Shown here piece after piece: positions 1 to 64,000 of a stretch of 64,000 bases of DNA (the first letter of the stretch is position 1; every line of letters begins with the position of its first letter). The notes under the pieces were generated by a model. It was not told the origin of the DNA, did no database searches, and saw only the letters and a list, made by a program, of their open reading frames with translations. The DNA is from Candidatus Aminicenantes bacterium (GTDB taxonomy: Bacteria > Acidobacteriota > Aminicenantia > Aminicenantales > UBA8522). The stretch lies in contig CAVSCD010000011.1 in assembly GCA_963726335.1 (NCBI GenBank), positions 787,449 to 851,448 on the forward strand. The letters run 5' to 3'. The position numbers and the translations under genes are program-made.

Positions 1-1
1 C

Positions 2-634
2 TTCCTCGACCTTCACTTCCTCGTCGCCGACGCTTCCGGCAAAACGGCCGTCGTCGAGTTCGCCGGCGGCCGGATGGTCCCGTATACCGGAAGCCGGCTG
101 CCCGTCCGCGCCCTGGCGGAGGAGAGCTACGAAAAATCGTGCCGCCGCCTGGAAGCGCTCCGGGGACCCGGCGGCCGGGGGCCGGCCGCAAGCGGCTCGG
201 ACCCGGATGATAAGTTCATCCGGACCGCCGCCCTCCTCCAGGACTTCGTCTGGCCGGTCCAAGGTGCACTTTCGGACCACGCCTTCACGATATTAAGATC
301 CGTCGAGCGGCCGGACACCCGATGGAACATCGTCTACAACATCCCGCGCCGCATGGTCTTTTTCAAAACGACGGCTCACCGGCGGCTGAAGATGATCAGG
401 CTGGAGGCGTTCGATTTCTCCTGCGCCGCTCCTGTCATGATGCTGCCTGTCGATACCGAAGCGGACCGGGTTGTGAACGAGGCCTTCACGCCGTATGATC
501 CGCGGCAGAACCGGGCCCTGCTGGAGGCGGTCTTCAAGACCCTCGAGGACCCCGGTGCGGTCAAGGAAACGCTGCCGGCCGGGCTCATCCGGAAGATGGC
601 GGAATACCCCTCGACCTGTTCCTGCCTCGAATAG
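2..634 (+). CDS. Choloylglycine hydrolase / linear amide C-N hydrolase family protein (C-terminal part; 5' end outside window)
   Basis: Frame-2 translation from window start reads FLDLHFLVADASGKTAVVEFAGG..., the typical conserved core of the penicillin V acylase/choloylglycine hydrolase family; ORF continues to stop at 634. Confidence 0.55.
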   Translation, partial: FLDLHFLVADASGKTAVVEFAGGRMVPYTGSRLPVRALAEESYEKSCRRLEALRGPGGRGPAASGSDPDDKFIRTAALLQDFVWPVQGALSDHAFTILRSVERPDTRWNIVYNIPRRMVFFKTTAHRRLKMIRLEAFDFSCAAPVMMLPVDTEADRVVNEAFTPYDPRQNRALLEAVFKTLEDPGAVKETLPAGLIRKMAEYPSTCSCLE

Positions 635-695
635 GAAATCCCCCGGTTTGTATTCCGGCCGGATGAGGACGGACGTCCGCCGACAGCCGCCGGCG

Positions 696-2054
696 TCATG
701 AGTCGCGGTAGATAAGATACTTTTTCCGGCTCTCCCGGAATTTCCACTCGGCCGCCTCCACCCTCCGGACGAGCTCGTGGAAAGCGATCCCGCCGGCGAT
801 GAATCGCGATAGCGAGTCGTCGCCGAACATCCGGTCCAGGGCGGAGCTGGCGACGACGATCCTGTCGGGATAGAGGGTCTTGAGGACGTCGAAGAGCTCC
901 AGGGCGAACCGGAGGGACTGGAACCTGTCCGGTTCGGCGACGAAAAGGCGCAGGCCGCGGCAGTCCCGGTCCTTGTAGGGCGGGGTCAGGGTTTTCCCGG
1001 GCTGGGCGCGCGGCGTGTACGTGACGGGCTCCAGCCGGACCGGGAATTCGGTGAGTGTCGCCCAGGCGTTGAGGACCGCCTCGGGCTCCATCCACGGCGC
1101 GCCGAACTGGCGGAACGGCAGGTTCGTCCCCAGGCCCTGGTTGACTTTAACTCCGCCCAGAAGCCCCAGCCCCGGGTAGGCGAGGGCGGACTCGGGAGTG
1201 GGGATGTTCGGCGAGGGCGGGATCCACGGCAGTCCGGTGCCCGCCCAAGTCCGGCCTCTCGTCCAGTTGGCGGCCCGGATGACCCGGACGTCGGCGCCTC
1301 GCGCGACCCAGCCTTCCCCCTTCATCATCATGGCCAGCTCGCCCGCGGTCAGGCCGTAACGCGTCGGGATCGGCAGCGGGGAGATGAAGGACTCCAATTT
1401 CATATCCAGGATCGGGCCTTCGACGATCCGGCCGCCGAGCGGGTTCGGCCGGTCGAGGACGTAAACCGGCAGCCCGGCCCCGGCCGCCGCTTCGATCACG
1501 TATTTCAGCGTCGTGATGTAAGTGTAGAAGCGGGTGCCGATATCCTGGATGTCGTAAACGAGGGCATCGACGCCCTTGAGCTGCGCGGGCGTCGGCCTGG
1601 TCTGCCCTCCGTAAAGGCTGTAAACGGGGATGTTTTTCAGCTTGCCGTTGACAACCGACTCGCCGCCCTCGACGAGCCCGTCGAGCCCGTGCTCGGGCGC
1701 GAAGACGGCCGTGACTCTGCGGCCGTCGGCCAGCAACCTCTCCAGGAGCGACGGGCCGCCCGGCAGGACCGAGGTCTGGTTCATGACGAGCCCGAGCCTC
1801 TGGCCGCTGAGCTCCGCCGGGAAGGAAGCGCAGAAAACCTCGTTCCCGAGCTTAACGCGCTCCCCCTGGCCGGCCGCCCCGGGCCTTGCGACAGAACCGG
1901 ACAGGGACAGGCTCGCCAGGATCAGTAACAGCGTCGAAAGACCGGGCCGGCGGCCGCGCCGGAACCGGGCTGATCGTTCATCTCTCCCTCGACGAAAGAC
2001 GGTGGAGGGGAGGGTGATGGATAAATTCGGTGTACCGCGGGAGCGGCCGCTCAT
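696..2054 (-). CDS. DUF1343 family exo-beta-N-acetylmuramidase (NamZ-like), with N-terminal signal-like segment
   Basis: 452-aa ORF with DUF1343-type motifs (VYDIQDIGTRFYTYITTL, VLDRPNP); RR-containing N-terminus followed by hydrophobic LSTLLLILASLSLSG; ATG overlaps the stop of the upstream gene in an ATGA junction at 2051-2054. Confidence 0.65.
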   Translation of the reverse strand: MSGRSRGTPNLSITLPSTVFRRGRDERSARFRRGRRPGLSTLLLILASLSLSGSVARPGAAGQGERVKLGNEVFCASFPAELSGQRLGLVMNQTSVLPGGPSLLERLLADGRRVTAVFAPEHGLDGLVEGGESVVNGKLKNIPVYSLYGGQTRPTPAQLKGVDALVYDIQDIGTRFYTYITTLKYVIEAAAGAGLPVYVLDRPNPLGGRIVEGPILDMKLESFISPLPIPTRYGLTAGELAMMMKGEGWVARGADVRVIRAANWTRGRTWAGTGLPWIPPSPNIPTPESALAYPGLGLLGGVKVNQGLGTNLPFRQFGAPWMEPEAVLNAWATLTEFPVRLEPVTYTPRAQPGKTLTPPYKDRDCRGLRLFVAEPDRFQSLRFALELFDVLKTLYPDRIVVASSALDRMFGDDSLSRFIAGGIAFHELVRRVEAAEWKFRESRKKYLIYRDS

Positions 2055-4159
2055 GAGGCGCTTCGCGTGACGCCGCCGAGGTAACCGGCCAGTCCCTTGG
2101 ATTGGACGATGGCCAGGGCTTCCCCGTTCGTCAGACCGCGGCCCTCGCGGAGCGATTCGAGGATCCGGATGATGGACAGGGCCACCTCGGCGGTCTGCCC
2201 GGCGGTATCCTTCTTGCCCTTCAAGAAGGCGATGGCGTCGAAGAGAACGGCGTTAGCCTCTCCGTAGGAGATGGGCGTCCGGTGCCCCCGCTCCTTCACC
2301 CAGTCGGGCCGGGCCAGGACGTCGTTGACGTGGGACTGGATGAGGAAGGTGGCGCGGCCGATGAGCTTGAGGTTGCTCGGACTGACATTCGTCATCGTGT
2401 TCCCGATGACCTTGCCCAGGCGGGCCATCACGGCCGTCGAATGGGCGTTGAGGAGCATCTTGAGGCCCACCTGCTGCCGGATCCCGAAGGGGTCGCCTTC
2501 CGTCGACAGGCGCAACTGGATCAGAGGAGCGCCCTCGCCCGCGATCGCGGACACGCCCGGCGGCAGCGCGTCTTCGCCGGCCGCGATGACGGCGACCCGG
2601 GCGCCGTTCTTCCGGAAAAGTTCGGCGAACCGGCCTGCGGCCGAGTCCGGCTTCGCCGCTCCCGCGGCCTCCGGACCGGCAAGGACCACGACGCCCAAGT
2701 CAGCCTTTGAGGGGCCGCGGCTCTTGATGTTGCTTTGGGCAAATGAGAAATCATAAAGCGCTTGCTGATCGTCGCCGGCCTTCTTCAGGCTTTCGAGCGC
2801 CGCCGACCTCAGATAAGGATCTTCGATCTCGGTCTCGAACGGCGTTCGATAGATGTCCGCGGCGAGGCCGCGGAACGGCCGTCCCAGGAAGGCCCGCCAG
2901 GCCGACCGGGCGTCGGCCGCCGGCGTCCAGACTTGGATCCAGCACTTCCGCAGCGGCTCGGCCGTCGTGTCGAGAGGGAAGAGGCGGAAGGTCGGGCTGC
3001 GCTCGGTGCTGTCGATGAACACGGTGATGAGCGCTCGCTCGGCGAAGTAGGTCGAAAAATGCCCGGCGGCGTAAGTTTCGGCCTCGATCGCCGTCAGCCC
3101 GGCGAGCGCGGGCCCGCTCTTCTTGACCTCCTCGAGGATCGACGGAAAAGAGCCCAGCCGCGCCTCGACGGACGACGGCTCGCCGAACCCGGCCCGGCCC
3201 ATCTCTTTCTTCGATAAAGCCTTGGCGAGCACACGCTCGACGGCTGTTTCCATGGCGCTGGCGATGACGAAGGTCTCGATGGTCGTGGCCTGCATCCGGG
3301 TCGAGCCGGTGATCGCCTGCGGCCCCGTGGTCAGGTTGATCTTGGTGATGCCCGGCTCCTCGATAACGGCCCGGCTCCGGACGAACGGCAGGAGGCGGTC
3401 ATCGGGATTGTTGTAGATGAAGAACAGCCGGCGCCGCGTCTCGTCCGGGTCGTAGACGCCGCCGGACTTCCACTGGTCGAGGGCCGAAAGGACGGTCCCG
3501 ATGACCGACGAGGTCTCGCCGCCTTCGGTGACGCAGATGACGACGTCGCCGCGCTCGACTTTCCGGTCGGCGAGCTGGAGGCGGCCGATGAGCTGGAGGT
3601 CCTCGAACCCTTCGAGGGAGCTGATCAGGGCTCGGTCGCCCCCGGTCATTTCGCCGATCAGCTCTTCCTCGACGGCTGGGGAGACAATAGGCTGAAGCTT
3701 CTTCCAGAGCGAGGTGTCCGCCTTGATCCTCCGCCAGAACGGCCTCCAGAAAGCGCTTTCCATCTGCTTGGCCAGTCGCCCGGTGGCGCCGCAGCCGTAG
3801 ATGTAGATCGTCCTCCTGGCCAGGATGGCCTGCTCGATGGCCGAGACCAGCGTCTCGAGGGTCGCCGTGTCGGCGGCCAGCGTCTTCAGCCGGGCGGCGA
3901 TATCATCGTCCACCGTGAACAGCATCCGCAGGCCGTCCTCGGCGCTGTCCTGGACGCGCCCGCCCAGGTTCCAGGTCTTGGGGTGCCGCTGCTCGGTGAG
4001 GAGGGTGTGGAGCTGGAACTGGGTCTTGTCCGCGACGTAGTCGATGGATTCGGCGGAGGGCGTGAGTTCGAGGAGGCGGAGCAGGCCGGCCTGTCCCGCC
4101 GGCGCCTGTTCCTGCGGAACCTGCGCGCCGAACGCAAGTGCTCCCACAAGAACATACAT
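2051..4159 (-). CDS. Double SIS-domain protein of the MurQ (MurNAc-6-P etherase) / GCKR family
   Basis: 702-aa ORF; C-terminal LLNAHSTAVMARLGKVIGNTMTNVSPSNLKLIGRA matches the conserved MurQ/GCKR tail; SIS-like G-rich loop IYIYGCGATGRLA; translationally coupled to NamZ-like gene. Confidence 0.55.
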   Translation of the reverse strand: MYVLVGALAFGAQVPQEQAPAGQAGLLRLLELTPSAESIDYVADKTQFQLHTLLTEQRHPKTWNLGGRVQDSAEDGLRMLFTVDDDIAARLKTLAADTATLETLVSAIEQAILARRTIYIYGCGATGRLAKQMESAFWRPFWRRIKADTSLWKKLQPIVSPAVEEELIGEMTGGDRALISSLEGFEDLQLIGRLQLADRKVERGDVVICVTEGGETSSVIGTVLSALDQWKSGGVYDPDETRRRLFFIYNNPDDRLLPFVRSRAVIEEPGITKINLTTGPQAITGSTRMQATTIETFVIASAMETAVERVLAKALSKKEMGRAGFGEPSSVEARLGSFPSILEEVKKSGPALAGLTAIEAETYAAGHFSTYFAERALITVFIDSTERSPTFRLFPLDTTAEPLRKCWIQVWTPAADARSAWRAFLGRPFRGLAADIYRTPFETEIEDPYLRSAALESLKKAGDDQQALYDFSFAQSNIKSRGPSKADLGVVVLAGPEAAGAAKPDSAAGRFAELFRKNGARVAVIAAGEDALPPGVSAIAGEGAPLIQLRLSTEGDPFGIRQQVGLKMLLNAHSTAVMARLGKVIGNTMTNVSPSNLKLIGRATFLIQSHVNDVLARPDWVKERGHRTPISYGEANAVLFDAIAFLKGKKDTAGQTAEVALSIIRILESLREGRGLTNGEALAIVQSKGLAGYLGGVTRSAS

Positions 4160-4193
4160 ATAGAATAAGGAGACTGATCAAACGGCCGGTCGC

Positions 4194-4385
4194 GGCATCT
4201 CTTTTTAGGCGATGGCTTGAGTTCAGGGAGGGGGTGGCGCGGCGAGGGGGCCCCCCGCCGAACCGAACGTTTGATGATGCGTGAATTTCAGCGAGAGATG
4301 AGCCAGTTGGGCCGTTCGGGGCGCCGGGGGAGCGCCGTGACAGGACCCCATCCGCAAGTGTCTTGATCGCATAAAAAGAGATGCC
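4194..4385. repeat. Inverted repeat pair (GGCATCTCTTTTTA ... TAAAAAGAGATGCC, 17/18 with extension) bracketing the intergenic region
   Basis: Perfect 14-nt inverted repeat at 4194-4207 and 4372-4385 enclosing about 165 nt of GC-rich non-coding sequence. Confidence 0.5.
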
Positions 4386-4411
4386 TATCAATGCGGATTC
4401 CATGTTGCGTC

Positions 4412-4930
4412 TTATCCGTATTGATGTGTGTCGTCCAGGATGTCGCCCTTGGCCCAGTCCCTGGCCCACTTTTCGACGCTGAACCCCTTCTTCCCGCCGG
4501 TCCGGGTCGAGCAGACGACGCGGTCGAGGCCGGCGTTGATGATCATCTTCTTGCAGATGAAACAGGGAAAGGCGTCGATCGGGTTCTCTTCGCCGAAAAC
4601 GGTCCCATAGATATAGATGTTCCCGCCGAGCAGGCTGACCCCGGCGCGGGCGGCGTTGATGATCGCGTTCTGTTCGGCGTGGACGCTCCGGCAGAGCTCG
4701 TAGCGCTGGCCGTGGGGGATGTCCAGCCGGTCGCGCAGGCAGAACCCGTGCTCGAAGCTGTCCCGGGTCTTCCGCGGCGCCCCGACATAGCCGGTGGAGA
4801 TGATCTGATCGTCCCGGACGATGAGCGCGCCGATCGAGCGCCGCCAGCAGGTGCTCCGCCGGGCGACTTCCTTGGCGATGCCCAGGTAATATTGGTCCTT
4901 GGAGATCCGCTTGGTCTTCAGAGCAGGCAT
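4412..4930 (-). CDS. Deoxycytidylate (dCMP) deaminase, ComEB-like
   Basis: Zinc-binding cytidine/deoxycytidylate deaminase motifs HAEQNAI and PCFICKKMI; start taken at internal ATG (MPALKTK) of the longer ORF. Confidence 0.8.
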   Translation of the reverse strand: MPALKTKRISKDQYYLGIAKEVARRSTCWRRSIGALIVRDDQIISTGYVGAPRKTRDSFEHGFCLRDRLDIPHGQRYELCRSVHAEQNAIINAARAGVSLLGGNIYIYGTVFGEENPIDAFPCFICKKMIINAGLDRVVCSTRTGGKKGFSVEKWARDWAKGDILDDTHQYG

Positions 4931-5583
4931 TGGTCCACCCTCCTTCTGAGCTCGGCCAGCGTGCCGTCGTTGATGATCGTCACGTCCGCCGACTCGAGGC
5001 ACCGCAGGAGCTGCTGCCCGGCGCGGCCGCCGGCGAGTTCCAGCCGCTCCTTGGCGATGAACTCCTCGAGCGTCGAGGCCGACTCCTGCCGGCCCCGTCT
5101 CTCCGCCCGCTTGAACCTGATCTCGACCGGTGCGTCGACGGCGGCGAGGATAAAACCCGGCCGCGTCTTCAAGTAGGCGACTTCGCGGCCGTTCCGGATG
5201 CTGTCGATGACGGCCATCCCCCGGACCTTCTTCAGCACCCGCCTGGCCAGGATGTCGGCGCCGTACCGACGCCGCAGGGCGTTGCCCGCGGCGATCAGGT
5301 TGTCGCGGCTGGCGGCGAGCCCTCGCTTCCGGAGATGCTCCCGGATGACGTCGGACAGGGAGAAGACTTCGTACCCCTTGGTCTCGAGATACCGGGCGAC
5401 TTCACCCTTGCCGGCGGCGTTCGTGCCGGTCAGGCCGATCAGGCGGTAGCGAAGATGTTTGGCGGGCCGACCGCCGGGCAGGCGCCGGTCCGGTGCCGGC
5501 TGGTCGCGTCTTTCCGGGTGCTCCCATGCTCCTCGGCTTTCGGTTTCTTCGTCAACCGGCCGGGCCCTCTGAGGCCTCCGCAT
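4918..5583 (-). CDS. P-loop nucleotide kinase-like protein (dephospho-CoA kinase / nucleoside monophosphate kinase fold); start uncertain
   Basis: Walker A-like LIGLTGTNAAGKGEV followed by kinase-like core; N-terminal 40 aa low complexity and overlaps tatC, so real start probably downstream of 5583. Confidence 0.4.
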   Translation of the reverse strand: MRRPQRARPVDEETESRGAWEHPERRDQPAPDRRLPGGRPAKHLRYRLIGLTGTNAAGKGEVARYLETKGYEVFSLSDVIREHLRKRGLAASRDNLIAAGNALRRRYGADILARRVLKKVRGMAVIDSIRNGREVAYLKTRPGFILAAVDAPVEIRFKRAERRGRQESASTLEEFIAKERLELAGGRAGQQLLRCLESADVTIINDGTLAELRRRVDQCLL

Positions 5584-6349
5584 CCTTCGCCGCGGCCTTC
5601 TTTTCCTTGCGCGCCGTTTTCTCCTTGCCGAAGAAGAAGGCGATCAGGATGCCCAGCCCGTAGAGGGCCAGCATGGGCACGGCCAGGATGCTCTGGGTGA
5701 CCATGTCGGGAGTCGGCGTGATCACGGCCGCGATGACGAAAACGCCCAGCACGGCATACTTGAAGTTCTTGACCATCCACCGTGAGGTGATCAGGCCGAT
5801 CTTGGACAGGAAAAAGACGAGCGTCGGCATCTCGAAGACAAGCGCGATCCCCAGCAGGAGCTTGAGGGAAAAGCCGAAATACTGGTTGACGGTGATGACC
5901 GGGTCGAAATCCGAGCCCATCTGCAGGAAGAAGCGGCAGGCCCAGGGGAACATCACCAGGAACCCGAAGGCGGCGCCCATCAGGAAGAAAACTGTCGTGA
6001 AGAGCACGAACGGCACGACGTACTTCTTCTCCTTCTGGTAGAGCCCCGGGGCGATGAAGTACCAGAGCTGGAGGAAGATCCAGGGCGAGGTGATGAAGAT
6101 CGCCGCCAGGAACGAGACTTTCATGTAGAGCATGAACGGGTCGGTCAGGCCCGTGTAGGCCATCTTGACCCCCTCGGGGAGGAACTGGGTGACGGGCTTC
6201 GACAGCACCTCGAAGATCTGCTTGCTGAAGAACCAGGCGGGAATGAGAACGATAAAGATGGCGACGAACGAATAGAACAGACGCTTCCGGAGGTCTTCCA
6301 GATGCTCGAGGAAGGTCATCTCGTCGGGAGATTTACTGGCCTTCCCCAT
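5552..6349 (-). CDS. tatC: Twin-arginine translocase subunit TatC
   Basis: 265-aa polytopic membrane protein with TatC signature ([12 protein letters not shown], six TM segments). Confidence 0.9.
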
Positions 6350-6653
6350 TCTTCTTGACCTCGCTTTCCCCCGCCGCGTCCCGGGGAGTCTCCGGGGCGG
6401 AGCTCTCCAGATCGAGGCCGAAATCCTTTTTATCCAGGCTGAGGTCCTTTTTCAGGTCCTCTTTAATGTCCTTGAACTCGCTGACGCGGATCTCCTCCTC
6501 GATCCGGCCCTTGATCTCGTCCGAGGTCCGCCGGAACTCGCGCACCGCCTTGCCGATGGTCTTCCCGACCTCGGGCAGCTTCTTCGGGCCGAAGACGAGC
6601 AGGGCGATGACCAGGATGAACAGGAGCTCCGGAAACCCGATATTTCCAAACAT
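6333..6653 (-). CDS. tatA: Twin-arginine translocase TatA/TatB family protein
   Basis: N-terminal [40 protein letters not shown], the canonical TatA/E/B hinge and amphipathic helix; overlaps tatC. Confidence 0.85.
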
Positions 6654-6787
6654 TTTATTACTTTATGGACTATAGCCCCTCTCCGGGGTTTAGTCAAGAA
6701 AACGGCAGGCCCGGCGCCCCGCGGCCCGGACCCCTAACGGCTTTACAACATCGGGGGGGTCTGTTAAGATGAGGCCTCTGAAAACGC

Positions 6788-8362
6788 ATGAAAAAGAACG
6801 TCGCGCTGGCGGCCCTGGTTGTCCTTCTCCTGGCCAACCTCCTGGCGAGGGACAAGGACCTCTGGAGCCAGGAAGTGGACAAATTCTCCTCCATCCTCGG
6901 CCTGATCGATAAAACCTATTACCGGGACGTGGAGCCCGAGAAGCTCGTCTACGCCTCGATCCGGGGCATGCTCGACACCCTCGACCCACACTCCTATTTC
7001 CTCGACCCGGACAGCTTCTCCCGGATGCGCGAGGAATACACCGGAAAATATTACGGGTTGGGCATTCAGATCCAGAAGCAGGACGATAACCTGGTCGTCG
7101 TCTCCCCGATCGAGGGCACGCCCGCCCACCGGCTGGGGATCCAGCCCGGCGACATCATCTCGACGATCAACGGCGAGAGCACCAAGCCGCTGTCGAGCTT
7201 CGAGGCCATGCACAAGCTGCGCGGTCCCAAGGGGGCCAAGGTCACCATCACCATCGTGAGGGAGGGACTGGACGCGCCGTTCGAGCTGACCATCGAGCGC
7301 GAGGAGATTCCCCTCCGCAGCGTCCCCTACGCCTTCCTGCTCAACAACGACACCGGTTACATCTTCATCCGGAATTTCGCCGAAACCACCACCCAGGAGT
7401 TCGAGGAAAAGATGAAGGCCCTGACGGCCCAGGGGCTGAAGAGCCTGATCCTCGACCTTCGCGGGAACACCGGCGGGACCTTCTTCCAATCCATCGACCT
7501 GTCCGACGAATTCCTGCCGTCCGGCTCGGTCATCGTTTCGATCAAGGGCCGGAACAGGATCTACAACCGGGAATACCGCGCCGACGACAATGACGAATAC
7601 GAAGACATACCCCTGGTGATCCTGATCAACAGGGGAAGCGCCAGCGCCTCCGAGATCGTCGCCGGGGCGGTCATGGACAACGACCGCGGCTACATCGTCG
7701 GCGAGGATTCCTGGGGAAAGGGGCTTGTCCAGACAGTCTTCCCGCTGGGCGATAACCTGGCTGTCGCCTTGACCACGGCCAAGTACTTCACCCCGAGCGG
7801 CCGGTCGATCCAGCGGGATTACGAGCACATCGAGGATTACCTGCTTCACAAGCAGGCGCCGGAGGACCAGCGCGAGGTCAGGTACACCGTGAGCGGCCGC
7901 AAGGTGCTCGGCCAGGGGGGGATCTCGCCGGACTTCGAGGTTTCGCAGACGCTCTCCGCGGTCTGGACGGAGCTGATGATCAAGGGCGCCTTCTTCGGCT
8001 ACGCGCGGCGGTTCGCCGCCCACCAGACGCCGTTGTCCAAGACCCTCGTCTTTCCCAAAGAGGAAGTCGCGAACGGAACGGCGCCCGGGAAGTCCGCGGT
8101 GACCAAGGATTTCGTTGTCGACGACGCGGTCATCGCCGATTTCAAGGACTATCTTCAGGCGAACAAGATCACCATCGAAGAGGACAAGTTCACGGCTGCC
8201 CGGGACGAGATCCGCCGGGAGCTCCAGCGCAGCGTCATTTCCATTCTCTGGAGCTATGAAGAGGGCGTCAAGGTGTTCAGCAAAATGGACCCGGCCGTCC
8301 TCAAGGCCCTCGAGATCATGCCCGAGGCCGCCAAGTTCGTCACCAAAGCGCCGGCTCCCTGA
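6788..8362 (+). CDS. ctpA: Carboxyl-terminal processing protease (S41 family, Ctp)
   Basis: Signal peptide, PDZ domain (GIQPGDIISTINGEST) and S41 catalytic core (LILDLRGNTGG...LINRGSASASEI). Confidence 0.9.
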   Translation: MKKNVALAALVVLLLANLLARDKDLWSQEVDKFSSILGLIDKTYYRDVEPEKLVYASIRGMLDTLDPHSYFLDPDSFSRMREEYTGKYYGLGIQIQKQDDNLVVVSPIEGTPAHRLGIQPGDIISTINGESTKPLSSFEAMHKLRGPKGAKVTITIVREGLDAPFELTIEREEIPLRSVPYAFLLNNDTGYIFIRNFAETTTQEFEEKMKALTAQGLKSLILDLRGNTGGTFFQSIDLSDEFLPSGSVIVSIKGRNRIYNREYRADDNDEYEDIPLVILINRGSASASEIVAGAVMDNDRGYIVGEDSWGKGLVQTVFPLGDNLAVALTTAKYFTPSGRSIQRDYEHIEDYLLHKQAPEDQREVRYTVSGRKVLGQGGISPDFEVSQTLSAVWTELMIKGAFFGYARRFAAHQTPLSKTLVFPKEEVANGTAPGKSAVTKDFVVDDAVIADFKDYLQANKITIEEDKFTAARDEIRRELQRSVISILWSYEEGVKVFSKMDPAVLKALEIMPEAAKFVTKAPAP

Positions 8363-8580
8363 GACGGGGAGGCGCTGTTCGTTTTCCGGAAGGCCGTCGA
8401 CGGAGGGAACCGGAATGAAACTCGCCCTGGCATCCGATCACGCCGGATTCGAGCTCGGGTCGGCCATCGTCCGGGCTGGGCTCGAAGCGCCGTTCGAAGG
8501 CGGCCGCCCCGAGCGCCGGGTGGGCAAGATCGCCGCCCCGGAAAACGAGAATTTCAAAAACAATAAGAGGAGAACAGGCC

Positions 8581-10011
8581 ATGTCCCCACTGAGCGATAA
8601 GGTCCGGTCCCTGACGGAGCGCATCGAACGGAACAGCCGCTGGCGGCAGGCGGAATGCTTCAACCTCATCCCCTCCGAGACGACGCCCTCTCTCCTGGTC
8701 AAGATGTGCGAGCTGGCCGACCCGTCCGGACGCTACGCCGAACACCGCGCGATGAAAGGGGAGGAGGTCTATTTTTACCAGGGCACCGATTTCATCCGGG
8801 ACGTCGAGTCCGAGACCCGGAAGGAGCTGGGCGGCTATTTCGGCTGCACGGATGTCGAGCTCCGCCCGATCAGCGGCCAGATGGCCAACGAGGTCGTCTT
8901 CAAAGGCATGGTCAAATTCATCAACCGCGCCCGCGCCGAGGGACAGCCCGGCCGCAGGCTGCGGCTGGTCATGAACAACGATCTGAACATGGGCGGGCAC
9001 CTCAGCTCGCAGCCGATGGGCGCCCTGTTCAATTTCGTGGCCGAGGACCCCAAGACGGGCAAGGAAAGCGTCCTCCACCTCCCCGGCCTGGCCGATAATC
9101 CCTACAGGCCGGACCTCGGGAAGCTGGGCGAGCTCCTGGAAGACGCCCGGCCGGAGCTCGTCGTCTTCGGCAAGAGCATGTTCATCTATCCCGAGCCGGT
9201 GGAGTTCGTCGCCAGGATCGTCAAGGCGTGGCCCCAGCCGCCCGTGCTCATGTACGACATGGCCCACGTCCTCGGACTCTACGGCGCTTTCCAGAAGCCC
9301 CTGGCCGAAGGCGCCGACCTCGTCACCGGGAGCACCCACAAGACGTTCTTCGGACCCCAGCGAGGCATCATCGCCGGGAGCTTCCCCGCGGGCAGCCCGC
9401 TTCGGAACCTCTGGCTGGACATCAAGGGGCGCGCCTTCCCGGGCTCGACAAGCAACCATCATCTGGCGACGCTCGTCGGCCTGCTTCTCGCGACATACGA
9501 GATGAACGAGTTCCGCGACGCCTATCAGGCCCAGGTCCGGGCCAACGCCAAGGCCTTCGCCCGGAGCCTCAAGGCGCAGGGGATCCAGGTCGAAGGGGAC
9601 GAGCGGGACGGTTTCACGGAAACCCACCAGGTGCTCATCCGGGTGAAGATGCACGGTTCGGGACAGGCTATCGCCCGCCGCCTCGAGGAGAACAACATCA
9701 TCGTTAATTACCAGGCCCTGCCCGACGACGAAACCTTCCTGGAATCGAGCGGCGTCCGTCTGGGCGTCCAGGAGATGACCCGGTTCGGGATGACGGAGAA
9801 GGATTTCGAAGTCCTGGCCGGTTACCTGGCCGATGTCGTCATCCGGAACACGAGCGCCAAAGACCAGGTCGCCAAGTACCGCCGCGGGTTTATGGAGATG
9901 AAGTACTGCCTGCCGCCGTCGGAGGCGGTGCCGCTCGCGGCGAAGATCCTGAAGAGCGTCTTCCCCCGCCCGGGCCTGATCGACAGCCTGGCCGAGAACC
10001 TGTTGAAGTGA
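8581..10011 (+). CDS. Serine hydroxymethyltransferase-like PLP-dependent enzyme (divergent, 476 aa)
   Basis: SHMT-family motifs LIPSE and THKTFFGPQRGII (PLP-lysine region); longer and more divergent than canonical GlyA. Confidence 0.7.
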   Translation: MSPLSDKVRSLTERIERNSRWRQAECFNLIPSETTPSLLVKMCELADPSGRYAEHRAMKGEEVYFYQGTDFIRDVESETRKELGGYFGCTDVELRPISGQMANEVVFKGMVKFINRARAEGQPGRRLRLVMNNDLNMGGHLSSQPMGALFNFVAEDPKTGKESVLHLPGLADNPYRPDLGKLGELLEDARPELVVFGKSMFIYPEPVEFVARIVKAWPQPPVLMYDMAHVLGLYGAFQKPLAEGADLVTGSTHKTFFGPQRGIIAGSFPAGSPLRNLWLDIKGRAFPGSTSNHHLATLVGLLLATYEMNEFRDAYQAQVRANAKAFARSLKAQGIQVEGDERDGFTETHQVLIRVKMHGSGQAIARRLEENNIIVNYQALPDDETFLESSGVRLGVQEMTRFGMTEKDFEVLAGYLADVVIRNTSAKDQVAKYRRGFMEMKYCLPPSEAVPLAAKILKSVFPRPGLIDSLAENLLK

Positions 10012-10027
10012 ACCCGAGGAGACCCGG

Positions 10028-11296
10028 ATGAAGATCCTGCTTGTGGGCTCGGGCGGGCGAGAGAACGCCCTGGCCTGGAAAATCTCTCAGAGTCCTCTCC
10101 TCTCGAAGCTCTATTGCGCCCCCGGGAACCCGGGCACGCAGACCGTGGCCGAGAACGTTCCCCTCGCCGATTCGGACATCGCCGGCCTGGCGGCTTTCGC
10201 CGCCGAGCGCGGCATCGACCTCACCGTCGTCGGCCCGGAGCTGCCCCTGACCCTGGGTATCGTGGACGAATTCGAGCGCCGCAACCTGCGGATCTTCGGG
10301 CCCAACAAGAAGGCCGCCGAGCTCGAGGGCAGCAAGGTGTTCGCCAAGCAGTTCATGGACCGGCACCGCATCCCCACGGGGCGCTTCAAGGTCGCCGAGT
10401 CCCCGTCCCAGGCCTTCCGCATCCTGAAGTCCGGCGAGTTCTCCTATCCGCTGGTCATCAAGGCCGACGGCCTCGCCGCCGGCAAGGGGGTCATCGTCTG
10501 CCCGGGCCCGCGTCAGGCGGAAGAGGCCGTGAATGCGATCATGGTGAACATGCAGTTCGGGCCGGCCGGCCAGCGCATCCTGATCGAGGAGCACCTCAAG
10601 GGGAAGGAGTTGTCGTTTATCGTGATCTCCGACGGGTCCAAGATGCAGCCCCTGGTGACGACGATGGACCACAAGGCGGTCTACGAGGGCGACCGGGGCC
10701 CGAACACGGGCGGCATGGGCGTCATCTCTCCCTCCCCGTTCATCACCCAGGCGCTGTTCTCCGAGATCGTCGGCACGATCGTTTTCCCGACGATCACCCG
10801 GATGCGCGAGGAGGGGCGGACCTTCAAGGGTGTGCTTTATGTCGGGCTGATGTTGACCGACGGCGGCCCCAAAGTGCTCGAGTATAACTGCCGGTTCGGC
10901 GACCCCGAGACCCAGGTTCAGATGATGCGGCTCGAGTCCGACCTGGTCGACTTGCTCCTGAACGCCGTGAACGAAAACGTTTTGAAGTCCGAGGTCCAGT
11001 GGAGCCCCAAGGCCGGCGGCTGCGTCGTCCTGGCTTCGGGGGGCTATCCCCAGGCCTATGAGAAAGGCAAGCCGATCAGCGGGCTGGAGGAGATATCCTC
11101 GATCCCCGGCATCACCGTCTTTCACGCCGGGACGAAGCTCGAAAACGGCGAATACACCACCAACGGCGGCCGGGTCCTTAACGTCTGCGCCTGCGAGCCG
11201 ACGCTGGCTGAGACCATGGAGAATATTTACAGCGCGATTTCCGGGATCACTTTCGACGGCATGCACTTCAGGCGCGATATCGGCCTGGTGCGATAG
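10028..11296 (+). CDS. purD: Phosphoribosylamine--glycine ligase
   Basis: MKILLVGSGGRENALAWK start and ATP-grasp motifs (LVIKADGLAAGKGV; EYNCRFGDPETQ) typical of PurD. Confidence 0.95.
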   Translation: MKILLVGSGGRENALAWKISQSPLLSKLYCAPGNPGTQTVAENVPLADSDIAGLAAFAAERGIDLTVVGPELPLTLGIVDEFERRNLRIFGPNKKAAELEGSKVFAKQFMDRHRIPTGRFKVAESPSQAFRILKSGEFSYPLVIKADGLAAGKGVIVCPGPRQAEEAVNAIMVNMQFGPAGQRILIEEHLKGKELSFIVISDGSKMQPLVTTMDHKAVYEGDRGPNTGGMGVISPSPFITQALFSEIVGTIVFPTITRMREEGRTFKGVLYVGLMLTDGGPKVLEYNCRFGDPETQVQMMRLESDLVDLLLNAVNENVLKSEVQWSPKAGGCVVLASGGYPQAYEKGKPISGLEEISSIPGITVFHAGTKLENGEYTTNGGRVLNVCACEPTLAETMENIYSAISGITFDGMHFRRDIGLVR

Positions 11297-11305
11297 GAGG
11301 ATGCG

Positions 11306-11797
11306 ATGGACGTGGCCATTTTTATCGGCAGCGAATCCGATCTCGAAGTCGTCCGGGACGCGCTGGCGCTTCTCGACCAGTTCGGCGTTTCGCACCGGCT
11401 CGAAGTGACTTCCGCGCACCGTTCGCCGGAGCGGACGCGCCGGCTGATCGAGGCTTCGGAGGAGAAGGGCGCGCGCATCTTTATCGCCGTGGCCGGCAAG
11501 GCGGCCCACCTGGCCGGGTTTGTCGCCGCCCACACCGTGGCGCCGGTCATCGGCGTCCCGGTCGAAAGCCCCGGTCTCGGCGGGCTGGACGCCCTGCTCT
11601 CGACTGTCCAGATGCCGAAGGGAATCCCGGTCGCGACGATGGGCCTGGGCCGGGCCGGCGGTTCGAACGCGGCCCTGCTGGCTGTCGAGATCCTGAGCCT
11701 GAAGAACCCGCGGCTGAAAAAGAAGCTCGAGGACTACCGGAAGTCCCTGGCCGCCCAGGTGGAGGACGCCTCGCGCAAGATCCATCCCCCGAAATGA
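11306..11797 (+). CDS. purE: 5-(carboxyamino)imidazole ribonucleotide mutase
   Basis: 163-aa PurE fold with AGKAAHLAG and GVPV motifs. Confidence 0.9.
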   Translation: MDVAIFIGSESDLEVVRDALALLDQFGVSHRLEVTSAHRSPERTRRLIEASEEKGARIFIAVAGKAAHLAGFVAAHTVAPVIGVPVESPGLGGLDALLSTVQMPKGIPVATMGLGRAGGSNAALLAVEILSLKNPRLKKKLEDYRKSLAAQVEDASRKIHPPK

Positions 11798-13044
11798 CAT
11801 CCTTCTCTATCCAGAACTTCGGCTGCCGCGTCAACCAGGCCGAGTCTTTTGCCTGGGCCGAGGCGTTCGAGCGCCGGGGGCTCATCCTCGAGCCGGACGC
11901 GACCCGGGCCGACCTTATCGTCATCAACTCCTGCACTCTGACGAGCCGGGCCGACCGGGACGTGCGCAAGTTCATCAGGCATGCCGCCCGTCTGAACCCG
12001 TTGGCCAGGCTGGTGGTCGCGGGCTGCTCGGTCGAGCGCGACCGGGAGGCGCTCGCGGCCATGCCCCAAGCCTGGATGGTGCTGTCGAACGGCGAAAAGC
12101 AGGACTTGCCGGAGAGGGTCGCGGCCGGCCTGCCCGCCGGCCCCGCGGCCGAGCCGGCCCCGCTGCGCTCGCGCGCGCTCCTCAAGGTCCAGGACGGCTG
12201 CGACCACCGCTGCACGTTCTGCGTCATCCCCAGTGTCAGGGGAAGGAGCCGGAGCTTCGACCCCGGCGAAATCGTCGAGCGGGCGCGGGACCTGACGCAC
12301 CGCGGGTTCAGGGAGATCGTTCTCTGCGGCATCCATCTGTCTTCCTACGGACGGGACCTCGAGCCGGCCGGCTCGCTCGCCGGGCTCCTGCGCGAGCTGA
12401 CGGTCGTCCCCGGCATCGGCCGGGTTCGGCTGAGCTCGCTCGACCCGCGCACCCTGGACGAGGAATTGATCGGGTTCATCACCGGGGATCCCGGGATGTG
12501 CCCGCATTTCCATCTTTCGCTCCAGCACGCGTCGGAGGACGTCCTCAAGCGGATGGGAAGAAACTCGACGGCCGCGGAATATGCCGGCGTTCTCGGAAAG
12601 CTGAGGACCTTCCGGCCGGATGCGGCCTTGGGAGCCGACATCATCGTCGGGTTCCCGGGCGAATCCGAGGTTGACTTCGAATACCTCCGTGATTTTCTCG
12701 AGACCTCGCCCCTGACCTATTTTCACGTCTTCGCCTTCTCGCCCCGGCCGGGAACGCCGGCGGCGGCTTGGCCGCAGGTCCCGGAGGCGGACAAGCGCCG
12801 GCGCTCCGCGGTCCTCAGGGAGCTGTCGGCGCGGAAGAGGCGGGAGTTCGAGACGGTCTTCATCGGCCGCGAGCTCGATGGCGTCGTGATCAAAAAGTCG
12901 GGCGACGCGGCCGTCGTCCTGACCGGGAACTATATCGACGTCCGCGTTCCGACGAACGGCGCGCGGCCCGGTTCGGGCGTCAGGATCAGGATCAACGAAG
13001 TGGTCCGGGGCAAGTTCCTGGGCGCGGTCACGGAGCGGGTTTGA
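11794..13044 (+). CDS. mtaB: Radical SAM methylthiotransferase of MiaB/MtaB/RimO family
   Basis: N-terminal MTTase domain (QNFGCRVNQAES), radical SAM CxxxCxxC (DGCDHRCTFCVIP), C-terminal TRAM-like region; overlaps purE stop. Confidence 0.8.
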   Translation: MTSFSIQNFGCRVNQAESFAWAEAFERRGLILEPDATRADLIVINSCTLTSRADRDVRKFIRHAARLNPLARLVVAGCSVERDREALAAMPQAWMVLSNGEKQDLPERVAAGLPAGPAAEPAPLRSRALLKVQDGCDHRCTFCVIPSVRGRSRSFDPGEIVERARDLTHRGFREIVLCGIHLSSYGRDLEPAGSLAGLLRELTVVPGIGRVRLSSLDPRTLDEELIGFITGDPGMCPHFHLSLQHASEDVLKRMGRNSTAAEYAGVLGKLRTFRPDAALGADIIVGFPGESEVDFEYLRDFLETSPLTYFHVFAFSPRPGTPAAAWPQVPEADKRRRSAVLRELSARKRREFETVFIGRELDGVVIKKSGDAAVVLTGNYIDVRVPTNGARPGSGVRIRINEVVRGKFLGAVTERV

Positions 13045-13046
13045 CG

Positions 13047-14780
13047 ATGGGCAGGATCCATGTTCTCCCTCCCGATGTGGCCCAAAAGATCGCCGCGGGC
13101 GAGGTGATCGAACGGCCGGTTTCGGTCGTCAAGGAGCTCGTCGAGAATTCTCTCGACGCCGGAGCCACCGATATCCGGGTCGAGCTCCAGGCCGGCGGGA
13201 AAAAGCTGATCAAGGTCCTCGATAACGGGGACGGCATGAACCCGGAAGATGCCGCTCTGTGCTTCGGCCGCCACGCCACGAGCAAGATCGCCGGCGAGGC
13301 CGATCTCGAGACGATCGGGACGCTCGGGTTCAGGGGGGAGGCCCTGGCCAGCATCGCCGCCGTCTCCGAACTCATCCTCCGGACATCGGACGGCGGCCCG
13401 GATTCGGGGATCCGGATCGAGCGCCGGGGGGGCGAGCTGGTATCCGTCCGGGCGGCGGCCTTCCCCAAGGGGACCAGCCTCGAAGTCGCCAACCTGTTCT
13501 TCAACCTTCCCGGGCGCCGGAAGTTCCTGCGGTCCGACCAGTCGGAGCTCGGCGTCATCACCCGCTACCTGGGCGGCGCGGCCCTGGCCTATCCCGGGGT
13601 CCGCTTTTCCCTGAGTCATTTTCAACGGGAGATATTGAACTGCCCCCCGGCCGAAAGCCTCCGGGACAGGATCTTCCAGCTCTATGGGAAGGAAATCCTG
13701 GGCAGGATCATGGAGATCGACCTGACGGAAGGTGGGAACCGGGTTTACGGCTACGGGTCGCTGCCGCCGGCCGGGCGGCGCGAGAAGACGCACCAGTTCT
13801 TTTTCGTCAATCGGCGGCCGGTCAAGGACCGGACGCTCCAAGCCGCCATCAACCAGGCGTACCGGGCATTCCTGGAGAAGGACCACTTTCCCGAGGCGTT
13901 TATTTTCCTGACCGTTCCCTACGGCGATGTCGACGTCAACGTCCATCCCGCGAAGTCCGAGGTCCGGTTCCGCGATACGCAGTTCGTCTTCTACCTGCTG
14001 CTCAGGGCCGTCGAAAAAGCCGCCCTGGACGTCAGGGGAGTCAAGGAGATCTACCCGACGGCGGCCGGGGAAGCACCGCAGTCCGCGGTCCGGGAGCCTG
14101 CCGGCGGCGGGTTCGGCGGCCGGTCGGCCAGCGCAGGGGCTGCCGGTGAAGGGCCAGGATCGCCACAGGCCGGCCTGTTTCCGGGGGCTGTGCGGCTCGA
14201 GGCGGGGCCGGCGGCGCTGCGCGTCCTGGGGCAGTACCTCGACACCTACGTGATCGCGGCCGGAGACGAAGGCCTCCTCGTCATCGACCAGCACAACGCC
14301 CACGAGCGCATCCTGTTCGAGGAATACCGTGAGCTCAACGCCGCCCGGCGTTGGCCCCAAAAAAACGCCCTCCTGCCGATCCTCCTCGACCTTTCGCCCT
14401 CGCAGGCCGTGAACCTGGAGGGCTGCCGGGAGGTCCTCGAGGGGGCCGGTTTCCGCATCGAGCCGATGGGGGAGAGGACCTTCGCGCTGACGGCCTTCCC
14501 GGACATTTTCAGCGCCGGGGAGGCTGAAGGCGCCTTCCTGGAGATCCTCGGGGCGATGGAGGAAGAAACCGACCCGGCGAAAAGGACGGACCGGCTGCTG
14601 GCCTCCCTGGCCTGCCGCTCGGCGGTCAAGGCCCATCAACCGCTTCCCAAAGAGCAGATGGAGTTCCTGGTCGAGCGGCTGTTCCGGACGGCCAACCCGG
14701 CCGTCTGCCCGCACGGGCGTCCCATCCTCGTCAAGATCGAGAAGGGACAGATCGAGAAAGGGTTAAAGCGGATAACCTAA
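13047..14780 (+). CDS. mutL: DNA mismatch repair protein MutL
   Basis: GHKL ATPase motifs (AAGEVIERPVSVVKELVENSLDAGAT; DNGDGM), C-terminal dimerisation domain; start set to ATG at 13047 with MGRIHVLPPDVAQKIAAGEV rather than the overlapping upstream GTG. Confidence 0.9.
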   Translation: MGRIHVLPPDVAQKIAAGEVIERPVSVVKELVENSLDAGATDIRVELQAGGKKLIKVLDNGDGMNPEDAALCFGRHATSKIAGEADLETIGTLGFRGEALASIAAVSELILRTSDGGPDSGIRIERRGGELVSVRAAAFPKGTSLEVANLFFNLPGRRKFLRSDQSELGVITRYLGGAALAYPGVRFSLSHFQREILNCPPAESLRDRIFQLYGKEILGRIMEIDLTEGGNRVYGYGSLPPAGRREKTHQFFFVNRRPVKDRTLQAAINQAYRAFLEKDHFPEAFIFLTVPYGDVDVNVHPAKSEVRFRDTQFVFYLLLRAVEKAALDVRGVKEIYPTAAGEAPQSAVREPAGGGFGGRSASAGAAGEGPGSPQAGLFPGAVRLEAGPAALRVLGQYLDTYVIAAGDEGLLVIDQHNAHERILFEEYRELNAARRWPQKNALLPILLDLSPSQAVNLEGCREVLEGAGFRIEPMGERTFALTAFPDIFSAGEAEGAFLEILGAMEEETDPAKRTDRLLASLACRSAVKAHQPLPKEQMEFLVERLFRTANPAVCPHGRPILVKIEKGQIEKGLKRIT

Positions 14781-15284
14781 AGGCCTCGGCATTAAGGGGC
14801 GCGGGCCCTGTCATGGCGCGTTCCTGTCCGTCGCTGCAATCCAGCGGGGTCGGACGGCGATGCGCCCCTATCCCCCGGCCCCCAGGAACCAGTCCCGTCG
14901 GTTCCCCGTCGACTCAGTCGACGGGCCCCCCTCCGGCCTTTCCTGAGACACTGACCTGCTTCCCTCCCTGTTATAGGGAGGGTAGAGGGTGGGTAATGTC
15001 TATATTCAAAGTCTGGGGAAGGGTCTCAGGCAAAAGGTACCAGGGGGCTTCGGGGCGCCATCCCCATCCGACCCCGCTTAGGTGTTCCGAGCGCGCAGGG
15101 ACCGGCGCCATGACACCCGTACTTTCTCAAATCCGTCCCCTGGCCTTCAGATATCCGGGGAAACGGGCGCGAAAAAGGATTATGCCCTCAGGGAGGGAGT
15201 CAACGGGAGAGGAGAGTGCCCTGGCCTATCTCGAACAGGTATGGAGTAGGAATGATATGGTGGGGTGGTCTGTCTTTTCGGGTT

Positions 15285-17111
15285 TCAATGATCCGGAAAG
15301 CCGACCCGGCGCACGAGATCCTGAAACCTCGGGTCGGAGCGAAGAGTCTCCAGCAGGGGATGGACTCTAAGAAACGGCATATTGACGGATCGCTCTTCGA
15401 ACGCCCTTTCCAACCAAGCGAAGGCCTTGTCCCGGTTCCCTGCCTGTGCGTTCATCAATGCCATAAGGAAGCTCTCCACGTGTCCTTGTGCGGACATATG
15501 CTCCCATGTATCGATCCACTCCAGGACTTCGGATCGCTTGCCGATCCGACAAAAAGGATAGGCAAGATATGTTTCGATCATTTGCTGTTTCCCGACCTCC
15601 ACTAATTCCCTCGCTTTTGCCGAGCAGACGGCGGCATCGCGGTCCAGGCCCTTTCGCGCATAGGCTCCGGCCAGAAGGGCGAGCTCGAGAGGCCGGTCTT
15701 GTTCCATTTCCAGGGCGATCTTAAAATGGGTGATCGATTCATCATAGCGCCCGGCCAGAAAGAAAATCCAACCCAAGTGTCTTTCGGACTCAAAGGCGAC
15801 AGGATCAAGCTCGTGCGCTTTAAGCGCCTCAATGATCGCTTCGTCGAGTCGGCCCGTGATCGCCAGCTCATAAGAGTAAGCTTCATGGACACCGGAGCTA
15901 TTTGGGCTGAGCTCGATGGCTCTCCGCAACTCCGCCTCAGAGCCGGAGAAGTCCCAGTCGAATCTCCATTTCACCACGCCCAACGCCAAATGGGCTCCGG
16001 CCAGACTGTTGTCCAATTCAATGGCCTTCATCGCCTCGGCCTTGGCCTCGGGAAACATCGCGCGGGGAGTGCCCAAGCCCCAAGTTGCCGAGGAGCAATA
16101 TTTCTCGGCCAGAGCGGCGTGGCTCGGGGCGTATTCCGGGTCCAATTGAATGGATCTTCTGAGATAGGCGATACTGTTTTCTATCGATTCATTGATCCAT
16201 ACCCCCTCTTGCAGCGCCCTCAGATAGAGTTCATAGGCCTCGATACTTTCCGTCCGGCGCTTCGATAGCTTAGCCTTTTCACCGGCCAGAAGGGTAATTC
16301 TGAGCTTATCCGCCACAGCCAGGGAGATTTCGTCTTGGATAGCGAAGACATCCTTCATATCGCTGTCGAATACCGCCGACCAAAGATGGAAGCCGTCCGC
16401 GATGTTGATGAGCTGGACTCGGGCCCTGAGCCTGGATCCGACTTTCTGGATGCTTCCTTCGAGCACCGTCGCCACCCCCAGCTTCTTACCGATATCACGA
16501 ATGTCCTGTTCCTTGCCCTTGAAGAAAAAGACCGATGTCCTCGCGGGAACTTTAAGCCCGCCGATATTGCTGAGCTGTCCTATGATCTCGTCGGTTATGC
16601 CATCGCAGAACCATTCTTGGTCTTTTTGGGGGCTCATATCAACGAAAGGCAGAACGGCGATCGAATTTTTCCATTGGGAGACCGGGATGGTCTCTGATTC
16701 CGGGCCTTTCAGGTGAAGGAGAAGGTTGATATCCAAGAGGACCGCGGTCAAGACAACCAGGGGTATTAGGAGCAGCTCCAGCTTGAACTTCCTCGGCTTC
16801 TCCCGGCCAGAAAACCAGCGCCAGAGCAACGTGCAGATAAGAACACACAGGAGAGTGACAAACGTGATGTCGATGGTTTTATCTGGAAAATGATAGTGCG
16901 CCACCAGAATCCGGTCGACAAATTCTATGATCAGCCAGCCGCCGCCGATGAAGGCCGCCAGCGTCTCGATAATCCGCCGCTTTCGGAGCTTATGGACAAA
17001 GCCCCGGAGCAAAGACCCCTTCTTGTCCTCGGAAGGTGCCGCGCCTTCGCCTGAAGAGCCCATTGTCTCACCTGCTTTCTGGCCGCTGCCTGATTGGGCA
17101 AAGGTTAACAA
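15285..17111 (-). CDS. Membrane-anchored TPR-repeat protein with TolB-N-like periplasmic domain
   Basis: One TM segment, then KNSIAVLPFVDMSP...FCDGITDEIIGQLS (TolB amino-terminal-like motif), then multiple TPR repeats. Confidence 0.6.
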   Translation of the reverse strand: MLTFAQSGSGQKAGETMGSSGEGAAPSEDKKGSLLRGFVHKLRKRRIIETLAAFIGGGWLIIEFVDRILVAHYHFPDKTIDITFVTLLCVLICTLLWRWFSGREKPRKFKLELLLIPLVVLTAVLLDINLLLHLKGPESETIPVSQWKNSIAVLPFVDMSPQKDQEWFCDGITDEIIGQLSNIGGLKVPARTSVFFFKGKEQDIRDIGKKLGVATVLEGSIQKVGSRLRARVQLINIADGFHLWSAVFDSDMKDVFAIQDEISLAVADKLRITLLAGEKAKLSKRRTESIEAYELYLRALQEGVWINESIENSIAYLRRSIQLDPEYAPSHAALAEKYCSSATWGLGTPRAMFPEAKAEAMKAIELDNSLAGAHLALGVVKWRFDWDFSGSEAELRRAIELSPNSSGVHEAYSYELAITGRLDEAIIEALKAHELDPVAFESERHLGWIFFLAGRYDESITHFKIALEMEQDRPLELALLAGAYARKGLDRDAAVCSAKARELVEVGKQQMIETYLAYPFCRIGKRSEVLEWIDTWEHMSAQGHVESFLMALMNAQAGNRDKAFAWLERAFEERSVNMPFLRVHPLLETLRSDPRFQDLVRRVGFPDH

Positions 17112-17518
17112 TAAAGGGGGAGCCGGTCAATGGGAGGTCTTACCTTGCCGTGCGATACTAACGGAGATACGAGCGCGGCCAGCCAGCAGGGCAAAGACGG
17201 GGGAGTAACCAAAAAGATTCCCGGATATTTTTGGCATACAGGTTGACTGTCCTTCGCTCGCTCTTTATACGAAAACCGTTATCACAAAGAGGTCGATACC
17301 TCCTCCTGAACCCGTCCATTTCGCCATCGCCCTGCGCTCTGGACGGCGGGCAACCCCTCCCCGCCATCAGGAAGCAAGCCTTTCCAATGCCCAGCCATGA
17401 TTGTGCTCAAGTGTGTGCTCAACGGATGCCTAAAACAGGGTAAAGGTGTACGGAATTGAGACAATTTTCGAGTGTCGGGAATGATGCCAAAATGGCGGAT
17501 TCTCGGGGAATACGAGAG

Positions 17519-17592
17519 CGCGCCTGGAGGGACTCGAACCCCCGACCCGCTGCTTAGAAGGCAGCTGCTCTGTCCACCTGAGCTACAGGCGC
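17519..17592 (-). tRNA. tRNA-Arg (anticodon TCT)
   Basis: Minus-strand cloverleaf GCGCCTG...CAGGCGC-G; anticodon stem GCTGC/GCAGC with loop CTTCTAA; T-loop GGTTCGAGTCC. Confidence 0.85.
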
Positions 17593-17622
17593 GTGCATAG
17601 CCGGCCCGCCCGGGAGGAGTGA

Positions 17623-17697
17623 TCGGGGAGATCGGATTCGAACCGACGACCTCCTGCTCCCAAGGCAGGCGCGCTAACCAGGCTGCGCCACTCCCCG
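17623..17697 (-). tRNA. tRNA-Pro (anticodon TGG)
   Basis: Minus-strand cloverleaf CGGGGAG...CTCCCCG-A; anticodon stem CCTGC/GCAGG with loop CTTGGGA; T-loop GGTTCGAATCC. Confidence 0.85.
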
Positions 17698-17788
17698 CCG
17701 GCAAACCGAACGCAGAGAGATTAGCAGACCCCCCCCCGCGTTGTCAATTTGAGGGGGCCGGATGGCGATGCATCCCGGGAGAGGCGGG

Positions 17789-18907
17789 CTACTTCTTGAA
17801 GGCCTTCATGACCTCGTCGGCGATCCGGCTGATCAAGGCCTCGTCCCCGTTATCCGGACGCCTGTCCGGCGTCCCTTCCCCCAGCCTCGGACAGGGCTTT
17901 GTCCCCTGGAGGCGGCACGGCCCGGCCCCGCTGTCGCAGGCGCCCGGGCAGACCGTGATGCTGGTCAGGCTGTCCGGCATGTCCGACAGGGTGCATTCCC
18001 GGCCGCTGAGGCGAGGATCGGGCAGGTCGAGCTTCCTCTTGACGTCGAGCAGGGCCTCGAACTTGTCCCGGGGAATGGTCTTGATGGGGGCGCCCAGCTG
18101 CGAGGCGATGATGAGCGTCTGGCAGTAGGTGTCGATGACCTCGATGCACCATTCGGCATGGGTGACCGTATCGGCCCAGCAGACGACGCCGTGGTTCCCG
18201 AGGAGAATGGTGTTGTGATCGCCCACGAGCTCGACGACCTTCCGGGCGATCTCGATCGTGCCCGGCGTGCCGTACGGCGCGAACGCGGCGCAGCCTACAA
18301 AGACCTCGGCCTCGGGGATGACGCGCTCGGGGGGGACCATCCCGGTGATGGCGTAGGCCGTGGCGTGCGGCGGGTGGGCGTGAATGCAGGCGCGGGCCTT
18401 GGGCTGGGCCTTATAAATCTCGAGATGGAGGATGACCTCGCTCGTCCGCTTCCGGCGGCCCGCGACCTGGTTCCCCTCGAAGTCGACCAGGCAGAGGTCG
18501 TCGGGCGTCAGGTCCGCCTTGCTGAGGAGAGTCGGCGTGCACAGCACGTACTTCTCCCCGATCCGGCAGGAGATGTTGCCGCCGTTGCCGTCGACGTAGG
18601 AACGCATCCAGAGCTTATGCCCGGCGGCGACGATCTCGTCCTTGAGGGCCTTCGCCTCGGCGGAGGAAAAGACGGCCTCGGGAGATCCCGGTGAGGTGAA
18701 AGAGGAACCCGCCGGTCCCGCGCCGCCCGCCGGGCTCGGACGGCCCTCACGGACGATGGTCAGGCCGGCGATCGCCGCGGTGTCGCAGGCGATGGAGGTG
18801 ACGACCGCGTCGCCGTCGGCCACGATCTCCGTGTAGCCGTCGCGGGCCGCTTGGCCGACGATCTGGCCCGAGATGACGTTGGTGCCGCGCAAGTGGAGCT
18901 GTTTCAT
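17789..18907 (-). CDS. Class II (fuculose/rhamnulose-phosphate type) aldolase with N- and C-terminal extensions resembling BMC encapsulation peptides
   Basis: Aldolase core GNGGNISCRIG and zinc ligands ACIHAHPPHATAYA; about 80-aa N-terminal extension with G/P/S linker; C-terminal Cys-rich tail ending in amphipathic DEALISRIADEVMKAFKK. Confidence 0.8.
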   Translation of the reverse strand: MKQLHLRGTNVISGQIVGQAARDGYTEIVADGDAVVTSIACDTAAIAGLTIVREGRPSPAGGAGPAGSSFTSPGSPEAVFSSAEAKALKDEIVAAGHKLWMRSYVDGNGGNISCRIGEKYVLCTPTLLSKADLTPDDLCLVDFEGNQVAGRRKRTSEVILHLEIYKAQPKARACIHAHPPHATAYAITGMVPPERVIPEAEVFVGCAAFAPYGTPGTIEIARKVVELVGDHNTILLGNHGVVCWADTVTHAEWCIEVIDTYCQTLIIASQLGAPIKTIPRDKFEALLDVKRKLDLPDPRLSGRECTLSDMPDSLTSITVCPGACDSGAGPCRLQGTKPCPRLGEGTPDRRPDNGDEALISRIADEVMKAFKK

Positions 18908-18911
18908 GATT

Positions 18912-19205
18912 TTAATCCGTTGGTCGATATGTCACCGCGTCGATGATGCCGCTGACGTAGGCGTCGACCGGCGCGCCGGCCGGAAGCCAGGGGTTCGAGG
19001 CTTCCCGCCCCTCCTCGAAGCAGACCGTCTGCCCGGTTCCCGCCCCCAGGTGATCGGCGGCGACGACCTCCCGGCCGCCGCCCCGCGAGTTCCCGGCCTT
19101 CAGGTTGTCCGCCGTCACCGGCTCGACGATCAGGTAGCGGGTGCCTTCCATGACGGCGAGTCCCCGGCTCAAGACCACGGTGCCCTTGACGATGCCCAGC
19201 CTCAT
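18912..19205 (-). CDS. BMC vertex protein (BMC-P, EutN/PduN/CcmL family)
   Basis: 97 aa, MRLGIVKGTVVLSRG... typical EutN/CcmL fold sequence. Confidence 0.85.
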   Translation of the reverse strand: MRLGIVKGTVVLSRGLAVMEGTRYLIVEPVTADNLKAGNSRGGGREVVAADHLGAGTGQTVCFEEGREASNPWLPAGAPVDAYVSGIIDAVTYRPTD

Positions 19206-19489
19206 CCGCGTTCTCCGGAGCCCGGTGGCGTCCGGCCGTCGACGATTCCCACGGCCGTCAGGCGCGCCGGCGCCGTCTTGTAGCCCGTGAGCGTTCGGAC
19301 GAGGTCGCCGTCCGTCGAGACCAGGACGAGGTCCCCCAGGCCGGCGCCGACGGCGTCGAGGACCACGATCGGCTCGCCGGTCCGCGAGCCGTCGGGCTCC
19401 GAGCGCCGGGCGACGAGGAGTTTTCGGCCCCGGAGGCTCTCGTGGCTGACCGTCGCCACCGCCGTGCCCTCGATTTTCGCCAGGTACAT
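19202..19489 (-). CDS. BMC vertex protein (BMC-P), second paralog
   Basis: 95 aa, MYLAKIEGTAVATVSHESLRGRKLLVA... EutN/PduN-like; 4-nt overlap with next gene. Confidence 0.85.
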   Translation of the reverse strand: MYLAKIEGTAVATVSHESLRGRKLLVARRSEPDGSRTGEPIVVLDAVGAGLGDLVLVSTDGDLVRTLTGYKTAPARLTAVGIVDGRTPPGSGERG

Positions 19490-19502
19490 GGATCTCTATT
19501 CC

Positions 19503-20960
19503 TCAGAAAAAGTCGTACCGGCCGCCGATCACCATCTGTCTCTGACGGGTGAAGGTCAGAGGCGTCGTCACGCCCTCGCCGGTGGCCGTGGCGATGCTGT
19601 AGCTTAGGTACCCGGGGCCGTCCACACCGAGCGCCGCGGTGCAGGGCGCGTTCCGGATGAACAGCGTGGTCCCCATCAGCCGGGCCATCCGCCGGGCCGT
19701 TTCATCATTCCGGGTATGGATGAGGGCCGAATGCCGGTAACCGTGTTCCGCCCTCAGGGCGGCCGCGATCGCGGCGTCGACGTCTCTCACCCGGACGACC
19801 GGCAGGAACGGCATCATTTGTTCCTCCCGGACGAAGACATGATCCTCGCCGGTCTCCCCGAACAGGAGGTCGACGTTATCTCCAACCGTCAAGCCCGCCG
19901 CCCGGCCCAGAAAAGCGGGGCTCCGGCCGATGTATTCGCGGTTCACGTGGAGCTCGCCGGACTTCTTGTCGGGCAGGAACGCGGCCTCGGTCAGTCGCCC
20001 GATCTGGCGCTGGTCAAGCTCGACCGCGCCCGCCCGGCGCATGGCCGCCATGAACTCCTCCGCGACGGCCTCGACGACGAAGACTTCTTTGTCGCCGATG
20101 CACAGGAGGTTGTTGTCGAAGGCCGCGCCGAAAATGATATGCTTGACGGCCGAGGGGAGGTCGGCGGTCTCGTCGACGACGACGGGGGGATTGCCCGGCG
20201 CCGCCGCGATGACCCGCTTGCCCGCCCGCATCGCCACCCTGACCACCTCCGGTCCGCCCGTGATGGTCAGGAGGGCGACGCCGGGATGTCGGAAAAGCTC
20301 GCCGGCCGCCTCGATCGAAGGCTTGGCCATGACCGTGATCAAGTTCTCCAGGCCGGTCTTGGCCTTGATGCGCCGGTTGATCTGCTGCAGCGCGTAGGTC
20401 AGGCAGCGGGCGGCCGCGGGGTGCGGTGAAAAGACGGCCGTGTTGCCCGCGGCGATGATGTTGATGGCGTTTCCGGCCATGGTCGGGATGCTGTGCGTCG
20501 CCGGCGTGACCATCCCGATGACGCCGAAAGGCGCGGCGGCGATGAATTCCGTTCCGGCGTCCCCGACCCGGACGCTCGTCCGCAGGGCCTCGACCCCGAC
20601 CACCCTGGACAGGATGGTCAGCTTCTGGATCTTGTGGTCCTCCCGGCCGAGGCGGGTCTCCTGAAATTCCAGGCGGGCCAGCTCCGCGGCGTTCTCCACG
20701 CAATAACCCTTGATGATGTCGACGATGACGCCCCGCTGCTCGAGCGACAGGGCGGCGAGCTTCGGCTGGGCCCTGCCCGCGGCGGCCACGGCGTCGTCGA
20801 CCGCGGGGAACACTCCGTCCGCACCCGTCCGCAGGTCCCGGTCTAACCCCGGGATTTCCCTCGGGCCGCCCGCGTCCGCCTCGGCGGTCAACCGGCGCAC
20901 GACCTCGGCAACGACGGCCGTGATATCGAGGTCACGATAGGGAGGTGAAGAACTCGTCAT
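19503..20960 (-). CDS. CoA-acylating aldehyde dehydrogenase (PduP/EutE-like) with N-terminal encapsulation peptide
   Basis: 485 aa; EutE/PduP-type ALDH core with catalytic Cys in NNLLCIGDKE; N-terminal amphipathic DITAVVAEVVRRLTAEA followed by G/P/D-rich linker. Confidence 0.9.
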   Translation of the reverse strand: MTSSSPPYRDLDITAVVAEVVRRLTAEADAGGPREIPGLDRDLRTGADGVFPAVDDAVAAAGRAQPKLAALSLEQRGVIVDIIKGYCVENAAELARLEFQETRLGREDHKIQKLTILSRVVGVEALRTSVRVGDAGTEFIAAAPFGVIGMVTPATHSIPTMAGNAINIIAAGNTAVFSPHPAAARCLTYALQQINRRIKAKTGLENLITVMAKPSIEAAGELFRHPGVALLTITGGPEVVRVAMRAGKRVIAAAPGNPPVVVDETADLPSAVKHIIFGAAFDNNLLCIGDKEVFVVEAVAEEFMAAMRRAGAVELDQRQIGRLTEAAFLPDKKSGELHVNREYIGRSPAFLGRAAGLTVGDNVDLLFGETGEDHVFVREEQMMPFLPVVRVRDVDAAIAAALRAEHGYRHSALIHTRNDETARRMARLMGTTLFIRNAPCTAALGVDGPGYLSYSIATATGEGVTTPLTFTRQRQMVIGGRYDFF

Positions 20961-20984
20961 ATCAGAACGCGCTCCATTCCCCGG

Positions 20985-21281
20985 CTAGGGTTTTTTCAGG
21001 GCTTTGCCGTTGACCTCGACCGAATCGACGATCCCGATGATCACGGCGTCGACGGGGCTGTCCTTGGTGCACTCGGTCATCCGGGCGGAGCTCCCCTGGG
21101 TGAACATGACGAGATCGCCGATGCCGCAGTTCACGCAGTCGACCGCCACGATGCTGCTGCCCTGCGGGACAAGCGTTTTCTCCTGGCTGACCTGGGGCTG
21201 AATGAGGAGGAGCTTCATCCCCAGGAATTTCGGATGCTTCTGCGAGGCGACCACCGTCCCCAAGACTTTGGCTAAGAACAT
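20985..21281 (-). CDS. BMC vertex protein (BMC-P), third paralog
   Basis: 98 aa MFLAKVLGTVVASQKHPKFLGMKLLLIQP..., EutN/PduN family. Confidence 0.8.
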   Translation of the reverse strand: MFLAKVLGTVVASQKHPKFLGMKLLLIQPQVSQEKTLVPQGSSIVAVDCVNCGIGDLVMFTQGSSARMTECTKDSPVDAVIIGIVDSVEVNGKALKKP

Positions 21282-21303
21282 GGCACCCTTCCTGTCGGTC
21301 CGC

Positions 21304-21579
21304 TCACCGCTTCGGGAGCATGCTCTGGATCTCGTCGTGCGGCCGCGACAGGACCTGCGAGCTGACGACCTGGCCCATCTCCCGGGCGACGGCCACGCCC
21401 GCGTCCAGCGCGGACCTCACGGCGGCCACGTCGCCCTGGATGTAACAGGAGCACAGGCCGCTGCCGATCTTCTTCCAGCCGATAAATTCCACGGCCGCCG
21501 ACTTGAGCATCGCGTCGGCCGCCACGACGAGGGCGGTCAGGCCTTTCGTCTCGATCATTCCGATCGCCGGTTTTGCCAT
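21304..21579 (-). CDS. BMC shell hexamer protein (BMC-H, PduA/EutM-like)
   Basis: 91 aa; MAKPAIGMIETKGLTALVVAADAMLKSAAVEF... canonical PF00936 sequence. Confidence 0.9.
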   Translation of the reverse strand: MAKPAIGMIETKGLTALVVAADAMLKSAAVEFIGWKKIGSGLCSCYIQGDVAAVRSALDAGVAVAREMGQVVSSQVLSRPHDEIQSMLPKR

Positions 21580-21597
21580 GGTTGCGACTCCTTTATG

Positions 21598-22770
21598 TCA
21601 GGACGCCGGGCGTCCCGCCGGTTTCTGCGAATTGATTTCATTTAAGAGTTCCGCCGCGGCCCGGGCCACGACGATCTCCTCGTTGGTGGCGACGGTCCAG
21701 ACCTCGGTTGCCGAGCCGTCGGCGGATATCCTCGACTCACCGGCCGCCGAGAGATTGCGCCGGCCGTCGATGCGGATGCCCAGGGGCTCGAGCCCCCGCA
21801 GGACCTCGGCCCTGACCCAGGGCGAGTGCTCGCCGATGCCGCCCGAAAAAGTGATCACGTCGAGCGTGCCGAGCTCGAGAAGGAAGGCTCCCAGGTGGCG
21901 CCGCACGGCGTAGACATAGGCATCGAGGGCGAGGCGGGCCCGCGGATCTCCCCGGCCCGCCGCGGCCTCGAGGTCGCGCACGTCGCCGCTCGTTCCCGAA
22001 AGCCCCGCCAGTCCAGATTCCGTGGACAACAGGCGGGCCATCTCGTCGGGGCCGAGCGCGTGTTTCTTCATCATGAAGAGCACGGCGAAGACGTCGATAT
22101 CGCCGACGCGATTATTCTGGGGAATTCCGCTCTGGGGCGTCATGCCGAAGCTCGTGTCGACGGCCCGGCCGTTCCTGACGGCGGCGAGGCTCGAGCTGCC
22201 GCCCAGATGGCAGGAGATTTGGTTGATTTCCTCCCGGCCGAGCAGTCGCCGCGCCCGTTCGCTCGCGTAGCGATGGCTGGCGCCGTGAAAGCCGAAGCGG
22301 CGGATGCCCTCCGCCTCGCGCCAGGACCAGGGCACCGCGTAGACGCAGGCCGCCTCGGGCAGGCCGGTAAAGAACGCCGTCTCGAACAGGGCCACCGCGG
22401 GGACCAGGGGCGCAACGGCCGCGAAGGCCCTCATGGCCGCGACATAAGGCGGATTGTGAGCGGGCACCAGGAACGCATACTCTTCCATGGCCTCCAAGAC
22501 CTCCGGGGTGACGAGGACGGCGCCGGTCAGCCCGCGGGCGTGCACGGCCTTGAACCCGACCGCGGCGAGCTCGTCCAGCGAGGCCAGGGGTTTTCCCGCG
22601 CCGATGAGCGAAGCCAGGCAGCGGTTGATGGCCGCCGGGAAATCGGGGCAGTCGCCCCCCTCCCGGCCGATCCGCTCGAACCGGCCTTCGGCGAGCACGC
22701 GCTCGTCGCCCGTATCGATCAGCCGATACTTGAACGACGTGCTGCCGATATTCGGCACGAGAATCTTCAT
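21598..22770 (-). CDS. ackA: Acetate/propionate kinase
   Basis: MKILVPNIGSTSFKYRL start, HLGGSSS and GIGEHS motifs of acetokinase family. Confidence 0.9.
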   Translation of the reverse strand: MKILVPNIGSTSFKYRLIDTGDERVLAEGRFERIGREGGDCPDFPAAINRCLASLIGAGKPLASLDELAAVGFKAVHARGLTGAVLVTPEVLEAMEEYAFLVPAHNPPYVAAMRAFAAVAPLVPAVALFETAFFTGLPEAACVYAVPWSWREAEGIRRFGFHGASHRYASERARRLLGREEINQISCHLGGSSSLAAVRNGRAVDTSFGMTPQSGIPQNNRVGDIDVFAVLFMMKKHALGPDEMARLLSTESGLAGLSGTSGDVRDLEAAAGRGDPRARLALDAYVYAVRRHLGAFLLELGTLDVITFSGGIGEHSPWVRAEVLRGLEPLGIRIDGRRNLSAAGESRISADGSATEVWTVATNEEIVVARAAAELLNEINSQKPAGRPAS

Positions 22771-22783
22771 GACGGACGCCGCC

Positions 22784-23065
22784 TCAGGCCTTCCTCTCCA
22801 CGAGTCCCAAGATGGAGTCGTGGGGCTGCGGGATGACGTGCGCCGCGATCACCTCGGCGCCGGCCGCCTTGAGGGTCGCGAGCCCGGCCTCGATCGCCGC
22901 CTTGACATTGCCCACCTCGCCCTTGACGACGGTCGTGACATAACCGCCGCCGATCTCCACGGTCCTGATCAGGGTCACGTTGGCGGCCTTGCACATGGCG
23001 TCGCCGGCCGTGATCAATCCGACCATTCCCCGGATCTCCAACATGCCGATGGCTTGATTACTCAT
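22784..23065 (-). CDS. BMC shell hexamer protein (BMC-H)
   Basis: 93 aa; AIGMLEIRGMVGLITAGDAMCKAANV... PF00936. Confidence 0.9.
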   Translation of the reverse strand: MSNQAIGMLEIRGMVGLITAGDAMCKAANVTLIRTVEIGGGYVTTVVKGEVGNVKAAIEAGLATLKAAGAEVIAAHVIPQPHDSILGLVERKA

Positions 23066-23113
23066 TCCGGTCCTCTCTTTTTTCGTTCGCCGTTCCGTGA
23101 CCGCCGTCCGGCC

Positions 23114-23401
23114 TCAGGCCTTCTGGGGCTTGGGTTTCCCCGTGAAAGACTCGAGATCCTCGTACGGGTTCGGGATCACCTGAGCCGCGACGACCTTGCC
23201 GAGTTTTGTCGCGGCCTCGGCGCCGGCGTCGACCGCGGCCTTGACGGCGGCGACTTCGCCCTCGAAAAAGGCCGTTACCATGCCCGAGCCGGCCGGCTCC
23301 CAGCGGATGAAGTCCACGGCGGCCGTCTTGCAGGCCGTGTCGGCGGCCTCGAGCATCGGCACAAAGCCGATCGTCTCGATCATGCCCAGCGCTTTTTTCA
23401 T
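23114..23401 (-). CDS. BMC shell hexamer protein (BMC-H) with short C-terminal tail
   Basis: 95 aa; ALGMIETIGFVPMLEAADTACKTAAVDF... PF00936. Confidence 0.9.
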   Translation of the reverse strand: MKKALGMIETIGFVPMLEAADTACKTAAVDFIRWEPAGSGMVTAFFEGEVAAVKAAVDAGAEAATKLGKVVAAQVIPNPYEDLESFTGKPKPQKA

Positions 23402-24135
23402 GCACGCACTCCTTTGTTGAAGATATCGCTGACGACGTTGAGTTTCCCTTTGGCGGGCCTCAGCGAGACCCGGCTGGCCGAGGCGAGATGACAGGCGTTG
23501 GCCTCGTCCGTGTCCAGATGGACCTCCAGCTTATAGCTCGGGTCGACGCGGACATGCACCCGCCCGAAGATGACGGGCGCGTCGCCCTCGACCACGAGCT
23601 CCATGATGTCCTTGTCGGCGACCCCGAACCGGGCCGCGTCGCGGTCGCTCATGTGGGCGTGAATGGCCGCCCGGATCACCCCTTGCTTGAGCTCCAGCAT
23701 CCCGGCCGGTCCCATGAGCCAGGCCCCGGGCGTGCCCTCGATATCGCCCGACATCCGGACGGGCACCTTTTCGATGCCGAGAAGCACGACATCGGTGTAG
23801 GCCAGCTCCACTTGCGAATACTCCCTGAGAGGGCCCAGAATGCGCAGCCCTGTGATCAACCGGCTCTTCGGGCCGATGATCGTCAAGGACTCCGACGCCG
23901 CGAAATGGCCCTCCTGGTAGAGCGGCCGCAGGGACGTCAGCTTGGCGCCCGTCCCGAACAGTGTTTCGAAATCCCTTGGGCACAGGTGAGCGTGGCGCGC
24001 CGAGACGTGAACCTTGAGCGGCGAGGCCACCCCGTCGGGGCGGACGGCGTCCCTACCCTTCCCGAATTCGCCCAGGACCTCGCGGACGACCCTCTCGACG
24101 GCGGCCCGGTCCAATGTCATGGCCATCGTCATCAC
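23398..24135 (-). CDS. pduL: PduL-type phosphotransacylase with N-terminal encapsulation peptide
   Basis: Two PduL repeats with metal-binding His motifs (HVSARHAHL; RAAIHAHMS; HVRVD); N-terminal amphipathic DRAAVERVVREVLGEF. Confidence 0.9.
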   Translation of the reverse strand: MMTMAMTLDRAAVERVVREVLGEFGKGRDAVRPDGVASPLKVHVSARHAHLCPRDFETLFGTGAKLTSLRPLYQEGHFAASESLTIIGPKSRLITGLRILGPLREYSQVELAYTDVVLLGIEKVPVRMSGDIEGTPGAWLMGPAGMLELKQGVIRAAIHAHMSDRDAARFGVADKDIMELVVEGDAPVIFGRVHVRVDPSYKLEVHLDTDEANACHLASASRVSLRPAKGKLNVVSDIFNKGVRA

Positions 24136-24138
24136 TCC

Positions 24139-24699
24139 TTATACGTACTCCCGGAGCAGCTCGGCCGACGGAGCCGAGATCAGGGCGCTCGCCACGAGCA
24201 TTCCCGACTCGGCCATGGCCGCCGCCGCCGCGTCCAGGCCGGCCCGGACCTCTCCCAGCCCGCCGCAGAAAAGCACCAGGCCTTTCCCGCCCATGGCCAT
24301 GGCCAGGTGGATGCGGAGAAGCTTGACCTCGGCGTTCTTGACGGCCTCGTCGGCGGCCTCCACGGCGCTGGCCGCCGAGAAGGTCTCGACCGCGCCGAGC
24401 GCTCCCGGCAACTCGTTGCCGAGCTCAACCGACAGGCTCAGGGCGGGCAAGACGTCGGGATGGAGGTTGCTGATGATCCGGTTCTCGATGATCGTGCCCG
24501 CGCCCGCCCGGGTGGCGGCTTCGAGCGAAGCTTTGACCGCGGATACGGAGCCGGCGACGACGATCAGGAACTTGCCCGAGCAGACCGGCCGGGCGATCAA
24601 GATGCTCACGGGCGCCGTTTTCAGGAGCGCGTCCTCGACCTGGTAGCCGAGGGCGATCGAGCTGAGCTCGAGAATTCCGATGTTGTTGATCTCGTCCAT
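24139..24699 (-). CDS. Tandem-domain BMC shell protein (BMC-T, PduT-like)
   Basis: 186 aa with two consecutive BMC (PF00936-like) domains. Confidence 0.8.
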   Translation of the reverse strand: MDEINNIGILELSSIALGYQVEDALLKTAPVSILIARPVCSGKFLIVVAGSVSAVKASLEAATRAGAGTIIENRIISNLHPDVLPALSLSVELGNELPGALGAVETFSAASAVEAADEAVKNAEVKLLRIHLAMAMGGKGLVLFCGGLGEVRAGLDAAAAAMAESGMLVASALISAPSAELLREYV

Positions 24700-24709
24700 G
24701 TTCCTTAGC

Positions 24710-26002
24710 TCATTCGGCTTCGATCACGACCGCGTCCGCGACCGACAGGACCCTGCCGTCGATGCTGGCGTGGACGGGAGCGCCGAGTTTTCCTTTCGGG
24801 ATTTCACCCAGACAATCCCCCTCTTTGACGCGCTGTCCGACCCGGGCCGTCGGCTCGGCCGCCACGCCCGCGTGCTGGCGAAGCGGAATGCGGACGCACC
24901 GCGGGCTCACCCGGACGTCACGCAACGGAGCCTGATCCAGGAGGTTCGCCAGGCCGAGCTTGCGCACGAGCCGAGACATGGGCAGGAGGCGGCCGAACCG
25001 CAGGGGATGCGGCCTGGGGGGCGGCGTGACGGATCGAGGAGGCCCGCTTCCCGCCGATTTCTTTTTGACGATGGCGCAGATCTCGGCGGGATCGAGGTCC
25101 TCGGGGCAGGCGGCCAGGCTGCAGAGGCGGCAGCCGGAGCAATATTCGGCGTAGAGCGCCGCTCCGTCGTCGGGCAGTCCCAGCCCGAAGCTGCGCATGA
25201 CGCGGTGCGGCTCGACCGGATGATTCAACAGGTAGCGGGGGCACAGCTCGGTGCAGAAAGAGCATTGGTCGCAGGCGGCCCGGGCGATCCGCCGGACCGC
25301 CTCCGGGCGTCGGGCATACCGGCGGATGAGACCGTGATCCCCGGGGAGAACGACCAACCCGGCGGTCGTCTTGGTCACGGGCTCGGAAAGATCGCCGGCG
25401 AGCCGGCCCATCATGACGCCGCCGACGAGGACGCCGAAGTCGGGGAGGACGGCGCCGCCGGCGGCCGCGATGACATCGGCGAACGGCGTGCCGACAGGGA
25501 CCTCGAGCGTCCGCGGCCTGGCGACCAGCCCGGCCACGGTCAGGAACTTGCGGGTGACCGGCCGGTCGAGCCCGATATTGACCAGCGTCTCCACGTTGAG
25601 GACGACGGCGCCGACGTCTTTGGGCAGGCCGCCCGGGCCGATGATCCGTCCCGTGACCTCATAGACCAGGACAAACTCATCGCCCGCGGGATAGACATCG
25701 TCAAGGGGCTGAACCGAGACTGCGGCCGGGCAGCGTCCGGCGAGGCCGGCGATGAGATCGCCGTGCTTTTTCTTGATCCCGATGATCCCGCGGCGGGCCG
25801 AGACGCGCTTCATGGCCGCGGCCAGCCCGGCGAAGAATTCATCGGGGCGGTGGGCCAGCAACTCCTGGTCCTTATGGATGAGGGGCTCGCATTCGGCGGC
25901 ATTGACGATGAGCGTATCGACGGTCGCGGCGAGCTTGACCGAGGAGGGGAACCCGCCGCCCCCGCAGCCGACCACGCCGTGCTCGAAGATGACGTCGATC
26001 AT
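24710..26002 (-). CDS. PduS/RnfC-like Fe-S flavoprotein
   Basis: Start set at MIDVIFEH; GCGGGGFPSSVKL nucleotide-binding loop; two 4Fe-4S motifs CDQCSFCTELCP and CSGCRLCSLAACP; C-terminal barrel-sandwich-like domain. Confidence 0.75.
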   Translation of the reverse strand: MIDVIFEHGVVGCGGGGFPSSVKLAATVDTLIVNAAECEPLIHKDQELLAHRPDEFFAGLAAAMKRVSARRGIIGIKKKHGDLIAGLAGRCPAAVSVQPLDDVYPAGDEFVLVYEVTGRIIGPGGLPKDVGAVVLNVETLVNIGLDRPVTRKFLTVAGLVARPRTLEVPVGTPFADVIAAAGGAVLPDFGVLVGGVMMGRLAGDLSEPVTKTTAGLVVLPGDHGLIRRYARRPEAVRRIARAACDQCSFCTELCPRYLLNHPVEPHRVMRSFGLGLPDDGAALYAEYCSGCRLCSLAACPEDLDPAEICAIVKKKSAGSGPPRSVTPPPRPHPLRFGRLLPMSRLVRKLGLANLLDQAPLRDVRVSPRCVRIPLRQHAGVAAEPTARVGQRVKEGDCLGEIPKGKLGAPVHASIDGRVLSVADAVVIEAE

Positions 26003-26288
26003 GTGTAGATAAAATAGATGGTATGGACGATTTTTACAAGTCCCCCATGAAAGCCGGGGCCGGAGCTGACGGCGAGCCGCCGGCGGTCGCCCCCCATAAC
26101 CCCTTTGGGTGAGAGGGCAGGGGGCAATATCACCTTCAGAATCCTCGGGGGGGGTGATTGACCCTCCCATATGCCGAGGGCATCATGGGGCCGTCCTGAA
26201 AGAGAACCGTAGGCGTAGAGGAGATTTTCGGGTTCGATGCGAGAATTCGTGACACAATGCGGCGTCTATTTTACAGGAAGGGTCAATG

Positions 26289-26341
26289 TTGACGGAAATT
26301 GTCATTAATTTGTTGACAACTTTTGTCAGTTCATCTATTTT
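26289..26341 (+). promoter_or_regulatory. Putative sigma-70 promoter of pilB with two tandem TTGAC-N6-TGTCA operator-like motifs
   Basis: TTGACA (26313-26318) -17 nt- TATTTT (26336-26341), about 17 nt before pilB ATG; motif TTGACnnnnnnTGTCA occurs at 26289-26304 and 26313-26328 in AT-rich divergent intergenic region. Confidence 0.4.
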
Positions 26342-26358
26342 GATAGGGTTGTTTTAAG

Positions 26359-28086
26359 ATGGGTTCAAACCTCGGCGAACTTCTCCTTCGTGAAAAAGTC
26401 CTCACGCCCGACCAGCTGAAGTCTGCCCTCGAGACCCAGAAGGAAAAAAACGTTCCCCTCCAGACGGCCATCGTTTCGCTCGGCCTGATCTCCGAGGAAG
26501 ACATGGCCCAGGCCTTGAGCCGGCAGCTGGGCTATCCCTACATCGACCTCGACCAGTTCGAGGTCTACCCCGACGTCGTCGGCCTGATCCCGGTGGATAT
26601 CGTCAAGAAGTACATGATCATGCCCATCCACCGGATCCGCTCCTTCCTGACCCTGGCGATGGTCGATCCGACCGACCTCGAGGTGCTCGAGGACGTCCGC
26701 TTCCGGACGGGGCTGAGCATCCAGCCCGTGATCGCCTCCGAGTCGGGGATCATGAACGCCATCAACAAGTATTACGGGTCGTCGAGCGCCCTCCGGGTGA
26801 AGAGGATCATCGAGGACATCGAGCTTGCCGAGGACACGCGGGTGAACATCATCCAGGAGGAGAGGGACAGCGCCGGCGTCGAAGAGCTGGTGCAGGCCAC
26901 CGAAGAGGCCCCCATCATCAAGCTCGTCAACGAGATCTTCATCGACGCCATCAAGAAGGGCGCGAGCGACGTGCACTTCGAGCCCTACGAGGAAAGCTTC
27001 CGCGTCCGCTTCCGGCTGGACGGCGTGCTCCACGAGATGATGAGCCTGCCGATGAAATTCAGGAGCCCGGTCCTCTCCCGCATCAAGATCCTCTCGAACA
27101 TGGACATCGCCGAGAAGCGCCTGCCGCAGGACGGCCGCATCAAGATGAAGGTCAAGCTGGACAACGGCGGCCGGAAAGAAGTCGACATGCGCGTCTCGGC
27201 GCTGCCGACGATCTTCGGCGAGAAGATCGTCTCCCGGATCCTGGATAAGCAGATGCTGAAGCTCGACCTGACCGAGCTGGGGTTCGAGGCCGAGTCGCTC
27301 CAGATCTTCAAGGAGGCCATCAGCCGGCCCTGGGGGATCATCCTGGTGACCGGCCCGACCGGCAGCGGCAAGACCAACACCCTGTACTCGGCCGTCTCGA
27401 CGCTGAACTCCGTTGAGAAGAACATCATGACGGCCGAGGACCCGGTCGAGTTCAACATCCAGGGCATCAACCAGGTCCACATCAAAGAGGAGATCGGGCT
27501 GAATTTCCCGAACACGCTGAGGTCGTTCCTCCGCCAGGACCCGGACATCATGCTCATCGGGGAAATGCGCGACTTCGAGACGGCGGACATCGCCATCAAG
27601 GCCGCGCTCACCGGTCACCTCGTGTTCTCGACGCTCCACACGAACGACGCCCCGAGCAGCGTCATGCGGCTGATCAACATGAACGTCGAACCGTTCCTGA
27701 TCGCCGACTCGGTGATCCTGATCGCCGCCCAGCGGCTGGTCAGGAAGCTTTGCGACAGGTGCCGGGTGCCCCACAAGCTCCCCGAGAAGGCGCTCGTCGA
27801 TATCGGGTTCACGGCCGAGGAAGCCAAGGCCGTCCAGATCTATAAGCCCGGCGGCTGCGACCACTGCAACAATACCGGCTACAAGGGCCGGACCGGGCTC
27901 TACGAAGTCATGCGCGTCGACGACGAAATCCGCGAGATGATCCTGCTCCGGGCCCAGTCCCGGGAGATGAAGAAGAAGGCCGTCATCAAAGGCATGATCA
28001 CCTTGCGGAGGAGCGGTTTGAGCAAGATCAAAAACGGGGTCACCTCCGTGGAGGAAGTGCTCCGCGAGAGCGTCAAGGACCAATAA
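26359..28086 (+). CDS. pilB: Type IV pilus assembly ATPase PilB (GspE family)
   Basis: 575 aa; N-terminal T2SSE_N domain, Walker A GPTGSGKT, Asp/His boxes and tetracysteine zinc motif CDRC...CDHC. Confidence 0.9.
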   Translation: MGSNLGELLLREKVLTPDQLKSALETQKEKNVPLQTAIVSLGLISEEDMAQALSRQLGYPYIDLDQFEVYPDVVGLIPVDIVKKYMIMPIHRIRSFLTLAMVDPTDLEVLEDVRFRTGLSIQPVIASESGIMNAINKYYGSSSALRVKRIIEDIELAEDTRVNIIQEERDSAGVEELVQATEEAPIIKLVNEIFIDAIKKGASDVHFEPYEESFRVRFRLDGVLHEMMSLPMKFRSPVLSRIKILSNMDIAEKRLPQDGRIKMKVKLDNGGRKEVDMRVSALPTIFGEKIVSRILDKQMLKLDLTELGFEAESLQIFKEAISRPWGIILVTGPTGSGKTNTLYSAVSTLNSVEKNIMTAEDPVEFNIQGINQVHIKEEIGLNFPNTLRSFLRQDPDIMLIGEMRDFETADIAIKAALTGHLVFSTLHTNDAPSSVMRLINMNVEPFLIADSVILIAAQRLVRKLCDRCRVPHKLPEKALVDIGFTAEEAKAVQIYKPGGCDHCNNTGYKGRTGLYEVMRVDDEIREMILLRAQSREMKKKAVIKGMITLRRSGLSKIKNGVTSVEEVLRESVKDQ

Positions 28087-28099
28087 GGAGACACCCTTC

Positions 28100-29215
28100 A
28101 TGGCCAAGACCATTCAGGAGTTCCTGGAGATCGCCGTCAGGGAAGATGCCAGCGACCTCCACATCACGACCCATATCCCGCCGCGGCTCCGCGTCCACGG
28201 CGTCCTCAAGAACATCGAACATCCGGCGCTGACGCCGTCGGAGACCAAGCAGATCATCTACAGCGTCCTGACCGACCGGCAGAAGCGGCAGTTCGAGGAA
28301 AAGCTCGAGCTCGACTTTTCGTTCGGGCTCAAGGACCTGGGCCGGTTCCGGGCGAACGTCTTCCTGCAGAAGGGGGCCGTGGCGGGCGCCTTCCGCAGGT
28401 TCCTGCCCAACATGTGGAGCTTCGCCCAGCTCGGGATCCCGCAGCGGATCGCCCAGCTCTGCTACCTGCCCCGGGGCCTGGTGCTGGTGACGGGGCCGAC
28501 GGGCTGCGGGAAATCGACGTCGATCGCCTGCATGATCGACCACATCAACGTCGAGCGGGGCGTTCACATCGTGACCATCGAAGACCCGATCGAGTACTAT
28601 TTCGTTCCCAAGAAATCCATCATCAACCAGCGCGAGCTGTTCGTCGACACGCTGTCCTATGCCAACGCGCTCCGCTCGGTCCTCCGCGAGGACCCGGATG
28701 TCGTCTTCGTCGGCGAGATGCGGGACTACGAAACCGTCGAAGCCTGCCTCCGGGTGGCCGAGACGGGCCACCTCACCTTCTCCACCCTGCACACGAACTC
28801 GGCGGCCGAATCCATCTCCCGGATCATCGACATCTTTCCCGCCCAGTACCAGTCCCAGATCAGGATCATGCTCTCCATGTCTCTCGAGGCCGTCCTGACC
28901 CAGGCGCTGCTGCCCCGGGCGGACGGCAAGGGGCGGGTGCTGGCCATGGAGATTCTCATTCCCAATTCCGCCGTCCGGAACCTGATCCGGGAGAACAAGG
29001 TCCACCAGATCTACTCGACGATGCAGATGGGCCAGGAAAAGTACGGCATGCAGACGTTCAACCAGTCGCTGGCCGCCCTGTATTTCCGCAAGCTGATCAC
29101 GCTCGAGACGGCGATGAACATTTCGTCCTTCCCCGAGGAGCTGACCGACATCATCCAGAGGCGGGAGGGACTGAAACAGGCGTCGGTCACGGCTTCCCAG
29201 AAAGACCGGAAATAA
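28100..29215 (+). CDS. pilT: Type IV pilus retraction ATPase PilT
   Basis: 371 aa; Walker A GPTGCGKST, PilT-type AIRNLIRE motif. Confidence 0.9.
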   Translation: MAKTIQEFLEIAVREDASDLHITTHIPPRLRVHGVLKNIEHPALTPSETKQIIYSVLTDRQKRQFEEKLELDFSFGLKDLGRFRANVFLQKGAVAGAFRRFLPNMWSFAQLGIPQRIAQLCYLPRGLVLVTGPTGCGKSTSIACMIDHINVERGVHIVTIEDPIEYYFVPKKSIINQRELFVDTLSYANALRSVLREDPDVVFVGEMRDYETVEACLRVAETGHLTFSTLHTNSAAESISRIIDIFPAQYQSQIRIMLSMSLEAVLTQALLPRADGKGRVLAMEILIPNSAVRNLIRENKVHQIYSTMQMGQEKYGMQTFNQSLAALYFRKLITLETAMNISSFPEELTDIIQRREGLKQASVTASQKDRK

Positions 29216-29227
29216 GAGGAGAGCAGC

Positions 29228-30430
29228 ATGGCCACTTTTATTTGGAAGGGCAAGAACCGTTACGGCGACGCCGTGGGGGGAGAGCGCGTCGCCTCCTCGA
29301 TCGAAGAGGTGAAGGCGGCCCTGCAGAAGGAGCAGATCGCCGCCAGCTCCATCACCGCCAAGAGCGGCCGGTTCTCGATCCCGTTCCTGAAGCGGGAAAA
29401 GGTGAAGCTCAAGGAGCTGGCCGTCTACAGCCGGCAGCTGTCCGTCCTGATCGACGCCGAGCTGCCCCTGATGCAGAGCCTGGGCATTCTGGCCGAGCAG
29501 ACCAAGAACAAGTACTTCAAGCGCGTCATCACCACCATCCGCGAGGACGTCGAGGCCGGGTCGACGCTGAACCAGGCCAAGAGGAAATTTCCCAAGGTTT
29601 TCGACGACCTCTACTGCAACCTGATCGCCTCGGGCGAGCAGAGCGGCTCGCTGGACATCATGCTCCGCCGGCTGTCCGAGTACATCGAAAAAACGGTCAA
29701 GCTGCGGGCCAAGGTGAAGCAGGCGATGATCTATCCGAGCGCCATCCTCATCTTCTCGATCGTGGTGGCGATTTTCCTGCTCTGGAAGGTCATCCCCGTC
29801 TTCGCCTCCATCTTCATCGAGCTGGGCGCCGAGCTGCCCGCCCTGACCGCCTTCGTCATCGCGCTGAGCCGGTTTGTCGAGAAATACATTATCTTAATTG
29901 TCCTGGCCCTCATCGGCCTGGTGATCGGGTTCAGGTATTTCCGGAAAACCGAGCAGGGGCGCTGGGTCACCGACCGCTGGATCCTCAAGATACCGCTGTT
30001 CGGCGAGCTCCTGAGAAAGGTGGCCATCTCCCGGATCACCCGGACCATGGCCACCCTGGTGTCGGGCGGCGTGCCGATGCTCGAAGCCCTGCGGATCACC
30101 TCCACGACTGCCGGGAACATCATCCTCGAATCCGCCGTCATGAACGCCCGGCAGAGCGTCTCCGAGGGCAAGAGCCTGACCGACGCCTTCAAGGAGACAG
30201 GCCACTTCCCGTTCATGCTGACCCAGATGGTCAGCGTGGGCGAGGCGACGGGCACCCTGGACGAGATGCTCTCCAAGCTCGCGGATTTCTACGACGAAGA
30301 GGTCGACGCCCAGGTCTCCGCGCTCCTCTCGATCATGGAGCCGATACTGCTCATCTTCGTCGGCGGCATGGTCGGCTCGCTCGTCATCTCCATGTACCTG
30401 CCGATCTTCAGCCTGATGCAGCAGTTCTGA
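29228..30430 (+). CDS. pilC: Type IV pilus platform protein PilC (GspF family)
   Basis: 400 aa, two GspF repeats with three TM segments. Confidence 0.9.
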   Translation: MATFIWKGKNRYGDAVGGERVASSIEEVKAALQKEQIAASSITAKSGRFSIPFLKREKVKLKELAVYSRQLSVLIDAELPLMQSLGILAEQTKNKYFKRVITTIREDVEAGSTLNQAKRKFPKVFDDLYCNLIASGEQSGSLDIMLRRLSEYIEKTVKLRAKVKQAMIYPSAILIFSIVVAIFLLWKVIPVFASIFIELGAELPALTAFVIALSRFVEKYIILIVLALIGLVIGFRYFRKTEQGRWVTDRWILKIPLFGELLRKVAISRITRTMATLVSGGVPMLEALRITSTTAGNIILESAVMNARQSVSEGKSLTDAFKETGHFPFMLTQMVSVGEATGTLDEMLSKLADFYDEEVDAQVSALLSIMEPILLIFVGGMVGSLVISMYLPIFSLMQQF

Positions 30431-30436
30431 GGCCGG

Positions 30437-31730
30437 ATGAAGACCCGGAAGAGCCACGTCCTCTGGTTTATCCTGATCCGCCTGATCGCGGTCACCTCGA
30501 TCCTCGTCGCGGTCGTGATCATCCAGCACTCGACGACGGATTTCATCCCGCTCATCCCGTTCTATTTTCTCGTCGCTGCTGACGTACATCCTGTCGGTCG
30601 TCTATCTCGGGCTCTACCGTCTCGGGGAACGCTATGACCTCCAGGCCGTTCTCCAGACGGGGATCGACCTGCTGCTCATCACCGCCCTCGTCTATATCTC
30701 CGGCGGGCTGTCGGGCTCGCTCTACCTGCTGTACATCGTCTCGATCGTCGCCGCCAGCATCGTCCTGTCCAACCGCGCGGCCTACCTGACGGCCGGCGTT
30801 TCGGCCGTCCTGTTCGGGCTGCTCGTGGACGGCCTGCATTTCGGCGTCATTCCCTATTTCAGCGCCACGCAGTACAGCGAGCAATCCTTGGGCTTGATCA
30901 TCTTCACGATGTTCCTGGCCTGGGGCCTCTTTTTCCTGATGGCGGCCCTGGCCAACTATCTTACGGGCGGCCTCAGAAAAGCCCGGGAAGAGCTGCGCCT
31001 GGCCGAGAAAGAGCTCGAGATCAGCGACCGGCTGGCGAACGCCGGCCTGATCTCGGCCCAGCTGGCGCACGAGATCCGGAATCCCCTGGCCGCGATCTCG
31101 GGTTCGGTCCAGGTCCTGAAGGGCGATATCGCCCTCGACGACGACCAGCGGAAGCTCATGGACATCGTCGTCCGGGAATCCGCGCGCGTCTCCCAGTCGA
31201 TCGAGCAGTTCCTGGACCTGGCCTCGCCGGGCCGGCCGGACTTCAACTGGCTGAACCTGTCCGAGGTGGTGGACGAGACGCTCGAGGTGCTCAGGGCGGC
31301 CGGCGATCTCAACGGGCGGTACCGGGTCGACGGGAATTTCCGGGAGGTCCGGGTCGGGTACTACGGGAACGCCGGGCAGTTCAAGCAGCTCTTCTGGAAC
31401 CTGGCCAAGAACGGGCTCAAGGCCATGCCGGACGGCGGGACGCTCACCGTCGATCTATCGCTGGACAGGAAGAAGTCCGTCGGGATCCGGGTCGCCGACA
31501 CGGGCACGGGCATGACGGCGGAAGAGCGCGGGCACCTCTTCGAGCCGTTCTTCACCCGCTTCCAGAACGGCCGCGGCCTCGGCCTGGTCGTCGTCCGCCG
31601 CATCGTCGACGACTACGACGGGAGGATCGAGGTCCGGTCGGAGGCGGGGAGGGGCACGGAGTTCCTGTTGTCTTTCCCGCCCCGCGAGGCCAGGCCGAAG
31701 GCGGCGGCCAATCCTATCTCCGCCAACTAG
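30437..31730 (+). pseudogene. pilS: PilS-like membrane sensor histidine kinase, interrupted by a +1 frameshift
   Basis: ATG at 30437 opens a TM-rich N-terminus in frame 2; continues seamlessly in frame 3 from about 30565 (TTTT run) through HisKA (LAHEIRNPLAAISG) and HATPase_c (GTGMTAEERGHLFEPFF) to stop at 31730. Confidence 0.6.
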
Positions 31731-31739
31731 GGGCACACC

Positions 31740-33157
31740 ATGGACAGCATCCTGATCGTCGACGACGAAAAGAGTCTGCTCGAGCTCCTCACGGTGGTCC
31801 TGAAGAAGGAAGGCTACAGGGTCAAGACCTGCCTGGCGGCCTCCCGGGCGTTCGAGGTTCTGGAGAAGGAAGAATTCGACCTGCTGATCTGCGATATCAA
31901 GCTGCCCGAGGTGAGCGGGATGGAGGTCCTGCGGTACGTGCGGGAAAACCGTCCGGAGATGCCCGTCATCATGATCACGGCCTACGGCAGCCTCAAGCAG
32001 GCGGTGGAAGCCCTGAAGGCCGGCGCCATCGATTATATCCTCAAGCCCTTTGACGTCGAAGAGCTCAAGATCATCGTCGCCAAGGAGCTCGAGAAGCGGC
32101 GGCTCAAGGAGGAGAACATCCTGCTCAAGCGCAACCTGCGCGAGAAGTACTCCTTCGAGAACATGATCGGCAAGAGCCAGGCCATGCAGGAGGTCTATAC
32201 CCTGATCGAGAAGTCCTCGGGGACGGATTCGACGGTGCTGGTCACCGGTGAGAGCGGGACGGGCAAGGAGATGGCGGCCCGGGCCCTACATCTCCTGAGC
32301 CGCCGGTCGGACAGCCCGTTCGTCTCGATCAACTGCGCCGCGCTTCCCGAGAACCTGCTCGAGAGCGAGCTCTTCGGCCACGCCCGGGGGGCGTTCACGG
32401 GCGCGGTCGCCGAAAAGAAGGGCATGTTCGAGGTCGCCCAACGGGGGACGCTCTTCCTGGACGAGGTCGGCGAGACCTCGCCCTGGACCCAGGTCAAGCT
32501 GCTGCGGGCGATCCAGGAGAGGAAGATCCGGCGGGTCGGGGGGACGGACGAGATCCCCGTCGATGTGCGGATCATCGCCGCCACCAACCATGACCTCAAG
32601 AAGAGGATCGAAGAGGGCAAGTTCCGGGAGGATCTGTTTTACCGGCTGAACGTCATCGCCTTCGAGATGCCGCCGCTGCAGAAAGCGGACCGAGGATATC
32701 CCGCTGCTGGTCAATCACTTCATGCAGAAGTACTGCCAGGGCATGGGGAAGAGGATGAAGCGGGTGGCGCCCGAAGTGATCGGCTATTTCGAGCTCTACG
32801 GTTGGCCGGGAAATGTGCGGGAGCTTGAGAATGTCATCGAGCGCGTCGTGGCCATCGAGGACCGGGAGACCGTCACCGCGGCCAGCCTGCCCCACGAGAT
32901 CACGACGCCGCCCAGAAGGGAGGCGGCGCGGCCGTCGATCCCGCCGGGGTTCAACCTGATGTCCCACATCGACGATGTCTCCAAGAGCTATATCCATGAG
33001 GCGAGGCAGCTGGCGGGCGGGCAACCTCAGGAAAACGGCCGGCATCCTCGGCGTCAGCTATCGCTCCCTGAGGCATCTCATCGACAAGTTCGGGCTCAGG
33101 GAAGCCGAGAGAGTGGAAAGGGTCGACGCCAGGGCTGAGTCGAAACCCCTGACCTAA
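31740..33157 (+). pseudogene. pilR: PilR-like sigma-54-dependent response regulator (REC-AAA+-HTH), interrupted by two +1 frameshifts
   Basis: REC domain (LIVDDEKSLL...DLLICDIKLPEVSG), AAA+ sigma-54 interaction domain (GESGTGKE, GAFTGA, FREDLFYRLNV) in frame 0; continues in frame 1 from about 32683 (FMQKYCQ...GNVRELENVIER) and in frame 2 from about 33015 (Fis-type HTH). Confidence 0.6.
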
Positions 33158-33269
33158 GTTGCCAAATTATGTGACAATATGACATATTGTGTCACTTCTA
33201 ATCGGATCGCGTCCTCATTCGTCGGCATAAGTTATTATGTCATTAAATGAATTATGAAAATTCAGGAGC

Positions 33270-33285
33270 TGGCACGGAAATTGCT
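33270..33285 (+). promoter_or_regulatory. Sigma-54 (-24/-12) promoter upstream of pilin gene
   Basis: cTGGCACGgaaaTTGCTa matches the RpoN consensus TGGCAC-N5-TTGC exactly; about 75 nt upstream of pilin ATG, with SD AAGGAGGA at 33345-33352. Confidence 0.6.
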
Positions 33286-33359
33286 AAAGTATATAACGGA
33301 ATTCATCATGAAAGCATTACCTTGCGGACAGAAAGTCACCAAGGAAAAGGAGGAACTTA

Positions 33360-33896
33360 ATGCTTAAGAAGATGAGAGGTTTCACACTGATCGAGCTGCT
33401 CATCGTCGTCGCCATCATCGGCATTCTGGCAGCCCTGCTGATCCCGAACGCCCTGTCGGCCATCCAGAAGGCCAAGCAGAAAGGCACGATGAAGGACATC
33501 AACTCGATCGCCACGGCCATCACGGATTTCGTGACGGACAAGGGGACGGCTCCGGTTCAGTCCGGTGACCTCGTCGGCGGCAGCCAAATTTACACGGACC
33601 TGAGCGGGTTCTACCTCAAGGTTCTCCCGCAGAACGATCAGTGGGGCTCGCCCTTCAAGGTCTGGTGCGGTTCAGCAGCCGACGGCTCGTACTCCGGAAT
33701 CACGAACAACGCCGCTGATGACTTTGTCGTCGCCTCTATCGGAAGGGACAAAAGCCAGACCGCGATCGCCTTCAACCCCCTGGCTCCCACCACCGCTTAT
33801 TTCGACATCACCGGCATGACCAGCTTCAACCAGGACCTCGTGAATTGGGACGGCTCCTGGGTTCATGCCCCCAAGAGCGCTCAGCTCGGAACCTGA
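33360..33896 (+). CDS. Type IV pilin / GspG-like pseudopilin (prepilin with class III signal peptide)
   Basis: MLKKMRG|FTLIELLIVVAIIGILAA prepilin cleavage/N-methylation motif; GspG-like motif KVLPQNDQWGSPFKVW. Confidence 0.85.
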   Translation: MLKKMRGFTLIELLIVVAIIGILAALLIPNALSAIQKAKQKGTMKDINSIATAITDFVTDKGTAPVQSGDLVGGSQIYTDLSGFYLKVLPQNDQWGSPFKVWCGSAADGSYSGITNNAADDFVVASIGRDKSQTAIAFNPLAPTTAYFDITGMTSFNQDLVNWDGSWVHAPKSAQLGT

Positions 33897-33923
33897 TTAG
33901 AGCAAGAGAGCAAGCCTCGAACA

Positions 33924-33958
33924 GGGCGGCTGGTCGAAGGGCCGGCCGCCCTCTTTTT
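33924..33958 (+). terminator. Rho-independent terminator after first pilin gene
   Basis: GGGCGGC...GCCGCCC stem followed by TCTTTTT. Confidence 0.5.
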
Positions 33959-33997
33959 ACCCTGAGAGATCGAATCCTCGATGAATCGGGAGTTGCC

Positions 33998-34546
33998 ATG
34001 ACCAGCACGAGACGCGGTTTTACATTGATCGAAATCTTGGTTGTTATTGTGATCCTCGGCATCCTCGCCGCCCTCCTTATTCCTCTGGCCATGGGCTCTA
34101 TTCAGAAGGCCAAGCAAAAAGGCACGCTGAGGGACATCAATTCCATCGCCGTCGCGCTCACGGATTTCGTCACCGATCACGGATCCGCGCCCTTCGGCGT
34201 CAGCGGACCGATCGTGGCCGGCAGCCCCCTGTACACAGCCGTCAGCGGATTCTACCTCAAGGTCCTGCCTCCGAACGACCAGTGGGGAACGCCGTTCAAT
34301 GTGTGGTGCGGGACGGCTGCCGATTCCTCCGGCTATGCCAACGTTACGGGGAATGGCATCGACGATTTTGTGATCTCTTCGTGGGGCCGCAACAAGAGTG
34401 TCGATGCGGTCGCCTTCAACCCGATGCAACCGACAACGGCTTACTTTGAGATCACCGGATTGGCCAGTTTCGACGAAGACCTCATCAGTTGGAACGGCTC
34501 CTGGATCCATGTCCCGAAGAGCGCTCAGCTCGGAGATTCGACCTGA
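33998..34546 (+). CDS. Type IV pilin / GspG-like pseudopilin, paralog of the preceding gene
   Basis: MTSTRRG|FTLIEILVVIVILGILAA; the two pilins share long identical blocks (KAKQKGT, SGFYLKVLP, NDQWG, WNGSW, PKSAQLG) with the same architecture. Confidence 0.85.
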   Translation: MTSTRRGFTLIEILVVIVILGILAALLIPLAMGSIQKAKQKGTLRDINSIAVALTDFVTDHGSAPFGVSGPIVAGSPLYTAVSGFYLKVLPPNDQWGTPFNVWCGTAADSSGYANVTGNGIDDFVISSWGRNKSVDAVAFNPMQPTTAYFEITGLASFDEDLISWNGSWIHVPKSAQLGDST

Positions 34547-34619
34547 TCTTTCCGCTTTGCATCCCGGCACCAGCGACGCTATAATGGGCAGCCGGTGAAC
34601 CCAGGCGGCGGTATGATCC

Positions 34620-36398
34620 ATGATCACAACTCCATCGCCACCGCCTCTTGAGCTTGAGGCGGCCTCAAATCCACATACGACCCGGGAACGTCGGGCGATC
34701 TATCTGCTGCTTCTTGTCGCGGTCAACCTCGCGCTTTTTCTGCCGTCGATGAGCGGCGATTTCCTATGGGACGACAAGTACTTCATCAGCGAAAATCCAT
34801 ACATCCAGGGGGGCGGGTTCCTGCGGAGCTTTCTTTTCAGCCCGTTCGGCGGGTTCTCCGGTACGGACGAAAACAGCGTGCGGCAGGACAGGAACATGCT
34901 GTTTTACCGTCCTCTTGTCTCCCTCTCCTACTGGCTGGACTTCAGGGCTTGGGGGCTGAACCCGGCGGCGTTTCACCTCACGAACATCCTGATCCACGCC
35001 ATCAATGTGATGGCGTTCTTTTTTATCCTGATCGCCCTGTCCCTCAGCCCACGCTCGGCTTTCCTCGGGGCGTTTCTTTTTTCCGTTTATCCTCTTCACT
35101 TCGAGAACGTGTCCTGGATCTCGGGGCGAACCGACCTGCTGGCGTTTCTTTTCGCCGCATTATCGATCCTCTTTTTCATCAGGCACCTTAAGACGCCGTC
35201 CCGACTCAACCTTCCGGTTTCGGGCGCAGCCTATTTCCTGGGGCTCCTCTGCAAGGAGAACGTGGTCCTTTTGCCCCTGGTGTTCCTCTTCTTCCTTTAT
35301 AAAAAGGAAGGGAAAGGCGGCCCGCCCGCCCACCTCCTCTTCCGCCTCTGGCCTTATGCCCTGGCTTTGCTGAGCTGGTTCATGCTCAGGTGGAACGCCC
35401 TGGGCTCCGCTTCGATCGGATATTCCGGAAGAGGGGCCCACGATTTCCTGGCGGCTATTGGGTTCTACAGTTGGAGGATGATCTTCCCCTTCCGGCTGAG
35501 CCTGACCGTCGATTCCCCACCGGTCATGGAGAGCCCGGTTTTCGGGGTCTTGGGGGCAGTCCTCGTGGCGGGCTTCGCCCTGTCTCTCTGGCAAGCGAGG
35601 CGGAGGAGCCTGTCGCGAGGCTGGCCTTTCTGGTCGTTTTTAGGCTATGGCCTGTTTCTTCTGCCGTCCGTCTTGGTCATCTTCTCTGCGTCGGCCCTCT
35701 CACTTATGGCCTGGCGGTTTCTGTATCTTCCATCGGCGGTATTGATCGGTGCGCTCGTCTATCTTCTGGCGGACCGCTTCAAACTCAAAGCGTTGGGCGC
35801 AGGAGTGATCGTACTTCTGGCCGCCCTCTATGCGGCCGAGATCTATCCGAAAAACGCCCTCTTCGGCCAAGAAGAGACCCGCTTCTGGCTCAGCATCAAG
35901 AGTCCGGATCATGAGGATGTCATCGCCCGGTTCAATATCGCGGTCAAGGCGTTGCCTACGGACGAGAAAGAGGCGCTGCGGCTGTTTGATTCTATCCTGA
36001 GCCAGACAGGACGCCCCTCATATCGGTACTGGAAGACCTCGATTTTTGAAGAGCTTGGCGTATATTATGCTTTTCGAAAGGATTTCTCCAAGGCGGAGCG
36101 CTATTTCCATGAGCTTTTCGGCATGGAGCCCCGGCCATCGCTGCGGCTCCGCTTCAACTACGCATATTATTTCGCCTTTGCGGGAAAAAGGGACGAGGGC
36201 GAAAAAATCGTCCTGGAGACGCTGCGCGAGTTCCCGCAGAGCCATTTCGCTTTGACCCAGGCCGCGAAATTTTATGTGATCGTCCGGGATTACGGGAAAG
36301 CGGCAGACCTCTATGCCGTTGACTTCAGGCTTTTCCGAACCCGACAGTCCCGGCTGCTGGCTGAAGAAGCAGGCCGTTTCCGGCAGGGCATCCGCTAG
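34620..36398 (+). CDS. GT-C fold membrane glycosyltransferase of TMTC/PMT-like type with C-terminal TPR repeats
   Basis: 592 aa; about 11 TM segments; loop-1 acidic motif FLWDDKYF after TM1 as in PMT/ArnT/TMTC enzymes; C-terminal TPR-like region. Confidence 0.55.
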   Translation: MITTPSPPPLELEAASNPHTTRERRAIYLLLLVAVNLALFLPSMSGDFLWDDKYFISENPYIQGGGFLRSFLFSPFGGFSGTDENSVRQDRNMLFYRPLVSLSYWLDFRAWGLNPAAFHLTNILIHAINVMAFFFILIALSLSPRSAFLGAFLFSVYPLHFENVSWISGRTDLLAFLFAALSILFFIRHLKTPSRLNLPVSGAAYFLGLLCKENVVLLPLVFLFFLYKKEGKGGPPAHLLFRLWPYALALLSWFMLRWNALGSASIGYSGRGAHDFLAAIGFYSWRMIFPFRLSLTVDSPPVMESPVFGVLGAVLVAGFALSLWQARRRSLSRGWPFWSFLGYGLFLLPSVLVIFSASALSLMAWRFLYLPSAVLIGALVYLLADRFKLKALGAGVIVLLAALYAAEIYPKNALFGQEETRFWLSIKSPDHEDVIARFNIAVKALPTDEKEALRLFDSILSQTGRPSYRYWKTSIFEELGVYYAFRKDFSKAERYFHELFGMEPRPSLRLRFNYAYYFAFAGKRDEGEKIVLETLREFPQSHFALTQAAKFYVIVRDYGKAADLYAVDFRLFRTRQSRLLAEEAGRFRQGIR

Positions 36399-36406
36399 CC
36401 GCCCTT

Positions 36407-38461
36407 CTATTGCCAGACGGGCTTCAGCTGATCGAGGTATTGGGTCTTGACCCGGTTCGTGAGATATATGATCTCGGGTTGGGACGGCTTGAGGCCCAGC
36501 GAGCGGCCGAAATAGTCCAGGGCGGGCTTGGCCCTGAGCAGGTTGCTCAGGTAAAAGTAGCCGATTTTGTTCAGGACCTCCGGTTCACGGGCGTGAGCCT
36601 GGGCAACGCCGGCGATGATTTTCTCCCCCTCTTCGGGCAGGCCCCGGTAATAATCGAGCCTGGCCACGAGAAGCTGGTGATCGACGTCCAGGCTGGGGAG
36701 CGTTTGGATAAGGGCTAAGGCGGCGTCGAAGTTCCGGTACTGAATGTAGAAGCTCATCTTCTTCTCGAACGGCAGCTTCTCAAACTCCGCACGGGCTAAG
36801 GCCGTATCGGTCCTGGCAAAATACGCCGGATAGACCGCCTTCATCGTCATCTCCAGTGCGGCCGCCTTATCCCAGAGTTCACGACTCAGGTACAGGTCAT
36901 AGAGCCGGCTGTAGGATTCCTTGACCGTGCTAAAGCGGGCGAGGTTGTCCTGGAGCGAAACCTCAGCGGCCTGAATCTCTCCTCGGGATGTCTGGATTTC
37001 CGCCTTCTTCTCGTTGATCTGATAGCGGATGAAGGGCGCGATTTTGACCTTCGGATCGTTCTCGAATTCCTCGATGCTGTTGAGCCAGCGGAAGGCGCTC
37101 GGGTAATCCGCCCGGGCGATCTCGATATCGGTGTAGAGCGAGCTCACCAGGATGGCCGTCTCCCTTTTCATGTCCAGGGACAGGGTGCGGTTCAGGGAGA
37201 GCTCGGCCGAGAGATAATCCTTGTTTTCGAAGGCCGCCTTCCCCGATTGGAAGAGGACATACGCGTCCCGGGGCCAGGACTGGCGCGCCCTCTCCCAGAA
37301 AAGCGTTTTGTTTTTATAAGCGCCTCCGTTTAAGACAATGGCGGGGATGAACAGGACGAGGAGAAGGAAGGTGACCACGAACCGCGGCCTCTCCCGGATT
37401 CCCTTGAGCGCAGCCGCCAGGAGCCAGACGAGCGCGAGCCCGGAAACCAGCATGTAGCGGGCGTATATTTGGTAGGGGAAGATATTGGTGAAGACCAGCA
37501 GGACATGAGCTCCCGTAAAAACCGCCAAGAGAACGGTGGGAATCAGGTATCTTTTGGCCTTGGTTGAGCGAAGGAGCAGGAAAACCAGGAGCAGTCCCGC
37601 GGCGATCCCGAATCCTACATAGAAAGCCTTCATGGCCTCCTGGACCGATGCAAACTCGTCGTACCGCAGCGGGAAAACCATGGTCCTGAAGTAATAGCCC
37701 AGCGTCCCGATCGTGGCCTTGATATCCTCGCCGATGTCGGCGCGCAGGACGAACTTGATGCTCTTGAGGTCGAGGACAAAGATTTTCAGAAAGAAGAAGA
37801 CGCCCAGCAGGCCGAGGTTGGCCAGGTGGTAGAGCGGGGAGATCCTCCTTCGCTTGAGCGCCTCATAAAGGATGAGAACCGGGAAGAAAAAAAGGAACGT
37901 CTCCTTGGAGAGAATTCCCAGGAAAAAGCTCGCGGCTGAAAGCCAGAGATAGAATGTCCGGTGTTTCTTAAGGGAGAGGTCGAGAAAGAGAAAACAGAGC
38001 ATCGCCCAAAGAAACATCAGCAGGTCGCCCCGCCCGACCACCCAGACGATGTTGTCCATGTTCAGGGGGTAGAGCGCGAAGAGCAGCGTGACGATCTCGG
38101 GGAAATAGGGATACTCGGACTGCTTCTTCAGGAAACAAAAAAGGAAAATCAGCCCAAAGAGGTAGATCAACAGATTCGTCAGGCGCAGGGTGACATTCTG
38201 GATCCCCCAGAGTTTGTTTTCCAAAAGAAACGACGCCGTGAGCAGGGGACGATAATAGTGGTCCTGTCCCTGGACGCCGAGCTGCTCGCTGAAATAGCCG
38301 AATTTGAAGGCCGAGCTGATCGGATGATTCTCAATAAAGAGGACGTTGTGCTTGAAATACATCTCATCATCCCAGATCAGATCATAGTTGAACGTCTTCC
38401 AGTAGATTCCGAAGAGGATAACGACCAGAGCGAACAGGAAAACCAGGTCTTTCTTCAGCAT
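36407..38461 (-). CDS. GT-C fold membrane glycosyltransferase of TMTC/PMT-like type with C-terminal TPR repeats (paralog, convergent)
   Basis: 684 aa; N-terminal TM1 then LIWDDEMYF loop motif, about 11 TM segments, long C-terminal TPR region. Confidence 0.55.
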   Translation of the reverse strand: MLKKDLVFLFALVVILFGIYWKTFNYDLIWDDEMYFKHNVLFIENHPISSAFKFGYFSEQLGVQGQDHYYRPLLTASFLLENKLWGIQNVTLRLTNLLIYLFGLIFLFCFLKKQSEYPYFPEIVTLLFALYPLNMDNIVWVVGRGDLLMFLWAMLCFLFLDLSLKKHRTFYLWLSAASFFLGILSKETFLFFFPVLILYEALKRRRISPLYHLANLGLLGVFFFLKIFVLDLKSIKFVLRADIGEDIKATIGTLGYYFRTMVFPLRYDEFASVQEAMKAFYVGFGIAAGLLLVFLLLRSTKAKRYLIPTVLLAVFTGAHVLLVFTNIFPYQIYARYMLVSGLALVWLLAAALKGIRERPRFVVTFLLLVLFIPAIVLNGGAYKNKTLFWERARQSWPRDAYVLFQSGKAAFENKDYLSAELSLNRTLSLDMKRETAILVSSLYTDIEIARADYPSAFRWLNSIEEFENDPKVKIAPFIRYQINEKKAEIQTSRGEIQAAEVSLQDNLARFSTVKESYSRLYDLYLSRELWDKAAALEMTMKAVYPAYFARTDTALARAEFEKLPFEKKMSFYIQYRNFDAALALIQTLPSLDVDHQLLVARLDYYRGLPEEGEKIIAGVAQAHAREPEVLNKIGYFYLSNLLRAKPALDYFGRSLGLKPSQPEIIYLTNRVKTQYLDQLKPVWQ

Positions 38462-38587
38462 GCTGCGACTCCAATCAGTGTGCGTGATGGCGATGACGAA
38501 GAGATTTTATTCACGGATTCTATATCGATAGGCACAGCTCATTATAGGAAAACACAACCGGCGAGGCAATCCTGCCTTGCGGGAATA

Positions 38588-38596
38588 TGCTATAAT
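38588..38596 (+). promoter_or_regulatory. Possible extended -10 promoter element (TGcTATAAT) giving a near-leaderless plsC transcript
   Basis: TGCTATAAT at 38588-38596, 8 nt upstream of the GTG start at 38605; no convincing -35. Confidence 0.25.
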
Positions 38597-38604
38597 CCCC
38601 CGCC

Positions 38605-39345
38605 GTGAGGACCATCTTCCTCGGCCTCGTCTATCTCGTCCTCCTCCTCTTCCTTTCCGTCGCTCTCCTCATTTGCTGGCCGCTCGGCGTGCGCGACCCG
38701 CTCCTGGCGATCGCCAAGTGGGCCATGGACCTGGGACTGAAGATCCTGGGGATCCGGGTCGGGGTCTCGGGACGCGAGGCGATCGATAAGGGATCGCGGT
38801 ACGTTTTCATGGCCAACCATCTCAGCTTTATCGACGGACCGATGCTCTTCCGCTTCATTCCCCAGTCCGTGCGCGTCATTCTCAAGAAGTCGATCTTCCG
38901 GATCCCCGTCCTCGGCCAGGGAATGAGATTCGTGGGATTTGTCCCGGTGGACAGGAAGGGGGTCCGGGGCGGCCGGCAGAGCATCGATGTCGCCGCGCGC
39001 CTGATGCGGGAGCGCGGCTACTCTTACCTGATCTTTCCCGAGGGGACGAGGAGCCGCGACGGGCGGCCCCAGGCTTTTCGCCGGGGCGGGTTCTTCCTGG
39101 CCATCGAGGCCGGCGCCCCGATCGTTCCGGTCAGCATCGCCGGGACCTTCGAGCTCATGCCCAAGGGATCGATGTTCGCCCGGTCAGGCCCGGTTTGCGT
39201 GCGGTTCCACCCGCCCATTTCATCCCAGGGCTTTGGGCCGGCGAATATGGGCGAGCTCATGGACACGGTGAAGGCCGCGATCGAGTCGGGGCTGGCCGAG
39301 CCGGAGCGTCCGGCGGCTAATCTTCGCCCAACACGATCTTCTTGA
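38605..39345 (+). CDS. plsC: 1-acyl-sn-glycerol-3-phosphate acyltransferase
   Basis: 246 aa; acyltransferase motifs ANHLSFIDGPML (HX4D-like) and FPEGTRS. Confidence 0.85.
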   Translation: MRTIFLGLVYLVLLLFLSVALLICWPLGVRDPLLAIAKWAMDLGLKILGIRVGVSGREAIDKGSRYVFMANHLSFIDGPMLFRFIPQSVRVILKKSIFRIPVLGQGMRFVGFVPVDRKGVRGGRQSIDVAARLMRERGYSYLIFPEGTRSRDGRPQAFRRGGFFLAIEAGAPIVPVSIAGTFELMPKGSMFARSGPVCVRFHPPISSQGFGPANMGELMDTVKAAIESGLAEPERPAANLRPTRSS

Positions 39346-41659
39346 TCTCGGCCGCGCCCGCCGCCCCGCTGTTGAAGAGATAACAGGCCGTCGAGTCGAG
39401 CAGCCGGCCGAAGAAACCCTTCTGAAGCTCCAGCCGGTCTTCGCTCGCGAACAGCAAATGGGGATTGTAATACGGCTGGGGTTTGGCGGGGCTGAGGCTC
39501 TTCCTGGCGCCCGCCGCTTCGCCCGCCTCGAGGATCCGAAGGGCCTCGTCCTTCTTCAGCCGCACCGCGGCCGGAGAGATCGCATCGTTCCTCAGGATGA
39601 ATAGCCAGGCGAGCTCGGTCCGCTTGACGTGGCCCGCCTTGCCGCCGATCCACGCCGGGTCGAGCATGGCGTGAGCGCCCTTGGAAGCGCGGTAGCAGTA
39701 GGGAGAACCCCTGTCCAGGCGGCAGTCATCGAGCCTCAGGCAGCCGGCGTCCTGGCAGTCTTCTTTGTGGATGATAATATTTTCGCACCGGCTGGCGTCG
39801 AAGAGCGGAGCCAGCTGCGGGAACGACTCGACGGTGTTGGTCGGAAGATAAAGCTTCCGCTCGACGCATTCGGCCAGTGCCCGTCCCCCGCCGAACCGCA
39901 CCAGGACGATGTCGTTGCTCTGGAGCCGGAACCGGCGGTCGCCGAGGAGCTCGAAGAACAGTTCGGTCTTGTTTGTTCCGGCGGGCCCGACGAGCACCAG
40001 GCCTTTGCCGCCCGCGTCCGCCGACATGCCCCGGATGCCGTGAACGCCGAACAGGCGCTCTCCCGCGTCGAGGACCAGGCCGAGCGCCAGGCTCCGGAGC
40101 GGGCCGTAGTTATCGGCGTTGACGATGACGCCGGTCTTCGTCTCCGAGTTGTAGAAGGCGCGGGGCTCCCGCCCGGGGATCCCGTCCACGGCGAAGATGA
40201 TGCCGTGCGGCTCCAGGTCGGCTTCGAGCTGCGCCGGATACCAGTTCTCCACCCAGAAGTCGTAGAGATGGGGGACGTTCGTCCGGAGCTGGACGATGAC
40301 GCCGGAGATGTTGGCGTTCCACTCGTAATAGTTTTCGTGGCTGAGGTGGCTTTCCATCTCGGCGACGAGCGCGTCTCTCAGCTTGACGGTGGTCGAGGAA
40401 TCCACCGGCACCTGTTTTTTGACCCGGGTGACGGCGTTCTGCAGCGCGACCCGCTTCACGCTCTTGGGTGTCTTCAGCCGGGAGACGGCCTCGATGATCC
40501 GGTCCATCCCTTTTTCCAGGTTGGCCATCGAGGTCGCGGTCGACAGCCGGATGTGGGCGTCGGCCCCGAAGGAGTCACCCGGGACGATGGCCACCCGGGC
40601 CTCCTTCAGGAGGTAGTAGGCCATGCCGTAGGAGTTCCGGATCAGTGTGCCGTTGGCTTCCTTATCGTAGTATTGCGAGACGTTGGGGAAGAGGTAGAAC
40701 GCGCCCTGGGGTTTGAAACAGGAGATGTTGGGGATGGCGCTCAGGCGCATATGGCAGTAATTGCGGCGGCGCTGGAACTCGGAGATCATCCGGGAGATCT
40801 CGTGCTGCGGGCCGCTCAGGGCTTCCAGGCTCGCCTGCTGCGAGATCGAGCAGGCGTTCGAGGTTGAGTGGCTCTGGATCTTGCTCATCCCGTTGATCAC
40901 CTCCGCGGGCCCGAGGGCGTAGCCGATCCGCCAGCCTGTCATAGAGTAGGATTTGGAGACGCCGTTAATCAGAATGGTTTTCTTTTTGATCTCCTCGCCC
41001 AGGGAGGCGAAGCTGACGTACGGGAAATCGTCGTAGATGAGCTTGCCGTAGATCTCGTCGGCGATGACGTAGATGTCCTCGCCGCGGATCACCTCGGCCA
41101 GGGCCTCGAGCTGGGACTTGTTGTAGGCCGCGCCCGTCGGGTTGGACGGATTGTTGAGAATGAGGGCCTTGGTGGCGGGGTTGATCGCGGCTTTCAAGTC
41201 GTCGGGAGAGAGGAGAAAACCGTTCTCCTCCTTGGTGGGGATGAACACGGGTTTACCGCCGGAGATGGCCACCGCCTGTGGATAGGTGACCCAATACGGG
41301 GCGGGGATGATCACCTCCTCGCCTTCGTTGACCAGCGCCTGGATGAGGTTGAAGAGCGAGTTCTTGGCGCCGCTCGAGACGATGACCTGGTTGGGCTCGT
41401 AGCTGAGCCCGTAGTCCTCCTTCATCCGGGCGATGATGGCCTTCTTCAGGGCGGGGATCCCCTCGTTCTCCGTGTACTTCGTGAAGTTCTGCTGGATGGC
41501 GCGGATACCCGCCGCCTTGATGTTTTCCGGTGTGGGGAAGTCGGGCTCGCCCACGCTCAAGTCGACGATGTCGATCCCATCGGCCTTCATGGCCCTGGCC
41601 TTGGCCGAGATCTTGAGCGTCGGCGAGGCGCCGATCTGGTTGACTTTTTCTGAGATCAT
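39317..41659 (-). CDS. Fusion protein: class I/II aspartate-family aminotransferase (N-terminal about 395 aa) + HprK/PEP-carboxykinase-like P-loop domain (C-terminal about 380 aa)
   Basis: N-terminus is a complete fold-type I aminotransferase (SKSYSMTGWRIGY PLP-lysine region); C-terminus has the HprK/PEPCK-like pattern GVHGIRGMSADAGGKGLVLVGPAGTNKTELFFELLGDRRFRLQSNDIV; single uninterrupted 780-aa ORF. Confidence 0.6.
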   Translation of the reverse strand: MISEKVNQIGASPTLKISAKARAMKADGIDIVDLSVGEPDFPTPENIKAAGIRAIQQNFTKYTENEGIPALKKAIIARMKEDYGLSYEPNQVIVSSGAKNSLFNLIQALVNEGEEVIIPAPYWVTYPQAVAISGGKPVFIPTKEENGFLLSPDDLKAAINPATKALILNNPSNPTGAAYNKSQLEALAEVIRGEDIYVIADEIYGKLIYDDFPYVSFASLGEEIKKKTILINGVSKSYSMTGWRIGYALGPAEVINGMSKIQSHSTSNACSISQQASLEALSGPQHEISRMISEFQRRRNYCHMRLSAIPNISCFKPQGAFYLFPNVSQYYDKEANGTLIRNSYGMAYYLLKEARVAIVPGDSFGADAHIRLSTATSMANLEKGMDRIIEAVSRLKTPKSVKRVALQNAVTRVKKQVPVDSSTTVKLRDALVAEMESHLSHENYYEWNANISGVIVQLRTNVPHLYDFWVENWYPAQLEADLEPHGIIFAVDGIPGREPRAFYNSETKTGVIVNADNYGPLRSLALGLVLDAGERLFGVHGIRGMSADAGGKGLVLVGPAGTNKTELFFELLGDRRFRLQSNDIVLVRFGGGRALAECVERKLYLPTNTVESFPQLAPLFDASRCENIIIHKEDCQDAGCLRLDDCRLDRGSPYCYRASKGAHAMLDPAWIGGKAGHVKRTELAWLFILRNDAISPAAVRLKKDEALRILEAGEAAGARKSLSPAKPQPYYNPHLLFASEDRLELQKGFFGRLLDSTACYLFNSGAAGAAEIKKIVLGED

Positions 41660-41683
41660 GCTGGGCCTGTCTCCCGGGCGAGA

Positions 41684-43096
41684 TCAGCCTTCCTTTTTCT
41701 CTTCAGGCGAGAACTTGGCCTGGAGGTACTTCTTGATGTCGATCCCGGTCAGGGATTGGACGACGTCCGGCATCTGGGCCAGCACCTCGGCGACCTGGGC
41801 GGTGATCTTCGTCGTGCCCAGGCTCTTGTCGCCGCCGCCGATGACGACGATCTTATCGACCTTGGAGAGCGGCTCGGAAACGGCCTTGGCCAGTTCGGGG
41901 AGTGTTTTGAGGTACATCTCGAGGACTGCGGCCTGGTTGTATTTTTCCCAAGCCTGGGCTTTCTTCAGCATCGCTTCGGCCTCGGCGAACCCCTTTTTCT
42001 TCATGATCTCGGCTTCGACTTCGCCCTCGACCCTGAGAGCCTCGGCCTTGCCCTTGGCCTCGGCCTGGATGCGGAACTCCTCGGCCTCGGCTTCGGACTT
42101 GATCTGGTACTTGCGGGCGTCGGCCGGCTTGATGACGGACGACTCGAGCTCCTTCTCGCGCCGGGCGATCTCGAGCTCCTCGAGCTTGATGGCCTCGCTC
42201 TTCTCGATGGCCTTCATCGTCGCTTCTTCTTTCTTGATCTGCTGGCTCAGGCGGTAGCGCTCGAGCTCGTAGGAGAAATCGGCCTGGGCCTTTCTCTGAT
42301 TGACCATGACCTGGGATTCGGCCTTCTTGGCCTCGTTTTCCCACTGCGCCTTGGCGATCAAGGCGTCAGCGGCCAGACGGGCGACCTCTCCCTCCTTCCG
42401 CGCTTGGGAGGACTTGACGATGGATTCCTTCTCGGTCTCGGCCTCGGCGATCGAGGCGTCCCGCTTGGCGGCGGCGATCTGGGGCTTGCTCAACGAATCG
42501 AGGAATCCCTGGGCGTCGCTGATATCCTTGAGGGCGAACGAGAGCATGACCAGTCCCATGCGCGACAGGTCCGGCTTGACGGCCTCCGACACCCTGGCCG
42601 AGAATTCCTGGCGGCCGCGGTAGATCTGTTCGACCGTCATCGTTCCCATGACCTCTCTCGTGTGGCCTTCGAGGACGTTCAGGGCGACGTCCCGGATGCC
42701 GTCCTTGCCCACGCCGAGGAATTGCTCGGCGGCCAGGCGGATAGCGAGATCCGAGGAATCGACCTTGACCTGAGCGGTGGCCTCGGCCATGATCGGCACG
42801 CCGCTGTGGGTGAGGACTTCAGGGGTCTTGATGTTCAGGCTGATGACGTCCATCGGCAGGCGGTAGACTGTCTCGGCGAACGGCAGGACGAACGTGCCCC
42901 CGCCCAGCCGGTACCGGTACCCGACCTTGACCTTGGTGCCGTCGGGGCTGACGACCGTCCTCTTCCTGCCGCCGGCGATGATCAGGACCTCGTTGGGGCC
43001 GACCTTTCGGTACTGCTTGGCGAAGACGAATAGAATGAGAGCGATGACGGCGACGATGACGCCGACGAGGATCAGCGTGGAAGTAGGTATCATCAT
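41684..43096 (-). CDS. Flotillin-like SPFH/band-7 protein
   Basis: 470 aa; N-terminal TM anchor, SPFH domain, long E/A/K-rich coiled-coil flotillin region. Confidence 0.85.
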   Translation of the reverse strand: MMIPTSTLILVGVIVAVIALILFVFAKQYRKVGPNEVLIIAGGRKRTVVSPDGTKVKVGYRYRLGGGTFVLPFAETVYRLPMDVISLNIKTPEVLTHSGVPIMAEATAQVKVDSSDLAIRLAAEQFLGVGKDGIRDVALNVLEGHTREVMGTMTVEQIYRGRQEFSARVSEAVKPDLSRMGLVMLSFALKDISDAQGFLDSLSKPQIAAAKRDASIAEAETEKESIVKSSQARKEGEVARLAADALIAKAQWENEAKKAESQVMVNQRKAQADFSYELERYRLSQQIKKEEATMKAIEKSEAIKLEELEIARREKELESSVIKPADARKYQIKSEAEAEEFRIQAEAKGKAEALRVEGEVEAEIMKKKGFAEAEAMLKKAQAWEKYNQAAVLEMYLKTLPELAKAVSEPLSKVDKIVVIGGGDKSLGTTKITAQVAEVLAQMPDVVQSLTGIDIKKYLQAKFSPEEKKEG

Positions 43097-43473
43097 ATCC
43101 TCCTGTGCATCAGCCCCGGACAGAGCGGGGCGAGGCCCGCGGATGGGCGGCCGCGTTCAACCTGAATTTAGGAGAATATTAGCTTTAAGGACTGGTCAAG
43201 TCAAGGCTTCCGCCGTCGTCGGAAGCCGCCTTTCATGAACGGGCCGATTTCTCTCCGGTGAGAACCAGGGAGGCCTTTTGAGGGGGTCATGGTCAGCGCG
43301 GCTTCTCACCCCCGGCGATGAGAAGGTTTAGCAAAACTCACCCCGGCGTTCATCGAGCCCGACGATTGACCGGCGGCCGGGAATGAATGACAATACGGCT
43401 GAAATGGAGAGCCCGCGTTTCAGTGAACGCTGTAAAATGGCCGGCCCCGAGGGATCGACACAAGGAGTCAGGG

Positions 43474-44465
43474 ATGGGGAATAAGACCTTGCTGTCAGTC
43501 GTCGTGCCCATCTGCTCCGAAGAGGAGATCATCCCTGAATTCTATGCGCGGCTGAAGTCCGTGCTCTCGGGACTGAGCCAGGCTCTCGATCATGAGATCA
43601 TCTTCGTCGATGACGGGAGCCGTGACGGATCCATGGACCTCCTCAAGCGCCTAGCGCAAGACGACAAGGATATCCGGGTCATCAGCTTCTCAAGGAACTT
43701 CGGTCACCAGTTCGCCATCACCGCCGGCCTGGACCATGCCTCCGGCGACGCCGCTGTGATCATCGACGGCGACCTCCAGGACCCGCCCGAGGTCATCCCC
43801 CAAATGATCGGCAAATGGAGCGAAGGCTGCAAGGTCGTTTACGGGGTCAGGGAAAAAAGGCGGGGCGAAAACCCGGTCAAGCTCGTGACGGCCAAGCTGT
43901 TCTACAGGCTCATCAGGCTCCTGAGCGACACCGATCTGCCGCTCGACGCAGGGGATTTCAGGCTCCTGGATGCCAAGGTCATCGAGGCTCTTAAAAGATT
44001 CGGGAGGAAAACCGCTACATCAGGGGGCTCGTGAGCTGGGCGGGCTTCCGCCATTGCGGCCTGCCTTACCGGCGGGATCCCCGGTATGCCGGAAAGACGA
44101 AATATACCTTCAAAAAAATGGTCAAGTTCGCCGTCGACGGGATCCTGAGCTTTTCCGACCGCCCGCTCAAGATCACCGCTTATCTTGGGTTCCTGATCAC
44201 GATGGTCTCGTTCTTGGTCGGGCTGAGGATTGCCATCGGCAAGCTCCTCCATCCGGACATGCTCGTCTCCGGCTGGACCTCCATGATCCTGGCCGTGCTG
44301 TTTATCGGCGGCATCCAGCTCGTCTCGCTCGGCATCCTGGGCCTTTATGTCGGCCGCCAATACCGGGAAGTGAAGAGGCGGCCACTCTATATCATCGCCG
44401 AAAAGACGGGTTTTGACGTGGGCCGGCCGCCGGGCAGCCTGGGAGAAGGGCTTGACAGCCGATGA
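43474..44465 (+). pseudogene. GT2 polyprenyl-phosphate sugar synthase (GtrB/ArnC/DPM1-like), interrupted by a -1 frameshift
   Basis: ATG 43474 with SD AAGGAG; N-terminal GT2 domain (LSVVVPICSEEEI...FVDDGSRDGS...DGDLQDPPE) to stop at 44034; continues in another frame (EENRYIRGLVSWAGF..., two C-terminal TM helices) from about 44003 (GGG run). Confidence 0.6.
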
Positions 44466-45305
44466 CCGGATCCGAAGGCCCCCTGATTTCCGTCGGCATT
44501 CCCGCTTTTAATGGCGAGCGCTATATCGGCCGGGCCATCGAATCCGTCTTAGGCCAATCCCACGCCCATTTTGAGCTCGTCATCGTCGACGACCATTCCG
44601 AGCGACAATACGGCCGGCGTTATCAAGGGTTACCCCGACCCGAGGATCAGGGTCATGGAAAATCCGTCACGTTTGGGCCAGATGGGAAACTGGAACAAAA
44701 CCCTTCATGAAGCCAGGGGGACGTACATAAAGCTCCTCCCCCAGGACGACCTCCTCTATCCGACCTGCCTGGAAAGGCAGGTCGAAGCTTTCGCCAAGCC
44801 GGAGAACCAGGGCGTCGCTCTGGTCTGCTGTGCGCGCGACATCATCGACCACTCCGGGCGGGTCATCCTCAGGCGGTCTTTCCGGAGGAGGAAAGGCCGG
44901 CTGGCAGGAGTCAGGGCCGTAAAGGAGAGCATCCGGGCGGGGACTAACCTAATCGGTGAACCGGCCGGGGTCCTCTTCAGGTCCGCGGCCGTCGACAAGG
45001 TCGGCCTCTTTGACGACCGGAATTTCTATGTCATCGACCTGGATTATTGGTGCCGGGCGCTTCTGACCGGCGACCTCTACATCATACCCGAACCGCTGTG
45101 CGCCTTCCGGGTGTCCGGAGGCTCCGCGAGCCTCAGGGTCGCGTCCTCGCAGGACAAGGATTTTCGAAACTTCATCAGGTTCCTGGCCCGGGACGAGCGC
45201 TTTCACCTCACGGGCGTGGATGGCTTCCGGGGCAAGATCAAGGCCTTCGCCAATCGACGGCTCCGGCAGCTCTTCTACAAGATGATCGTGAAGGAAGCGC
45301 GATGA
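44462..45305 (+). pseudogene. GT2 family glycosyltransferase, interrupted by a +1 frameshift
   Basis: ISVGIPAFNGERYIGRAIESVLGQSHAHFELVIVDDHS in frame 2, continuing DNTAGVIKGYPDPRIRVMENPSRLGQMGNWNK... in frame 0 from about 44600. Confidence 0.55.
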
Positions 45306-46747
45306 GCGAGAGGTTCGAGCGGCCGGAGGATATCGCCTTTGTGATCAGCCCCTCGACCTGGTACAAGAGCATGTATCCGACCGGGATCTTATGCTTAGCC
45401 AATTATCTGGAGGCGAAAGGCTTCCGGAACGTCATCCTGGATGCGGGCCTGTCTCCGAAGAGGCTTTGCCAAGCCGAGAGGGAAGCGCTCATCTTGAGCG
45501 CCCTTCGGTCGATCAAGCCGAAGGTAGTCTGTCTGTCCAGCACGCATAAGGAATTCGAGGAGATCATCAGGCTCAGCATGGGGACGCGGGCCTTCGATGA
45601 GCAGGCCGCCGTCATCGTCGGCGGTTCCCAGGCGACGTATCGCCCGACGGACTTCCTGGATAACGGCGTGGACTTTGTTTGCGTGGGAGAGGGAGAAAGG
45701 ACCCTCCATGAATTCGTCGTCCAAACCGCGGCCGGAACCCGCCGCTGGCATGAGGTGGCCGGGCTGGCCTGGAAGAACGGCGGCCGGATCACGGTGAACT
45801 CGCCCAGGGAACTCATGACCGAGGAGGAGCTTCAGACCGACGATTTTTCCGCCTACGAGAAGATCGATAAGAGATATTTTGCCGTCAACGTAGAGACCAT
45901 CAGGGGACTGCCGCTGTCCGGAGCGCTGCTTCTGACCACCAGGGGGTGTCCGTTCGATTGCTCCTTCTGCGGCTGCGGTTCGATCTTCGGCCGCCGGCTG
46001 AGGTTTCGGCCGCTCGACAGTATCAGACGGGAGGTCTCCCATCTCCAGACCGAACACGGCGTCGAGGGGATCTGGATCGTCGACGATACTTTTACGGTCA
46101 ACAGGAAGCACGCGTTGGCCGTCGCCGGGATCCTTAAAGAGCACGGCATCCTGTGGGGCTGCCAATCCAGAGTCGACACGATCGATGAGTCCCTGGCGGC
46201 GGCGCTCAAAGACTGCGGCTGCATCCAGATGGATTTCGGGGTGGAGTCGGGAAGCCAGCGGATCCTCAACGAGATCATCAACAAACGGACGACGACCCAG
46301 CAGGTCAAGGACGCCTTTGCGCTGATGAAAAAATACAGGATCCGGTCCCTGGCCAATTTCATGATCGGGTTGCCCACGGAGACCGAGCAGGATCTCCTCG
46401 CTACGAAGGAGCTCGCCGAGGCCATCGATGCCGACGTCTACGTGTTCTCCATCGCGACCCCACTGCCCGGCACCCGGCTCTACGAGATGGTCGGAGAAGA
46501 GATCTCGCCCTTCGAGTATTCTCTCCTGGACTGGAACGGAAGCGCCCTGACCGAGAGGCTCAACAAGTCCGGGATCAAAGACGTCGTCGGAGAGCGGCGG
46601 GAACTCAAGAACAAGTACTTGGTGAAATCGATCTTCAAGTCGGCCTTCTCCACGAGGAGCCTCGGTTTCGTCCTGATGAGGAAGGGCCGCCTGAAGAGGT
46701 TGAAGGCGGTCTTGGATTTCTTCCGACGGACCCTGGGGAACGGGTGA
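45302..46747 (+). CDS. B12-binding domain radical SAM protein (class B radical SAM family)
   Basis: N-terminal cobalamin-binding-like domain, radical SAM CxxxCxxC (RGCPFDCSFCGCGS); start ATG overlaps upstream stop (ATGA). Confidence 0.8.
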   Translation: MSERFERPEDIAFVISPSTWYKSMYPTGILCLANYLEAKGFRNVILDAGLSPKRLCQAEREALILSALRSIKPKVVCLSSTHKEFEEIIRLSMGTRAFDEQAAVIVGGSQATYRPTDFLDNGVDFVCVGEGERTLHEFVVQTAAGTRRWHEVAGLAWKNGGRITVNSPRELMTEEELQTDDFSAYEKIDKRYFAVNVETIRGLPLSGALLLTTRGCPFDCSFCGCGSIFGRRLRFRPLDSIRREVSHLQTEHGVEGIWIVDDTFTVNRKHALAVAGILKEHGILWGCQSRVDTIDESLAAALKDCGCIQMDFGVESGSQRILNEIINKRTTTQQVKDAFALMKKYRIRSLANFMIGLPTETEQDLLATKELAEAIDADVYVFSIATPLPGTRLYEMVGEEISPFEYSLLDWNGSALTERLNKSGIKDVVGERRELKNKYLVKSIFKSAFSTRSLGFVLMRKGRLKRLKAVLDFFRRTLGNG

Positions 46748-46784
46748 CCGTCTTTGGCCCCGGGATCGGAAGGAGAAGAGAGTG

Positions 46785-47450
46785 ATGTCCCCTGTGCCCG
46801 CAGAGCCGCCAACGTATGACGAAAAATACTATCACGACCTTTACATCAAACCCGCCTTCACGCGCCTCGGCCTGAGCAAGCTGTACTATCTTTGGATCGC
46901 CTTTTTCTGTATCAAGCGGGCGGCTGGCCTGAAGCGGGGGGCGCGCGTCCTTGATTTCGGTTGCGGGATAGGCAACCTGGTCTGGGCCTTGAGGAAGATC
47001 GGATTGGAGGCTTATGGGATTGAACCCTCGGAGCCGGCCCGGCGGTACAGCCGCGCTCCGCGGCATTGCCGTTATGAAGACTCCCGCCGGCTGCCTTTTG
47101 AAAACAGGTCCTTTGATCTCGTTTACAGCCACGAGGTCTTGGAGCATTTATCACCCGGCGATTTGCGGCCCGCCCTCCACGAGATCTCGCGGGTCAGCCG
47201 AGGGAGGACCCTCCACATGATCTGCGTCAAGGAGCGGGGGGCATTCGTCAGCCAGGAACCGACGCATCTGATTATTGAGTCCGAGTCATGGTGGAAAGGG
47301 CTGTTTGAAAACCAGGGCTACAAGGTCAGGACGGGGAATCCTGTGTATTTTTTCCCTTTCATTCCCTACTTGTTCGCTCGGACGCTGAATGTCCTCGCCA
47401 TCGGGAAGGGCTATTTCCTGCTGGACGAGCGCCGTGGCGGGAAGCTCTAG
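46785..47450 (+). CDS. Class I SAM-dependent methyltransferase
   Basis: VLDFGCGIGNL glycine-rich SAM-binding motif, Methyltransf_11-like; SD GGAAGGAG upstream. Confidence 0.75.
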   Translation: MSPVPAEPPTYDEKYYHDLYIKPAFTRLGLSKLYYLWIAFFCIKRAAGLKRGARVLDFGCGIGNLVWALRKIGLEAYGIEPSEPARRYSRAPRHCRYEDSRRLPFENRSFDLVYSHEVLEHLSPGDLRPALHEISRVSRGRTLHMICVKERGAFVSQEPTHLIIESESWWKGLFENQGYKVRTGNPVYFFPFIPYLFARTLNVLAIGKGYFLLDERRGGKL

Positions 47451-49204
47451 AGCGGGGTCAGCTCGAAGTAGGGAGCCTGCGCGGAATTGCGCAGCCGGAA
47501 GAATTGACGGTCTGGAAATCGTTCCCGCAGTTTCTGTTCGACATCGGGAATGTCGTGCAGGATCAAGATCTTGTCGGTCAAGTCCGGCCTGGCCCGGCGC
47601 CACTCGAATACCCAGCTCCCGATCGACCTGAAATACCCGTTGGCCAGCCAGAGGGACCCGAACTGAGGGGCCAGAATCACGGCTTTGTCCACTTTTCTCT
47701 CGAGGATGCTGTTATCGATGAAGCCGTAAATGTAGCTTTGGATCGAAGCCTGACGGTTGAGGGCCCGGGATTGCCAGAGATTGAAGACCCCGAGACCGAG
47801 AGCCAGGGTGCAGACGAGAACGCTGGCCGGTACCAGGAAGGAGATGTTCCCTTTTTTTAGCCAGTTCTTTATCCGGAACAGGCCGAAGACGGAGATGATG
47901 ATCAGGGGGGCCAGGCACTCGGAATAGTGGATCGGGCCGACGGCGTGAAGTCCCTGGTTATCATGGAATAGCCCCATGCTGAGGACCGCTCCGACGCCCA
48001 AACCAAGGAGCTTGGTGAACTTGTCTGTCAGGAGCCCGGAGACGATCAATAGGATGCCTAAAGGCCCCAGGAACCAGATCGCGAGCATGAACAGGTTATA
48101 GCTTGAATTAGCGCCGAACCTGTTCCACAGCGATCCCGTCGCCAGCGTCTTGGCGGGGCCTTCAGCGGAGAAGCGGGGCGGGAACAATGGATCTCCGGTG
48201 ATAAGAAAATTGTAGAGGAAGAAAAGCGCGACGGGAATCAGGCATCCGGCGAGAAGTCCGAAAACGGGCTTGACCGACCGGCCTGTCTTCGAAAACGCTC
48301 GCCAGACGGCATGCGCCGCGAGCGGCAGCAAGAGGAAGCCGGTCTCAATAGGCCGGACGCAGAAGCTAACCCCGGCCGCCAGTCCGGTCAGGGCCCAGAG
48401 CCACCAGCTCTGTTTTTCCTCAGCGAGGAAATACAGAAGCAGTGTCATGCTGATCGTCGCCCTTGAGAGCAGGTGGGCGTGAGTTGTCGTCGAGAGCGTA
48501 AAGGCCATGGGGGAGAAGAGGGTGAGCGCGCCGGCGATCAGCCCATATCCGGGTGACAGCCGCCGGCCCAGGATGACCGCCAGGCAGAAAGCGGGAACGG
48601 CGGCGGCCAGGGCGAAAATCCACGGCCCCGTCCCGGTGAATTCGGCGATCGCCCAGGCCGCCAGCACGCCGGGCCAATCAAAGCTCGTAATCAAGCCGTC
48701 TTTGAAGTACAAAAAGAGCTTGGAAAAGGCCTCATAGGGTTGGGGGGCGGGCACGCCGAGCTTTCCCAGGGCCAGGACCTGGCCGCCGAATTGAGTCGCA
48801 TACTCGTCGTCGGTAAAGGGGAAGTCAAGCATGACCAGCGAATGGAGTATCCGGGCCAAGGCGGCGAGCAACACGAACCCGACAATCAGCGCCGCCGCCT
48901 TCTCGCCCCGGCTCAGGCTCTCGACCCGGCCCCATAGCTGCCTCAGACGGGGGCCCAGAACAGGGCTCAGCGCGTACCCGATCAGGCAGGCTCCCGGGAA
49001 CAGTAGAAGCGCGTGGGCCAGCCAGAAATAGGCTTCTCCCGGCGATGAATAGGTGAACGGTGGATGAAAGGTGACGCTGAGCCTGGTGGCCGTCTCGGCC
49101 AACCCAAAAAACGAAAGGAAAAGCAACGATCCGAACACCAAGGCGACGGACCGCTCCTTCCCGAGGCTGAAGAGAGAGAGCTCTCTTGCCTTGTTATTAT
49201 CCAT
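47447..49204 (-). CDS. GT-C fold membrane glycosyltransferase, ArnT/PMT-like (GT39/GT83-like)
   Basis: 585 aa, about 12 TM segments; loop-1 acidic motif FPFTDDEYATQF after TM1 as in ArnT/PMT. Confidence 0.7.
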   Translation of the reverse strand: MDNNKARELSLFSLGKERSVALVFGSLLFLSFFGLAETATRLSVTFHPPFTYSSPGEAYFWLAHALLLFPGACLIGYALSPVLGPRLRQLWGRVESLSRGEKAAALIVGFVLLAALARILHSLVMLDFPFTDDEYATQFGGQVLALGKLGVPAPQPYEAFSKLFLYFKDGLITSFDWPGVLAAWAIAEFTGTGPWIFALAAAVPAFCLAVILGRRLSPGYGLIAGALTLFSPMAFTLSTTTHAHLLSRATISMTLLLYFLAEEKQSWWLWALTGLAAGVSFCVRPIETGFLLLPLAAHAVWRAFSKTGRSVKPVFGLLAGCLIPVALFFLYNFLITGDPLFPPRFSAEGPAKTLATGSLWNRFGANSSYNLFMLAIWFLGPLGILLIVSGLLTDKFTKLLGLGVGAVLSMGLFHDNQGLHAVGPIHYSECLAPLIIISVFGLFRIKNWLKKGNISFLVPASVLVCTLALGLGVFNLWQSRALNRQASIQSYIYGFIDNSILERKVDKAVILAPQFGSLWLANGYFRSIGSWVFEWRRARPDLTDKILILHDIPDVEQKLRERFPDRQFFRLRNSAQAPYFELTPL

Positions 49205-49270
49205 GCCGCTTTATTTTAGGCTAAGCGCAATTCTTGTCAACAAAAATGGTCCTCGCACGAGACCGGCGGC

Positions 49271-49957
49271 CTAATCAAAAAACCTGAACCGCACGATGTG
49301 GAAAAGCGCGGCGACGCCGTCCTTCCAGCCGATCTTCTTGCCCTCCGAGTAATCGCGGCCCGCATAAGAAATCGGCACCTCATAGACCCGGGAGTTGAGC
49401 TTGGCGACCTTGAGCGTGATCTCGGGCTCGACCCCGAACCGCTTGGACTTAAGCCGGATCTTCTGGAGGACTTCCCGCCGGAAGACCTTGTAGCAGGTCT
49501 CCATGTCGGTCAGGTTCAGGTTGGACGCCATGTTGGAGAGCGTCGTCAGGAGGCGGTTGCCGACGGAATGCCAGAAATAGAGGACCCGGTGCGGGCCGCC
49601 CAGGAAGCGGCTTCCGTAGACGACGTCCGCCCGGCCCTCCAGGATGGGGGCCAGGAGCTTCGGGTACTCGCGCGGGTCATATTCCAGGTCGGCGTCCTGG
49701 ACGAGCACGATATCTCCGCCGGCCTCCGAAAACCCGGTCCGCAGGGCGCCGCCTTTTCCTGTATTCTTCTCATGGAGGACGACCCTGACATCTTCGGCGG
49801 ACAGCCGCCTGAGAATGTCGCGGGTGCCGTCGGTCGAACCGTCGTCGACCACCACGATCTCTTTCTCCAGGCCGACGTCCACCGCCTGGACGCGGCGGAT
49901 GATCTCCTCGACGGTGGACTTTTCGTTGTAAACCGGGATCACGACGGAGAGCTTCAT
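49271..49957 (-). CDS. GT2 polyprenyl-phosphate sugar synthase (DPM1/ArnC/RgtE-like, soluble-type)
   Basis: 228 aa; [19 protein letters not shown]...[11 protein letters not shown]...[14 protein letters not shown]2 motifs. Confidence 0.8.
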
Positions 49958-49981
49958 GAGCGCGGCGGCCCCTCTATCAGG

Positions 49982-50920
49982 CTATGCGGATTTCAGCTTA
50001 TCGCGAAAATAGGGGATGGTCTTCGTCAGCCCCTCCTCGAGCGCGACCCGGGGCTCCCAGCCCAGCTTCTCCCTGGCCAGGGAGATATCCGGGCAGCGTT
50101 TGACCGGGTCGTCGGAGGGCAGCGGCCGGTGCTCGATCCCGGAACGGCTGCCGGTGAGCCGCAGCACCTTCTCCGCCAGCTCGAGGACGGTGAACTCGCC
50201 CGGGTTCCCGATGTTGACGGGGCCGTGGAAATCCTCGACGTTCATCAGCCGGACCAGGCCGTCGATGAGGTCGGAGTAGAAACCGAAAGACCGCGTCTGG
50301 GTGCCGTCGCCGTAGACGGTCAGGCTTTCCCCGCGCAGCGCCTGGACGATGAAGTTGCTGACCACCCGGCCGTCGTCCACGGCCATCCGCGGCCCGTAGG
50401 TGTTGAAGATCCTGGCGATCCGGGTGTCGACACGGTTCTGCCGGTGGTAATCCCTCATCAGCGTCTCGGCGACGCGCTTCCCCTCGTCGTAGCAGCTCCG
50501 CACGCCGATGGGGTTCACGTTGCCCCAGTACGACTCGTTCTGGGGATGGACCTTGGCGTCGCCGTACACCTCGGATGACGACGTCAGGAGGATCCGGGCC
50601 TTGATGCGCTTGGCCAGCCCGAGCATGTTGATCGTGCCCATGACGCTGGTCTTGACGGTCTTGATGGGGTTCCGCTGGTAGTGGATCGGCGAGGCCGGGC
50701 AGGCCAGGTGGTAGATCTGGTCCACCTCGATGAACAGCGGGTGGATGACGTCGTGGCGGATCAGCTCGAAATAGGAGTGGTCGAGAAGGTGCCGGATGTT
50801 GTCCTTGCTTCCCGAGAAAAAATTGTCGATGCAGACGACGTCATTGCCTTGGCCCAGGAGGTACTCGGCGAGATGGCTGCCGAGAAACCCCGCCCCGCCC
50901 GTTATCAGGATCCTCTTCAC
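49982..50920 (-). CDS. UDP-glucuronate decarboxylase (UDP-xylose synthase, UXS) of the extended SDR family
   Basis: [44 protein letters not shown]; these motifs match UXS rather than GlcA 4-epimerase; GTG start overlaps rph stop (GTGA). Confidence 0.85.
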
Positions 50921-51672
50921 GGCTCGCTCCTCTCCCCGTAGGCCATGAACATCATGCTTTTTTTCTTGAGCACGGTCTTCTGCATCTGGATGAGCTCCTT
51001 GATCCCTTTGTCGGCGAGCTTCAGAAGGTCGCCCAGGTCCTTCCTGGAGAAGGGCTCCCGCTCCGCGGTCGCCTGGACCTCGACGAGCTGGCCGCCGTCG
51101 GTCTCGACCACGTTCATGTCGATCTCGGCCTGGGAATCCTCGGTGTATTCGAGGTCGAGGAGAAGCTCGCCGCGGACGACGCCGACGCTCGCGCCGGCGA
51201 CAAGATGCCGGAGCGGCATCTTGCGGATGATGCCGCGATCGAGAAGCTTCTTCAAGGCCAGCGCCAGGGCCACGCAGCCGACCGTCACCGAGGCCGTCCG
51301 CGTTCCGCCGTCGGCCTGGATCACGTCGCAGTCCACCATGATCGTGCGCTCCCCGAGCGCCTCCATATCGGTGACCGCCCTCAAGGAGCGGCCGATCAGC
51401 CGCTGGATCTCCTGGGTGCGCCCGGACATCCTTCCCTGGGTCCTTTCGCGCGCGCTCCTCTTTTCGGTGGCGCAGGGCAGCATGGCGTACTCGGCCGTGA
51501 TCCAGCCCGTGCCCCTGCCCTTGAGGAACGGCGGGGCCTTTTCGTCCACCGTGGCCGAGGCGGCGACCCGGGTCTTGCCGACCTCGATGAAGGCGGAGCC
51601 GTCGGCGTAATCAAAATAGTCCGTGTGGATCCGGACCGGCCTCAATTCGTCGATGGCGCGTTTTTCCCTCAT
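50917..51672 (-). CDS. rph: Ribonuclease PH
   Basis: 251 aa; RNase PH core ([16 protein letters not shown]...). Confidence 0.9.
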
Positions 51673-51683
51673 GAGCGTATACC

Positions 51684-52625
51684 TCAGGCTTTGTTTTGGC
51701 GTCCGGCCCCGGCTGAGCGCGGCGTGTCGGGCGGCCGGGTTTTCCAGCGGTTGTGGAACCAGAACCAGAGGCCCGGGTTTTGCCGGATTTCCGACTCGAT
51801 CATCTTAGTGCAATGCCGGGTGATTTTCAACACGTCCTCATCCAGGCTGCCGGAGAGCTCGACTTCGACGGGCGGGCCGATCCTGATTGTGTATGAGAAC
51901 GAGGGTGTCGGGTAGCAGAAGATCGGCAGCAGGGGCGAGCGGGCGCGCGCGTAAAACGACCCCACGGCGGGCGTCGTGGCCGCCGGCCGGCCGAAAAAGT
52001 CGACGAACACGGCCTGGCTGCGGAGGACGTTCTGGTCCATCAGGATGGCGACAGCTTCGTTATGGCGGAGGGCCTGGAGGACGGGCTTCGCGGCCTGGAA
52101 TTTCGAGATGACGCGTGCCCCCAGCGATTTCCTTAACCGGAGGAGCCACCGCTCGAGCACCCGGCTGTCCAGGGGCCTGGCGACGACGCTCAGCCGGGCG
52201 AAGCGCGAAACGGCGAGCGACGCGACCTCCCAATTGCCGAAATGAGCGGAGAAGAGGATGGCCCCCCGGCCTTTCTCGAGGGCCAAGCGAAGATGGTCAC
52301 CGCCCTCAAGGGACAAGAGCCGCAGCCTTTTGCGGTGGCCGAGATGTGTCCATTTAACGGTGTCGGCCATGACCCGGCCGAATGTTATAAATGATTCCCG
52401 GGCGATCCGTTGCCGTTCTCCGGGCGTGAGGTCCTTGCCGAGTGCTGTCTGGAGGTTGGCGAGGACGAGATCCCGGTGCCGCCTGTCGGCCCGGAAAAGG
52501 AACGCGCCCAACAGCCGGCCCAATCCCAGGCAGGCTTTCCTCGGCAGGACGAAGAACAGCGCTTGGATGGCGCCGAAAACGCAGAAGATCAGCAGGTCGA
52601 CGGTTTTCGACGTTCTTTTGGGCAT
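51684..52625 (-). CDS. lpxL: Lipid A biosynthesis late acyltransferase (LpxL/HtrB family)
   Basis: 313 aa; N-terminal TM, lysophospholipid acyltransferase core with FSAHFGNWE motif. Confidence 0.75.
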   Translation of the reverse strand: MPKRTSKTVDLLIFCVFGAIQALFFVLPRKACLGLGRLLGAFLFRADRRHRDLVLANLQTALGKDLTPGERQRIARESFITFGRVMADTVKWTHLGHRKRLRLLSLEGGDHLRLALEKGRGAILFSAHFGNWEVASLAVSRFARLSVVARPLDSRVLERWLLRLRKSLGARVISKFQAAKPVLQALRHNEAVAILMDQNVLRSQAVFVDFFGRPAATTPAVGSFYARARSPLLPIFCYPTPSFSYTIRIGPPVEVELSGSLDEDVLKITRHCTKMIESEIRQNPGLWFWFHNRWKTRPPDTPRSAGAGRQNKA

Positions 52626-53647
52626 CAGGACCGCGGAAATCTCCGGAGGGCCGCCTCCAGCAGTTCGAAAAACCCGGGGTCGATCGACAGCCCGATCTCG
52701 AGGACATAGACCGGAAGGCCGGTGAAGCGCGTGGACCGATCAGCGAGCTTCACGGCGTCCTTCGCCGTCGTTATCGCCGAGGCGGCGCCGGCCGTGCGCG
52801 CGGTCCGCAGGATCTTTTCGATGGACGCCCGGGGATAGGCATGATGGTCGGGGAATGTCAGGAAAGCCGCGGGCTTGATGCCCTGGCTTTCGAGCGATCG
52901 GAGAAACCGTTCGGGCCGGGCGATCCCGCAAAAGGCGAGAACGGGAAGGTCATTAAGGTTCTCCGTCGATAACGGGGCATCGCTTCCCACAAGGTGAAAC
53001 CCGCGGGCCACAACTTCATAGGGGAGGGGCCGGCCGGGGAAAACGGAGGGGATCCCGATCTCGCGGACTTCTGCGAGATCTTCTTTTTCGACCAGGATGA
53101 CGCCGGCGCGCCTCAAGCCTGAGGCGGACTCGCGGAGCACGGCTTTCCGGGACGGCGAATAGACCACGATATCGAGGTCGCGGCCAAGCCGCCTGTGCTG
53201 AAAGCCGTCATCCAGGACGGCCACGTCGAACCCCATCTCCAGCGCTCTCTGGCACGACGCCAGGCGGTTCTTTCCGACAAATACGCCCGCTCCAGGGAGG
53301 GCCTTGGCCGCCATGAACGGCTCGTCACCGCTGTCCCTCCAGGTGCCGGCGGTCCGGGTCCCGTCCGAGATCATGCCGCCCGTCTTTTCCCAGCGGCCCC
53401 GATACCCCCTGGACACGAGCGCGGGCTTCCGTCCATGAGCCGCAAGCCAGGAGATGACCTCGATGGCCAGGGGCGTCTTGCCCGTCCCGCCCAGGCTGAT
53501 ATTGCCCACGCTGACGACCGACAGGGGCGCGATCCCGGGTTTGAAGATGCCCTTGTCATAGAGGATGTTCTTGATGCCGGATACGAAACGGGAGATCAGG
53601 GAATACAGCCGCAAGATAAGGTCCATGCGATCCGGACTATACAACAT
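52625..53647 (-). CDS. lpxK: Tetraacyldisaccharide 4'-kinase
   Basis: Start at MLYSPDRMDL; P-loop SVGNISLGGTGKTP; stop overlaps lpxL start by 1 nt (TGATG). Confidence 0.85.
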   Translation of the reverse strand: MLYSPDRMDLILRLYSLISRFVSGIKNILYDKGIFKPGIAPLSVVSVGNISLGGTGKTPLAIEVISWLAAHGRKPALVSRGYRGRWEKTGGMISDGTRTAGTWRDSGDEPFMAAKALPGAGVFVGKNRLASCQRALEMGFDVAVLDDGFQHRRLGRDLDIVVYSPSRKAVLRESASGLRRAGVILVEKEDLAEVREIGIPSVFPGRPLPYEVVARGFHLVGSDAPLSTENLNDLPVLAFCGIARPERFLRSLESQGIKPAAFLTFPDHHAYPRASIEKILRTARTAGAASAITTAKDAVKLADRSTRFTGLPVYVLEIGLSIDPGFFELLEAALRRFPRS

Positions 53648-53906
53648 CCCCCCTCCATTTTTCAATTTCGGGACAGGCCCCGGCCTGTGCCTAACGCGTG
53701 GAAACAAAGGGGGGGGGCATGGCGCCAGTCCCTGCGCGCCCGGAGCGACGGGGCCCCCTTTCCGCTGGGAGGGCGCTAACCATCGTTGATGGGTGAGGCG
53801 AGAGGACGCACGGCGACGCGCCATGACTGGACCCTCCTGACCTTGGCTTTACTTGACCCGGCCGTTTCCATATAATGACCCTGACTTTTCAACGAGGAGA
53901 AGGGCG

Positions 53907-54776
53907 ATGTTCAAGAGAATGACGATATCTGTACTTCTGTCGGCCTTGGCGATCATCGGCCTGGCGTCTTGCCAGAAGCAGGCCAAGGTCGAGGGCGTCG
54001 ACCTTTCGGTCGGGTTTTCCGACAGGACGCTCACCGACAACCTGATCACGGAAATGAAATATACCTGGAAGACCGCGGGCGAGTTCGCCAAGCTCCCCAA
54101 GGATTACACGGTCTATGTTCATTTCTGGCACGGCAGCAACCTGCTTTTCCAGGACGACCATACGCCCCAGGTCCCCACGACCAAGTGGGAGCCGGGCCAG
54201 GAGTACACCTACCAGCGGCGGATCTATGTCCCGTCCTTCATCGACGAGTTCGACCCCTCGTTCAAGGGAGAAGAAGAGCTGAAGCTCGTCGTCGGCTTCT
54301 ATAACCCCTACGACCGGACCGGCGAGACCAAGCGGGAGATCCTCAACCGGAAGCTCAGGGTTCTGCCGCCGCCCCCCGACGTGCCCGAGATCTTCTACGA
54401 AAAGGGATGGTATGACCTCGAGGTCGATCCCCAGTCACCCCTCAAGCAGTGGCACTGGCTGGGGCCCGAGGCGCGGTGCCTGATCGACAACCCGGGGCGC
54501 GACGCCCTGCTCGTCATCCGGGGCGGCGTCAACAAGGACGTTCTTCCCAACCAGAAGGTCATCTTCAAAATCAACGACCTCGTCCTCGATGAGTTCGTTC
54601 CGGCGGAAGCCGTTTTCGAGAAAAGCTACAACATCAAGAAGGAAATGCTCGGGGACCAGGACGAGTTCAGCCTGATCATCACGACCGACCAGACCTTTGT
54701 CCCGGCGAAGCTCAATCCGCAGTCCAAGGACGAACGAGAGCTTGCTTTCCAGGTCTCCTTCATCTATTTCCGCTGA
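53907..54776 (+). CDS. Lipoprotein of unknown function
   Basis: SD AGGAGAAG; signal peptide with lipobox LASC; no recognisable catalytic motif. Confidence 0.5.
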   Translation: MFKRMTISVLLSALAIIGLASCQKQAKVEGVDLSVGFSDRTLTDNLITEMKYTWKTAGEFAKLPKDYTVYVHFWHGSNLLFQDDHTPQVPTTKWEPGQEYTYQRRIYVPSFIDEFDPSFKGEEELKLVVGFYNPYDRTGETKREILNRKLRVLPPPPDVPEIFYEKGWYDLEVDPQSPLKQWHWLGPEARCLIDNPGRDALLVIRGGVNKDVLPNQKVIFKINDLVLDEFVPAEAVFEKSYNIKKEMLGDQDEFSLIITTDQTFVPAKLNPQSKDERELAFQVSFIYFR

Positions 54777-54792
54777 GCCGCGGACCGGGCGC

Positions 54793-55392
54793 TTATTTGA
54801 TCCAGAGCTGCGGGGTGGACTCTTTTTTCGCCTCGCCGAGTGATCTCTCGAACTCCAGGCGGGCCTTGGTTTCCTCTTCCTGTGCCGTATGCAGCTTGGC
54901 GTAAGTCTCGCTGATGGACTGGCGCACCGCGTCTTGGGCATGCGGATCGCGCAACCCGTTGAACTCCTGCCAAAGGGCGCTCATCTTCAGGGTCAAAAGC
55001 TCGACGTATTCCTTGGACTTGTCCCAGCGTTCCTGAAGCACCTGGAGGGTCGCCGGGACAGCAGCGGGCCCCGGCGGTGAGCCGGCCGTCGCGGGCGTCT
55101 CAGGCGGGTTCGCCGCCGCCGCGGCCGAAGTCTCGTTTAAAGCGGCTCGTTCGGACTCCGCCGTGGAAGGCAGGGCGGCCGGTGCGGCGGGAGGCGCTTC
55201 ACCGACATCGACCGCGGGCTTCCTTTTGACCTTGCCCAGCTCCGCGTTCGTGACCACGACAACCTTCTGCCCTTTCAGCGCGGCCCGGCGCTCCCGCTCT
55301 TTTTGGGCGATCTCCGCCAGGCTCTGCGAGAGAAGCATGGAACTCAGGAGCAGGGGGGCGACGGTCAGTGCGACCCATCTTTTTGCCGGCAT
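54793..55392 (-). CDS. Secreted hypothetical protein (signal peptide, Ala/Pro-rich linker, C-terminal helical domain)
   Basis: 199-aa ORF; N-terminal signal-like LTVAPLLLSSMLLSQSLA; no family assignment possible. Confidence 0.4.
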   Translation of the reverse strand: MPAKRWVALTVAPLLLSSMLLSQSLAEIAQKERERRAALKGQKVVVVTNAELGKVKRKPAVDVGEAPPAAPAALPSTAESERAALNETSAAAAANPPETPATAGSPPGPAAVPATLQVLQERWDKSKEYVELLTLKMSALWQEFNGLRDPHAQDAVRQSISETYAKLHTAQEEETKARLEFERSLGEAKKESTPQLWIK

Positions 55393-55528
55393 GACGAATT
55401 CATGTTATCGCACTCCTCTCGAGGAATCAAACGCCGAGGCGGTCTAATGGTGCACTCCAGAAAATTTGCCGGTCAGCCAGGGTCGCTTGCCAAAGGGACC
55501 GCAAACCTGATTAAATGAGGGCCGGACG

Positions 55529-56423
55529 GTGCGCTCCGCGATGAAACAGGAAGATTCCATAGACTACGTCCTCAAATATCAACAGCCTGACGGCGGATTT
55601 CCCTACCTGCCGTCCGGCCGGTCGGTCCTTGAATCGACGGCCTTCAGCCTGCTGGCCGTCCGGGGGCGCGACCCGGAAAGCGGCGCTCCTGGAGAAGGCC
55701 GCCGCCTTCCTGACGTCACTTCAAAACAAGGACGGCGGGTTTTTTCTTTTTCCCGGCGATAACCTGAGCTCGGCCTACGGAACGGCCCTGGCCGCTATCG
55801 CGCTCAAGACCGCTGGACGCGGCGGTTTACGCGCCCCGCCTCGACGAGGCCGCTTTTTATCTGCGAAATAACCACAAGTTACGCCAGACATCCCGACCTG
55901 GATAGGACGTCTGGGGCTGGAACGATTACACGTTTGTCGGCACTCGAGCCCTCCGCCATGGCCGTCCTCGCGCTCAAGCACCTCGGTTCGCTGCCGGAAG
56001 GCCGCGGGGCTCAGGCCGAACAGTTCTTCGCCCATACGAAATGCGACCACGGAGGCTGGTCATACGGCGCTCCCACGGATAAAAACGATCCCGAGAGCTC
56101 CGTCGCCGGTCTGCACGGTGCTTCCGCCCCATCTCCACGTCACGGCGCTGGTCATGCTCGCCATGCAGGATAAAAAGGACGCTTTCCGGGACGGCCTTAA
56201 GATCATCGATGATGCCTTTCCCGGGTCCCGCTGCCCGCTCTCCCTGTCCCTGAGCGCCCTCGCCGTCCACTGCTACGGACGGGACAACCGCCGCCTCCTC
56301 GACCGCCTGAACGCGCTTATGATGGAAGACTCCCAGGTTCGGGACATCGTGTTTTATCGCGCCCTGGCGGCGCTGGCGAACCTGACCCAGGAGGACAAGA
56401 ACCCGCTGCGCCTCGGCGGGTGA
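55529..56423 (+). pseudogene. Prenyltransferase/squalene-oxidase-repeat (terpene-cyclase-like) protein, fragmented by at least three or four frameshifts
   Basis: Four overlapping ORFs in alternating frames (55529, 55629, 55934, 56118) each carrying QxxDGGF/W-type repeats (QQPDGGFPY, NKDGGFFLF, DHGGWSYG) and reading on from each other. Confidence 0.5.
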
Positions 56424-57415
56424 ACGACGCCATGTCCAGACCGATCTCGCGCCGGAAGTTCCTGGGGATGTCGGCCGGACTGGCCGGGACGGCGCTTGTC
56501 GGCTGCGGCCGGGGATCCGCCCCCGCCGGCCGGGCTCGCGTGGCGGTCGTCAAGGCTCCCCGGTACTCCCTCGAGATCAAGACCCTGTTGGCGCCGCATT
56601 TCCGCCAGTTCGGGCTGTCGTTGAACGGCAAGTCCGTCCTCCTGAAGCCCAACCTCGTGGACTGCCACGGCGGCGAACATCACATCTTCACCCATCCGAC
56701 CGTCCTGGCCGCGGCCATCGAGCTTTTCGGGGACTTGGGCGCCAAGGTCAGGGTGGGCGAAGCCTCGGGCCTTCGCCGCGACACCAACACGATCCTTGCC
56801 GATTCAGGGTACAAGGAGATCCTGGCGAAGTACGGCGTGCCGTTCGTCGACCTCAACCTCGACGATGTCGAGAGGACGCCCATCCCCTCCAACCTCACCG
56901 GGCTCAAGGACCTCTTCATCCCCCGGACAGTGCTGACGTCCGACTTCATCGTCTCCATGCCGAAGCTCAAGACCCACCACTGGGCCGGGGTGACCCTCTC
57001 CCTCAAGAATATGCTGGGCGTACTGCCCGGGATCAAGTACGGCTGGCCGAAGAACCGCCTGCACACGATCGGCCTCAACGAAGCCATCGTCGACGTGGGC
57101 TATACGGTCCGTCCGGACTTCGCGATCATCGACGGGGTCTACGGGATCGAGGGCAACGGGCCGCTCTTCGGCGACAACAAGTTCGCCGGAGCGCTGATCA
57201 TGAGCGACGATTTTCTGGCGGCCGACACGGTCGCCTGCCGCATCATGGGCGTCAACCCCGGCAAAGTCGAGTATCTGAAGCTCGCGGCCCGCACCCTCGC
57301 CGGGAGCGTCCCGAAGCTCGGCAACTCGGAGGACATCGAAGTGGCGGGCGCGGCGGTCGCCTCCGTGCGGCAGGATTTCAAGCTCCTGGACGAGTTCCGG
57401 CGGCTTCGCCTGTAG
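56420..57415 (+). CDS. DUF362 domain protein with twin-arginine (Tat) signal peptide
   Basis: SRRKFLGMSAGLAGTALVGC Tat motif; DUF362-like core (FIVSMPKLKTHHWAGVTLSLKNMLG). Confidence 0.6.
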   Translation: MNDAMSRPISRRKFLGMSAGLAGTALVGCGRGSAPAGRARVAVVKAPRYSLEIKTLLAPHFRQFGLSLNGKSVLLKPNLVDCHGGEHHIFTHPTVLAAAIELFGDLGAKVRVGEASGLRRDTNTILADSGYKEILAKYGVPFVDLNLDDVERTPIPSNLTGLKDLFIPRTVLTSDFIVSMPKLKTHHWAGVTLSLKNMLGVLPGIKYGWPKNRLHTIGLNEAIVDVGYTVRPDFAIIDGVYGIEGNGPLFGDNKFAGALIMSDDFLAADTVACRIMGVNPGKVEYLKLAARTLAGSVPKLGNSEDIEVAGAAVASVRQDFKLLDEFRRLRL

Positions 57416-57428
57416 CCGCGGCCGTTCT

Positions 57429-59840
57429 CTATTCGTTCTTGGGAACGCGCCGGCCGCCTGCCGAAGTCGATACCTTGAGGGTTGACCCATCTGTCGCGAT
57501 ACGGACGGCCCCCTCTTCATCCGTCCTCAAGACCCGGGCGCCGCGCTCCAGGTATCGTGCGATGATGTCGGGGTGGGGGAGCCCGTAGAGATTACCCCGG
57601 CCGGCGGTGACGACGACGATTTCGGGCCGGACCGCGTCGAGGAAGGCCGGGGAGCTCGACGTCCGGCTGCCGTGGTGGGGGGCCTTGAGGACGCGGGCTC
57701 GCATATCCGCCTCTCCCTCGATGAGCTCGGCCTCGGCGCCGGACCCGATATCGCCGGGAAGCAGGAAGGACTGCGTGCCCATGGCGATCTTGAGGACCAG
57801 CGATTGATCGTTGGCGACATCCTTGAGGCTTGGCGCTCCCGGCTCCGGATGGAGCGCCTCGACCAAGACCTTTCCTTCCCGGCGGCTGAACCCGCGGCCC
57901 ACGGTGCGCCGTTCCGCGGACGGCTCGAGATTCCGCGCCAATTCCTCGTAGGCCGGGTTTCCGGCGGGCGGCCGGACCGCCTCCCAGAATTCGCCGATAC
58001 GGAAATTGCGCGCGACCGATTTCAATCCATTGAGGTGGTCGGGATGGCCGTGGGTGAGGACGAGGTAATCGAGCTTTTTCACGCCCAGGTCCCAAAGATA
58101 ACGGGAGACGACGAGCTCGCCGATGTCCAGGCTGTCGTCCGCCACCCCGCCCCCGTCGATGAGCATCTTTTTCCGTCCGGGGAACTCGACCAGGATCGAA
58201 TCCCCCTGTCCGACGTCGAGGAAGGTGATCTCGAGGCCCCGTGACGAGCGCGGCGGAAAGGGATAAGTGACCAGGACCGCGGCGAAGACGATAAAAACGC
58301 CCAGGCTGACGAGCCTCTGACCCTTGAACCGGGGCCGGAGCAGGATGAGCAGCAGAAAGACGAAATAGCCGGCGACCGTGAGGAGATGGGGCGTCGGGAT
58401 CCTATAGGAAAGAAAGGGCAGCGGATCGGCGAGGCCCGTCGTCCAGAGAAAGGCGCGGACGAAAAAGGCCAGCGCGGGGACCATCAGGCGCGCGGCGAAC
58501 GAACTGACGAGCGCCGCCCCCAGGAAGACGAACCCGAGCGCCATGAGCAGGCCGGTCAGCGGGATGGCCAGGAAGTTCAGCAGCAGGCCCGAGAACGTCA
58601 CCCGGTGGAACGAGCGCGCCAGAAAGGGCATGACGCCGAGCTGGGCCGTTACGGACAGGGCGAACAGCTCGCCGATCTTCAAGGGAAGACGCGGCAGGAG
58701 GCGTATCACCTTGGGATAGAAAAGTATTATGGACAGGGTGGCCGCGAAGGTCAGCTGGAAGCCCATGTCGAAAAGATAGAAGGGGTTGACGACGAGGAGC
58801 AGGCCGGCGCTGAAGGAGATCGTGTTGAGGACGCGGCTGTTCTTCCACAGCAGCTTCCCGGCGAGGAAAACGATCGTCATGATCACGGCGCGGAACACCG
58901 AGGCGCGGCCCTCCACGAGGATCGCGTAGAGAGCGAGGACGAGGATGAGCGCCGCGTAGGCCAGGCGCTTGGGGAGGCGGAGCAGGCTGAGCGCCGAAAA
59001 GAGGAGGAAGGCGATCACGGCGATGTGCGCTCCCGAGATGGCGATGATGTGATACAGGCCGGAGCGCTGCAGCGCGGCCGTCGTGGCGGGGGAGAGACGG
59101 CCCCGTTCGCCGAGGAGCAGCGCCTCGAAGACGGCGCCCTCCTGAGTCAGGGCGGTGCCGTCCGCGGTGGAGAAGAACTTTTCGATCTTTTCCTGCCAGG
59201 CGAGCCGGACGGAAGAGATGGCGCCGAGGAACGGAGGCCCGCCCTTCCCCGGGAGCTTCTCGACGAGCAGGGCGCTCTTGGTGACGGCGTGATTGTGGAT
59301 CCCCTGGTTCTTCCGGAGGTCGGCGAGCCCCGATTCGTTGAAGTTCCGGAAGTCGCGCCGGGGCAGGACGCGGGCGGAGACCTTGACCCGGTCGCCGGCC
59401 CTCAGCCGGAGCGGAGACGGGAACTTGTCCGGATGCAGGACCGTGACGCGGAGATTTCCCCGGGCTTCGGTGTCCCGGTTCGAAAAAGAGATCCTTTCGA
59501 CGTTCAGGTAGAGATAGGTCTTGCCGACCGCGAACCCCGGCGACCTGAAGAGGCGCCCGGTGAAGTCCGCATAGTCGGCGATGGCGAACTGCTTGACCGG
59601 GTTTTTCTCGTAATCGTCGTTCGCCCGCGAATACAGTCCGGACCCGAGACACAACGCGGTGAACAGGACGGCCGCGAAGGCGGTCCGCTCCCTTCGCGTC
59701 AGGTAAGCCGTCCAGCCCGCCGCCAGGCCGGCGGCGATCCCGCCGGCGATGAGCGCCGGGGAGACGGGCAGAAGCGAAGCCAGCAGGATGCCCGCGGCGA
59801 GAGACACTGACAAAAAGAGGAAAGGGAACGGCGTGGCCAT
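57429..59840 (-). CDS. comEC: DNA internalisation competence protein ComEC/Rec2 (with C-terminal metallo-beta-lactamase domain)
   Basis: 803 aa; DUF4131 N-terminus, competence membrane domain, C-terminal MBL fold (HGHPDH...HHGS). Confidence 0.85.
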   Translation of the reverse strand: MATPFPFLFLSVSLAAGILLASLLPVSPALIAGGIAAGLAAGWTAYLTRRERTAFAAVLFTALCLGSGLYSRANDDYEKNPVKQFAIADYADFTGRLFRSPGFAVGKTYLYLNVERISFSNRDTEARGNLRVTVLHPDKFPSPLRLRAGDRVKVSARVLPRRDFRNFNESGLADLRKNQGIHNHAVTKSALLVEKLPGKGGPPFLGAISSVRLAWQEKIEKFFSTADGTALTQEGAVFEALLLGERGRLSPATTAALQRSGLYHIIAISGAHIAVIAFLLFSALSLLRLPKRLAYAALILVLALYAILVEGRASVFRAVIMTIVFLAGKLLWKNSRVLNTISFSAGLLLVVNPFYLFDMGFQLTFAATLSIILFYPKVIRLLPRLPLKIGELFALSVTAQLGVMPFLARSFHRVTFSGLLLNFLAIPLTGLLMALGFVFLGAALVSSFAARLMVPALAFFVRAFLWTTGLADPLPFLSYRIPTPHLLTVAGYFVFLLLILLRPRFKGQRLVSLGVFIVFAAVLVTYPFPPRSSRGLEITFLDVGQGDSILVEFPGRKKMLIDGGGVADDSLDIGELVVSRYLWDLGVKKLDYLVLTHGHPDHLNGLKSVARNFRIGEFWEAVRPPAGNPAYEELARNLEPSAERRTVGRGFSRREGKVLVEALHPEPGAPSLKDVANDQSLVLKIAMGTQSFLLPGDIGSGAEAELIEGEADMRARVLKAPHHGSRTSSSPAFLDAVRPEIVVVTAGRGNLYGLPHPDIIARYLERGARVLRTDEEGAVRIATDGSTLKVSTSAGGRRVPKNE

Positions 59841-59965
59841 TCAGATGACGATCGTTTCCCGGTGCGTTCCAGGAACCGTTCTCGGGGCGTCGGAAATCTT
59901 ACCCAGCGGCGCTTCGTTCGAGGCGGCGGAGATCACGAACGCTGGGAGATCATCGGGTCAGTCGC

Positions 59966-60292
59966 TTATTCCTTGCTGTCCTCTTCGCTGTAGCCTTCGG
60001 GCGGCTTGGCGGCGATCTCTTCTTTTTTCTTTTCGATGAAGTCCTTGATGGCGTCGATGCCTTCCTGCGCCTTTTCCTTCACGACCTGGATGCCCTTTTC
60101 GGCTTCCCGGCTGATCTTCTCGTAGCCTTCCTTGGCCTTTTCGCCCGTCTTGACGGCTTGCACCTTGATCTTCTGCCGCGTCTCCTTGCCGCTGGCCGGG
60201 GCGAAGAGAACCCCCAGGACGAAACCGGCGGCCGCTCCGATCAGGAAAGACAAAGCCGTTTCCAGCCCGCTCGAGCCCTTGTTATCTCCCAT
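59966..60292 (-). CDS. YtxH-like small membrane-associated protein
   Basis: 108 aa; N-terminal hydrophobic segment, K/E-rich helical region. Confidence 0.45.
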   Translation of the reverse strand: MGDNKGSSGLETALSFLIGAAAGFVLGVLFAPASGKETRQKIKVQAVKTGEKAKEGYEKISREAEKGIQVVKEKAQEGIDAIKDFIEKKKEEIAAKPPEGYSEEDSKE

Positions 60293-60653
60293 CTTTCTTC
60301 TCCTTTCTTTTCCTCATCCTTTTCCAGAAAAACATCATCGCGGGATAGACCAGCGGCCAGTAGTTGGCGGCCGGCTTGAGAACCCTCGTCGCGAGGAACA
60401 TGGAGGCCTGGGACAAGTTGACAGCGGTGTCTTTGGACGCATTCACGAGCTCGCCCAGGTCTTCGACCTTGGCCTTGACGACCAGGTCCAGTTCATTCAG
60501 GTTCTCGGCGAGCCGCTTCATTTCGACGAGCGCCTTTTCGCCTTCGCCCGCGGTCCTTCTCAGCTGGATGAGTAACCGCACGAGAAAGACCGCGACGATG
60601 ACGGCGGCGACCGTCAGAATGAGGAACAGGACCTGATTGAGGGTTAAATTCAT
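60282..60653 (-). CDS. DUF948-like membrane protein
   Basis: 123 aa; N-terminal TM helix then coiled-coil; overlaps downstream gene. Confidence 0.45.
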   Translation of the reverse strand: MNLTLNQVLFLILTVAAVIVAVFLVRLLIQLRRTAGEGEKALVEMKRLAENLNELDLVVKAKVEDLGELVNASKDTAVNLSQASMFLATRVLKPAANYWPLVYPAMMFFWKRMRKRKEKKDGR

Positions 60654-60723
60654 CTTGACTCATTAATAAACCAATTCAGGAGGGTTTGTCAATTGAAGAA
60701 ACGCGCTCGTCTTCGCCCCGGCA

Positions 60724-61716
60724 CTATTGGCGCTTATGGAGGAGGTAAATGAATATCGGAGCGCCCAGCGCGGCGGTGATGATGCCGATGGGGAGCTCGG
60801 TCGGGGAGAGGAGAGTGCGGGCCAGAAGGTCGCAGGCGACGAGGAAAACCCCGCCCGCCAGGGAAGAGAGCCCGAAGAGATACCGGTGGTCGGGGCCGAC
60901 CAGGATCCGGACGCCGTGGGGCACGACGAGCCCGACGAACCCGATGACTCCGGCGACGGAGACGGAAACGGCGGCCAGCAGGGTCGCCACCGCGAGGTAG
61001 GCCTGGCGCACCCGCTCGACCGGGCTGCCCATCGACCGGGCCGCTTCGTCTCCGAGAACGAGGAGGTTCATGTCCTTGGCCAGCCACTGGGCGACGAGCA
61101 GGCTGACCAAAAGCTGGGGCGCGATGGAAAAGACCTGGCGCCAGTCCGCAAGCTGCACGCTGCCCAGAAGCCAGAAGACCGCCTGTTCAAAGGAATCCGA
61201 CCGGAGGAACAGGAGAAAAGAGGTCAGCGACGAGGCCAGCGCTCCCGCCGAGATCCCGGTCAGGAGCAGTGTCTCGACCTTGAAAACCGACTTCCTCTGG
61301 GACAGCAAGTAAACGGCGATGACCAGCGCGAACCCGGTGGCGAAAGCGAACAGGCTCTGGACGGGCACTCCGAAAGCGACAGTCTGGAGCCCGAGCGCCA
61401 GGCAGAGAACGGCGCCGAACGAGGCGCCGGAAGACACGCCGACGACGAACGGGTCGGCCAGCGGATTCTGGAAGTAGCCCTGGAGGATGGCGCCAGAGAG
61501 GGACAAGCAGGCGCCGACCAGGAAAGCCAGGATGGCGCGGCAGAGGCGGAGGTCGAGAAAGATCGTCGCGTAGCTCTTGTCGCCGTGGACGAGGAAATTC
61601 CAAAGGTCGCGGGGGCTCGTCGGGGCGGGCCCGGTGAGCAGGGACAGTCCGAGGACCGCGGCCAGGAGGACGAGAAGAGCCAGCAGCAGGACCGGTCTCT
61701 TTATCCGGGTCTTCAT
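60724..61716 (-). CDS. Iron-siderophore/cobalamin ABC transporter permease (FecCD/BtuC family)
   Basis: 330 aa, 9-10 TM segments, FecCD signature near C-terminus. Confidence 0.85.
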   Translation of the reverse strand: MKTRIKRPVLLLALLVLLAAVLGLSLLTGPAPTSPRDLWNFLVHGDKSYATIFLDLRLCRAILAFLVGACLSLSGAILQGYFQNPLADPFVVGVSSGASFGAVLCLALGLQTVAFGVPVQSLFAFATGFALVIAVYLLSQRKSVFKVETLLLTGISAGALASSLTSFLLFLRSDSFEQAVFWLLGSVQLADWRQVFSIAPQLLVSLLVAQWLAKDMNLLVLGDEAARSMGSPVERVRQAYLAVATLLAAVSVSVAGVIGFVGLVVPHGVRILVGPDHRYLFGLSSLAGGVFLVACDLLARTLLSPTELPIGIITAALGAPIFIYLLHKRQ

Positions 61717-62618
61717 GGCTCTGCGGGAAAACTTTCCGGATGGAGGATGCGGGCGACATCGGCCAGCGCCTGGAAGAGACGCGGCCCGAACCGGGTGGCG
61801 ATGTTCTCATCCAGGAATTGAATGTTCCGGGTCCGGACGGCTTCGACCGTCTCCAGGCGAGAGTCCGCCATGATCCGGTCCCTCGCTGAATTGAATTCCG
61901 CGCGGTCCTTGGCCATGATAATGATGACCTCGGGGTTGTCGTGCACCAGCTGCTCCCGGGTGAGGTTCAGCCAGCGGCGGTGGATCGCGCCGGCGATATT
62001 GACCCCTTTGGCCTGAACGATGAGGTCGTTGAGGTAGCTATCGGACCCGCAGGTCCATAGCCCCTGCCATGGGAGAGAGAGGAAGACCCGGGGGGTGTTC
62101 GTGACATCTCCCAGAGCGGCCTCCACCCGGCGGCGCTCTTCGTCGAGGTTTTGGCAAAGGCTGTCGGCGGCCTCGCTCCTGAAGGTGAGCCGGCCCATTT
62201 TCCTGACCATTTCAGGGACGCCGGCGAGGGTGTTGCCGGAATCGAAAACGAATACGGGAAAATCCAGGCTCCTGAGCTTGTTCACAACCCCGATCGGGTT
62301 TCCCCGGAAGGCGATGACCAGGTCGGGGTGCAGGATCTCGATCTTTTCGAGGCTCGGGTCCACCAGGCCGCCCACCTTTTCCCTTTTCCCGGCCTCCGGC
62401 GGATGATCGCAGAAGCGGGTGACGCCCACGATCTGCGGTCCCAAGCCAAGGGCGAAAAGGCACTCGGTGATATTGGGCGCGAGCGAGACGATCCGCCGCG
62501 GCGGGCCCACCAGGCTGAAGGGATGACCCAGATCATCTTTGAGGACCGCGTTCTGTCCCCGGGCGGCCGGGCACGGACCCGCGAAAATCAGGGCGAGCCA
62601 GAGGAGAAGGGCCGGCAT
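61713..62618 (-). CDS. Periplasmic substrate-binding protein of iron/B12 ABC transporter (BtuF/FecB-like)
   Basis: Start at MPALLLWLALIFAG signal peptide; class III PBP fold motifs (IVSLAPNITECLFALG); 301 aa. Confidence 0.75.
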   Translation of the reverse strand: MPALLLWLALIFAGPCPAARGQNAVLKDDLGHPFSLVGPPRRIVSLAPNITECLFALGLGPQIVGVTRFCDHPPEAGKREKVGGLVDPSLEKIEILHPDLVIAFRGNPIGVVNKLRSLDFPVFVFDSGNTLAGVPEMVRKMGRLTFRSEAADSLCQNLDEERRRVEAALGDVTNTPRVFLSLPWQGLWTCGSDSYLNDLIVQAKGVNIAGAIHRRWLNLTREQLVHDNPEVIIIMAKDRAEFNSARDRIMADSRLETVEAVRTRNIQFLDENIATRFGPRLFQALADVARILHPESFPAEP

Positions 62619-62626
62619 CCTGCAGC

Positions 62627-63422
62627 CTACGGCGCCGGCCTCTGTCTCGGCACGAGGGAGATCTCGGGGAGTCTGGAGTGGAGATTCTCCCGGATGTCCA
62701 CATCCGCCAGGAAAACATCCTTGATCCGGGAGCGTGTGACCATCTCGGCCGGCGCGCCTTGGGACCTGATCCGCCCGTCCTTGAGGAAAACGATCTTCTG
62801 GGAGAACGGCACGACGAGGTTGATGTTGTGCTCGGCGCAGAGGATGGTCTTTCCCCGCTCCTTTTGGAGCCTCTCCAGGACCTGGAAGATCTCCAAGCCG
62901 TAATTGATATCCAGGTGGGAGCTGGGCTCGTCGAGCAACAGAAGAGGTGTGTCCTGGGCCAGGGCCCGGCCGATGTACACGCGCTGGCGCTCGCCCCCGC
63001 TCAGATGGGCGATTCTCTTTCCGGCCAGATGGCGGATCTCGAGCATGTCCAGGACATCGTCCAATGATCGTCCGGTCTTCGGCTGACAGCCCGGCGAAGC
63101 GCTGCTGGCGGGCGTATCGCCCCATGGTCAGGACCTCGAGGACGCTGAACTCGAACGTCAGGTCGAAAAACTGGGGGACGAAGGCCACCAGCCGCGCGAT
63201 CTCCCGGCGGCCCATGCCGGAGAGGTTCCGGCCGGCGAGGAAGACTTCGCCCCCGGTGTCATTCAGGAGGCCCTGGATCGCCCGGATCAGCGTGCTCTTG
63301 CCGGAGCCGTTCGGACCCAGGATGGAGACGAATTCGCCCTCCTCGAGGGCGAGATCGACTTCCCGGATAACTGGAGCGCCGCCGTATCCGGCGGACAGGC
63401 CCCTGGTTTCCAATATCGGCAT
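62627..63422 (-). pseudogene. ABC transporter ATP-binding protein (FecE-like), interrupted by a +1 frameshift
   Basis: Walker A GPNGSGKST from ATG at 63422; Q-loop/signature LSGGERQRV and Walker B LLLLDEP continue in another frame from about 63060. Confidence 0.6.
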
Positions 63423-63560
63423 GGCATAGTGTATGTAACCCGTTTGTCCCTGAAAAATCAAGAACAGCCCCGGGGTTGACATCGCGCAGGGTTGAATCTA
63501 ATATTGAGCATCAGCTCGCAAATTTAAGATAAATCAAGAAATTATCGGCAGGTCCAAGCG

Positions 63561-64000
63561 ATGAAAGACTCCTATCCATTCCGCGAGATCGAGGCCAAGT
63601 GGCAGGGCGCCTGGGAGGAGAAGGCGGTGTTCGAGGCCGCCGAAGACCCCGGCCGCCCGAAGTATTACTGCCTCGAGATGTACCCCTATCCTTCGGGCAG
63701 GATCCACATGGGTCATGTCCGGAACTATTCCATCGGCGACGTCCTCTCCCGTTTCTGGCTGATGAGGGGCTTTAATGTCCTCCATCCGATCGGCTGGGAT
63801 GCCCTCGGGATGCCCGCCGAAAACGCGGCCATCAAGCACGGGATCCACCCGCAGAAGTGGACCCTCGACAACATCGCGAATATGAAGAGCCAGCTCAAGC
63901 GGCTCGGGTTCAGCTACGACTGGTCGAGGGAGGTCAACACCTGCCTGCCCGAATACTACAAGTGGAACCAGTGGATTTTTCTGAAGATGCTCGAGAGGGG
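63561..64000 (+). CDS. leuS: Leucyl-tRNA synthetase (N-terminal part; 3' end outside window)
   Basis: [15 protein letters not shown]...[23 protein letters not shown]-motif region typical of LeuS. Confidence 0.9.

Follow-up and report, generated by a model that had tools for sequence, protein, structure and literature searches.

In the 64-kb stretch of chromosomal DNA analysed here (the window), twelve open reading frames (ORFs) at positions 17789–26002 of the minus strand form a bacterial microcompartment (BMC) operon with a class II aldolase. ORF calling and Pfam searches bore out the preliminary description of the operon in gene number, order and protein families; all 12 products score above the Pfam gathering cut-offs, each in its expected family, with every shell protein matching either BMC (PF00936) or EutN_CcmL (PF03319). 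Counted from the PduS gene, the intergenic gaps measure 10, 3, −4, 48, 13, 18, 22, 24, 13, −4 and 4 nt.

Gene content and boundaries of the operon

All genes being on the minus strand, the operon begins with a 430-aa PduS-like, RnfC-type NADH/FMN and 2x[4Fe-4S] flavoprotein (24710–26002; Complex1_51K, SLBB, Fer4_17 and RnfC_N), followed by a 186-aa PduT-type shell trimer (BMC-T) with two BMC domains (24139–24699), a PduL-type phosphotransacylase (23398–24135; PTAC, E = 2e-64), and two BMC-H hexamers of 95 aa (23114–23401; PF00936, E = 4e-26) and 93 aa (22784–23065; PF00936, E = 2.5e-23), the second showing, in its translation, the KAAN and PQPH motifs of the canonical facet type. Next come an acetate/propionate-family kinase of 390 aa (21598–22770; PF00871, E = 9e-94), which scores 304 against a TIGR00016 cut-off of 293 and has no evident encapsulation peptide, and a third BMC-H hexamer of 91 aa (21304–21579; PF00936, E = 1e-26). 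The remaining genes encode a 98-aa BMC-P pentamer (20985–21281; PF03319, E = 4e-28) that is collinear with the first BMC-P of Verrucomicrobia PVM loci, a CoA-acylating aldehyde dehydrogenase (AldDH) of 485 aa (19503–20960; Aldedh), two further BMC-P pentamers of 95 aa (19202–19489; PF03319, E = 7e-23) and 97 aa (18912–19205; PF03319, E = 2e-17), and the signature class II aldolase of 372 aa (17789–18907; Aldolase_II, E = 4e-45 over aa 91–265).

The start of the PduS gene at 26002 is right, as five homologues begin at or after the matching position and none further upstream; a longer ORF of 486 aa from 26170 is spurious, since the homologues give no upstream extension. In front of this start codon, the predicted element TTGTAA–17 nt–TATTTT (26011–26039, minus strand) is the probable operon promoter. 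The same −35 and −10 elements, with 17-nt spacing and 6–8 nt before the start codon, are conserved in the related loci L082 and L084, of which the remaining upstream DNA is unalignable. Only 8 nt separate the element from the PduS ATG, so that the transcript would have little or no leader.

At the opposite end, the operon is followed on the same strand, as originally described, by tRNA-Pro(TGG) (17623–17697, minus strand), beginning 91 nt past the aldolase stop codon, and tRNA-Arg(TCT) (17518–17592, minus strand), both identified by ARAGORN and Rfam. The pair is a neighbour of the organelle locus and not a component of it; these tRNA genes are not found beside the operon in L082, L084, L086, L088, L089, L001 and L078.

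Putatively encapsulated enzymes and the PduS/BMC-T pair

Three enzymes carry encapsulation-peptide-like helices, an earlier assignment now upheld by conservation across loci: AldDH at its N-terminus (aa 12–28, nt 20877–20927, DITAVVAEVVRRLTAEA), PduL at its N-terminus (aa 9–24, nt 24064–24111, DRAAVERVVREVLGEF) and the aldolase at its C-terminus (aa 356–372, nt 17792–17842, EALISRIADEVMKAFKK). A G/P/A-rich linker of variable sequence precedes or follows each helix, while the helices themselves are kept, those of AldDH and PduL in 7 loci; encapsulation peptides are found on the same termini in the published PVM, MIC4 and MUF types. The catalytic Cys287 of AldDH lies within NLLCIGD, and this motif is retained in 7 loci. 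The enzyme scores 532 against a cut-off of 403 for NCBIfam NF011927 (aldehyde dehydrogenase subfamily PRK15398), which we take to be the EutE/PduP type. PduL scores 222.6 against the cut-off of 209 of NCBIfam NF011652, has 5cuo as a solved relative (E = 2e-35), and shows the His motifs in its translation.

AlphaFold models were used to lay out the aldolase, which comprises an N-terminal α/β domain (aa 1–55, nt 18743–18907, minus strand), a disordered linker, a FucA-like core (aa ~83–300) and a second linker (aa ~305–350) that is unusually rich in cysteine (5 Cys at aa 305–345). All 29 homologues keep the Zn-His and Glu motifs unchanged. The closest solved relatives are the fuculose-phosphate aldolases 6btd, 4c24 and 1fua; against the NCBIfam equivalog models, the best scores are 114 bits (OtnC-like) and 102 bits (FucA), under cut-offs of 250. 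The 55-residue N-terminal domain is conserved and, in the fetched loci, occurs only on aldolases of microcompartment loci; in a wider protein library, it is also present on other proteins with encapsulation-peptide-like helices.

The best solved relative of PduS is RnfC (7zc6_C, E = 2e-41), the NADH-binding subunit of an NADH:ferredoxin oxidoreductase, with the RnfC_N barrel shifted to the C-terminus in PduS. The motifs CDQCSFCTELCP and CSGCRLCSLAACP are conserved, two Fe-S motifs are present, and no encapsulation peptide was seen on this protein. Among solved structures, PduT (3n79, E = 2e-34) is the best match to BMC-T. Cys40 of BMC-T (PVCSGKF, nt 24580–24582) aligns with the PduT pore position, which is Ser in the 3n79 chain and Cys in 3nwg and is the [4Fe-4S] pore residue Cys38, mutated in 3n79. 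This cysteine, kept in all six homologues compared, and the PduT type of the protein are absent from the preliminary description.

That description had also remarked on the absence of an alcohol dehydrogenase and a DeoR regulator and on a consequent gap in redox balance. [quoted passage not shown] The redox gap does not, since the redox-partner role would be filled by PduS together with the PduT-type BMC-T. Among the 89 related loci fetched, PvmO and PduS/BMC-T never occur together: the Ldh-like PvmO is confined to 3 Verrucomicrobia loci, and PduS/BMC-T to about 20 acidobacterial-type loci, for which the pair is the norm and all of which are without PvmO. The literature already contains two matching proposals, namely that electrons cross shells by way of PduS–PduT and that PduS substitutes for a missing alcohol dehydrogenase.

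Relationship to known microcompartments and genomic setting

Ten of the twelve genes (PduL-H-H-AckA-H-P-AldDH-P-P-aldolase) run collinearly with those of the Verrucomicrobia PVM loci L074, L075, L078 and L080, at 34–58% amino acid identity. The operon shares with the PVM type (the pvm locus of Planctopirus limnophila; L078) a class II aldolase that has the 55-residue N-terminal domain and ends in an encapsulation peptide, an AldDH with its encapsulation peptide at the N-terminus, PduL, an acetate kinase and three BMC-P genes, the ten core genes being in identical order. Unlike PVM, the Aminicenantes operon is devoid of DeoR, the Ldh-like PvmO (both present in L078) and the PF02441 flavoprotein (PvmL), and has PduS and the PduT-type BMC-T added as its first two genes. 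Of the PVM-type signature suggested previously, membership of the aldolase-signature family is retained; the exact content, however, with PduS and BMC-T, is already that of the “metabolosome with incomplete core 4” (MIC4; e.g., Melioribacter roseus). MIC4, compared here at the level of its described gene content, shares an AldDh with N-terminal encapsulation peptide, PTAC, a pfam00596 aldolase, a pfam00871 acetate kinase and the BMC-P triplet; in MIC4, too, a PduS homologue is found beside a PduT-type BMC-T with pore cysteine, and alcohol dehydrogenase is missing. As this content has been catalogued, there is no new signature; the novelty is that a known kind of microcompartment is met in another lineage. 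The host PurD shares 88% identity with its counterpart in Ca. Aminicenantes RBG_16_63_16, which places the host in the Aminicenantes (OP8; GTDB Acidobacteriota) and agrees with the early impression of a lineage other than Planctomycetes or Verrucomicrobia. In the 2021 catalogue, PVM is restricted to these two phyla, and the MIC4 hosts (Sutter et al. 2021) are Actinobacteria, Bacteroidetes, Calditrichaeota, KSB1, Firmicutes and Ignavibacteria, with neither Aminicenantes nor Acidobacteria among them.

Terriglobia loci (L003, L004, L088 and others) contain all 12 gene families, PduS/BMC-T included, at 45–67% identity, but have AckA ahead of PduL, PduS/BMC-T in divergent orientation and a DeoR gene after the aldolase. 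The ACI type shares the aldolase with C-terminal encapsulation peptide and the BMC-P triplet; in contrast to the Aminicenantes operon, it has a 2-hydroxyacid dehydrogenase, three unknown proteins, and an AldDh with C-terminal encapsulation peptide on a satellite locus. In MUF3, MUF2, GRM5 and PVM-like loci, AldDh and PTAC likewise accompany a class II aldolase, and MUF3 also has PduS/PduT; however, BMC-P is either single or outnumbered by BMC-H in MUF3 and the Firmicute PVM-like loci, GRM5 carries a glycyl-radical enzyme, and the MUF2 aldolase is on a satellite locus. The Pdu systems of Salmonella and Citrobacter also place an RnfC-like FMN and 2x[4Fe-4S] protein beside a tandem-BMC trimer, PduT, whose pore cysteine binds a [4Fe-4S] cluster and would correspond to that of the Aminicenantes BMC-T. 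Pdu PduS, however, reduces cobalamin for a B12-dependent dehydratase, and since the Aminicenantes operon encodes no B12 enzyme, the role of its PduS must differ.

The tRNA pair and the AT-rich edge, previously regarded as compatible with horizontal acquisition, do not support it. The GC3 of the operon is 0.877 versus 0.833 ± 0.071 for the other genes, and its pooled codon-usage distance of 0.073 is equalled or surpassed in 12.8% of pools drawn at random from the other genes of the window; in composition, the operon matches the housekeeping genes and gives no sign of recent transfer. Furthermore, both tRNA genes have their 3′ ends directed away from the operon, contrary to the orientation of a tRNA-targeted island, neither an integrase or transposase nor an att-like direct repeat was found in the window, and the AT-rich part, limited to 26240–26358 (GC 0.37), contains the promoter-like site of the divergent neighbour pilB. 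L082 and L084 (with their near-duplicate records L083 and L085) have the identical 12-gene operon, and L081 contains a partial copy at 99.9% identity. DNA similarity of L082 and L084 to the window, ~80–81% over 8.2 kb, is confined to the operon and the flanks are unrelated; consequently, the cassette occupies three different genomic contexts, and these boundaries suggest that it may be mobile. A recently acquired genomic island inserted beside the tRNA pair would accord with such boundaries and with the adjoining tRNA genes, but is quite improbable given the composition and tRNA orientation described above, the missing integration signals, and a tRNA adjacency that is unconserved in relatives. 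In addition, the BMC-gene trees, in which the operon is nearer to acidobacterial-type clades than to the Verrucomicrobia clade (most weakly so for the aldolase), roughly track host relationships, and the compositional outlier is a TPR gene beyond the tRNAs.

Proposed pathway and its substrate

On balance, we favour the reading that the locus encodes, in one intact operon, a catabolic microcompartment (metabolosome) belonging to the PVM/MIC4 aldolase family and working as follows. Transcription would start at the promoter abutting the PduS start codon, with no linked DeoR regulator. A ketose-1-phosphate from the cytosol, most likely L-fuculose-1-P or L-rhamnulose-1-P, would enter a shell built of three BMC-H, one BMC-T and three BMC-P proteins, to which AldDH, PduL and the aldolase would be targeted by their terminal amphipathic helices. 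There, the aldolase would yield DHAP and an aldehyde, most likely L-lactaldehyde, which AldDH would convert to acyl-CoA and NADH; PduL would form the acyl-phosphate and regenerate CoA, and the kinase, probably outside the shell, would produce ATP and the acid (lactate). In the canonical PVM route, PvmO reduces half the aldehyde to the alcohol; here, NAD+ would be recycled without this step, PduS oxidising NADH via FMN and its two [4Fe-4S] clusters and passing electrons to a [4Fe-4S] cluster that the three Cys40 residues of the trimer would hold in its pore, and on to a cytosolic acceptor. As PduS is a cobalamin reductase in Salmonella, this role is an extrapolation.

A different redox task for PduS/BMC-T, namely supply of electrons to the lumen, repair or assembly of metal centres, or aldehyde reduction, is unlikely considering that PvmO, the only other NAD+-regenerating candidate, is strictly exclusive with the pair in the sampled loci and that the nearest solved relative of PduS binds NADH; in its favour, Axen 2014 names such alternatives for PduS in B12-independent loci, and the 5-Cys aldolase linker hints at metal or redox chemistry. 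As for the substrate, we infer fucose or rhamnose. Somewhat less improbable than another redox task is that the same organelle handles another substrate and aldehyde, e.g., glycolaldehyde from pentulose-1-phosphates or acetaldehyde from 5-deoxyribulose-1-P, in which case it would not serve fucose or rhamnose in this anaerobic lineage. This would fit an aldolase that is a subfamily of its own below all equivalog cut-offs, the reported promiscuity of class II aldolases, the lack of deoxyhexose genes in the window and the position of the operon's clade, which branches deeply and separately between those of Verrucomicrobia and Terriglobia. The balance is nevertheless tilted towards fucose or rhamnose by the solved aldolase relatives, which are all fuculose-phosphate aldolases, by full collinearity with the PVM type, for which an experimental link to both sugars has been reported, and by sugar-related neighbours in relatives, where a fucose isomerase gene adjoins L089; GH123/GH127 genes adjoin L086.

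Composition of the operon

The operon is formed by twelve open reading frames (ORFs) that span positions 17789–26002 on the minus strand with intergenic spacings of 10, 3, −4, 48, 13, 18, 22, 24, 13, −4 and 4 nt, and each of which matches its expected Pfam family well over the gathering score. Starting from the promoter-proximal end, it encodes a PduS-like protein (24710–26002; Complex1_51K, SLBB, Fer4_17 and RnfC_N), a tandem shell trimer, BMC-T (24139–24699; two BMC domains), PduL (23398–24135; PTAC), two shell hexamers, BMC-H (23114–23401 and 22784–23065), the acetate kinase AckA (21598–22770), a third BMC-H (21304–21579), a shell pentamer, BMC-P (20985–21281), the aldehyde dehydrogenase AldDH (19503–20960; Aldedh), two further BMC-P (19202–19489 and 18912–19205) and, finally, the signature aldolase (17789–18907; Aldolase_II, E 4e-45). 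The BMC-H proteins contain one BMC domain each (PF00936), and the BMC-P proteins correspond to EutN_CcmL (PF03319). Downstream, on the same strand, tRNA-Pro(TGG) (17623–17697) and tRNA-Arg(TCT) (17518–17592) are located. The preliminary description of a 12-gene aldolase-type microcompartment operon with this gene order and tRNA pair is, thus, borne out, including the identity of all seven shell proteins.

AldDH scores 532 bits against NCBIfam NF011927 (PRK15398, an aldehyde dehydrogenase subfamily; cut-off 403), and PduL and the kinase likewise exceed the cut-offs of their own NCBIfam subfamilies. The preliminary start of PduS at 26002 stands, resulting in a protein of 430 aa, because the five homologues compared begin at or after the matching position and none of them reaches upstream; on the same grounds, a longer ORF from 26170, proposed by mechanical gene calling, was ruled out. 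Overall, the operon is real and complete, and it is accounted for by known biology.

Relatives and catalogued microcompartment types

For comparison, 89 related loci (L001–L089) were fetched, to which the 12 proteins were mapped by tblastn; in a scan of the genome collection, relatives at about 50% identity were found among the matches listed. The verrucomicrobial loci L074, L075, L078 and L080 share with the window the ten-gene order PduL-H-H-AckA-H-P-AldDH-P-P-aldolase. In L078, which was checked with Pfam, a DeoR gene is additionally present in divergent orientation, as is a gene of the Ldh/Mdh family directly after the aldolase; these two genes together with the ten-gene order identify L078 as the canonical PVM layout, described in the literature as PvmB, D, E, G, H, J, K, M, N and O plus DeoR (Axen 2014, Sutter 2021). 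The Verrucomicrobia PVM loci furthermore contain a conserved 434-aa protein after the Ldh-like gene (L078 11884–13188, with equivalents in L074 and L080) or, in L075, after the aldolase; it has no Pfam match and is absent from the acidobacterial-type loci fetched. Loci from Terriglobia (L003, L004, L088 and about 15 more) follow the order AckA-PduL-H-H-H-P-AldDH-P-P-aldolase-DeoR, with PduS and BMC-T being divergently oriented.

The same co-directional 12-gene operon as in the window is present in two nearest relatives of the Aminicenantes type, L082 (GCA_040961015.1) and L084 (GCA_003141555.1), and a fragment, L081, is 99.9% identical to the window operon. In crude neighbour-joining trees of AldDH, aldolase, PduL and the first BMC-P, the window, L082 and L084 form one clade in all four cases, separate from the Verrucomicrobia and Terriglobia clades; its neighbour in the trees of AldDH and PduL is a further related locus, L086. 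In agreement with the crude trees, an AldDH search returned a small clade at 78–99% identity and, after a gap, hundreds of acidobacterial sequences at about 58–65%.

Among catalogued microcompartments, the PVM shares with the window the PF00596 class II aldolase as signature enzyme, carrying a C-terminal encapsulation-peptide-like helix, an acylating AldDH with the conserved catalytic Cys287, a PduL-type PTAC and acetate kinase, three distinct BMC-P paralogues next to three BMC-H, and the ten-gene order. It differs in its DeoR regulator, which was not found beside the window operon, in the NAD+-regenerating core enzyme PvmO of the Ldh/Mdh family, for which the window has no counterpart, and in its host range, since the PVM has been reported solely from Planctomycetes and Verrucomicrobia (Sutter 2021), while the present host belongs to Aminicenantes. 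The preliminary assignment to the Planctomycetes/Verrucomicrobia-type organelle, therefore, holds for the aldolase, AldDH, PduL, AckA, the three BMC-P and the gene order, but not for DeoR, PvmO and the host phylum. The catalogue description of MIC4 comprises an AldDh with N-terminal encapsulation peptide, a PTAC, a pfam00596 aldolase and a pfam00871 kinase, no alcohol dehydrogenase, a BMC-P triplet, and a PduS homologue adjoining a PduT-type BMC-T with a pore cysteine, MIC standing for a metabolosome with incomplete core, i.e., without alcohol dehydrogenase (Sutter 2021). By comparison of descriptions, the operon content is the content given for MIC4 in the 2021 catalogue and, hence, largely known.

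Two further types were considered. In the ACI type, the main locus encodes three unknown proteins besides a 2-hydroxyacid dehydrogenase (PF00389/PF02826), all of which are missing in the window, and the AldDh is encoded on a satellite locus and bears the encapsulation peptide near the C-terminus, whereas the window AldDH lies in the main operon with an N-terminal helix; membership in ACI was ruled out on the location of AldDH, the position of its helix and the lack of a 2-hydroxyacid dehydrogenase in the operon and among the called ORFs of the window. Membership in the PVM-like type of Firmicutes was excluded by the three BMC-P and three BMC-H of the window, the nearest relatives of which are acidobacterial and verrucomicrobial. 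The locus is a lineage extension of the PVM/MIC4 aldolase kind with a known accessory module and no new kind of system; the finding is incremental and well explained and does not overturn the current understanding. With it, the known range of the aldolase-type (PVM/MIC4) organelle includes Aminicenantes, an uncultured lineage that is widespread and in general considered anaerobic; no paper linking this lineage with the organelle was found in the searchable literature, and the portion of the catalogue supplements that was searched has no "Aminicenantes" entry.

The PduS/BMC-T pair and the predicted pathway

The first two genes of the operon, PduS and BMC-T, form a pair that the canonical PVM lacks. 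The best solved relatives of BMC-T are PduT (3n79, E 2e-34) and 3nwg, and its Cys40 (PVCSGKF), kept in six of six homologues examined, aligns to the PduT pore position, which is occupied by Ser in the 3n79 chain and by Cys in 3nwg; we take this position to be the cluster-binding Cys38 that is mutated in 3n79. PduS is RnfC-like (7zc6_C, E 2e-41) and retains the motifs CxxCxxCxxxCP and CxxCxxCxxxxCP. It is circularly permuted relative to RnfC, with the RnfC_N barrel-sandwich at the C-terminus of PduS (24710–26002, minus strand) and at the N-terminus of RnfC; residues 369–425 of PduS align to RnfC 32–87.

As the preliminary description had noted for the locus, alcohol dehydrogenase and DeoR are missing: no DeoR, Ldh/Mdh, Fe-ADH or PF02441 flavoprotein is encoded among the ORFs called across the 64-kb window. 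Within the fetched loci, PvmO of L078, the Ldh-like protein of the canonical PVM, matches only L074, L078 and L080 when used as tblastn query, PduS/BMC-T are restricted to about 20 acidobacterial-type loci (including L001, L003, L004 and L088), and the two never occur together. DeoR is found beside 31 other loci but with none of the three Aminicenantes-type operons (window, L082, L084). The mutual exclusion of PvmO and PduS/BMC-T offers comparative support, not proof, for a putative functional substitution. That PduS and PduT may conduct electrons through the shell, and that PduS may stand in for the alcohol dehydrogenase, has already been discussed (Axen 2014); the clean pattern of either PvmO or PduS/PduT supports this published idea of a replacement in cofactor recycling.

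With regard to the enzymes, the Zn-binding His residues and the catalytic Glu of the aldolase are invariant in 29 homologues, its closest solved structures are fuculose-phosphate aldolases, and the His motifs of PduL are present in the translation. [quoted passage not shown] Inside the shell, a ketose-1-phosphate, most likely fuculose-1-phosphate or rhamnulose-1-phosphate, would be cleaved to DHAP and lactaldehyde, which AldDH would convert to lactyl-CoA and NADH; PduL would recycle CoA and the kinase would yield ATP, while PduS is predicted to oxidise NADH and to pass the electrons via a [4Fe-4S] cluster in the BMC-T pore out of the shell. As to the substrate, the aldolase stays under every NCBIfam equivalog cut-off and, of the ORFs called across the 64 kb, none is a deoxy-sugar gene.

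It appears rather unlikely that the Aminicenantes/acidobacterial form represents a distinct functional PVM variant, or that the 55-residue domain of its aldolase is an undescribed assembly module. In such a variant, the whole of the aldehyde would undergo oxidation, with a yield of one ATP per molecule and without propanediol as by-product, since the NADH electrons would leave via a [4Fe-4S] wire from PduS to PduT and reach an acceptor in the cytosol. In that case, the twelve genes would also form a compact natural model in which a long-standing question, NAD+ recycling in "incomplete-core" metabolosomes, could be addressed. The operon itself is compact and self-contained (one promoter, 8.2 kb) and, hence, a practical construct for studies of electron export through a protein shell.

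Accessory domains of the aldolase

The aldolase (372 aa) is composed of a 55-residue N-terminal domain, a disordered linker, a FucA-like core, a Cys-rich linker and the C-terminal helix. The conserved N-terminal domain (aa 1–55; 18743–18907, minus strand), also present on the aldolases of L001–L022 and L074–L089, was modelled by AlphaFold as β-α-β-α-β with a pLDDT of 92.8. It has no significant sequence match in Pfam or the PDB and only generic fold similarity; matches to designed TIM barrels were dismissed as repeat artefacts. A profile of the domain detects it on every fetched aldolase from a microcompartment locus, including the Verrucomicrobia PVM, and on none of about 45 stand-alone aldolases. 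In a library of 1.84 billion proteins, the domain has about 1000 representatives, among them proteins with two to three tandem copies and an encapsulation-peptide-like helix (C-terminal in the three-copy ones), proteins that carry it at the C-terminus together with an encapsulation-peptide-like N-terminal helix, of which P0442 weakly matches PF02441 (PvmL-like), and one enoyl-CoA hydratase. MUF2 loci have been described to contain an unnamed N-terminal domain common to a Cys-rich protein and a class I aldolase (Sutter 2021), which may be the same 55-residue module. As a guess, the domain could serve in assembly or scaffolding.

The Cys-rich linker (aa about 305–345; about 17870–17995, minus strand; RECTLSD...VCPGACDSGAGPCRLQGTKPCP) contains five Cys residues and may constitute a metal or redox site. 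Its pattern is kept in L082, L084 and L086, and the motif ECxLCD more widely.

Host, genomic context and mobility of the cassette

The preliminary description had placed the operon in a different high-GC Gram-negative lineage, which is correct and can be named as Aminicenantes on the basis of PurD, which is 88% identical to the protein of Candidatus Aminicenantes bacterium RBG_16_63_16 and 71–78% identical to several MAG proteins labelled Aminicenantes/Aminicenantales. NCBI ranks this lineage as phylum Ca. Aminicenantota; in GTDB, it constitutes the class Aminicenantia of the Acidobacteriota, and the label "Acidobacteriota bacterium" carried by the closest homologues of the aldolase would be in keeping with this placement. 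The window represents ordinary chromosomal DNA. The operon is flanked on one side by MutL, PurD, PurE, an SHMT-like protein, Ctp protease and TatC, and on the other by a divergent type IV pilus cluster (26359–34546, plus strand) of PilB-like (T2SSE + MshEN), PilT-like and PilC-like proteins, a histidine kinase, a sigma-54 response regulator and two prepilin-type proteins, with LpxK, lipid A acyltransferase, RNase PH and ComEC farther out. Elsewhere in the window, a 780-aa protein (39317–41659, minus strand) has its class I/II aminotransferase domain confined to the first 390 residues and no Pfam match in the C-terminal half. A 589-aa ORF (61713–63482, minus strand) adjoining a FecCD permease gene combines an N-terminal ABC ATPase part with a C-terminal Peripla_BP_2 part at a low GC3 of 0.70; a true fusion, a frameshift or an artefactual merging of ORFs could account for it.

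Upstream of PduS, the sole DNA conserved between the window, L082 and L084 is TTG(T/C)AA-17 nt-TATTTT (window 26039–26011, minus strand), which ends 6–8 nt 5' of the start codon (8 nt in the window) and suggests a promoter for a leaderless or nearly leaderless operon mRNA. A second promoter-like site, TTGACA-17-TATTTT (26313–26341, plus strand), faces pilB and has the TATTTT −10 box and the 17-nt spacing in common with the former. At the distal end, a consensus scan revealed no intrinsic terminator between aldolase and tRNA-Pro (fold z-score −0.14) and did not accept a TTGACA-18-TAATCT seen by eye before tRNA-Pro. Rfam detects no riboswitch or leader RNA, its only matches being the two tRNAs.

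Horizontal acquisition had been considered because of the tRNA pair and the AT-rich 5' boundary. Neither feature supports it: tRNA adjacency is absent in the relatives and an island would be expected past the 3' ends of the tRNA genes, away from the operon, while the AT-rich stretch (26240–26358, GC 0.37) contains the promoter-like site facing pilB. A recent transfer is rejected on codon usage, as the operon genes resemble the other genes of the window in GC3 (0.877 versus 0.833 ± 0.071) and codon-usage distance (0.114 versus 0.123 ± 0.033); among random pools of other window genes, 12.8% reach or surpass the pooled operon distance of 0.073. There is no integrase among the called ORFs and no att-like direct repeat around the locus, where the repeats detected reflect BMC-domain paralogy. 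If anything was inserted at the tRNA pair, it is a TPR-repeat gene (608 aa; 15285–17111, minus strand) on the 3' side of tRNA-Arg/tRNA-Pro, the expected place of a tRNA-targeted island, rather than the BMC operon; this gene is the regional outlier (GC 0.551, GC3 0.663, codon-usage distance 0.211).

In L082 and L084, resemblance to the window (80–81% over 8.2 kb) is confined to the operon, beginning and stopping at its ends, and the flanks differ in all three, which indicates from sequence comparison that either the cassette moved or its surroundings were rearranged within the Aminicenantes-type lineage. In L084, the BMC operon is preceded at a distance of about 830 nt by a tRNA-Sec (1985–2079, plus strand), a tRNA neighbour other than those in the window.

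Follow-up and report, generated by a model that had tools for sequence, protein, structure and literature searches.

The region analysed here (the window, by which we mean the whole stretch of 64 kb) belongs to a contig of 1,239,703 bp that derives from an uncultured lineage and is deposited in NCBI and ENA. It carries a type IV pilus locus with the gene order pilB-pilT-pilC-pilS-pilR-pilin, in which the reading frame changes by +1 once within pilS and twice within pilR (Table 1). At each of the three breaks, translation of the next frame carries on the normal sequence of PilS or PilR.

Table 1. Features of the pilS-pilR region, strain alleles at the three inserted bases, and further interrupted genes of the window. 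GT2, glycosyltransferase family 2.
Feature	Position	Strand	Context or remark	Codon in other strains	Codon in window
pilS, whole gene	30437-31730	+	frame 2 for approximately 46 codons, then frame 0		
pilS codons 1-46 (start, 6-TM PilS membrane domain)	30437-30574	+	frame 2 (position modulo 3 = 2)		
Extra G breaking pilS (site 1, Val)	30575	+	CTCGTC[G]CTGCTG	GTC in L001, L085; GTG in L084	GTC+G
pilS remainder (rest of 6-TM domain, HisKA, HATPase_c)	30576-31730	+	frame 0		
pilR, whole gene	31740-33157	+	frames 0, 1 and 2 in succession		
pilR part 1 (receiver and sigma-54 AAA+ domain, codons 1-312)	31740-32677	+			
Extra G breaking pilR, first break (site 2, Leu)	32678	+	CCGCT[G]CAGAAAG	CTC in L001; CTG in L086, L087	CT+G+C
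pilR part 2 (AAA+ lid domain and linker, codons 313-425)	32679-33017	+			
Extra C breaking pilR, second break (site 3, Gly)	33018	+	GGCGGG[C]GGGCAAC	GGG in three close strains, L001, L086, L087	GG+C+G
pilR part 3 (C-terminal Fis-type helix-turn-helix)	33019-33157	+	AGGNLRKTAGILGVSYRSLRHLIDKFGL		
Sigma-54 type promoter, predicted (TGGCAC-N5-TTGCT)	33270-33285	+	TGGCACGGAAATTGCT; 75 nt upstream of pilin gene		
Type IV pilin gene (N_methyl motif), intact	33360-33896	+			
PgfS/ArnC-like GT2 gene (43387-44465), -1 at A-run	43993-43996	+	NCBIfam NF047588 split 3-168 / 170-304, two frames		
TuaG/WcaA-like GT2 gene (44462-45305), extra G	44600	+	TCC[G]AGC; profile split 4-42 / 47-133		
Iron-complex ABC ATPase gene, +1, extra base	63063-63065	-	ATC-A-T-TG GAC; Pfam ABC_tran split 2-80 / 83-136, two frames		

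The extra bases were placed by alignment of the window with a closely related locus (L001, on ENA contig ERZ25039513 contig_12298) and with close strains. The original prediction had described single-base +1 breaks, one in pilS and two in pilR, across which the protein carries on seamlessly in the next frame; the alignment confirmed the former, and translation at all three sites confirmed the latter. Its finer placements required correction: the pilS insertion lies 7 nt downstream of the TTTT tract (30565-30568) near which it had been located, the first pilR insertion lies 4 nt upstream of the proposed AAA tract (32682-32684), and the pilS break follows codon 46, within the 6-TM domain, rather than lying at the junction between the TM domain and HisKA. 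The 46 codons before this break encode the same residues as the start of the intact PilS (430 aa) in L001. An attribution of all three breaks to homopolymer or repeat tracts could not be maintained for TTTT and AAA, whose lengths are as in the relatives; only C33018 lies within a run, where it splits a run of six G present in the relatives (GCG GGG GGC in L001, L086 and L087) and is thus not a change of run length. At each site, the inserted base is unlike the base on either side and, since none of the three copies a neighbour, the insertions are not of the slippage type.

Once G30575, G32678 and C33018 were removed, pilS and pilR formed open reading frames of 1293 and 1416 nt that contain no stop other than the terminal one and encode a PilS of 430 aa and a PilR of 471 aa, respectively. 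The repaired PilS showed Pfam matches to 6TM_PilS (5-184), HisKA (206-264) and HATPase_c (312-416), and the domains that characterize a PilS sensor kinase were complete only once G30575 had been removed. The repaired PilR matched Response_reg (4-112), Sigma54_activat (142-307) and AAA_lid_14 (314-394), and both a GAFTGA loop and a helix-turn-helix motif were readable in it, which identifies it as a PilR/NtrC-type sigma-54 activator. No Pfam helix-turn-helix match was obtained in this protein at E ≤ 0.001; the assignment of that element was based on the sequence motif and on identity to named PilR proteins (P0004-P0006). The pattern of the sigma-54 promoter had a single, perfect match in the window, against 0.02 expected by chance, and its predicted position before the pilin gene is that expected of the target of PilR. 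All of pilB, pilT, pilC, both pilins and this promoter are perfectly preserved in the window. The repaired locus matches the PilS-PilR sigma-54 control of pilin described for Pseudomonas aeruginosa, Myxococcus and Geobacter in its domains, gene order and TGGCAC-N5-TTGC promoter. The three extra bases are the only notable difference from the known PilS-PilR systems, the host here being an uncultured member of Aminicenantes (Acidobacteriota). Its pilBTC-pilSR-pilin cluster is of an ordinary kind.

The PilC protein of the window is also encoded on the 175-kb contig that carries L001, where pilS (430 aa) and pilR (471 aa) are both intact. Over window positions 19231-40432, L001 is 98.83% identical to the window; the alignment has 229 mismatches and 19 columns with gaps. 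In clusters formed at 90% identity, with other members from JGI, ENA and Logan assemblies, all of those other members were full length (six PilS at 430 aa and four PilR at 471 aa), and the only truncated ones were the 301-aa and 362-aa products of the window. In JGI sample 3300075153, a contig of 14 kb likewise carried the whole pil cluster intact. DNA from further strains was aligned with the window and L001, namely L084 (an ENA contig with a k141, MEGAHIT-style name) and L085 (a Logan contig) for pilS, and L086 and L087 for pilR; the JGI contigs were mostly short. In the comparison with orthologues that the original prediction had proposed as a check, ten other cluster members were intact, and L001 and L084-L087 were in frame at the sites that they cover.

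The repaired genes of the window and those of their relatives gave dN/dS values of 0.06-0.26, and values among the intact strains were 0.09-0.24. The repaired PilR differs from the PilR of L001 by two amino acids, and the changes private to the window in pilR comprised six synonymous and one non-synonymous. Judged by these ratios, pilS and pilR are not under relaxed selection, in a test that would miss a very recent inactivation.

The window was further scanned for other breaks with codon scores and then with Pfam and NCBIfam on all plausible open reading frames. Three further frameshifts were detected, in two GT2 genes and one ABC ATPase gene (Table 1), while the other genes had full-length domain matches. 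The three interrupted genes are all intact in JGI sample 3300075153 (330, 280 and 264 aa for the PgfS/ArnC-like GT2, the TuaG/WcaA-like GT2 and the ABC ATPase, respectively). This sample was compared by the gene tables of three contigs, and the strain alleles for both GT2 positions are presumed. The extra G in the TuaG/WcaA-like gene adjoins a wobble C, and its repair gave a product of 280 aa, equal to that of the JGI gene. In the PgfS/ArnC-like gene, we infer which base of the A-run was lost; this break resembles a plain homopolymer deletion. With six frameshift sites in 64 kb, of which three lie within 2443 bp (P = 0.07), the clustering in pilS and pilR is not significant. The impression of a striking cluster among intact neighbours consequently stood in part: pilB, pilT, pilC and the pilins are indeed intact, but three more frameshifts lie elsewhere in the window.

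Breaks of a similar kind were frequent in sister contigs. Over the 21 kb that it shares with the window, L001 is broken at 6-7 places where the window has intact open reading frames, and nearly all of these breaks consist of one G gained or lost outside runs. Together with L082, a second locus on the same contig (contig_12298), in which lpxK is split, the number of breaks at places intact in the window reached approximately 7-8. On another contig, L169 (ERZ25039459 contig_93192), leuS, fecCD and comEC are in pieces. The sister contig was read on either side of window positions 40.4-50.3 kb, and exact-protein look-ups for RNase PH and the GT2 at 49271-49957 returned no match. The contigs of ERZ25039513 and ERZ25039459 bear Flye-style names (contig_N) and close accession numbers. 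The long-read project of Microflora Danica was Nanopore-only and used Flye with one round of Medaka (PMC12313526); the window and its sister contigs would fit a project of this type, a possible link of the sister contigs to it being suggested by their naming. Frameshift errors that truncate proteins have been documented in long-read metagenome assemblies with IDEEL-type tests (PMC13087279, PMC9262707), and Nanopore-only metaFlye assemblies of soil contained many of them, with approximately 57% of proteins at full length in one soil data set (PMC13087279).

With respect to strain variation, the window carries at sites 1 and 2 both alleles, in tandem, of a synonymous C/G wobble SNP that separates the other strains (Table 1). 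An enumeration of every possible 1-base insertion in pilS and pilR, with SNPs taken from just three other strains, showed that 3.4% of them would imitate a known SNP with its two alleles in tandem, so that the probability of observing this for at least two of the three insertions is 0.003. At site 3, the alternative allele GGC is absent from the three close strains and was found, among the matches listed, only in distant relatives (≤85% amino acid identity); the tandem-allele pattern at this site is therefore unverified, and this stands against reading it as a collapse of strains.

Taken together, the frame breaks most probably represent a consensus artefact of a strain-mixed long-read assembly (probability of about 0.87, estimated from comparisons of sequence). 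As in known long-read frameshift errors, single-base indels split conserved genes, are scattered over the contig, are more numerous in sister contigs and are absent from other assemblies of the same species (L084, L085 and the JGI contigs). Similar breaks lie in genes of the window that are unrelated to pilS and pilR, namely the two GT2 genes and the ABC ATPase gene, and these are intact in an independent assembly (JGI), as is characteristic of a long-read artefact. The original prediction had listed sequencing or assembly error among its explanations, and the evidence favours that option, yet not in the homopolymer form that it had named: the insertions are not of the slippage type, and two of them lie at strain SNPs. 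The classical form of such errors is a wrong homopolymer length, whereas five of the six events in the window are insertions unlike their neighbours and, unlike in the classical form, at least two set the two alleles of a strain SNP side by side.

As for how the extra bases arose, a consensus built from collapsed strains that retains alleles in tandem is a reasonably probable cause of all three. Co-occurring strains of one uncultured Aminicenantes species would have been collapsed in a long-read metagenome assembly, probably of Nanopore reads with a Flye-type assembler. Where the reads of these strains differ by a synonymous C or G at a third codon position, the consensus may have kept both alleles consecutively, which would turn a substitution into a 1-base insertion and shift the frame. 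Under an error model in which deletions cost little, each read could be explained by a single deletion from a sequence that holds both bases. A consensus of two mixed haplotypes would thus have a reason to place alleles in tandem, whereas a mutation would have none to insert the alternative allele beside the resident one. We did not find an explicit account in the literature of a SNP being converted to tandem alleles by consensus failure. The organism itself would most likely possess an ordinary intact pilS-pilR pair, activating the sigma-54 promoter before the pilin gene.

The biological consequence of this reading is small, since the pil locus is ordinary, and its value lies in the caution that gene disruptions in long-read MAGs are not to be taken as pseudogenisation. 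A 1-base insertion beside a wobble position that presents both alleles of a SNP may serve as a signature by which such errors can be flagged and repaired without reads, and the same signature may mark spots where co-occurring strains were collapsed.

The artefact could also have a simpler origin, namely random indels that survived polishing at low coverage, with the match of two sites to SNPs being a coincidence. We consider this origin unlikely, though it is the strongest of the alternatives. Sister contigs of the same accession series contain many gene-breaking single-base indels, the GT2 break at 43993-43996 has the appearance of a homopolymer deletion, the third site has no matching allele in close strains, and soil Nanopore assemblies are rich in frameshift errors (PMC13087279); all of these would be accounted for by residual read error. 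It would, however, leave the tandem alleles of a known C/G SNP at two of the three insertions to chance (P = 0.003), and nearly all of the indels are a G or C adjoining a wobble position.

Genuine inactivation, in which the strain lost pilS through one frameshift and pilR through two, so that both are young pseudogenes, is improbable. The extra bases do stand in the deposited sequence, the loss of one partner of a two-component system frees the other to decay, and the ABC ATPase break recurs in two assemblies (the window and L082). Against these points, the dN/dS values are as in intact strains, with one private non-synonymous change in pilR, and three independent frameshifts without relaxed constraint would be unusual for real pseudogenes. 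Most spontaneous frameshifts arise by slippage within runs, and a bias towards deletions is typical of bacterial pseudogenes; here, each of the three events adds one base (+1) that matches neither neighbour, and two of them coincide with known SNPs of which both alleles are present. Moreover, the genes are intact in the other assemblies (n = 10), the same type of break occurs in other genes of the contig of the window and in sister contigs, and pilB, pilT, pilC, both pilins and the promoter have been retained without damage. The option of true inactivation, also raised by the original prediction, is accordingly disfavoured by the intact assemblies, by dN/dS and by the similar breaks in other genes. 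Its most specific form, a very recent knockout of pilS-pilR in one natural strain of an uncultured Aminicenantes population by three independent +1 insertions with the pilus machinery, pilins and promoter kept, appears slightly less probable still; if true, it would offer an environmental snapshot of how type IV pili are lost at the level of regulation.

Ribosomal +1 frameshifting, transcriptional slippage or phase variation that reads through or toggles the three sites has a negligible probability and was rejected because the shift is not conserved and the sites share no motif and contain no repeat, in agreement with the earlier view that programmed frameshifting is unlikely. The seamless continuation of the protein in the next frame at each site is what recoding would give, but all orthologues, including one at 98.8% identity, are in frame at these sites, and the contexts CTCGTCGCTG, CCGCTGCAGAAAG and GCGGGCGGGCAAC have no common motif. 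Neither an in-frame stop nor a rare codon was found at the three sites, and there was no run of at least seven identical bases and no tract of repeat units. As in +1 frameshifting of the prfB type, a change of frame is needed for the full protein; unlike in prfB, there is no conserved shift site and no in-frame stop, and three unrelated sites are involved. Phase-variable contingency genes similarly show frame-disrupting single-base changes in genes for surface structures, but they vary by slipped-strand mispairing, whereas here no repeat tract has changed in length and the inserted base differs from its neighbours.

The break in the ABC ATPase gene deserves separate mention, as the same frameshift is present in the window and in L082. 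At this site, L168 has the codon ATG and P0030 has Leu, against A-T-TG in the window. Such a reading would fit tandem alleles if the Leu codon were TTG, as presumed; alternatively, the break could be a simple duplication of T or a real mutation shared by two strains. Under a collapse of strains, its occurrence in L082 as well requires either that both samples contain the same pair of alleles or that the error is systematic, and a real mutation common to the window and L082 would be the simpler explanation for this break. Several other switches of frame indicated by the codon scores coincided with ordinary gene boundaries, namely those of tatA/tatC, deaminase/kinase, miaB-like/mutL, lpxK/lpxL/rph/epimerase and DUF362.

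The +1 insertion that breaks the gene for the iron-complex ABC transporter ATPase in the window is identical in L082, a locus on the sister contig ENA ERZ25039513 contig_12298, and the copy at L169, on a third long contig (ENA ERZ25039459 contig_93192), is truncated too. The copies in the independent JGI assemblies of related strains are unbroken (264 aa), and the majority of them lie on short contigs. The insertion common to the window and L082 is either a systematic error or a true mutation that both share.

Features located in the window
Feature	Position	Strand	Details
tRNA-Arg(TCT) adjoining tRNA-Pro(TGG)	17518-17697	-	Rfam/ARAGORN
Bacterial microcompartment locus	17789-26182	-
Sigma-54 promoter	33270-33285	+	TGGCACGGAAATTGCT, perfect match; 75 nt upstream of first pilin gene
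Tandem pair of pilin genes	33360-33896 and about 34001-34546		within 33360-38461
Two large membrane proteins after the tandem pilins	within 33360-38461	+ and -	592 aa, PMT_2-like (+); 684 aa (-)
Two neighbouring GT2 glycosyltransferase genes	43387-45305	+	one frameshift apiece
Iron-complex ABC transporter ATPase gene	62627-63497	-	+1 insertion at 63063-63065

Both the contig that carries L082 and a further locus, L001, and the contig of L169 contained numerous single-base indels that break genes, with an extra G outside runs predominating. Among the genes broken in these sister contigs were a BMC shell gene, an rnfC-like gene, lpxK, leuS, fecCD, and comEC, and these indels point to a consensus-quality problem general to the ERZ25039513 and ERZ25039459 assemblies. 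Regarding the two GT2 genes of the window, the first shifts frame by -1 at an A-run (43993-43996), and the second has a G inserted at 44600 (TCC[G]AGC); a JGI contig from a related strain carries unbroken counterparts of both (330 and 280 aa). In the window (50920-51725) and in L082 (18900-19720) alike, the RNase PH gene is unbroken. Its two copies differ by numerous close-set, frame-compensating indels and substitutions, to a far greater extent than the flanking genes do. The tract could be hypervariable or have undergone recombination, or the L082 consensus could be noisy at this place.

The sigma-54 promoter, which has no second match within the window, is the expected target of PilR, a sigma-54 activator. 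The two large membrane proteins that follow the pilin genes are possibly pilin glycosylation enzymes. Across the whole window, the only Rfam and ARAGORN matches were the two tRNA genes. The microcompartment locus encodes a class II aldolase, an aldehyde dehydrogenase, an acetate kinase, and a PTAC phosphotransacylase, together with EutN/CcmL pentamers, several BMC shell proteins, and an RnfC/Complex1_51K-like protein. The locus is similar to microcompartments of the sugar-phosphate (fucose/rhamnose) type.

Follow-up and report, generated by a model that had tools for sequence, protein, structure and literature searches.

The type IV pilus gene cluster of a Candidatus Aminicenantes bacterium, found within the 64,000-nucleotide stretch of DNA analysed here (the window), ends with genes for two large membrane proteins, hereafter A and B. 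A sequence-only reading of this DNA had described both as TMTC/PMT-like GT-C glycosyltransferases with TPR tails, and had suggested that they form a protein O-glycosylation system possibly directed at the pilins encoded directly upstream. The locus raises the question of what these proteins modify, and of how they relate to enzymes known to glycosylate pilins.

Two GT-C/TPR genes at the end of a type IV pilus gene cluster

The cluster has the order pilB-pilT-pilC-pilS-pilR, sigma54 promoter, pilin 1, terminator, pilin 2, A, B, and its features are as follows.

26359..28086, + strand: pilB-like assembly ATPase (Pfam T2SSE, E 4.5e-138; MshEN, E 8e-23), in the same position in related loci
28100..29215, + strand: pilT-like retraction ATPase, 371 aa (Pfam T2SSE, E 3.9e-48)
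29228..30430, + strand: pilC-like platform protein (Pfam T2SSF, E 3.8e-65)
30437..31730, + strand: pilS-like sensor kinase (HisKA and HATPase_c), broken by a frameshift near 30575
31740..33157, + strand: pilR-like sigma54-dependent response regulator (Response_reg and Sigma54_activat), with two frameshifts, at about 32700 and about 33050
33270..33285, + strand: sigma54 (-24/-12) promoter TGGCACGGAAATTGCT, upstream of pilin 1
33360..33896, + strand: pilin 1, 178 aa (N_methyl, E 1.5e-8), with class III signal peptide ...RG|FTLIELL
33923..33952, + strand: intrinsic terminator after pilin 1 (13-bp stem with 10 G-C pairs, T run)
33998..34546, + strand: pilin 2, 182 aa, a paralogue of pilin 1 (N_methyl, E 2e-8)
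34556..34585, + strand: sigma70-like promoter match upstream of A (TTTGCA-18-TATAAT, 10/12 positions; consensus match only)
34620..36398, + strand: GT-C/TPR glycosyltransferase A, 592 aa; residues 18-414 hold 11 TM helices, residues about 419-592 a periplasmic TPR domain; Pfam PMT_2
36407..38461, - strand: GT-C/TPR glycosyltransferase B, 684 aa, a paralogue of A; residues 2-382 hold 11 TM helices, residues about 385-676 a periplasmic TPR domain longer than that of A
38541..38569, - strand: sigma70-like promoter match upstream of B (TTGCCT-17-TATAAT; consensus match only)

Searches with tblastn, using the intact orthologues from a related locus (L002) as queries, place the pilS frameshift between frames 2 and 3 and find pilR spread over three frames. 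The two pilin genes do lie directly upstream of A, which starts 73 nucleotides past pilin 2. Both pilins are GspG/PilA-like and carry the N_methyl motif, and the matches of pilin 1 to the GspG and PilA models are under the cutoffs of those models. Pilin 1 is likely the major pilin; its family is highly conserved, and 'distal' and 'proximal' pilin clades recur across loci. A check for Ser/Thr-rich regions in the pilins, proposed along with the sequence-only reading, was negative in that neither protein has a Ser/Thr-rich tract or a C-terminal extension, and conserved Ser/Thr residues are scattered.

The sigma54 motif upstream of pilin 1 is the single match within the window (chance expectation 0.02). 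Of 35 related loci, 31 have a strict or relaxed form of this motif 75-139 nucleotides upstream of the first pilin gene, and none has one between the two pilin genes. With a separate sigma70-like match for each of A and B, and with a sigma54 promoter and a terminator flanking pilin 1, co-transcription of these genes is only putative.

A and B are TMTC/PMT-type inner-membrane glycosyltransferases

The two open reading frames are convergent, with stop codons separated by 8 nucleotides, and each carries the acidic motif that had been noticed in it (LWDDKYF at residues 49-55 of A; IWDDEMYF at residues 29-36 of B). Their GC3 values (0.72 for A and 0.78 for B) fit real genes, and both proteins can be aligned over about 100% of their length with many homologues of 44-98% identity. 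The superfamily of A is very large, with 56,909 cluster representatives at E<=1e-10.

Both proteins have a polytopic membrane domain with the GT-C fold, and their closest structural matches are general protein O-mannosyltransferases, although sequence identity to PMTs is 11-13%. The proposed class holds: A and B are TMTC/PMT-type inner-membrane GT-C glycosyltransferases, and their TPR domains are confirmed. Profile searches that had been suggested as a check gave a mixed outcome. PMT_2 (PF13231) matches A marginally, at 27.1 bits versus a cutoff of 26.1, and the family profile of B matches the consensus TPR with an E value of 9e-14. [quoted passage not shown] Precomputed PF13231 matches exist for some homologues in the B family.

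Topology was assigned by combining the helices of AF2 models with the positive-inside rule (K+R in short loops). When the N-terminus is placed inside, A has 14 such residues inside versus 5 outside, and B has 17 versus 9. A cytoplasmic N-terminus and 11 TM helices are therefore predicted for both proteins, with the DD motif in loop 1 and the TPR domain both periplasmic, as had been anticipated for the acidic motif. The active site is likewise predicted to face the periplasm: loop 1 contributes DD and YRP to it, loop 2 RxD, loop 3 KE, loop 4 an Asp and loop 5 RxxY.

The motifs reported for TMTC proteins are M1 DD, M2 (SHKS)YRP, M3 RxD, M4 KE(T/Q), M5 DW and M7 ERxxY (PMC7801869). Invariance of these motifs was scored over 42 A-family and 41 B-family sequences. 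M1 (in the B family its first Asp), the YRP part of M2, M3, M4 and M7 are invariant in both families, and M5 is partly kept, with the Asp present in 37/42 A and 33/41 B sequences and no Trp. In the A family, the invariant residues are W50, D51 and D52 (42/42 sequences), R97 and P98, R170 and D172, K212 and E213, P290 and F291, and R366 and Y369. Those of the B family are W30 and D31, R71 and P72, R144 and D146, K186 and E187, and R335 and Y336, with D32 present in 35 of the 41 sequences. Given this invariance, both paralogues look catalytically competent, and the conserved catalytic and phosphate-binding residues argue for retained enzyme activity. The donor-phosphate-binding residues of homologues are conserved as K212/E213 and R366 of A and as K186/E187 and R335 of B, from which we infer that both enzymes would use a polyprenyl-phosphate-linked sugar donor.

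Pilin linkage is conserved among relatives

The order pilB-T-C-S-R, pilin(s), A and convergent B is retained across Candidatus Aminicenantes, in relatives down to 44-50% identity. Homologues of A were counted in a metagenome sample, using those with enough upstream sequence (n=64), and one or two same-strand pilin genes lie directly upstream in 41 of them. A convergent B is present in 24 of 27 pilin-linked A loci. When new loci were reached from pilin homologues, a TMTC-like GT-C gene was found beside the pilins in 3/3, and in one locus (L206) B alone is directly convergent on the pilin gene. Adjacency to pilins spans 44-97% identity and three configurations: A with B, A alone and B alone. Sorted by pilin number and the presence of B, the loci comprise 18 with two pilins and B, two with one pilin and B, three with one pilin and no B, and none with two pilins and no B.

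The linkage to pilin genes is thus conserved far above chance, and this makes pilin O-glycosylation, as originally put forward, a reasonable hypothesis. However, descent alone can preserve gene order within one phylum. Moreover, 23 of the 64 A-like genes lie away from pilins and lack B, forming separate clades in varied contexts, which indicates that pilin linkage is not obligatory for the A family.

A and B resemble TfpW in architecture

The system had been described as distinct from the known PglL/TfpO and TfpW routes of pilin glycosylation, and this claim stands for the former only. PglL/TfpO (PilO) proteins resemble the arrangement proposed for A and B in being polytopic inner-membrane proteins that glycosylate pilins in the periplasm, and in having tfpO directly downstream of pilA. 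Unlike A and B, they are members of the Wzy_C/O-antigen-ligase family, and what they transfer is an oligosaccharide preassembled on undecaprenyl-pyrophosphate. A Pfam search found no Wzy_C match in A or B, and profiles of A and B did not match the polytopic proteins encoded downstream of proteobacterial pilins. Many PglL/TfpO-type genes were met in such positions.

TfpW of P. aeruginosa group IV strains is a GT-C protein of 646 aa whose N-terminus is cytoplasmic. It has 11 TM helices, its periplasmic loop 1 contains an essential DDX motif, and a large TPR domain forms the periplasmic C-terminal part (bioRxiv 10.1101/2020.04.19.049825). Its gene is located immediately downstream of pilA, and the protein is required for pilin glycosylation; it was modelled on ArnT and has been proposed to polymerise a glycan (bioRxiv 10.1101/2020.04.19.049825). 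Its periplasmic loop 4 carries a YX6PFX7P motif. Since A shares the 11-TM GT-C architecture, the loop 1 DD, the periplasmic TPR domain and the gene position after the pilin, a distinction from TfpW is not supported. TfpW, which arabinosylates pilin in group IV strains of Pseudomonas (para)aeruginosa (Pa5196/PA7), was compared with A and B through its published description. An invariant Y283-x6-P290-F291 of A lies in periplasmic loop 4, the same loop that holds the TfpW motif; the distal Pro is at x8 in A and unconserved, and B has Y257-x6-P264-L. The systems differ in that TfpW occurs in Gammaproteobacteria, whereas A and B are convergent paralogues from Aminicenantes that usually accompany two pilins. 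No tfpX or D-Araf (DprE1/DprE2) genes were seen within the window, and a pilin-anchored scan of genome contigs found no TfpW-like gene in 120 loci.

Eukaryotic TMTC1-4, protein O-mannosyltransferases of the GT-C/PMT clan (GT105), are also alike in having 11 TM helices, a cytoplasmic N-terminus, a TPR domain on the lumenal (in A and B, periplasmic) side, and motifs M1-M4 and M7. The motif residues of B nearly coincide with those of TMTC3 (D31/D32; R71/P72; R144/D146 versus 143/145; K186/E187 versus 188/189). In contrast to the TMTCs, whose substrates are cadherin-type, A and B are bacterial, have shorter TPR domains and are encoded beside pilin genes. PMT/POMT enzymes (GT39; Pmt1-Pmt2, Pmt4) share the acidic pair right after TM1 and, for A, the PMT_2 match, but they carry a lumenal MIR beta-trefoil in loop 5 where A and B instead have a C-terminal TPR domain. 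PMTs act as homo- or heterodimers, a possible parallel to the A/B pair. A further enzyme, Ogt of Synechococcus elongatus (TPR plus GT41), is encoded beside pilA genes and is needed for PilA glycosylation (PMC9306852). The cyanobacterial protein is soluble, with N-terminal TPRs and GT41 (GT-B) catalytic domains, and uses nucleotide sugars, whereas A and B are membrane GT-C proteins.

Possible substrates of A and B

We tentatively propose that A and B O-glycosylate the two adjacent type IV pilins by a TfpW-like mechanism, the best supported of the functions considered and one that we regard as quite possible though short of probable. The enzymes would accept a polyprenyl-phosphate-linked donor already flipped to the periplasmic leaflet and pass its single sugar to Ser/Thr hydroxyls in the globular domains of the two pilins. 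Transfer would precede pilus assembly, at a stage when the N-terminal helix of each pilin still holds it in the inner membrane, and the TPR domain would pick the folded pilin as acceptor; overall, this mechanism would be the one proposed for Pseudomonas TfpW. More speculatively, the two paralogues might each serve one of the co-duplicated pilins, act on different sites or form a Pmt1-Pmt2-like heterodimer. That the pilin-A-B module is a two-enzyme, two-substrate unit, either as a heterodimer or with one paralogue per co-duplicated pilin, we consider unlikely.

A and B might instead be periplasmic protein O-glycosyl (e.g. mannosyl) transferases that act on other proteins or on a wider set, for instance secreted, outer-membrane or S-layer-like ones, and the pilin adjacency would then be inherited gene order. 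We judge this somewhat unlikely. It would suit the very large superfamily, the general O-mannosyltransferases among which the closest structural matches lie, the A-like genes in varied contexts off pilins, the separate promoter-like sites and terminator, and pilins that have no obvious acceptor tract. However, it fits poorly with pilin adjacency that persists across such a range of identity in three configurations, with the co-occurrence of B and a second pilin, and with the TfpW precedent, and the pilin-less A-like genes might act in trans, as does the unlinked pglL of Neisseria. A non-protein acceptor (lipid, LPS/lipid A or a pilus-associated exopolysaccharide), with the TPR domain docking to the pilus machinery or the polymer, seems improbable to us. 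The protein-modifying PMT/TMTC branch supplies the best matches and the full motif set, and the TPR domains of TMTC, OGT and TfpW go with protein acceptors. Although lpxL, lpxK and more GT-C and GT2 genes are in the neighbourhood, such glycan and LPS genes vary between genomes while the pilin-A-B module is constant; the proposed glycan polymerisation by TfpW itself would favour such an acceptor. Finally, weak TPR matches to PilF/PilW structures, and the automatic annotation of some B homologues as 'PilF' or 'TadD', might suggest that A and/or B are inactive and that the TPR domain works as a PilF/PilW/Tgl-type pilus-assembly or pilotin-like factor. These matches are no better than those to any other TPR protein, and the catalytic and phosphate-binding residues are all invariant in both families; we consider this reading very improbable.

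The A/B pair would seem to be a further instance of something already known, TfpW-like pilin glycosylation. To our knowledge, TfpW is essentially the one bacterial GT-C/TPR protein with an assigned acceptor. The pilin-A-B module offers a concrete, testable enzyme-substrate pair, with the enzymes fixed beside a small and very conserved pilin pair. A two-enzyme, two-substrate unit, if true, would give the bacterial TMTC-like GT-C/TPR superfamily its first assigned substrate beyond TfpW, and would suggest that eukaryotic TMTCs, TfpW and the bacterial GT-C/TPR proteins all belong to one ancient family of protein O-glycosyltransferases guided by their TPRs. Pilin glycosylation by A and B would carry the TfpW-type route into a phylum that is distant and uncultured. 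It would also connect TfpW with the TMTC branch of protein O-mannosyltransferases and be relevant to the decoration of surface pili in abundant sediment bacteria. If untrue, the locus is an ordinary case of a common enzyme family.

Nearby GT2 genes

Two polyprenyl-phosphate sugar synthase genes, which had been linked to A and B, do exist 5-11 kb from B (at about 43387 and 49271). The nearer one is as follows.

43387..44465, + strand: ArnC/GtrB-like polyprenyl-phosphate glycosyltransferase (GT2; Glycos_transf_2, E 3e-30), split by a frameshift near 44030

The open reading frame after this frameshift encodes a typical C-terminal two-TM half, and the gene is a possible candidate for the donor synthase. 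However, these synthase genes are part of a variable island, which one relative (L124) lacks while retaining pilin-A, and they show no specific tie to A and B. The gene at 49271 adjoins a third GT-C gene (without TPR) and an epimerase gene near lpxL/lpxK, and more likely serves lipid or LPS modification.

Gene organization around A and B

The two open reading frames that a sequence-only reading had singled out as TMTC/PMT-like GT-C glycosyltransferases with C-terminal TPR domains, here named A and B, were indeed found to be convergent (8 nt between stop codons) and to carry the loop-1 motifs LWDDKYF (residues 49-55 of A) and IWDDEMYF (residues 29-36 of B). Upstream of A and two type IV pilin genes, the same strand carries the core genes of a type IVa pilus as a complete cluster.

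Features of the pilus cluster and of the A-B pair (window positions)
26359-28086, +, pilB
28100-29215, +, pilT
29228-30430, +, pilC
30437-31730, +, pilS, apparent frameshift near 30575
31740-33157, +, pilR, apparent frameshifts near 32700 and 33050
33270-33285, +, sigma54 promoter TGGCACGGAAATTGCT, perfect match, upstream of pilin 1
33360-33896, +, pilin 1
33923-33952, +, strong intrinsic terminator directly 3' of pilin 1
33998-34546, +, pilin 2
34620-36398, +, A, 592 aa
36407-38461, -, B, 684 aa

The sigma54 motif has no second match in the window (0.02 expected by chance); of 35 related loci, 31 have it ahead of the first pilin gene, and none has it between the two pilins. Pilin 2 ends 73 nt before the start of A. 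It is possible that A is co-transcribed with the pilins, but a terminator follows pilin 1 and A is preceded by a sigma70-like consensus match of its own, with a comparable match upstream of the B start. GC content at third codon positions (0.72 for A, 0.78 for B) is usual for genes in the window, and a protein 100% identical to pilin 1 is present on a public contig of 1.24 Mb. Judged against intact orthologues, the window contains five apparent frameshifts, which may stem from indels in the assembly or reflect real decay of the pilus regulators; A, B and both pilin genes are intact.

Family and fold

Full-length homologues of A and of B number in the hundreds (44-98% identity) and derive nearly all from Candidatus Aminicenantes MAGs and from sediment and groundwater metagenomes, which assigns the window to an Aminicenantes (Acidobacteriota-related) genome. 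A tblastn search of a plasmid collection with A returned a single weak haloarchaeal match. Against Pfam, A narrowly passes the PMT_2 model (27.1 bits, threshold 26.1), no GT-C match was obtained for B, and neither protein matches DUF1736. Despite its lack of a Pfam GT-C match, B is a full-length paralogue of A: BLASTP aligns 280 residues at 30% identity (E 1e-28), and profile-profile comparison aligns 538 columns with a probability of 99.9% (E 5.6e-36).

A sequence-profile search of the PDB yielded TPR matches only, with no GT-C match, and evidence for the GT-C fold was therefore taken from structure models. The values for B were 19.9 with Pmt4, 18.7 with ALG12, 18.4 with Pmt2, 17.9 with STT3B, 15.6 with ArnT and 15.4 with PglB, and Foldseek gives a concordant picture for A.

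An exhaustive profile search, counted in cluster representatives, placed 86,170 representatives in the A superfamily at E<=1e-3, 56,909 at E<=1e-10 and 4,385 at E<=1e-30. At the top of this ranking, the A family proper stands sharply apart as a small group; among distant members, the sole name recovered was 'tetratricopeptide repeat protein [Acidobacteriota]'.

Predicted topology and candidate catalytic residues

Modelled helices and the distribution of Lys and Arg predict 11 transmembrane segments and a cytoplasmic N-terminus for both proteins. Short cytoplasmic loops hold 14 Lys and Arg residues versus 5 in periplasmic loops for A, and 17 versus 9 for B. Together with the modelled helices, this asymmetry puts both the loop-1 DD motif and the TPR domain on the periplasmic side. 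The acidic motif had been proposed to be extracytoplasmic, and the prediction agrees; the cytoplasmic placement named as refuting was not seen.

In human TMTC1-4, conserved motifs have been assigned to loop 1 (M1, DD; M2, SHKSYRP), loop 2 (M3, RxD), loop 3 (M4, KE(T/Q)), loop 4 (M5, DW) and loop 5 (M7, ERxxY) (PMC7801869). Among 42 A-family sequences, W50-D51-D52, F95-x-R97-P98, R170-x-D172, K212-E213 and R366-x-x-Y369 are invariant. The same holds among 41 B-family sequences for W30-D31, Y69-Y70-R71-P72, R144-x-D146, K186-E187 and R335-Y336, with D32 present in 35. Motif positions in TMTC3 are near-identical to those in B (D31/D32, R71/P72, 143/145, 188/189). M5 is kept only in part in A and B, which have a conserved Asp but lack the Trp. 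By their sequences, both proteins look catalytically competent, and the idea of B as a degenerate copy without activity was rejected because its catalytic residues are invariant.

The label 'TMTC/PMT-like' is thus accurate for how A and B are built. By HMM, neither A nor B is a formal member of the TMTC family.

Linkage to pilin genes

The gene order pilB-pilT-pilC-pilS-pilR-pilin(s)-A, followed by convergent B, is retained in related loci, including L001 (50% identity, 4-Mb contig), L002 (Aminicenantes RBG_16_63_16) and L125. The related locus L124 has pilS-pilR-pilin-A without B. Our sample comprised 85 loci with A homologues: a metagenome scan supplied 80, and the other five came from earlier look-ups. 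In 64 of the 85, the sequence upstream of the homologue spans 900 nt or more. One or two pilin genes (173-183 aa) lie directly upstream, on the same strand, in 41 of these 64, and convergent B is present in 24 of the 27 pilin-linked loci with enough downstream sequence. In a reverse look-up with three pilin homologues on previously unsampled long contigs, a TMTC-like GT-C gene adjoined the pilins in all three: A plus B in two, and B alone in L206, where the gene scores 896 bits with the B profile versus 130 with the A profile.

Loci with a second pilin tend also to have B: two pilins with B were found at 18 loci, one with B at 2, one without B at 3, and two without B at none, although these loci are not phylogenetically independent. 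The pilins themselves mostly fall into two orthologue clades, 'distal' and 'proximal'. In the remaining 23 of the 64 loci, no pilin directly adjoins the A-like gene, and B is also absent except in L204. Such unlinked genes group in clades of their own, mostly low in GC, and their neighbours are unrelated and non-conserved.

Two of the unlinked arrangements can be described individually. In L204 (1985-12780), a pilin gene lies 3.5 kb upstream, and after it come four genes for large polytopic proteins, one of them A-like and one B-like. In L123 (10001-12233), the gene after the A-like one (46% identity) is small and encodes a PilZ domain.

Comparison with known pilin glycosylation enzymes

[quoted passage not shown] A agrees with this published description, from which the likeness is drawn, on all architectural points. 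In loop 4 of A, Y283-x6-P290-F291 is invariant, but the distal Pro is not conserved. The proposal that this locus is distinct from the TfpW route is therefore not supported, since TfpW as described shares both the architecture and the gene position of A.

Distinctness from the PglL/TfpO route was upheld. These Wzy_C enzymes are clearly different from A and B, which have no Wzy_C match and whose profiles have no match at the proteobacterial pilin loci listed in the scan below. Cyanobacterial Ogt, a soluble TPR plus GT41 protein, is also distinct from A and B, and its gene too lies beside a pilin gene, pilA (PMC9306852).

Genome contigs were also scanned for TfpW-like genes with the Pseudomonas-type pilin N-terminus FTLIELMIVVAIIGILAAIAIPQYQ, giving at least 120 proteobacterial loci (L003-L122). 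Among the loci listed, none has an A or B homologue or a YX6PFX7P protein downstream of the pilin, and none has a GT-C/TPR gene directly after it. Most of those listed carry PglL/TfpO-like genes; the pilin is often followed directly by a PglL/TfpO-like polytopic protein of 450-650 aa in which a W[HY]D[EQ]QR-type motif occurs.

Candidate donor genes

Past B in the window come a PlsC-like acyltransferase, a 780-aa aminotransferase fusion and flotillin, then a glycosylation island, and after it RNase PH, lpxL and lpxK. The genes of the island encode two GT2 enzymes, a B12-radical SAM enzyme, a methyltransferase, a third PMT_2 GT-C that lacks a TPR, a DPM1-like GT2 and an epimerase.

Selected features of the glycosylation island (window positions)
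43387-44465, ArnC/GtrB-type polyprenyl-phosphate glycosyltransferase (GT2), frameshift near 44030
44462-45305, second GT2, apparent frameshift near 44600
47447-49204, -, third GT-C, 585 aa, PMT_2 31.8 bits, no TPR
47447-50920, -, third GT-C, DPM1-like GT2 and NAD-dependent epimerase, beside RNase PH, lpxL and lpxK

The ORF after the ArnC/GtrB-type gene encodes the usual C-terminal two-TM half. GT2 genes near 43.4 and 49.3 kb had been linked to A and B. Both are present. L124 lacks the whole island: there the epimerase gene comes directly after the flotillin gene, and pilin-A is retained. The GT2 near 49.3 kb adjoins the TPR-less GT-C and the epimerase, close to lpxL and lpxK. This latter group has the look of a set for ArnT-type modification of lipid or LPS, not of a part of the pilin module. 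For these reasons, and as the third GT-C has no match to the A or B profiles, it and the GT2 genes were set aside as unproven parts of the system. Sugar genes vary between relatives: in L001, B is followed by NDP-sugar genes of heptose type and by a GT2 that ends in a TM domain, and L002 and L206 have additional PMT_2 and YfhO GT-C genes. A donor pathway is therefore plausible, with candidate genes usually close by, though no one synthase is tied to A and B.

Two of these relatives differ in detail. In L002 (9832-17549), genes for an additional PMT_2 protein, a membrane protein of 503 aa and a YfhO are inserted after B, and in L206 (7001-13895), two pilin genes are followed by B without A, and then by two YfhO-like GT-C genes and a GT2.

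A possible pilin glycosylation system

With the fold, motifs, predicted topology and conserved linkage in hand, we infer a donor type, an acceptor and roles for the two paralogues only tentatively. In the reading we favour, at slightly less than even odds, A and B would be periplasm-facing, TfpW-like O-glycosyltransferases that draw sugar from a polyprenyl-phosphate donor. Their TPR domains would recruit the neighbouring pilins, which would be modified on the periplasmic side while still held in the inner membrane. The A-like genes without an adjacent pilin count against strict pilin coupling, and a search of the pilins for a Ser/Thr-rich acceptor tract found none. Action on other proteins, or on a broader set, is an unlikely but serious alternative, to be weighed against the pilin genes next to most A homologues. 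A lipid or glycan acceptor seems less probable still. That they act as non-catalytic assembly factors is very improbable, given the invariant catalytic residues. A small share of probability lies outside these four readings.

The very large superfamily counts show that GT-C/TPR proteins are common, and TfpW is a pilin-linked example already known; searches of the literature turned up no further pilin-linked enzyme of this build, and none for Aminicenantes. New here are the phylum, the conserved pairing of two GT-C paralogues with two pilins, and the clear set of TMTC-type motifs, from which TfpW-like enzymes and TMTCs would seem to form one group. The locus would be of value chiefly as a clean, testable pairing of enzyme and substrate in a family that is huge and uncharacterised.

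Other genes of the window

The aminotransferase fusion (39317-41659, -) has a class I/II aminotransferase N-half and a 390-aa C-half without a Pfam match, and is also found beside the flotillin gene in L002, L124 and the related locus L207. A TPR protein at 15285-17111 was considered as a GT-C and ruled out. The window shared by the pilus cluster also encodes a ComEC-like DNA-uptake channel (57429-59840, -; Competence, Lactamase_B and DUF4131). Between mutL and pilB lies a bacterial microcompartment locus (17789-26170, -) encoding a class II aldolase, an aldehyde dehydrogenase, acetate kinase, a PduL phosphotransacylase and an RnfC/Nuo51-like protein, with a shell of three EutN/CcmL vertex proteins, three BMC-H proteins and one tandem BMC protein.
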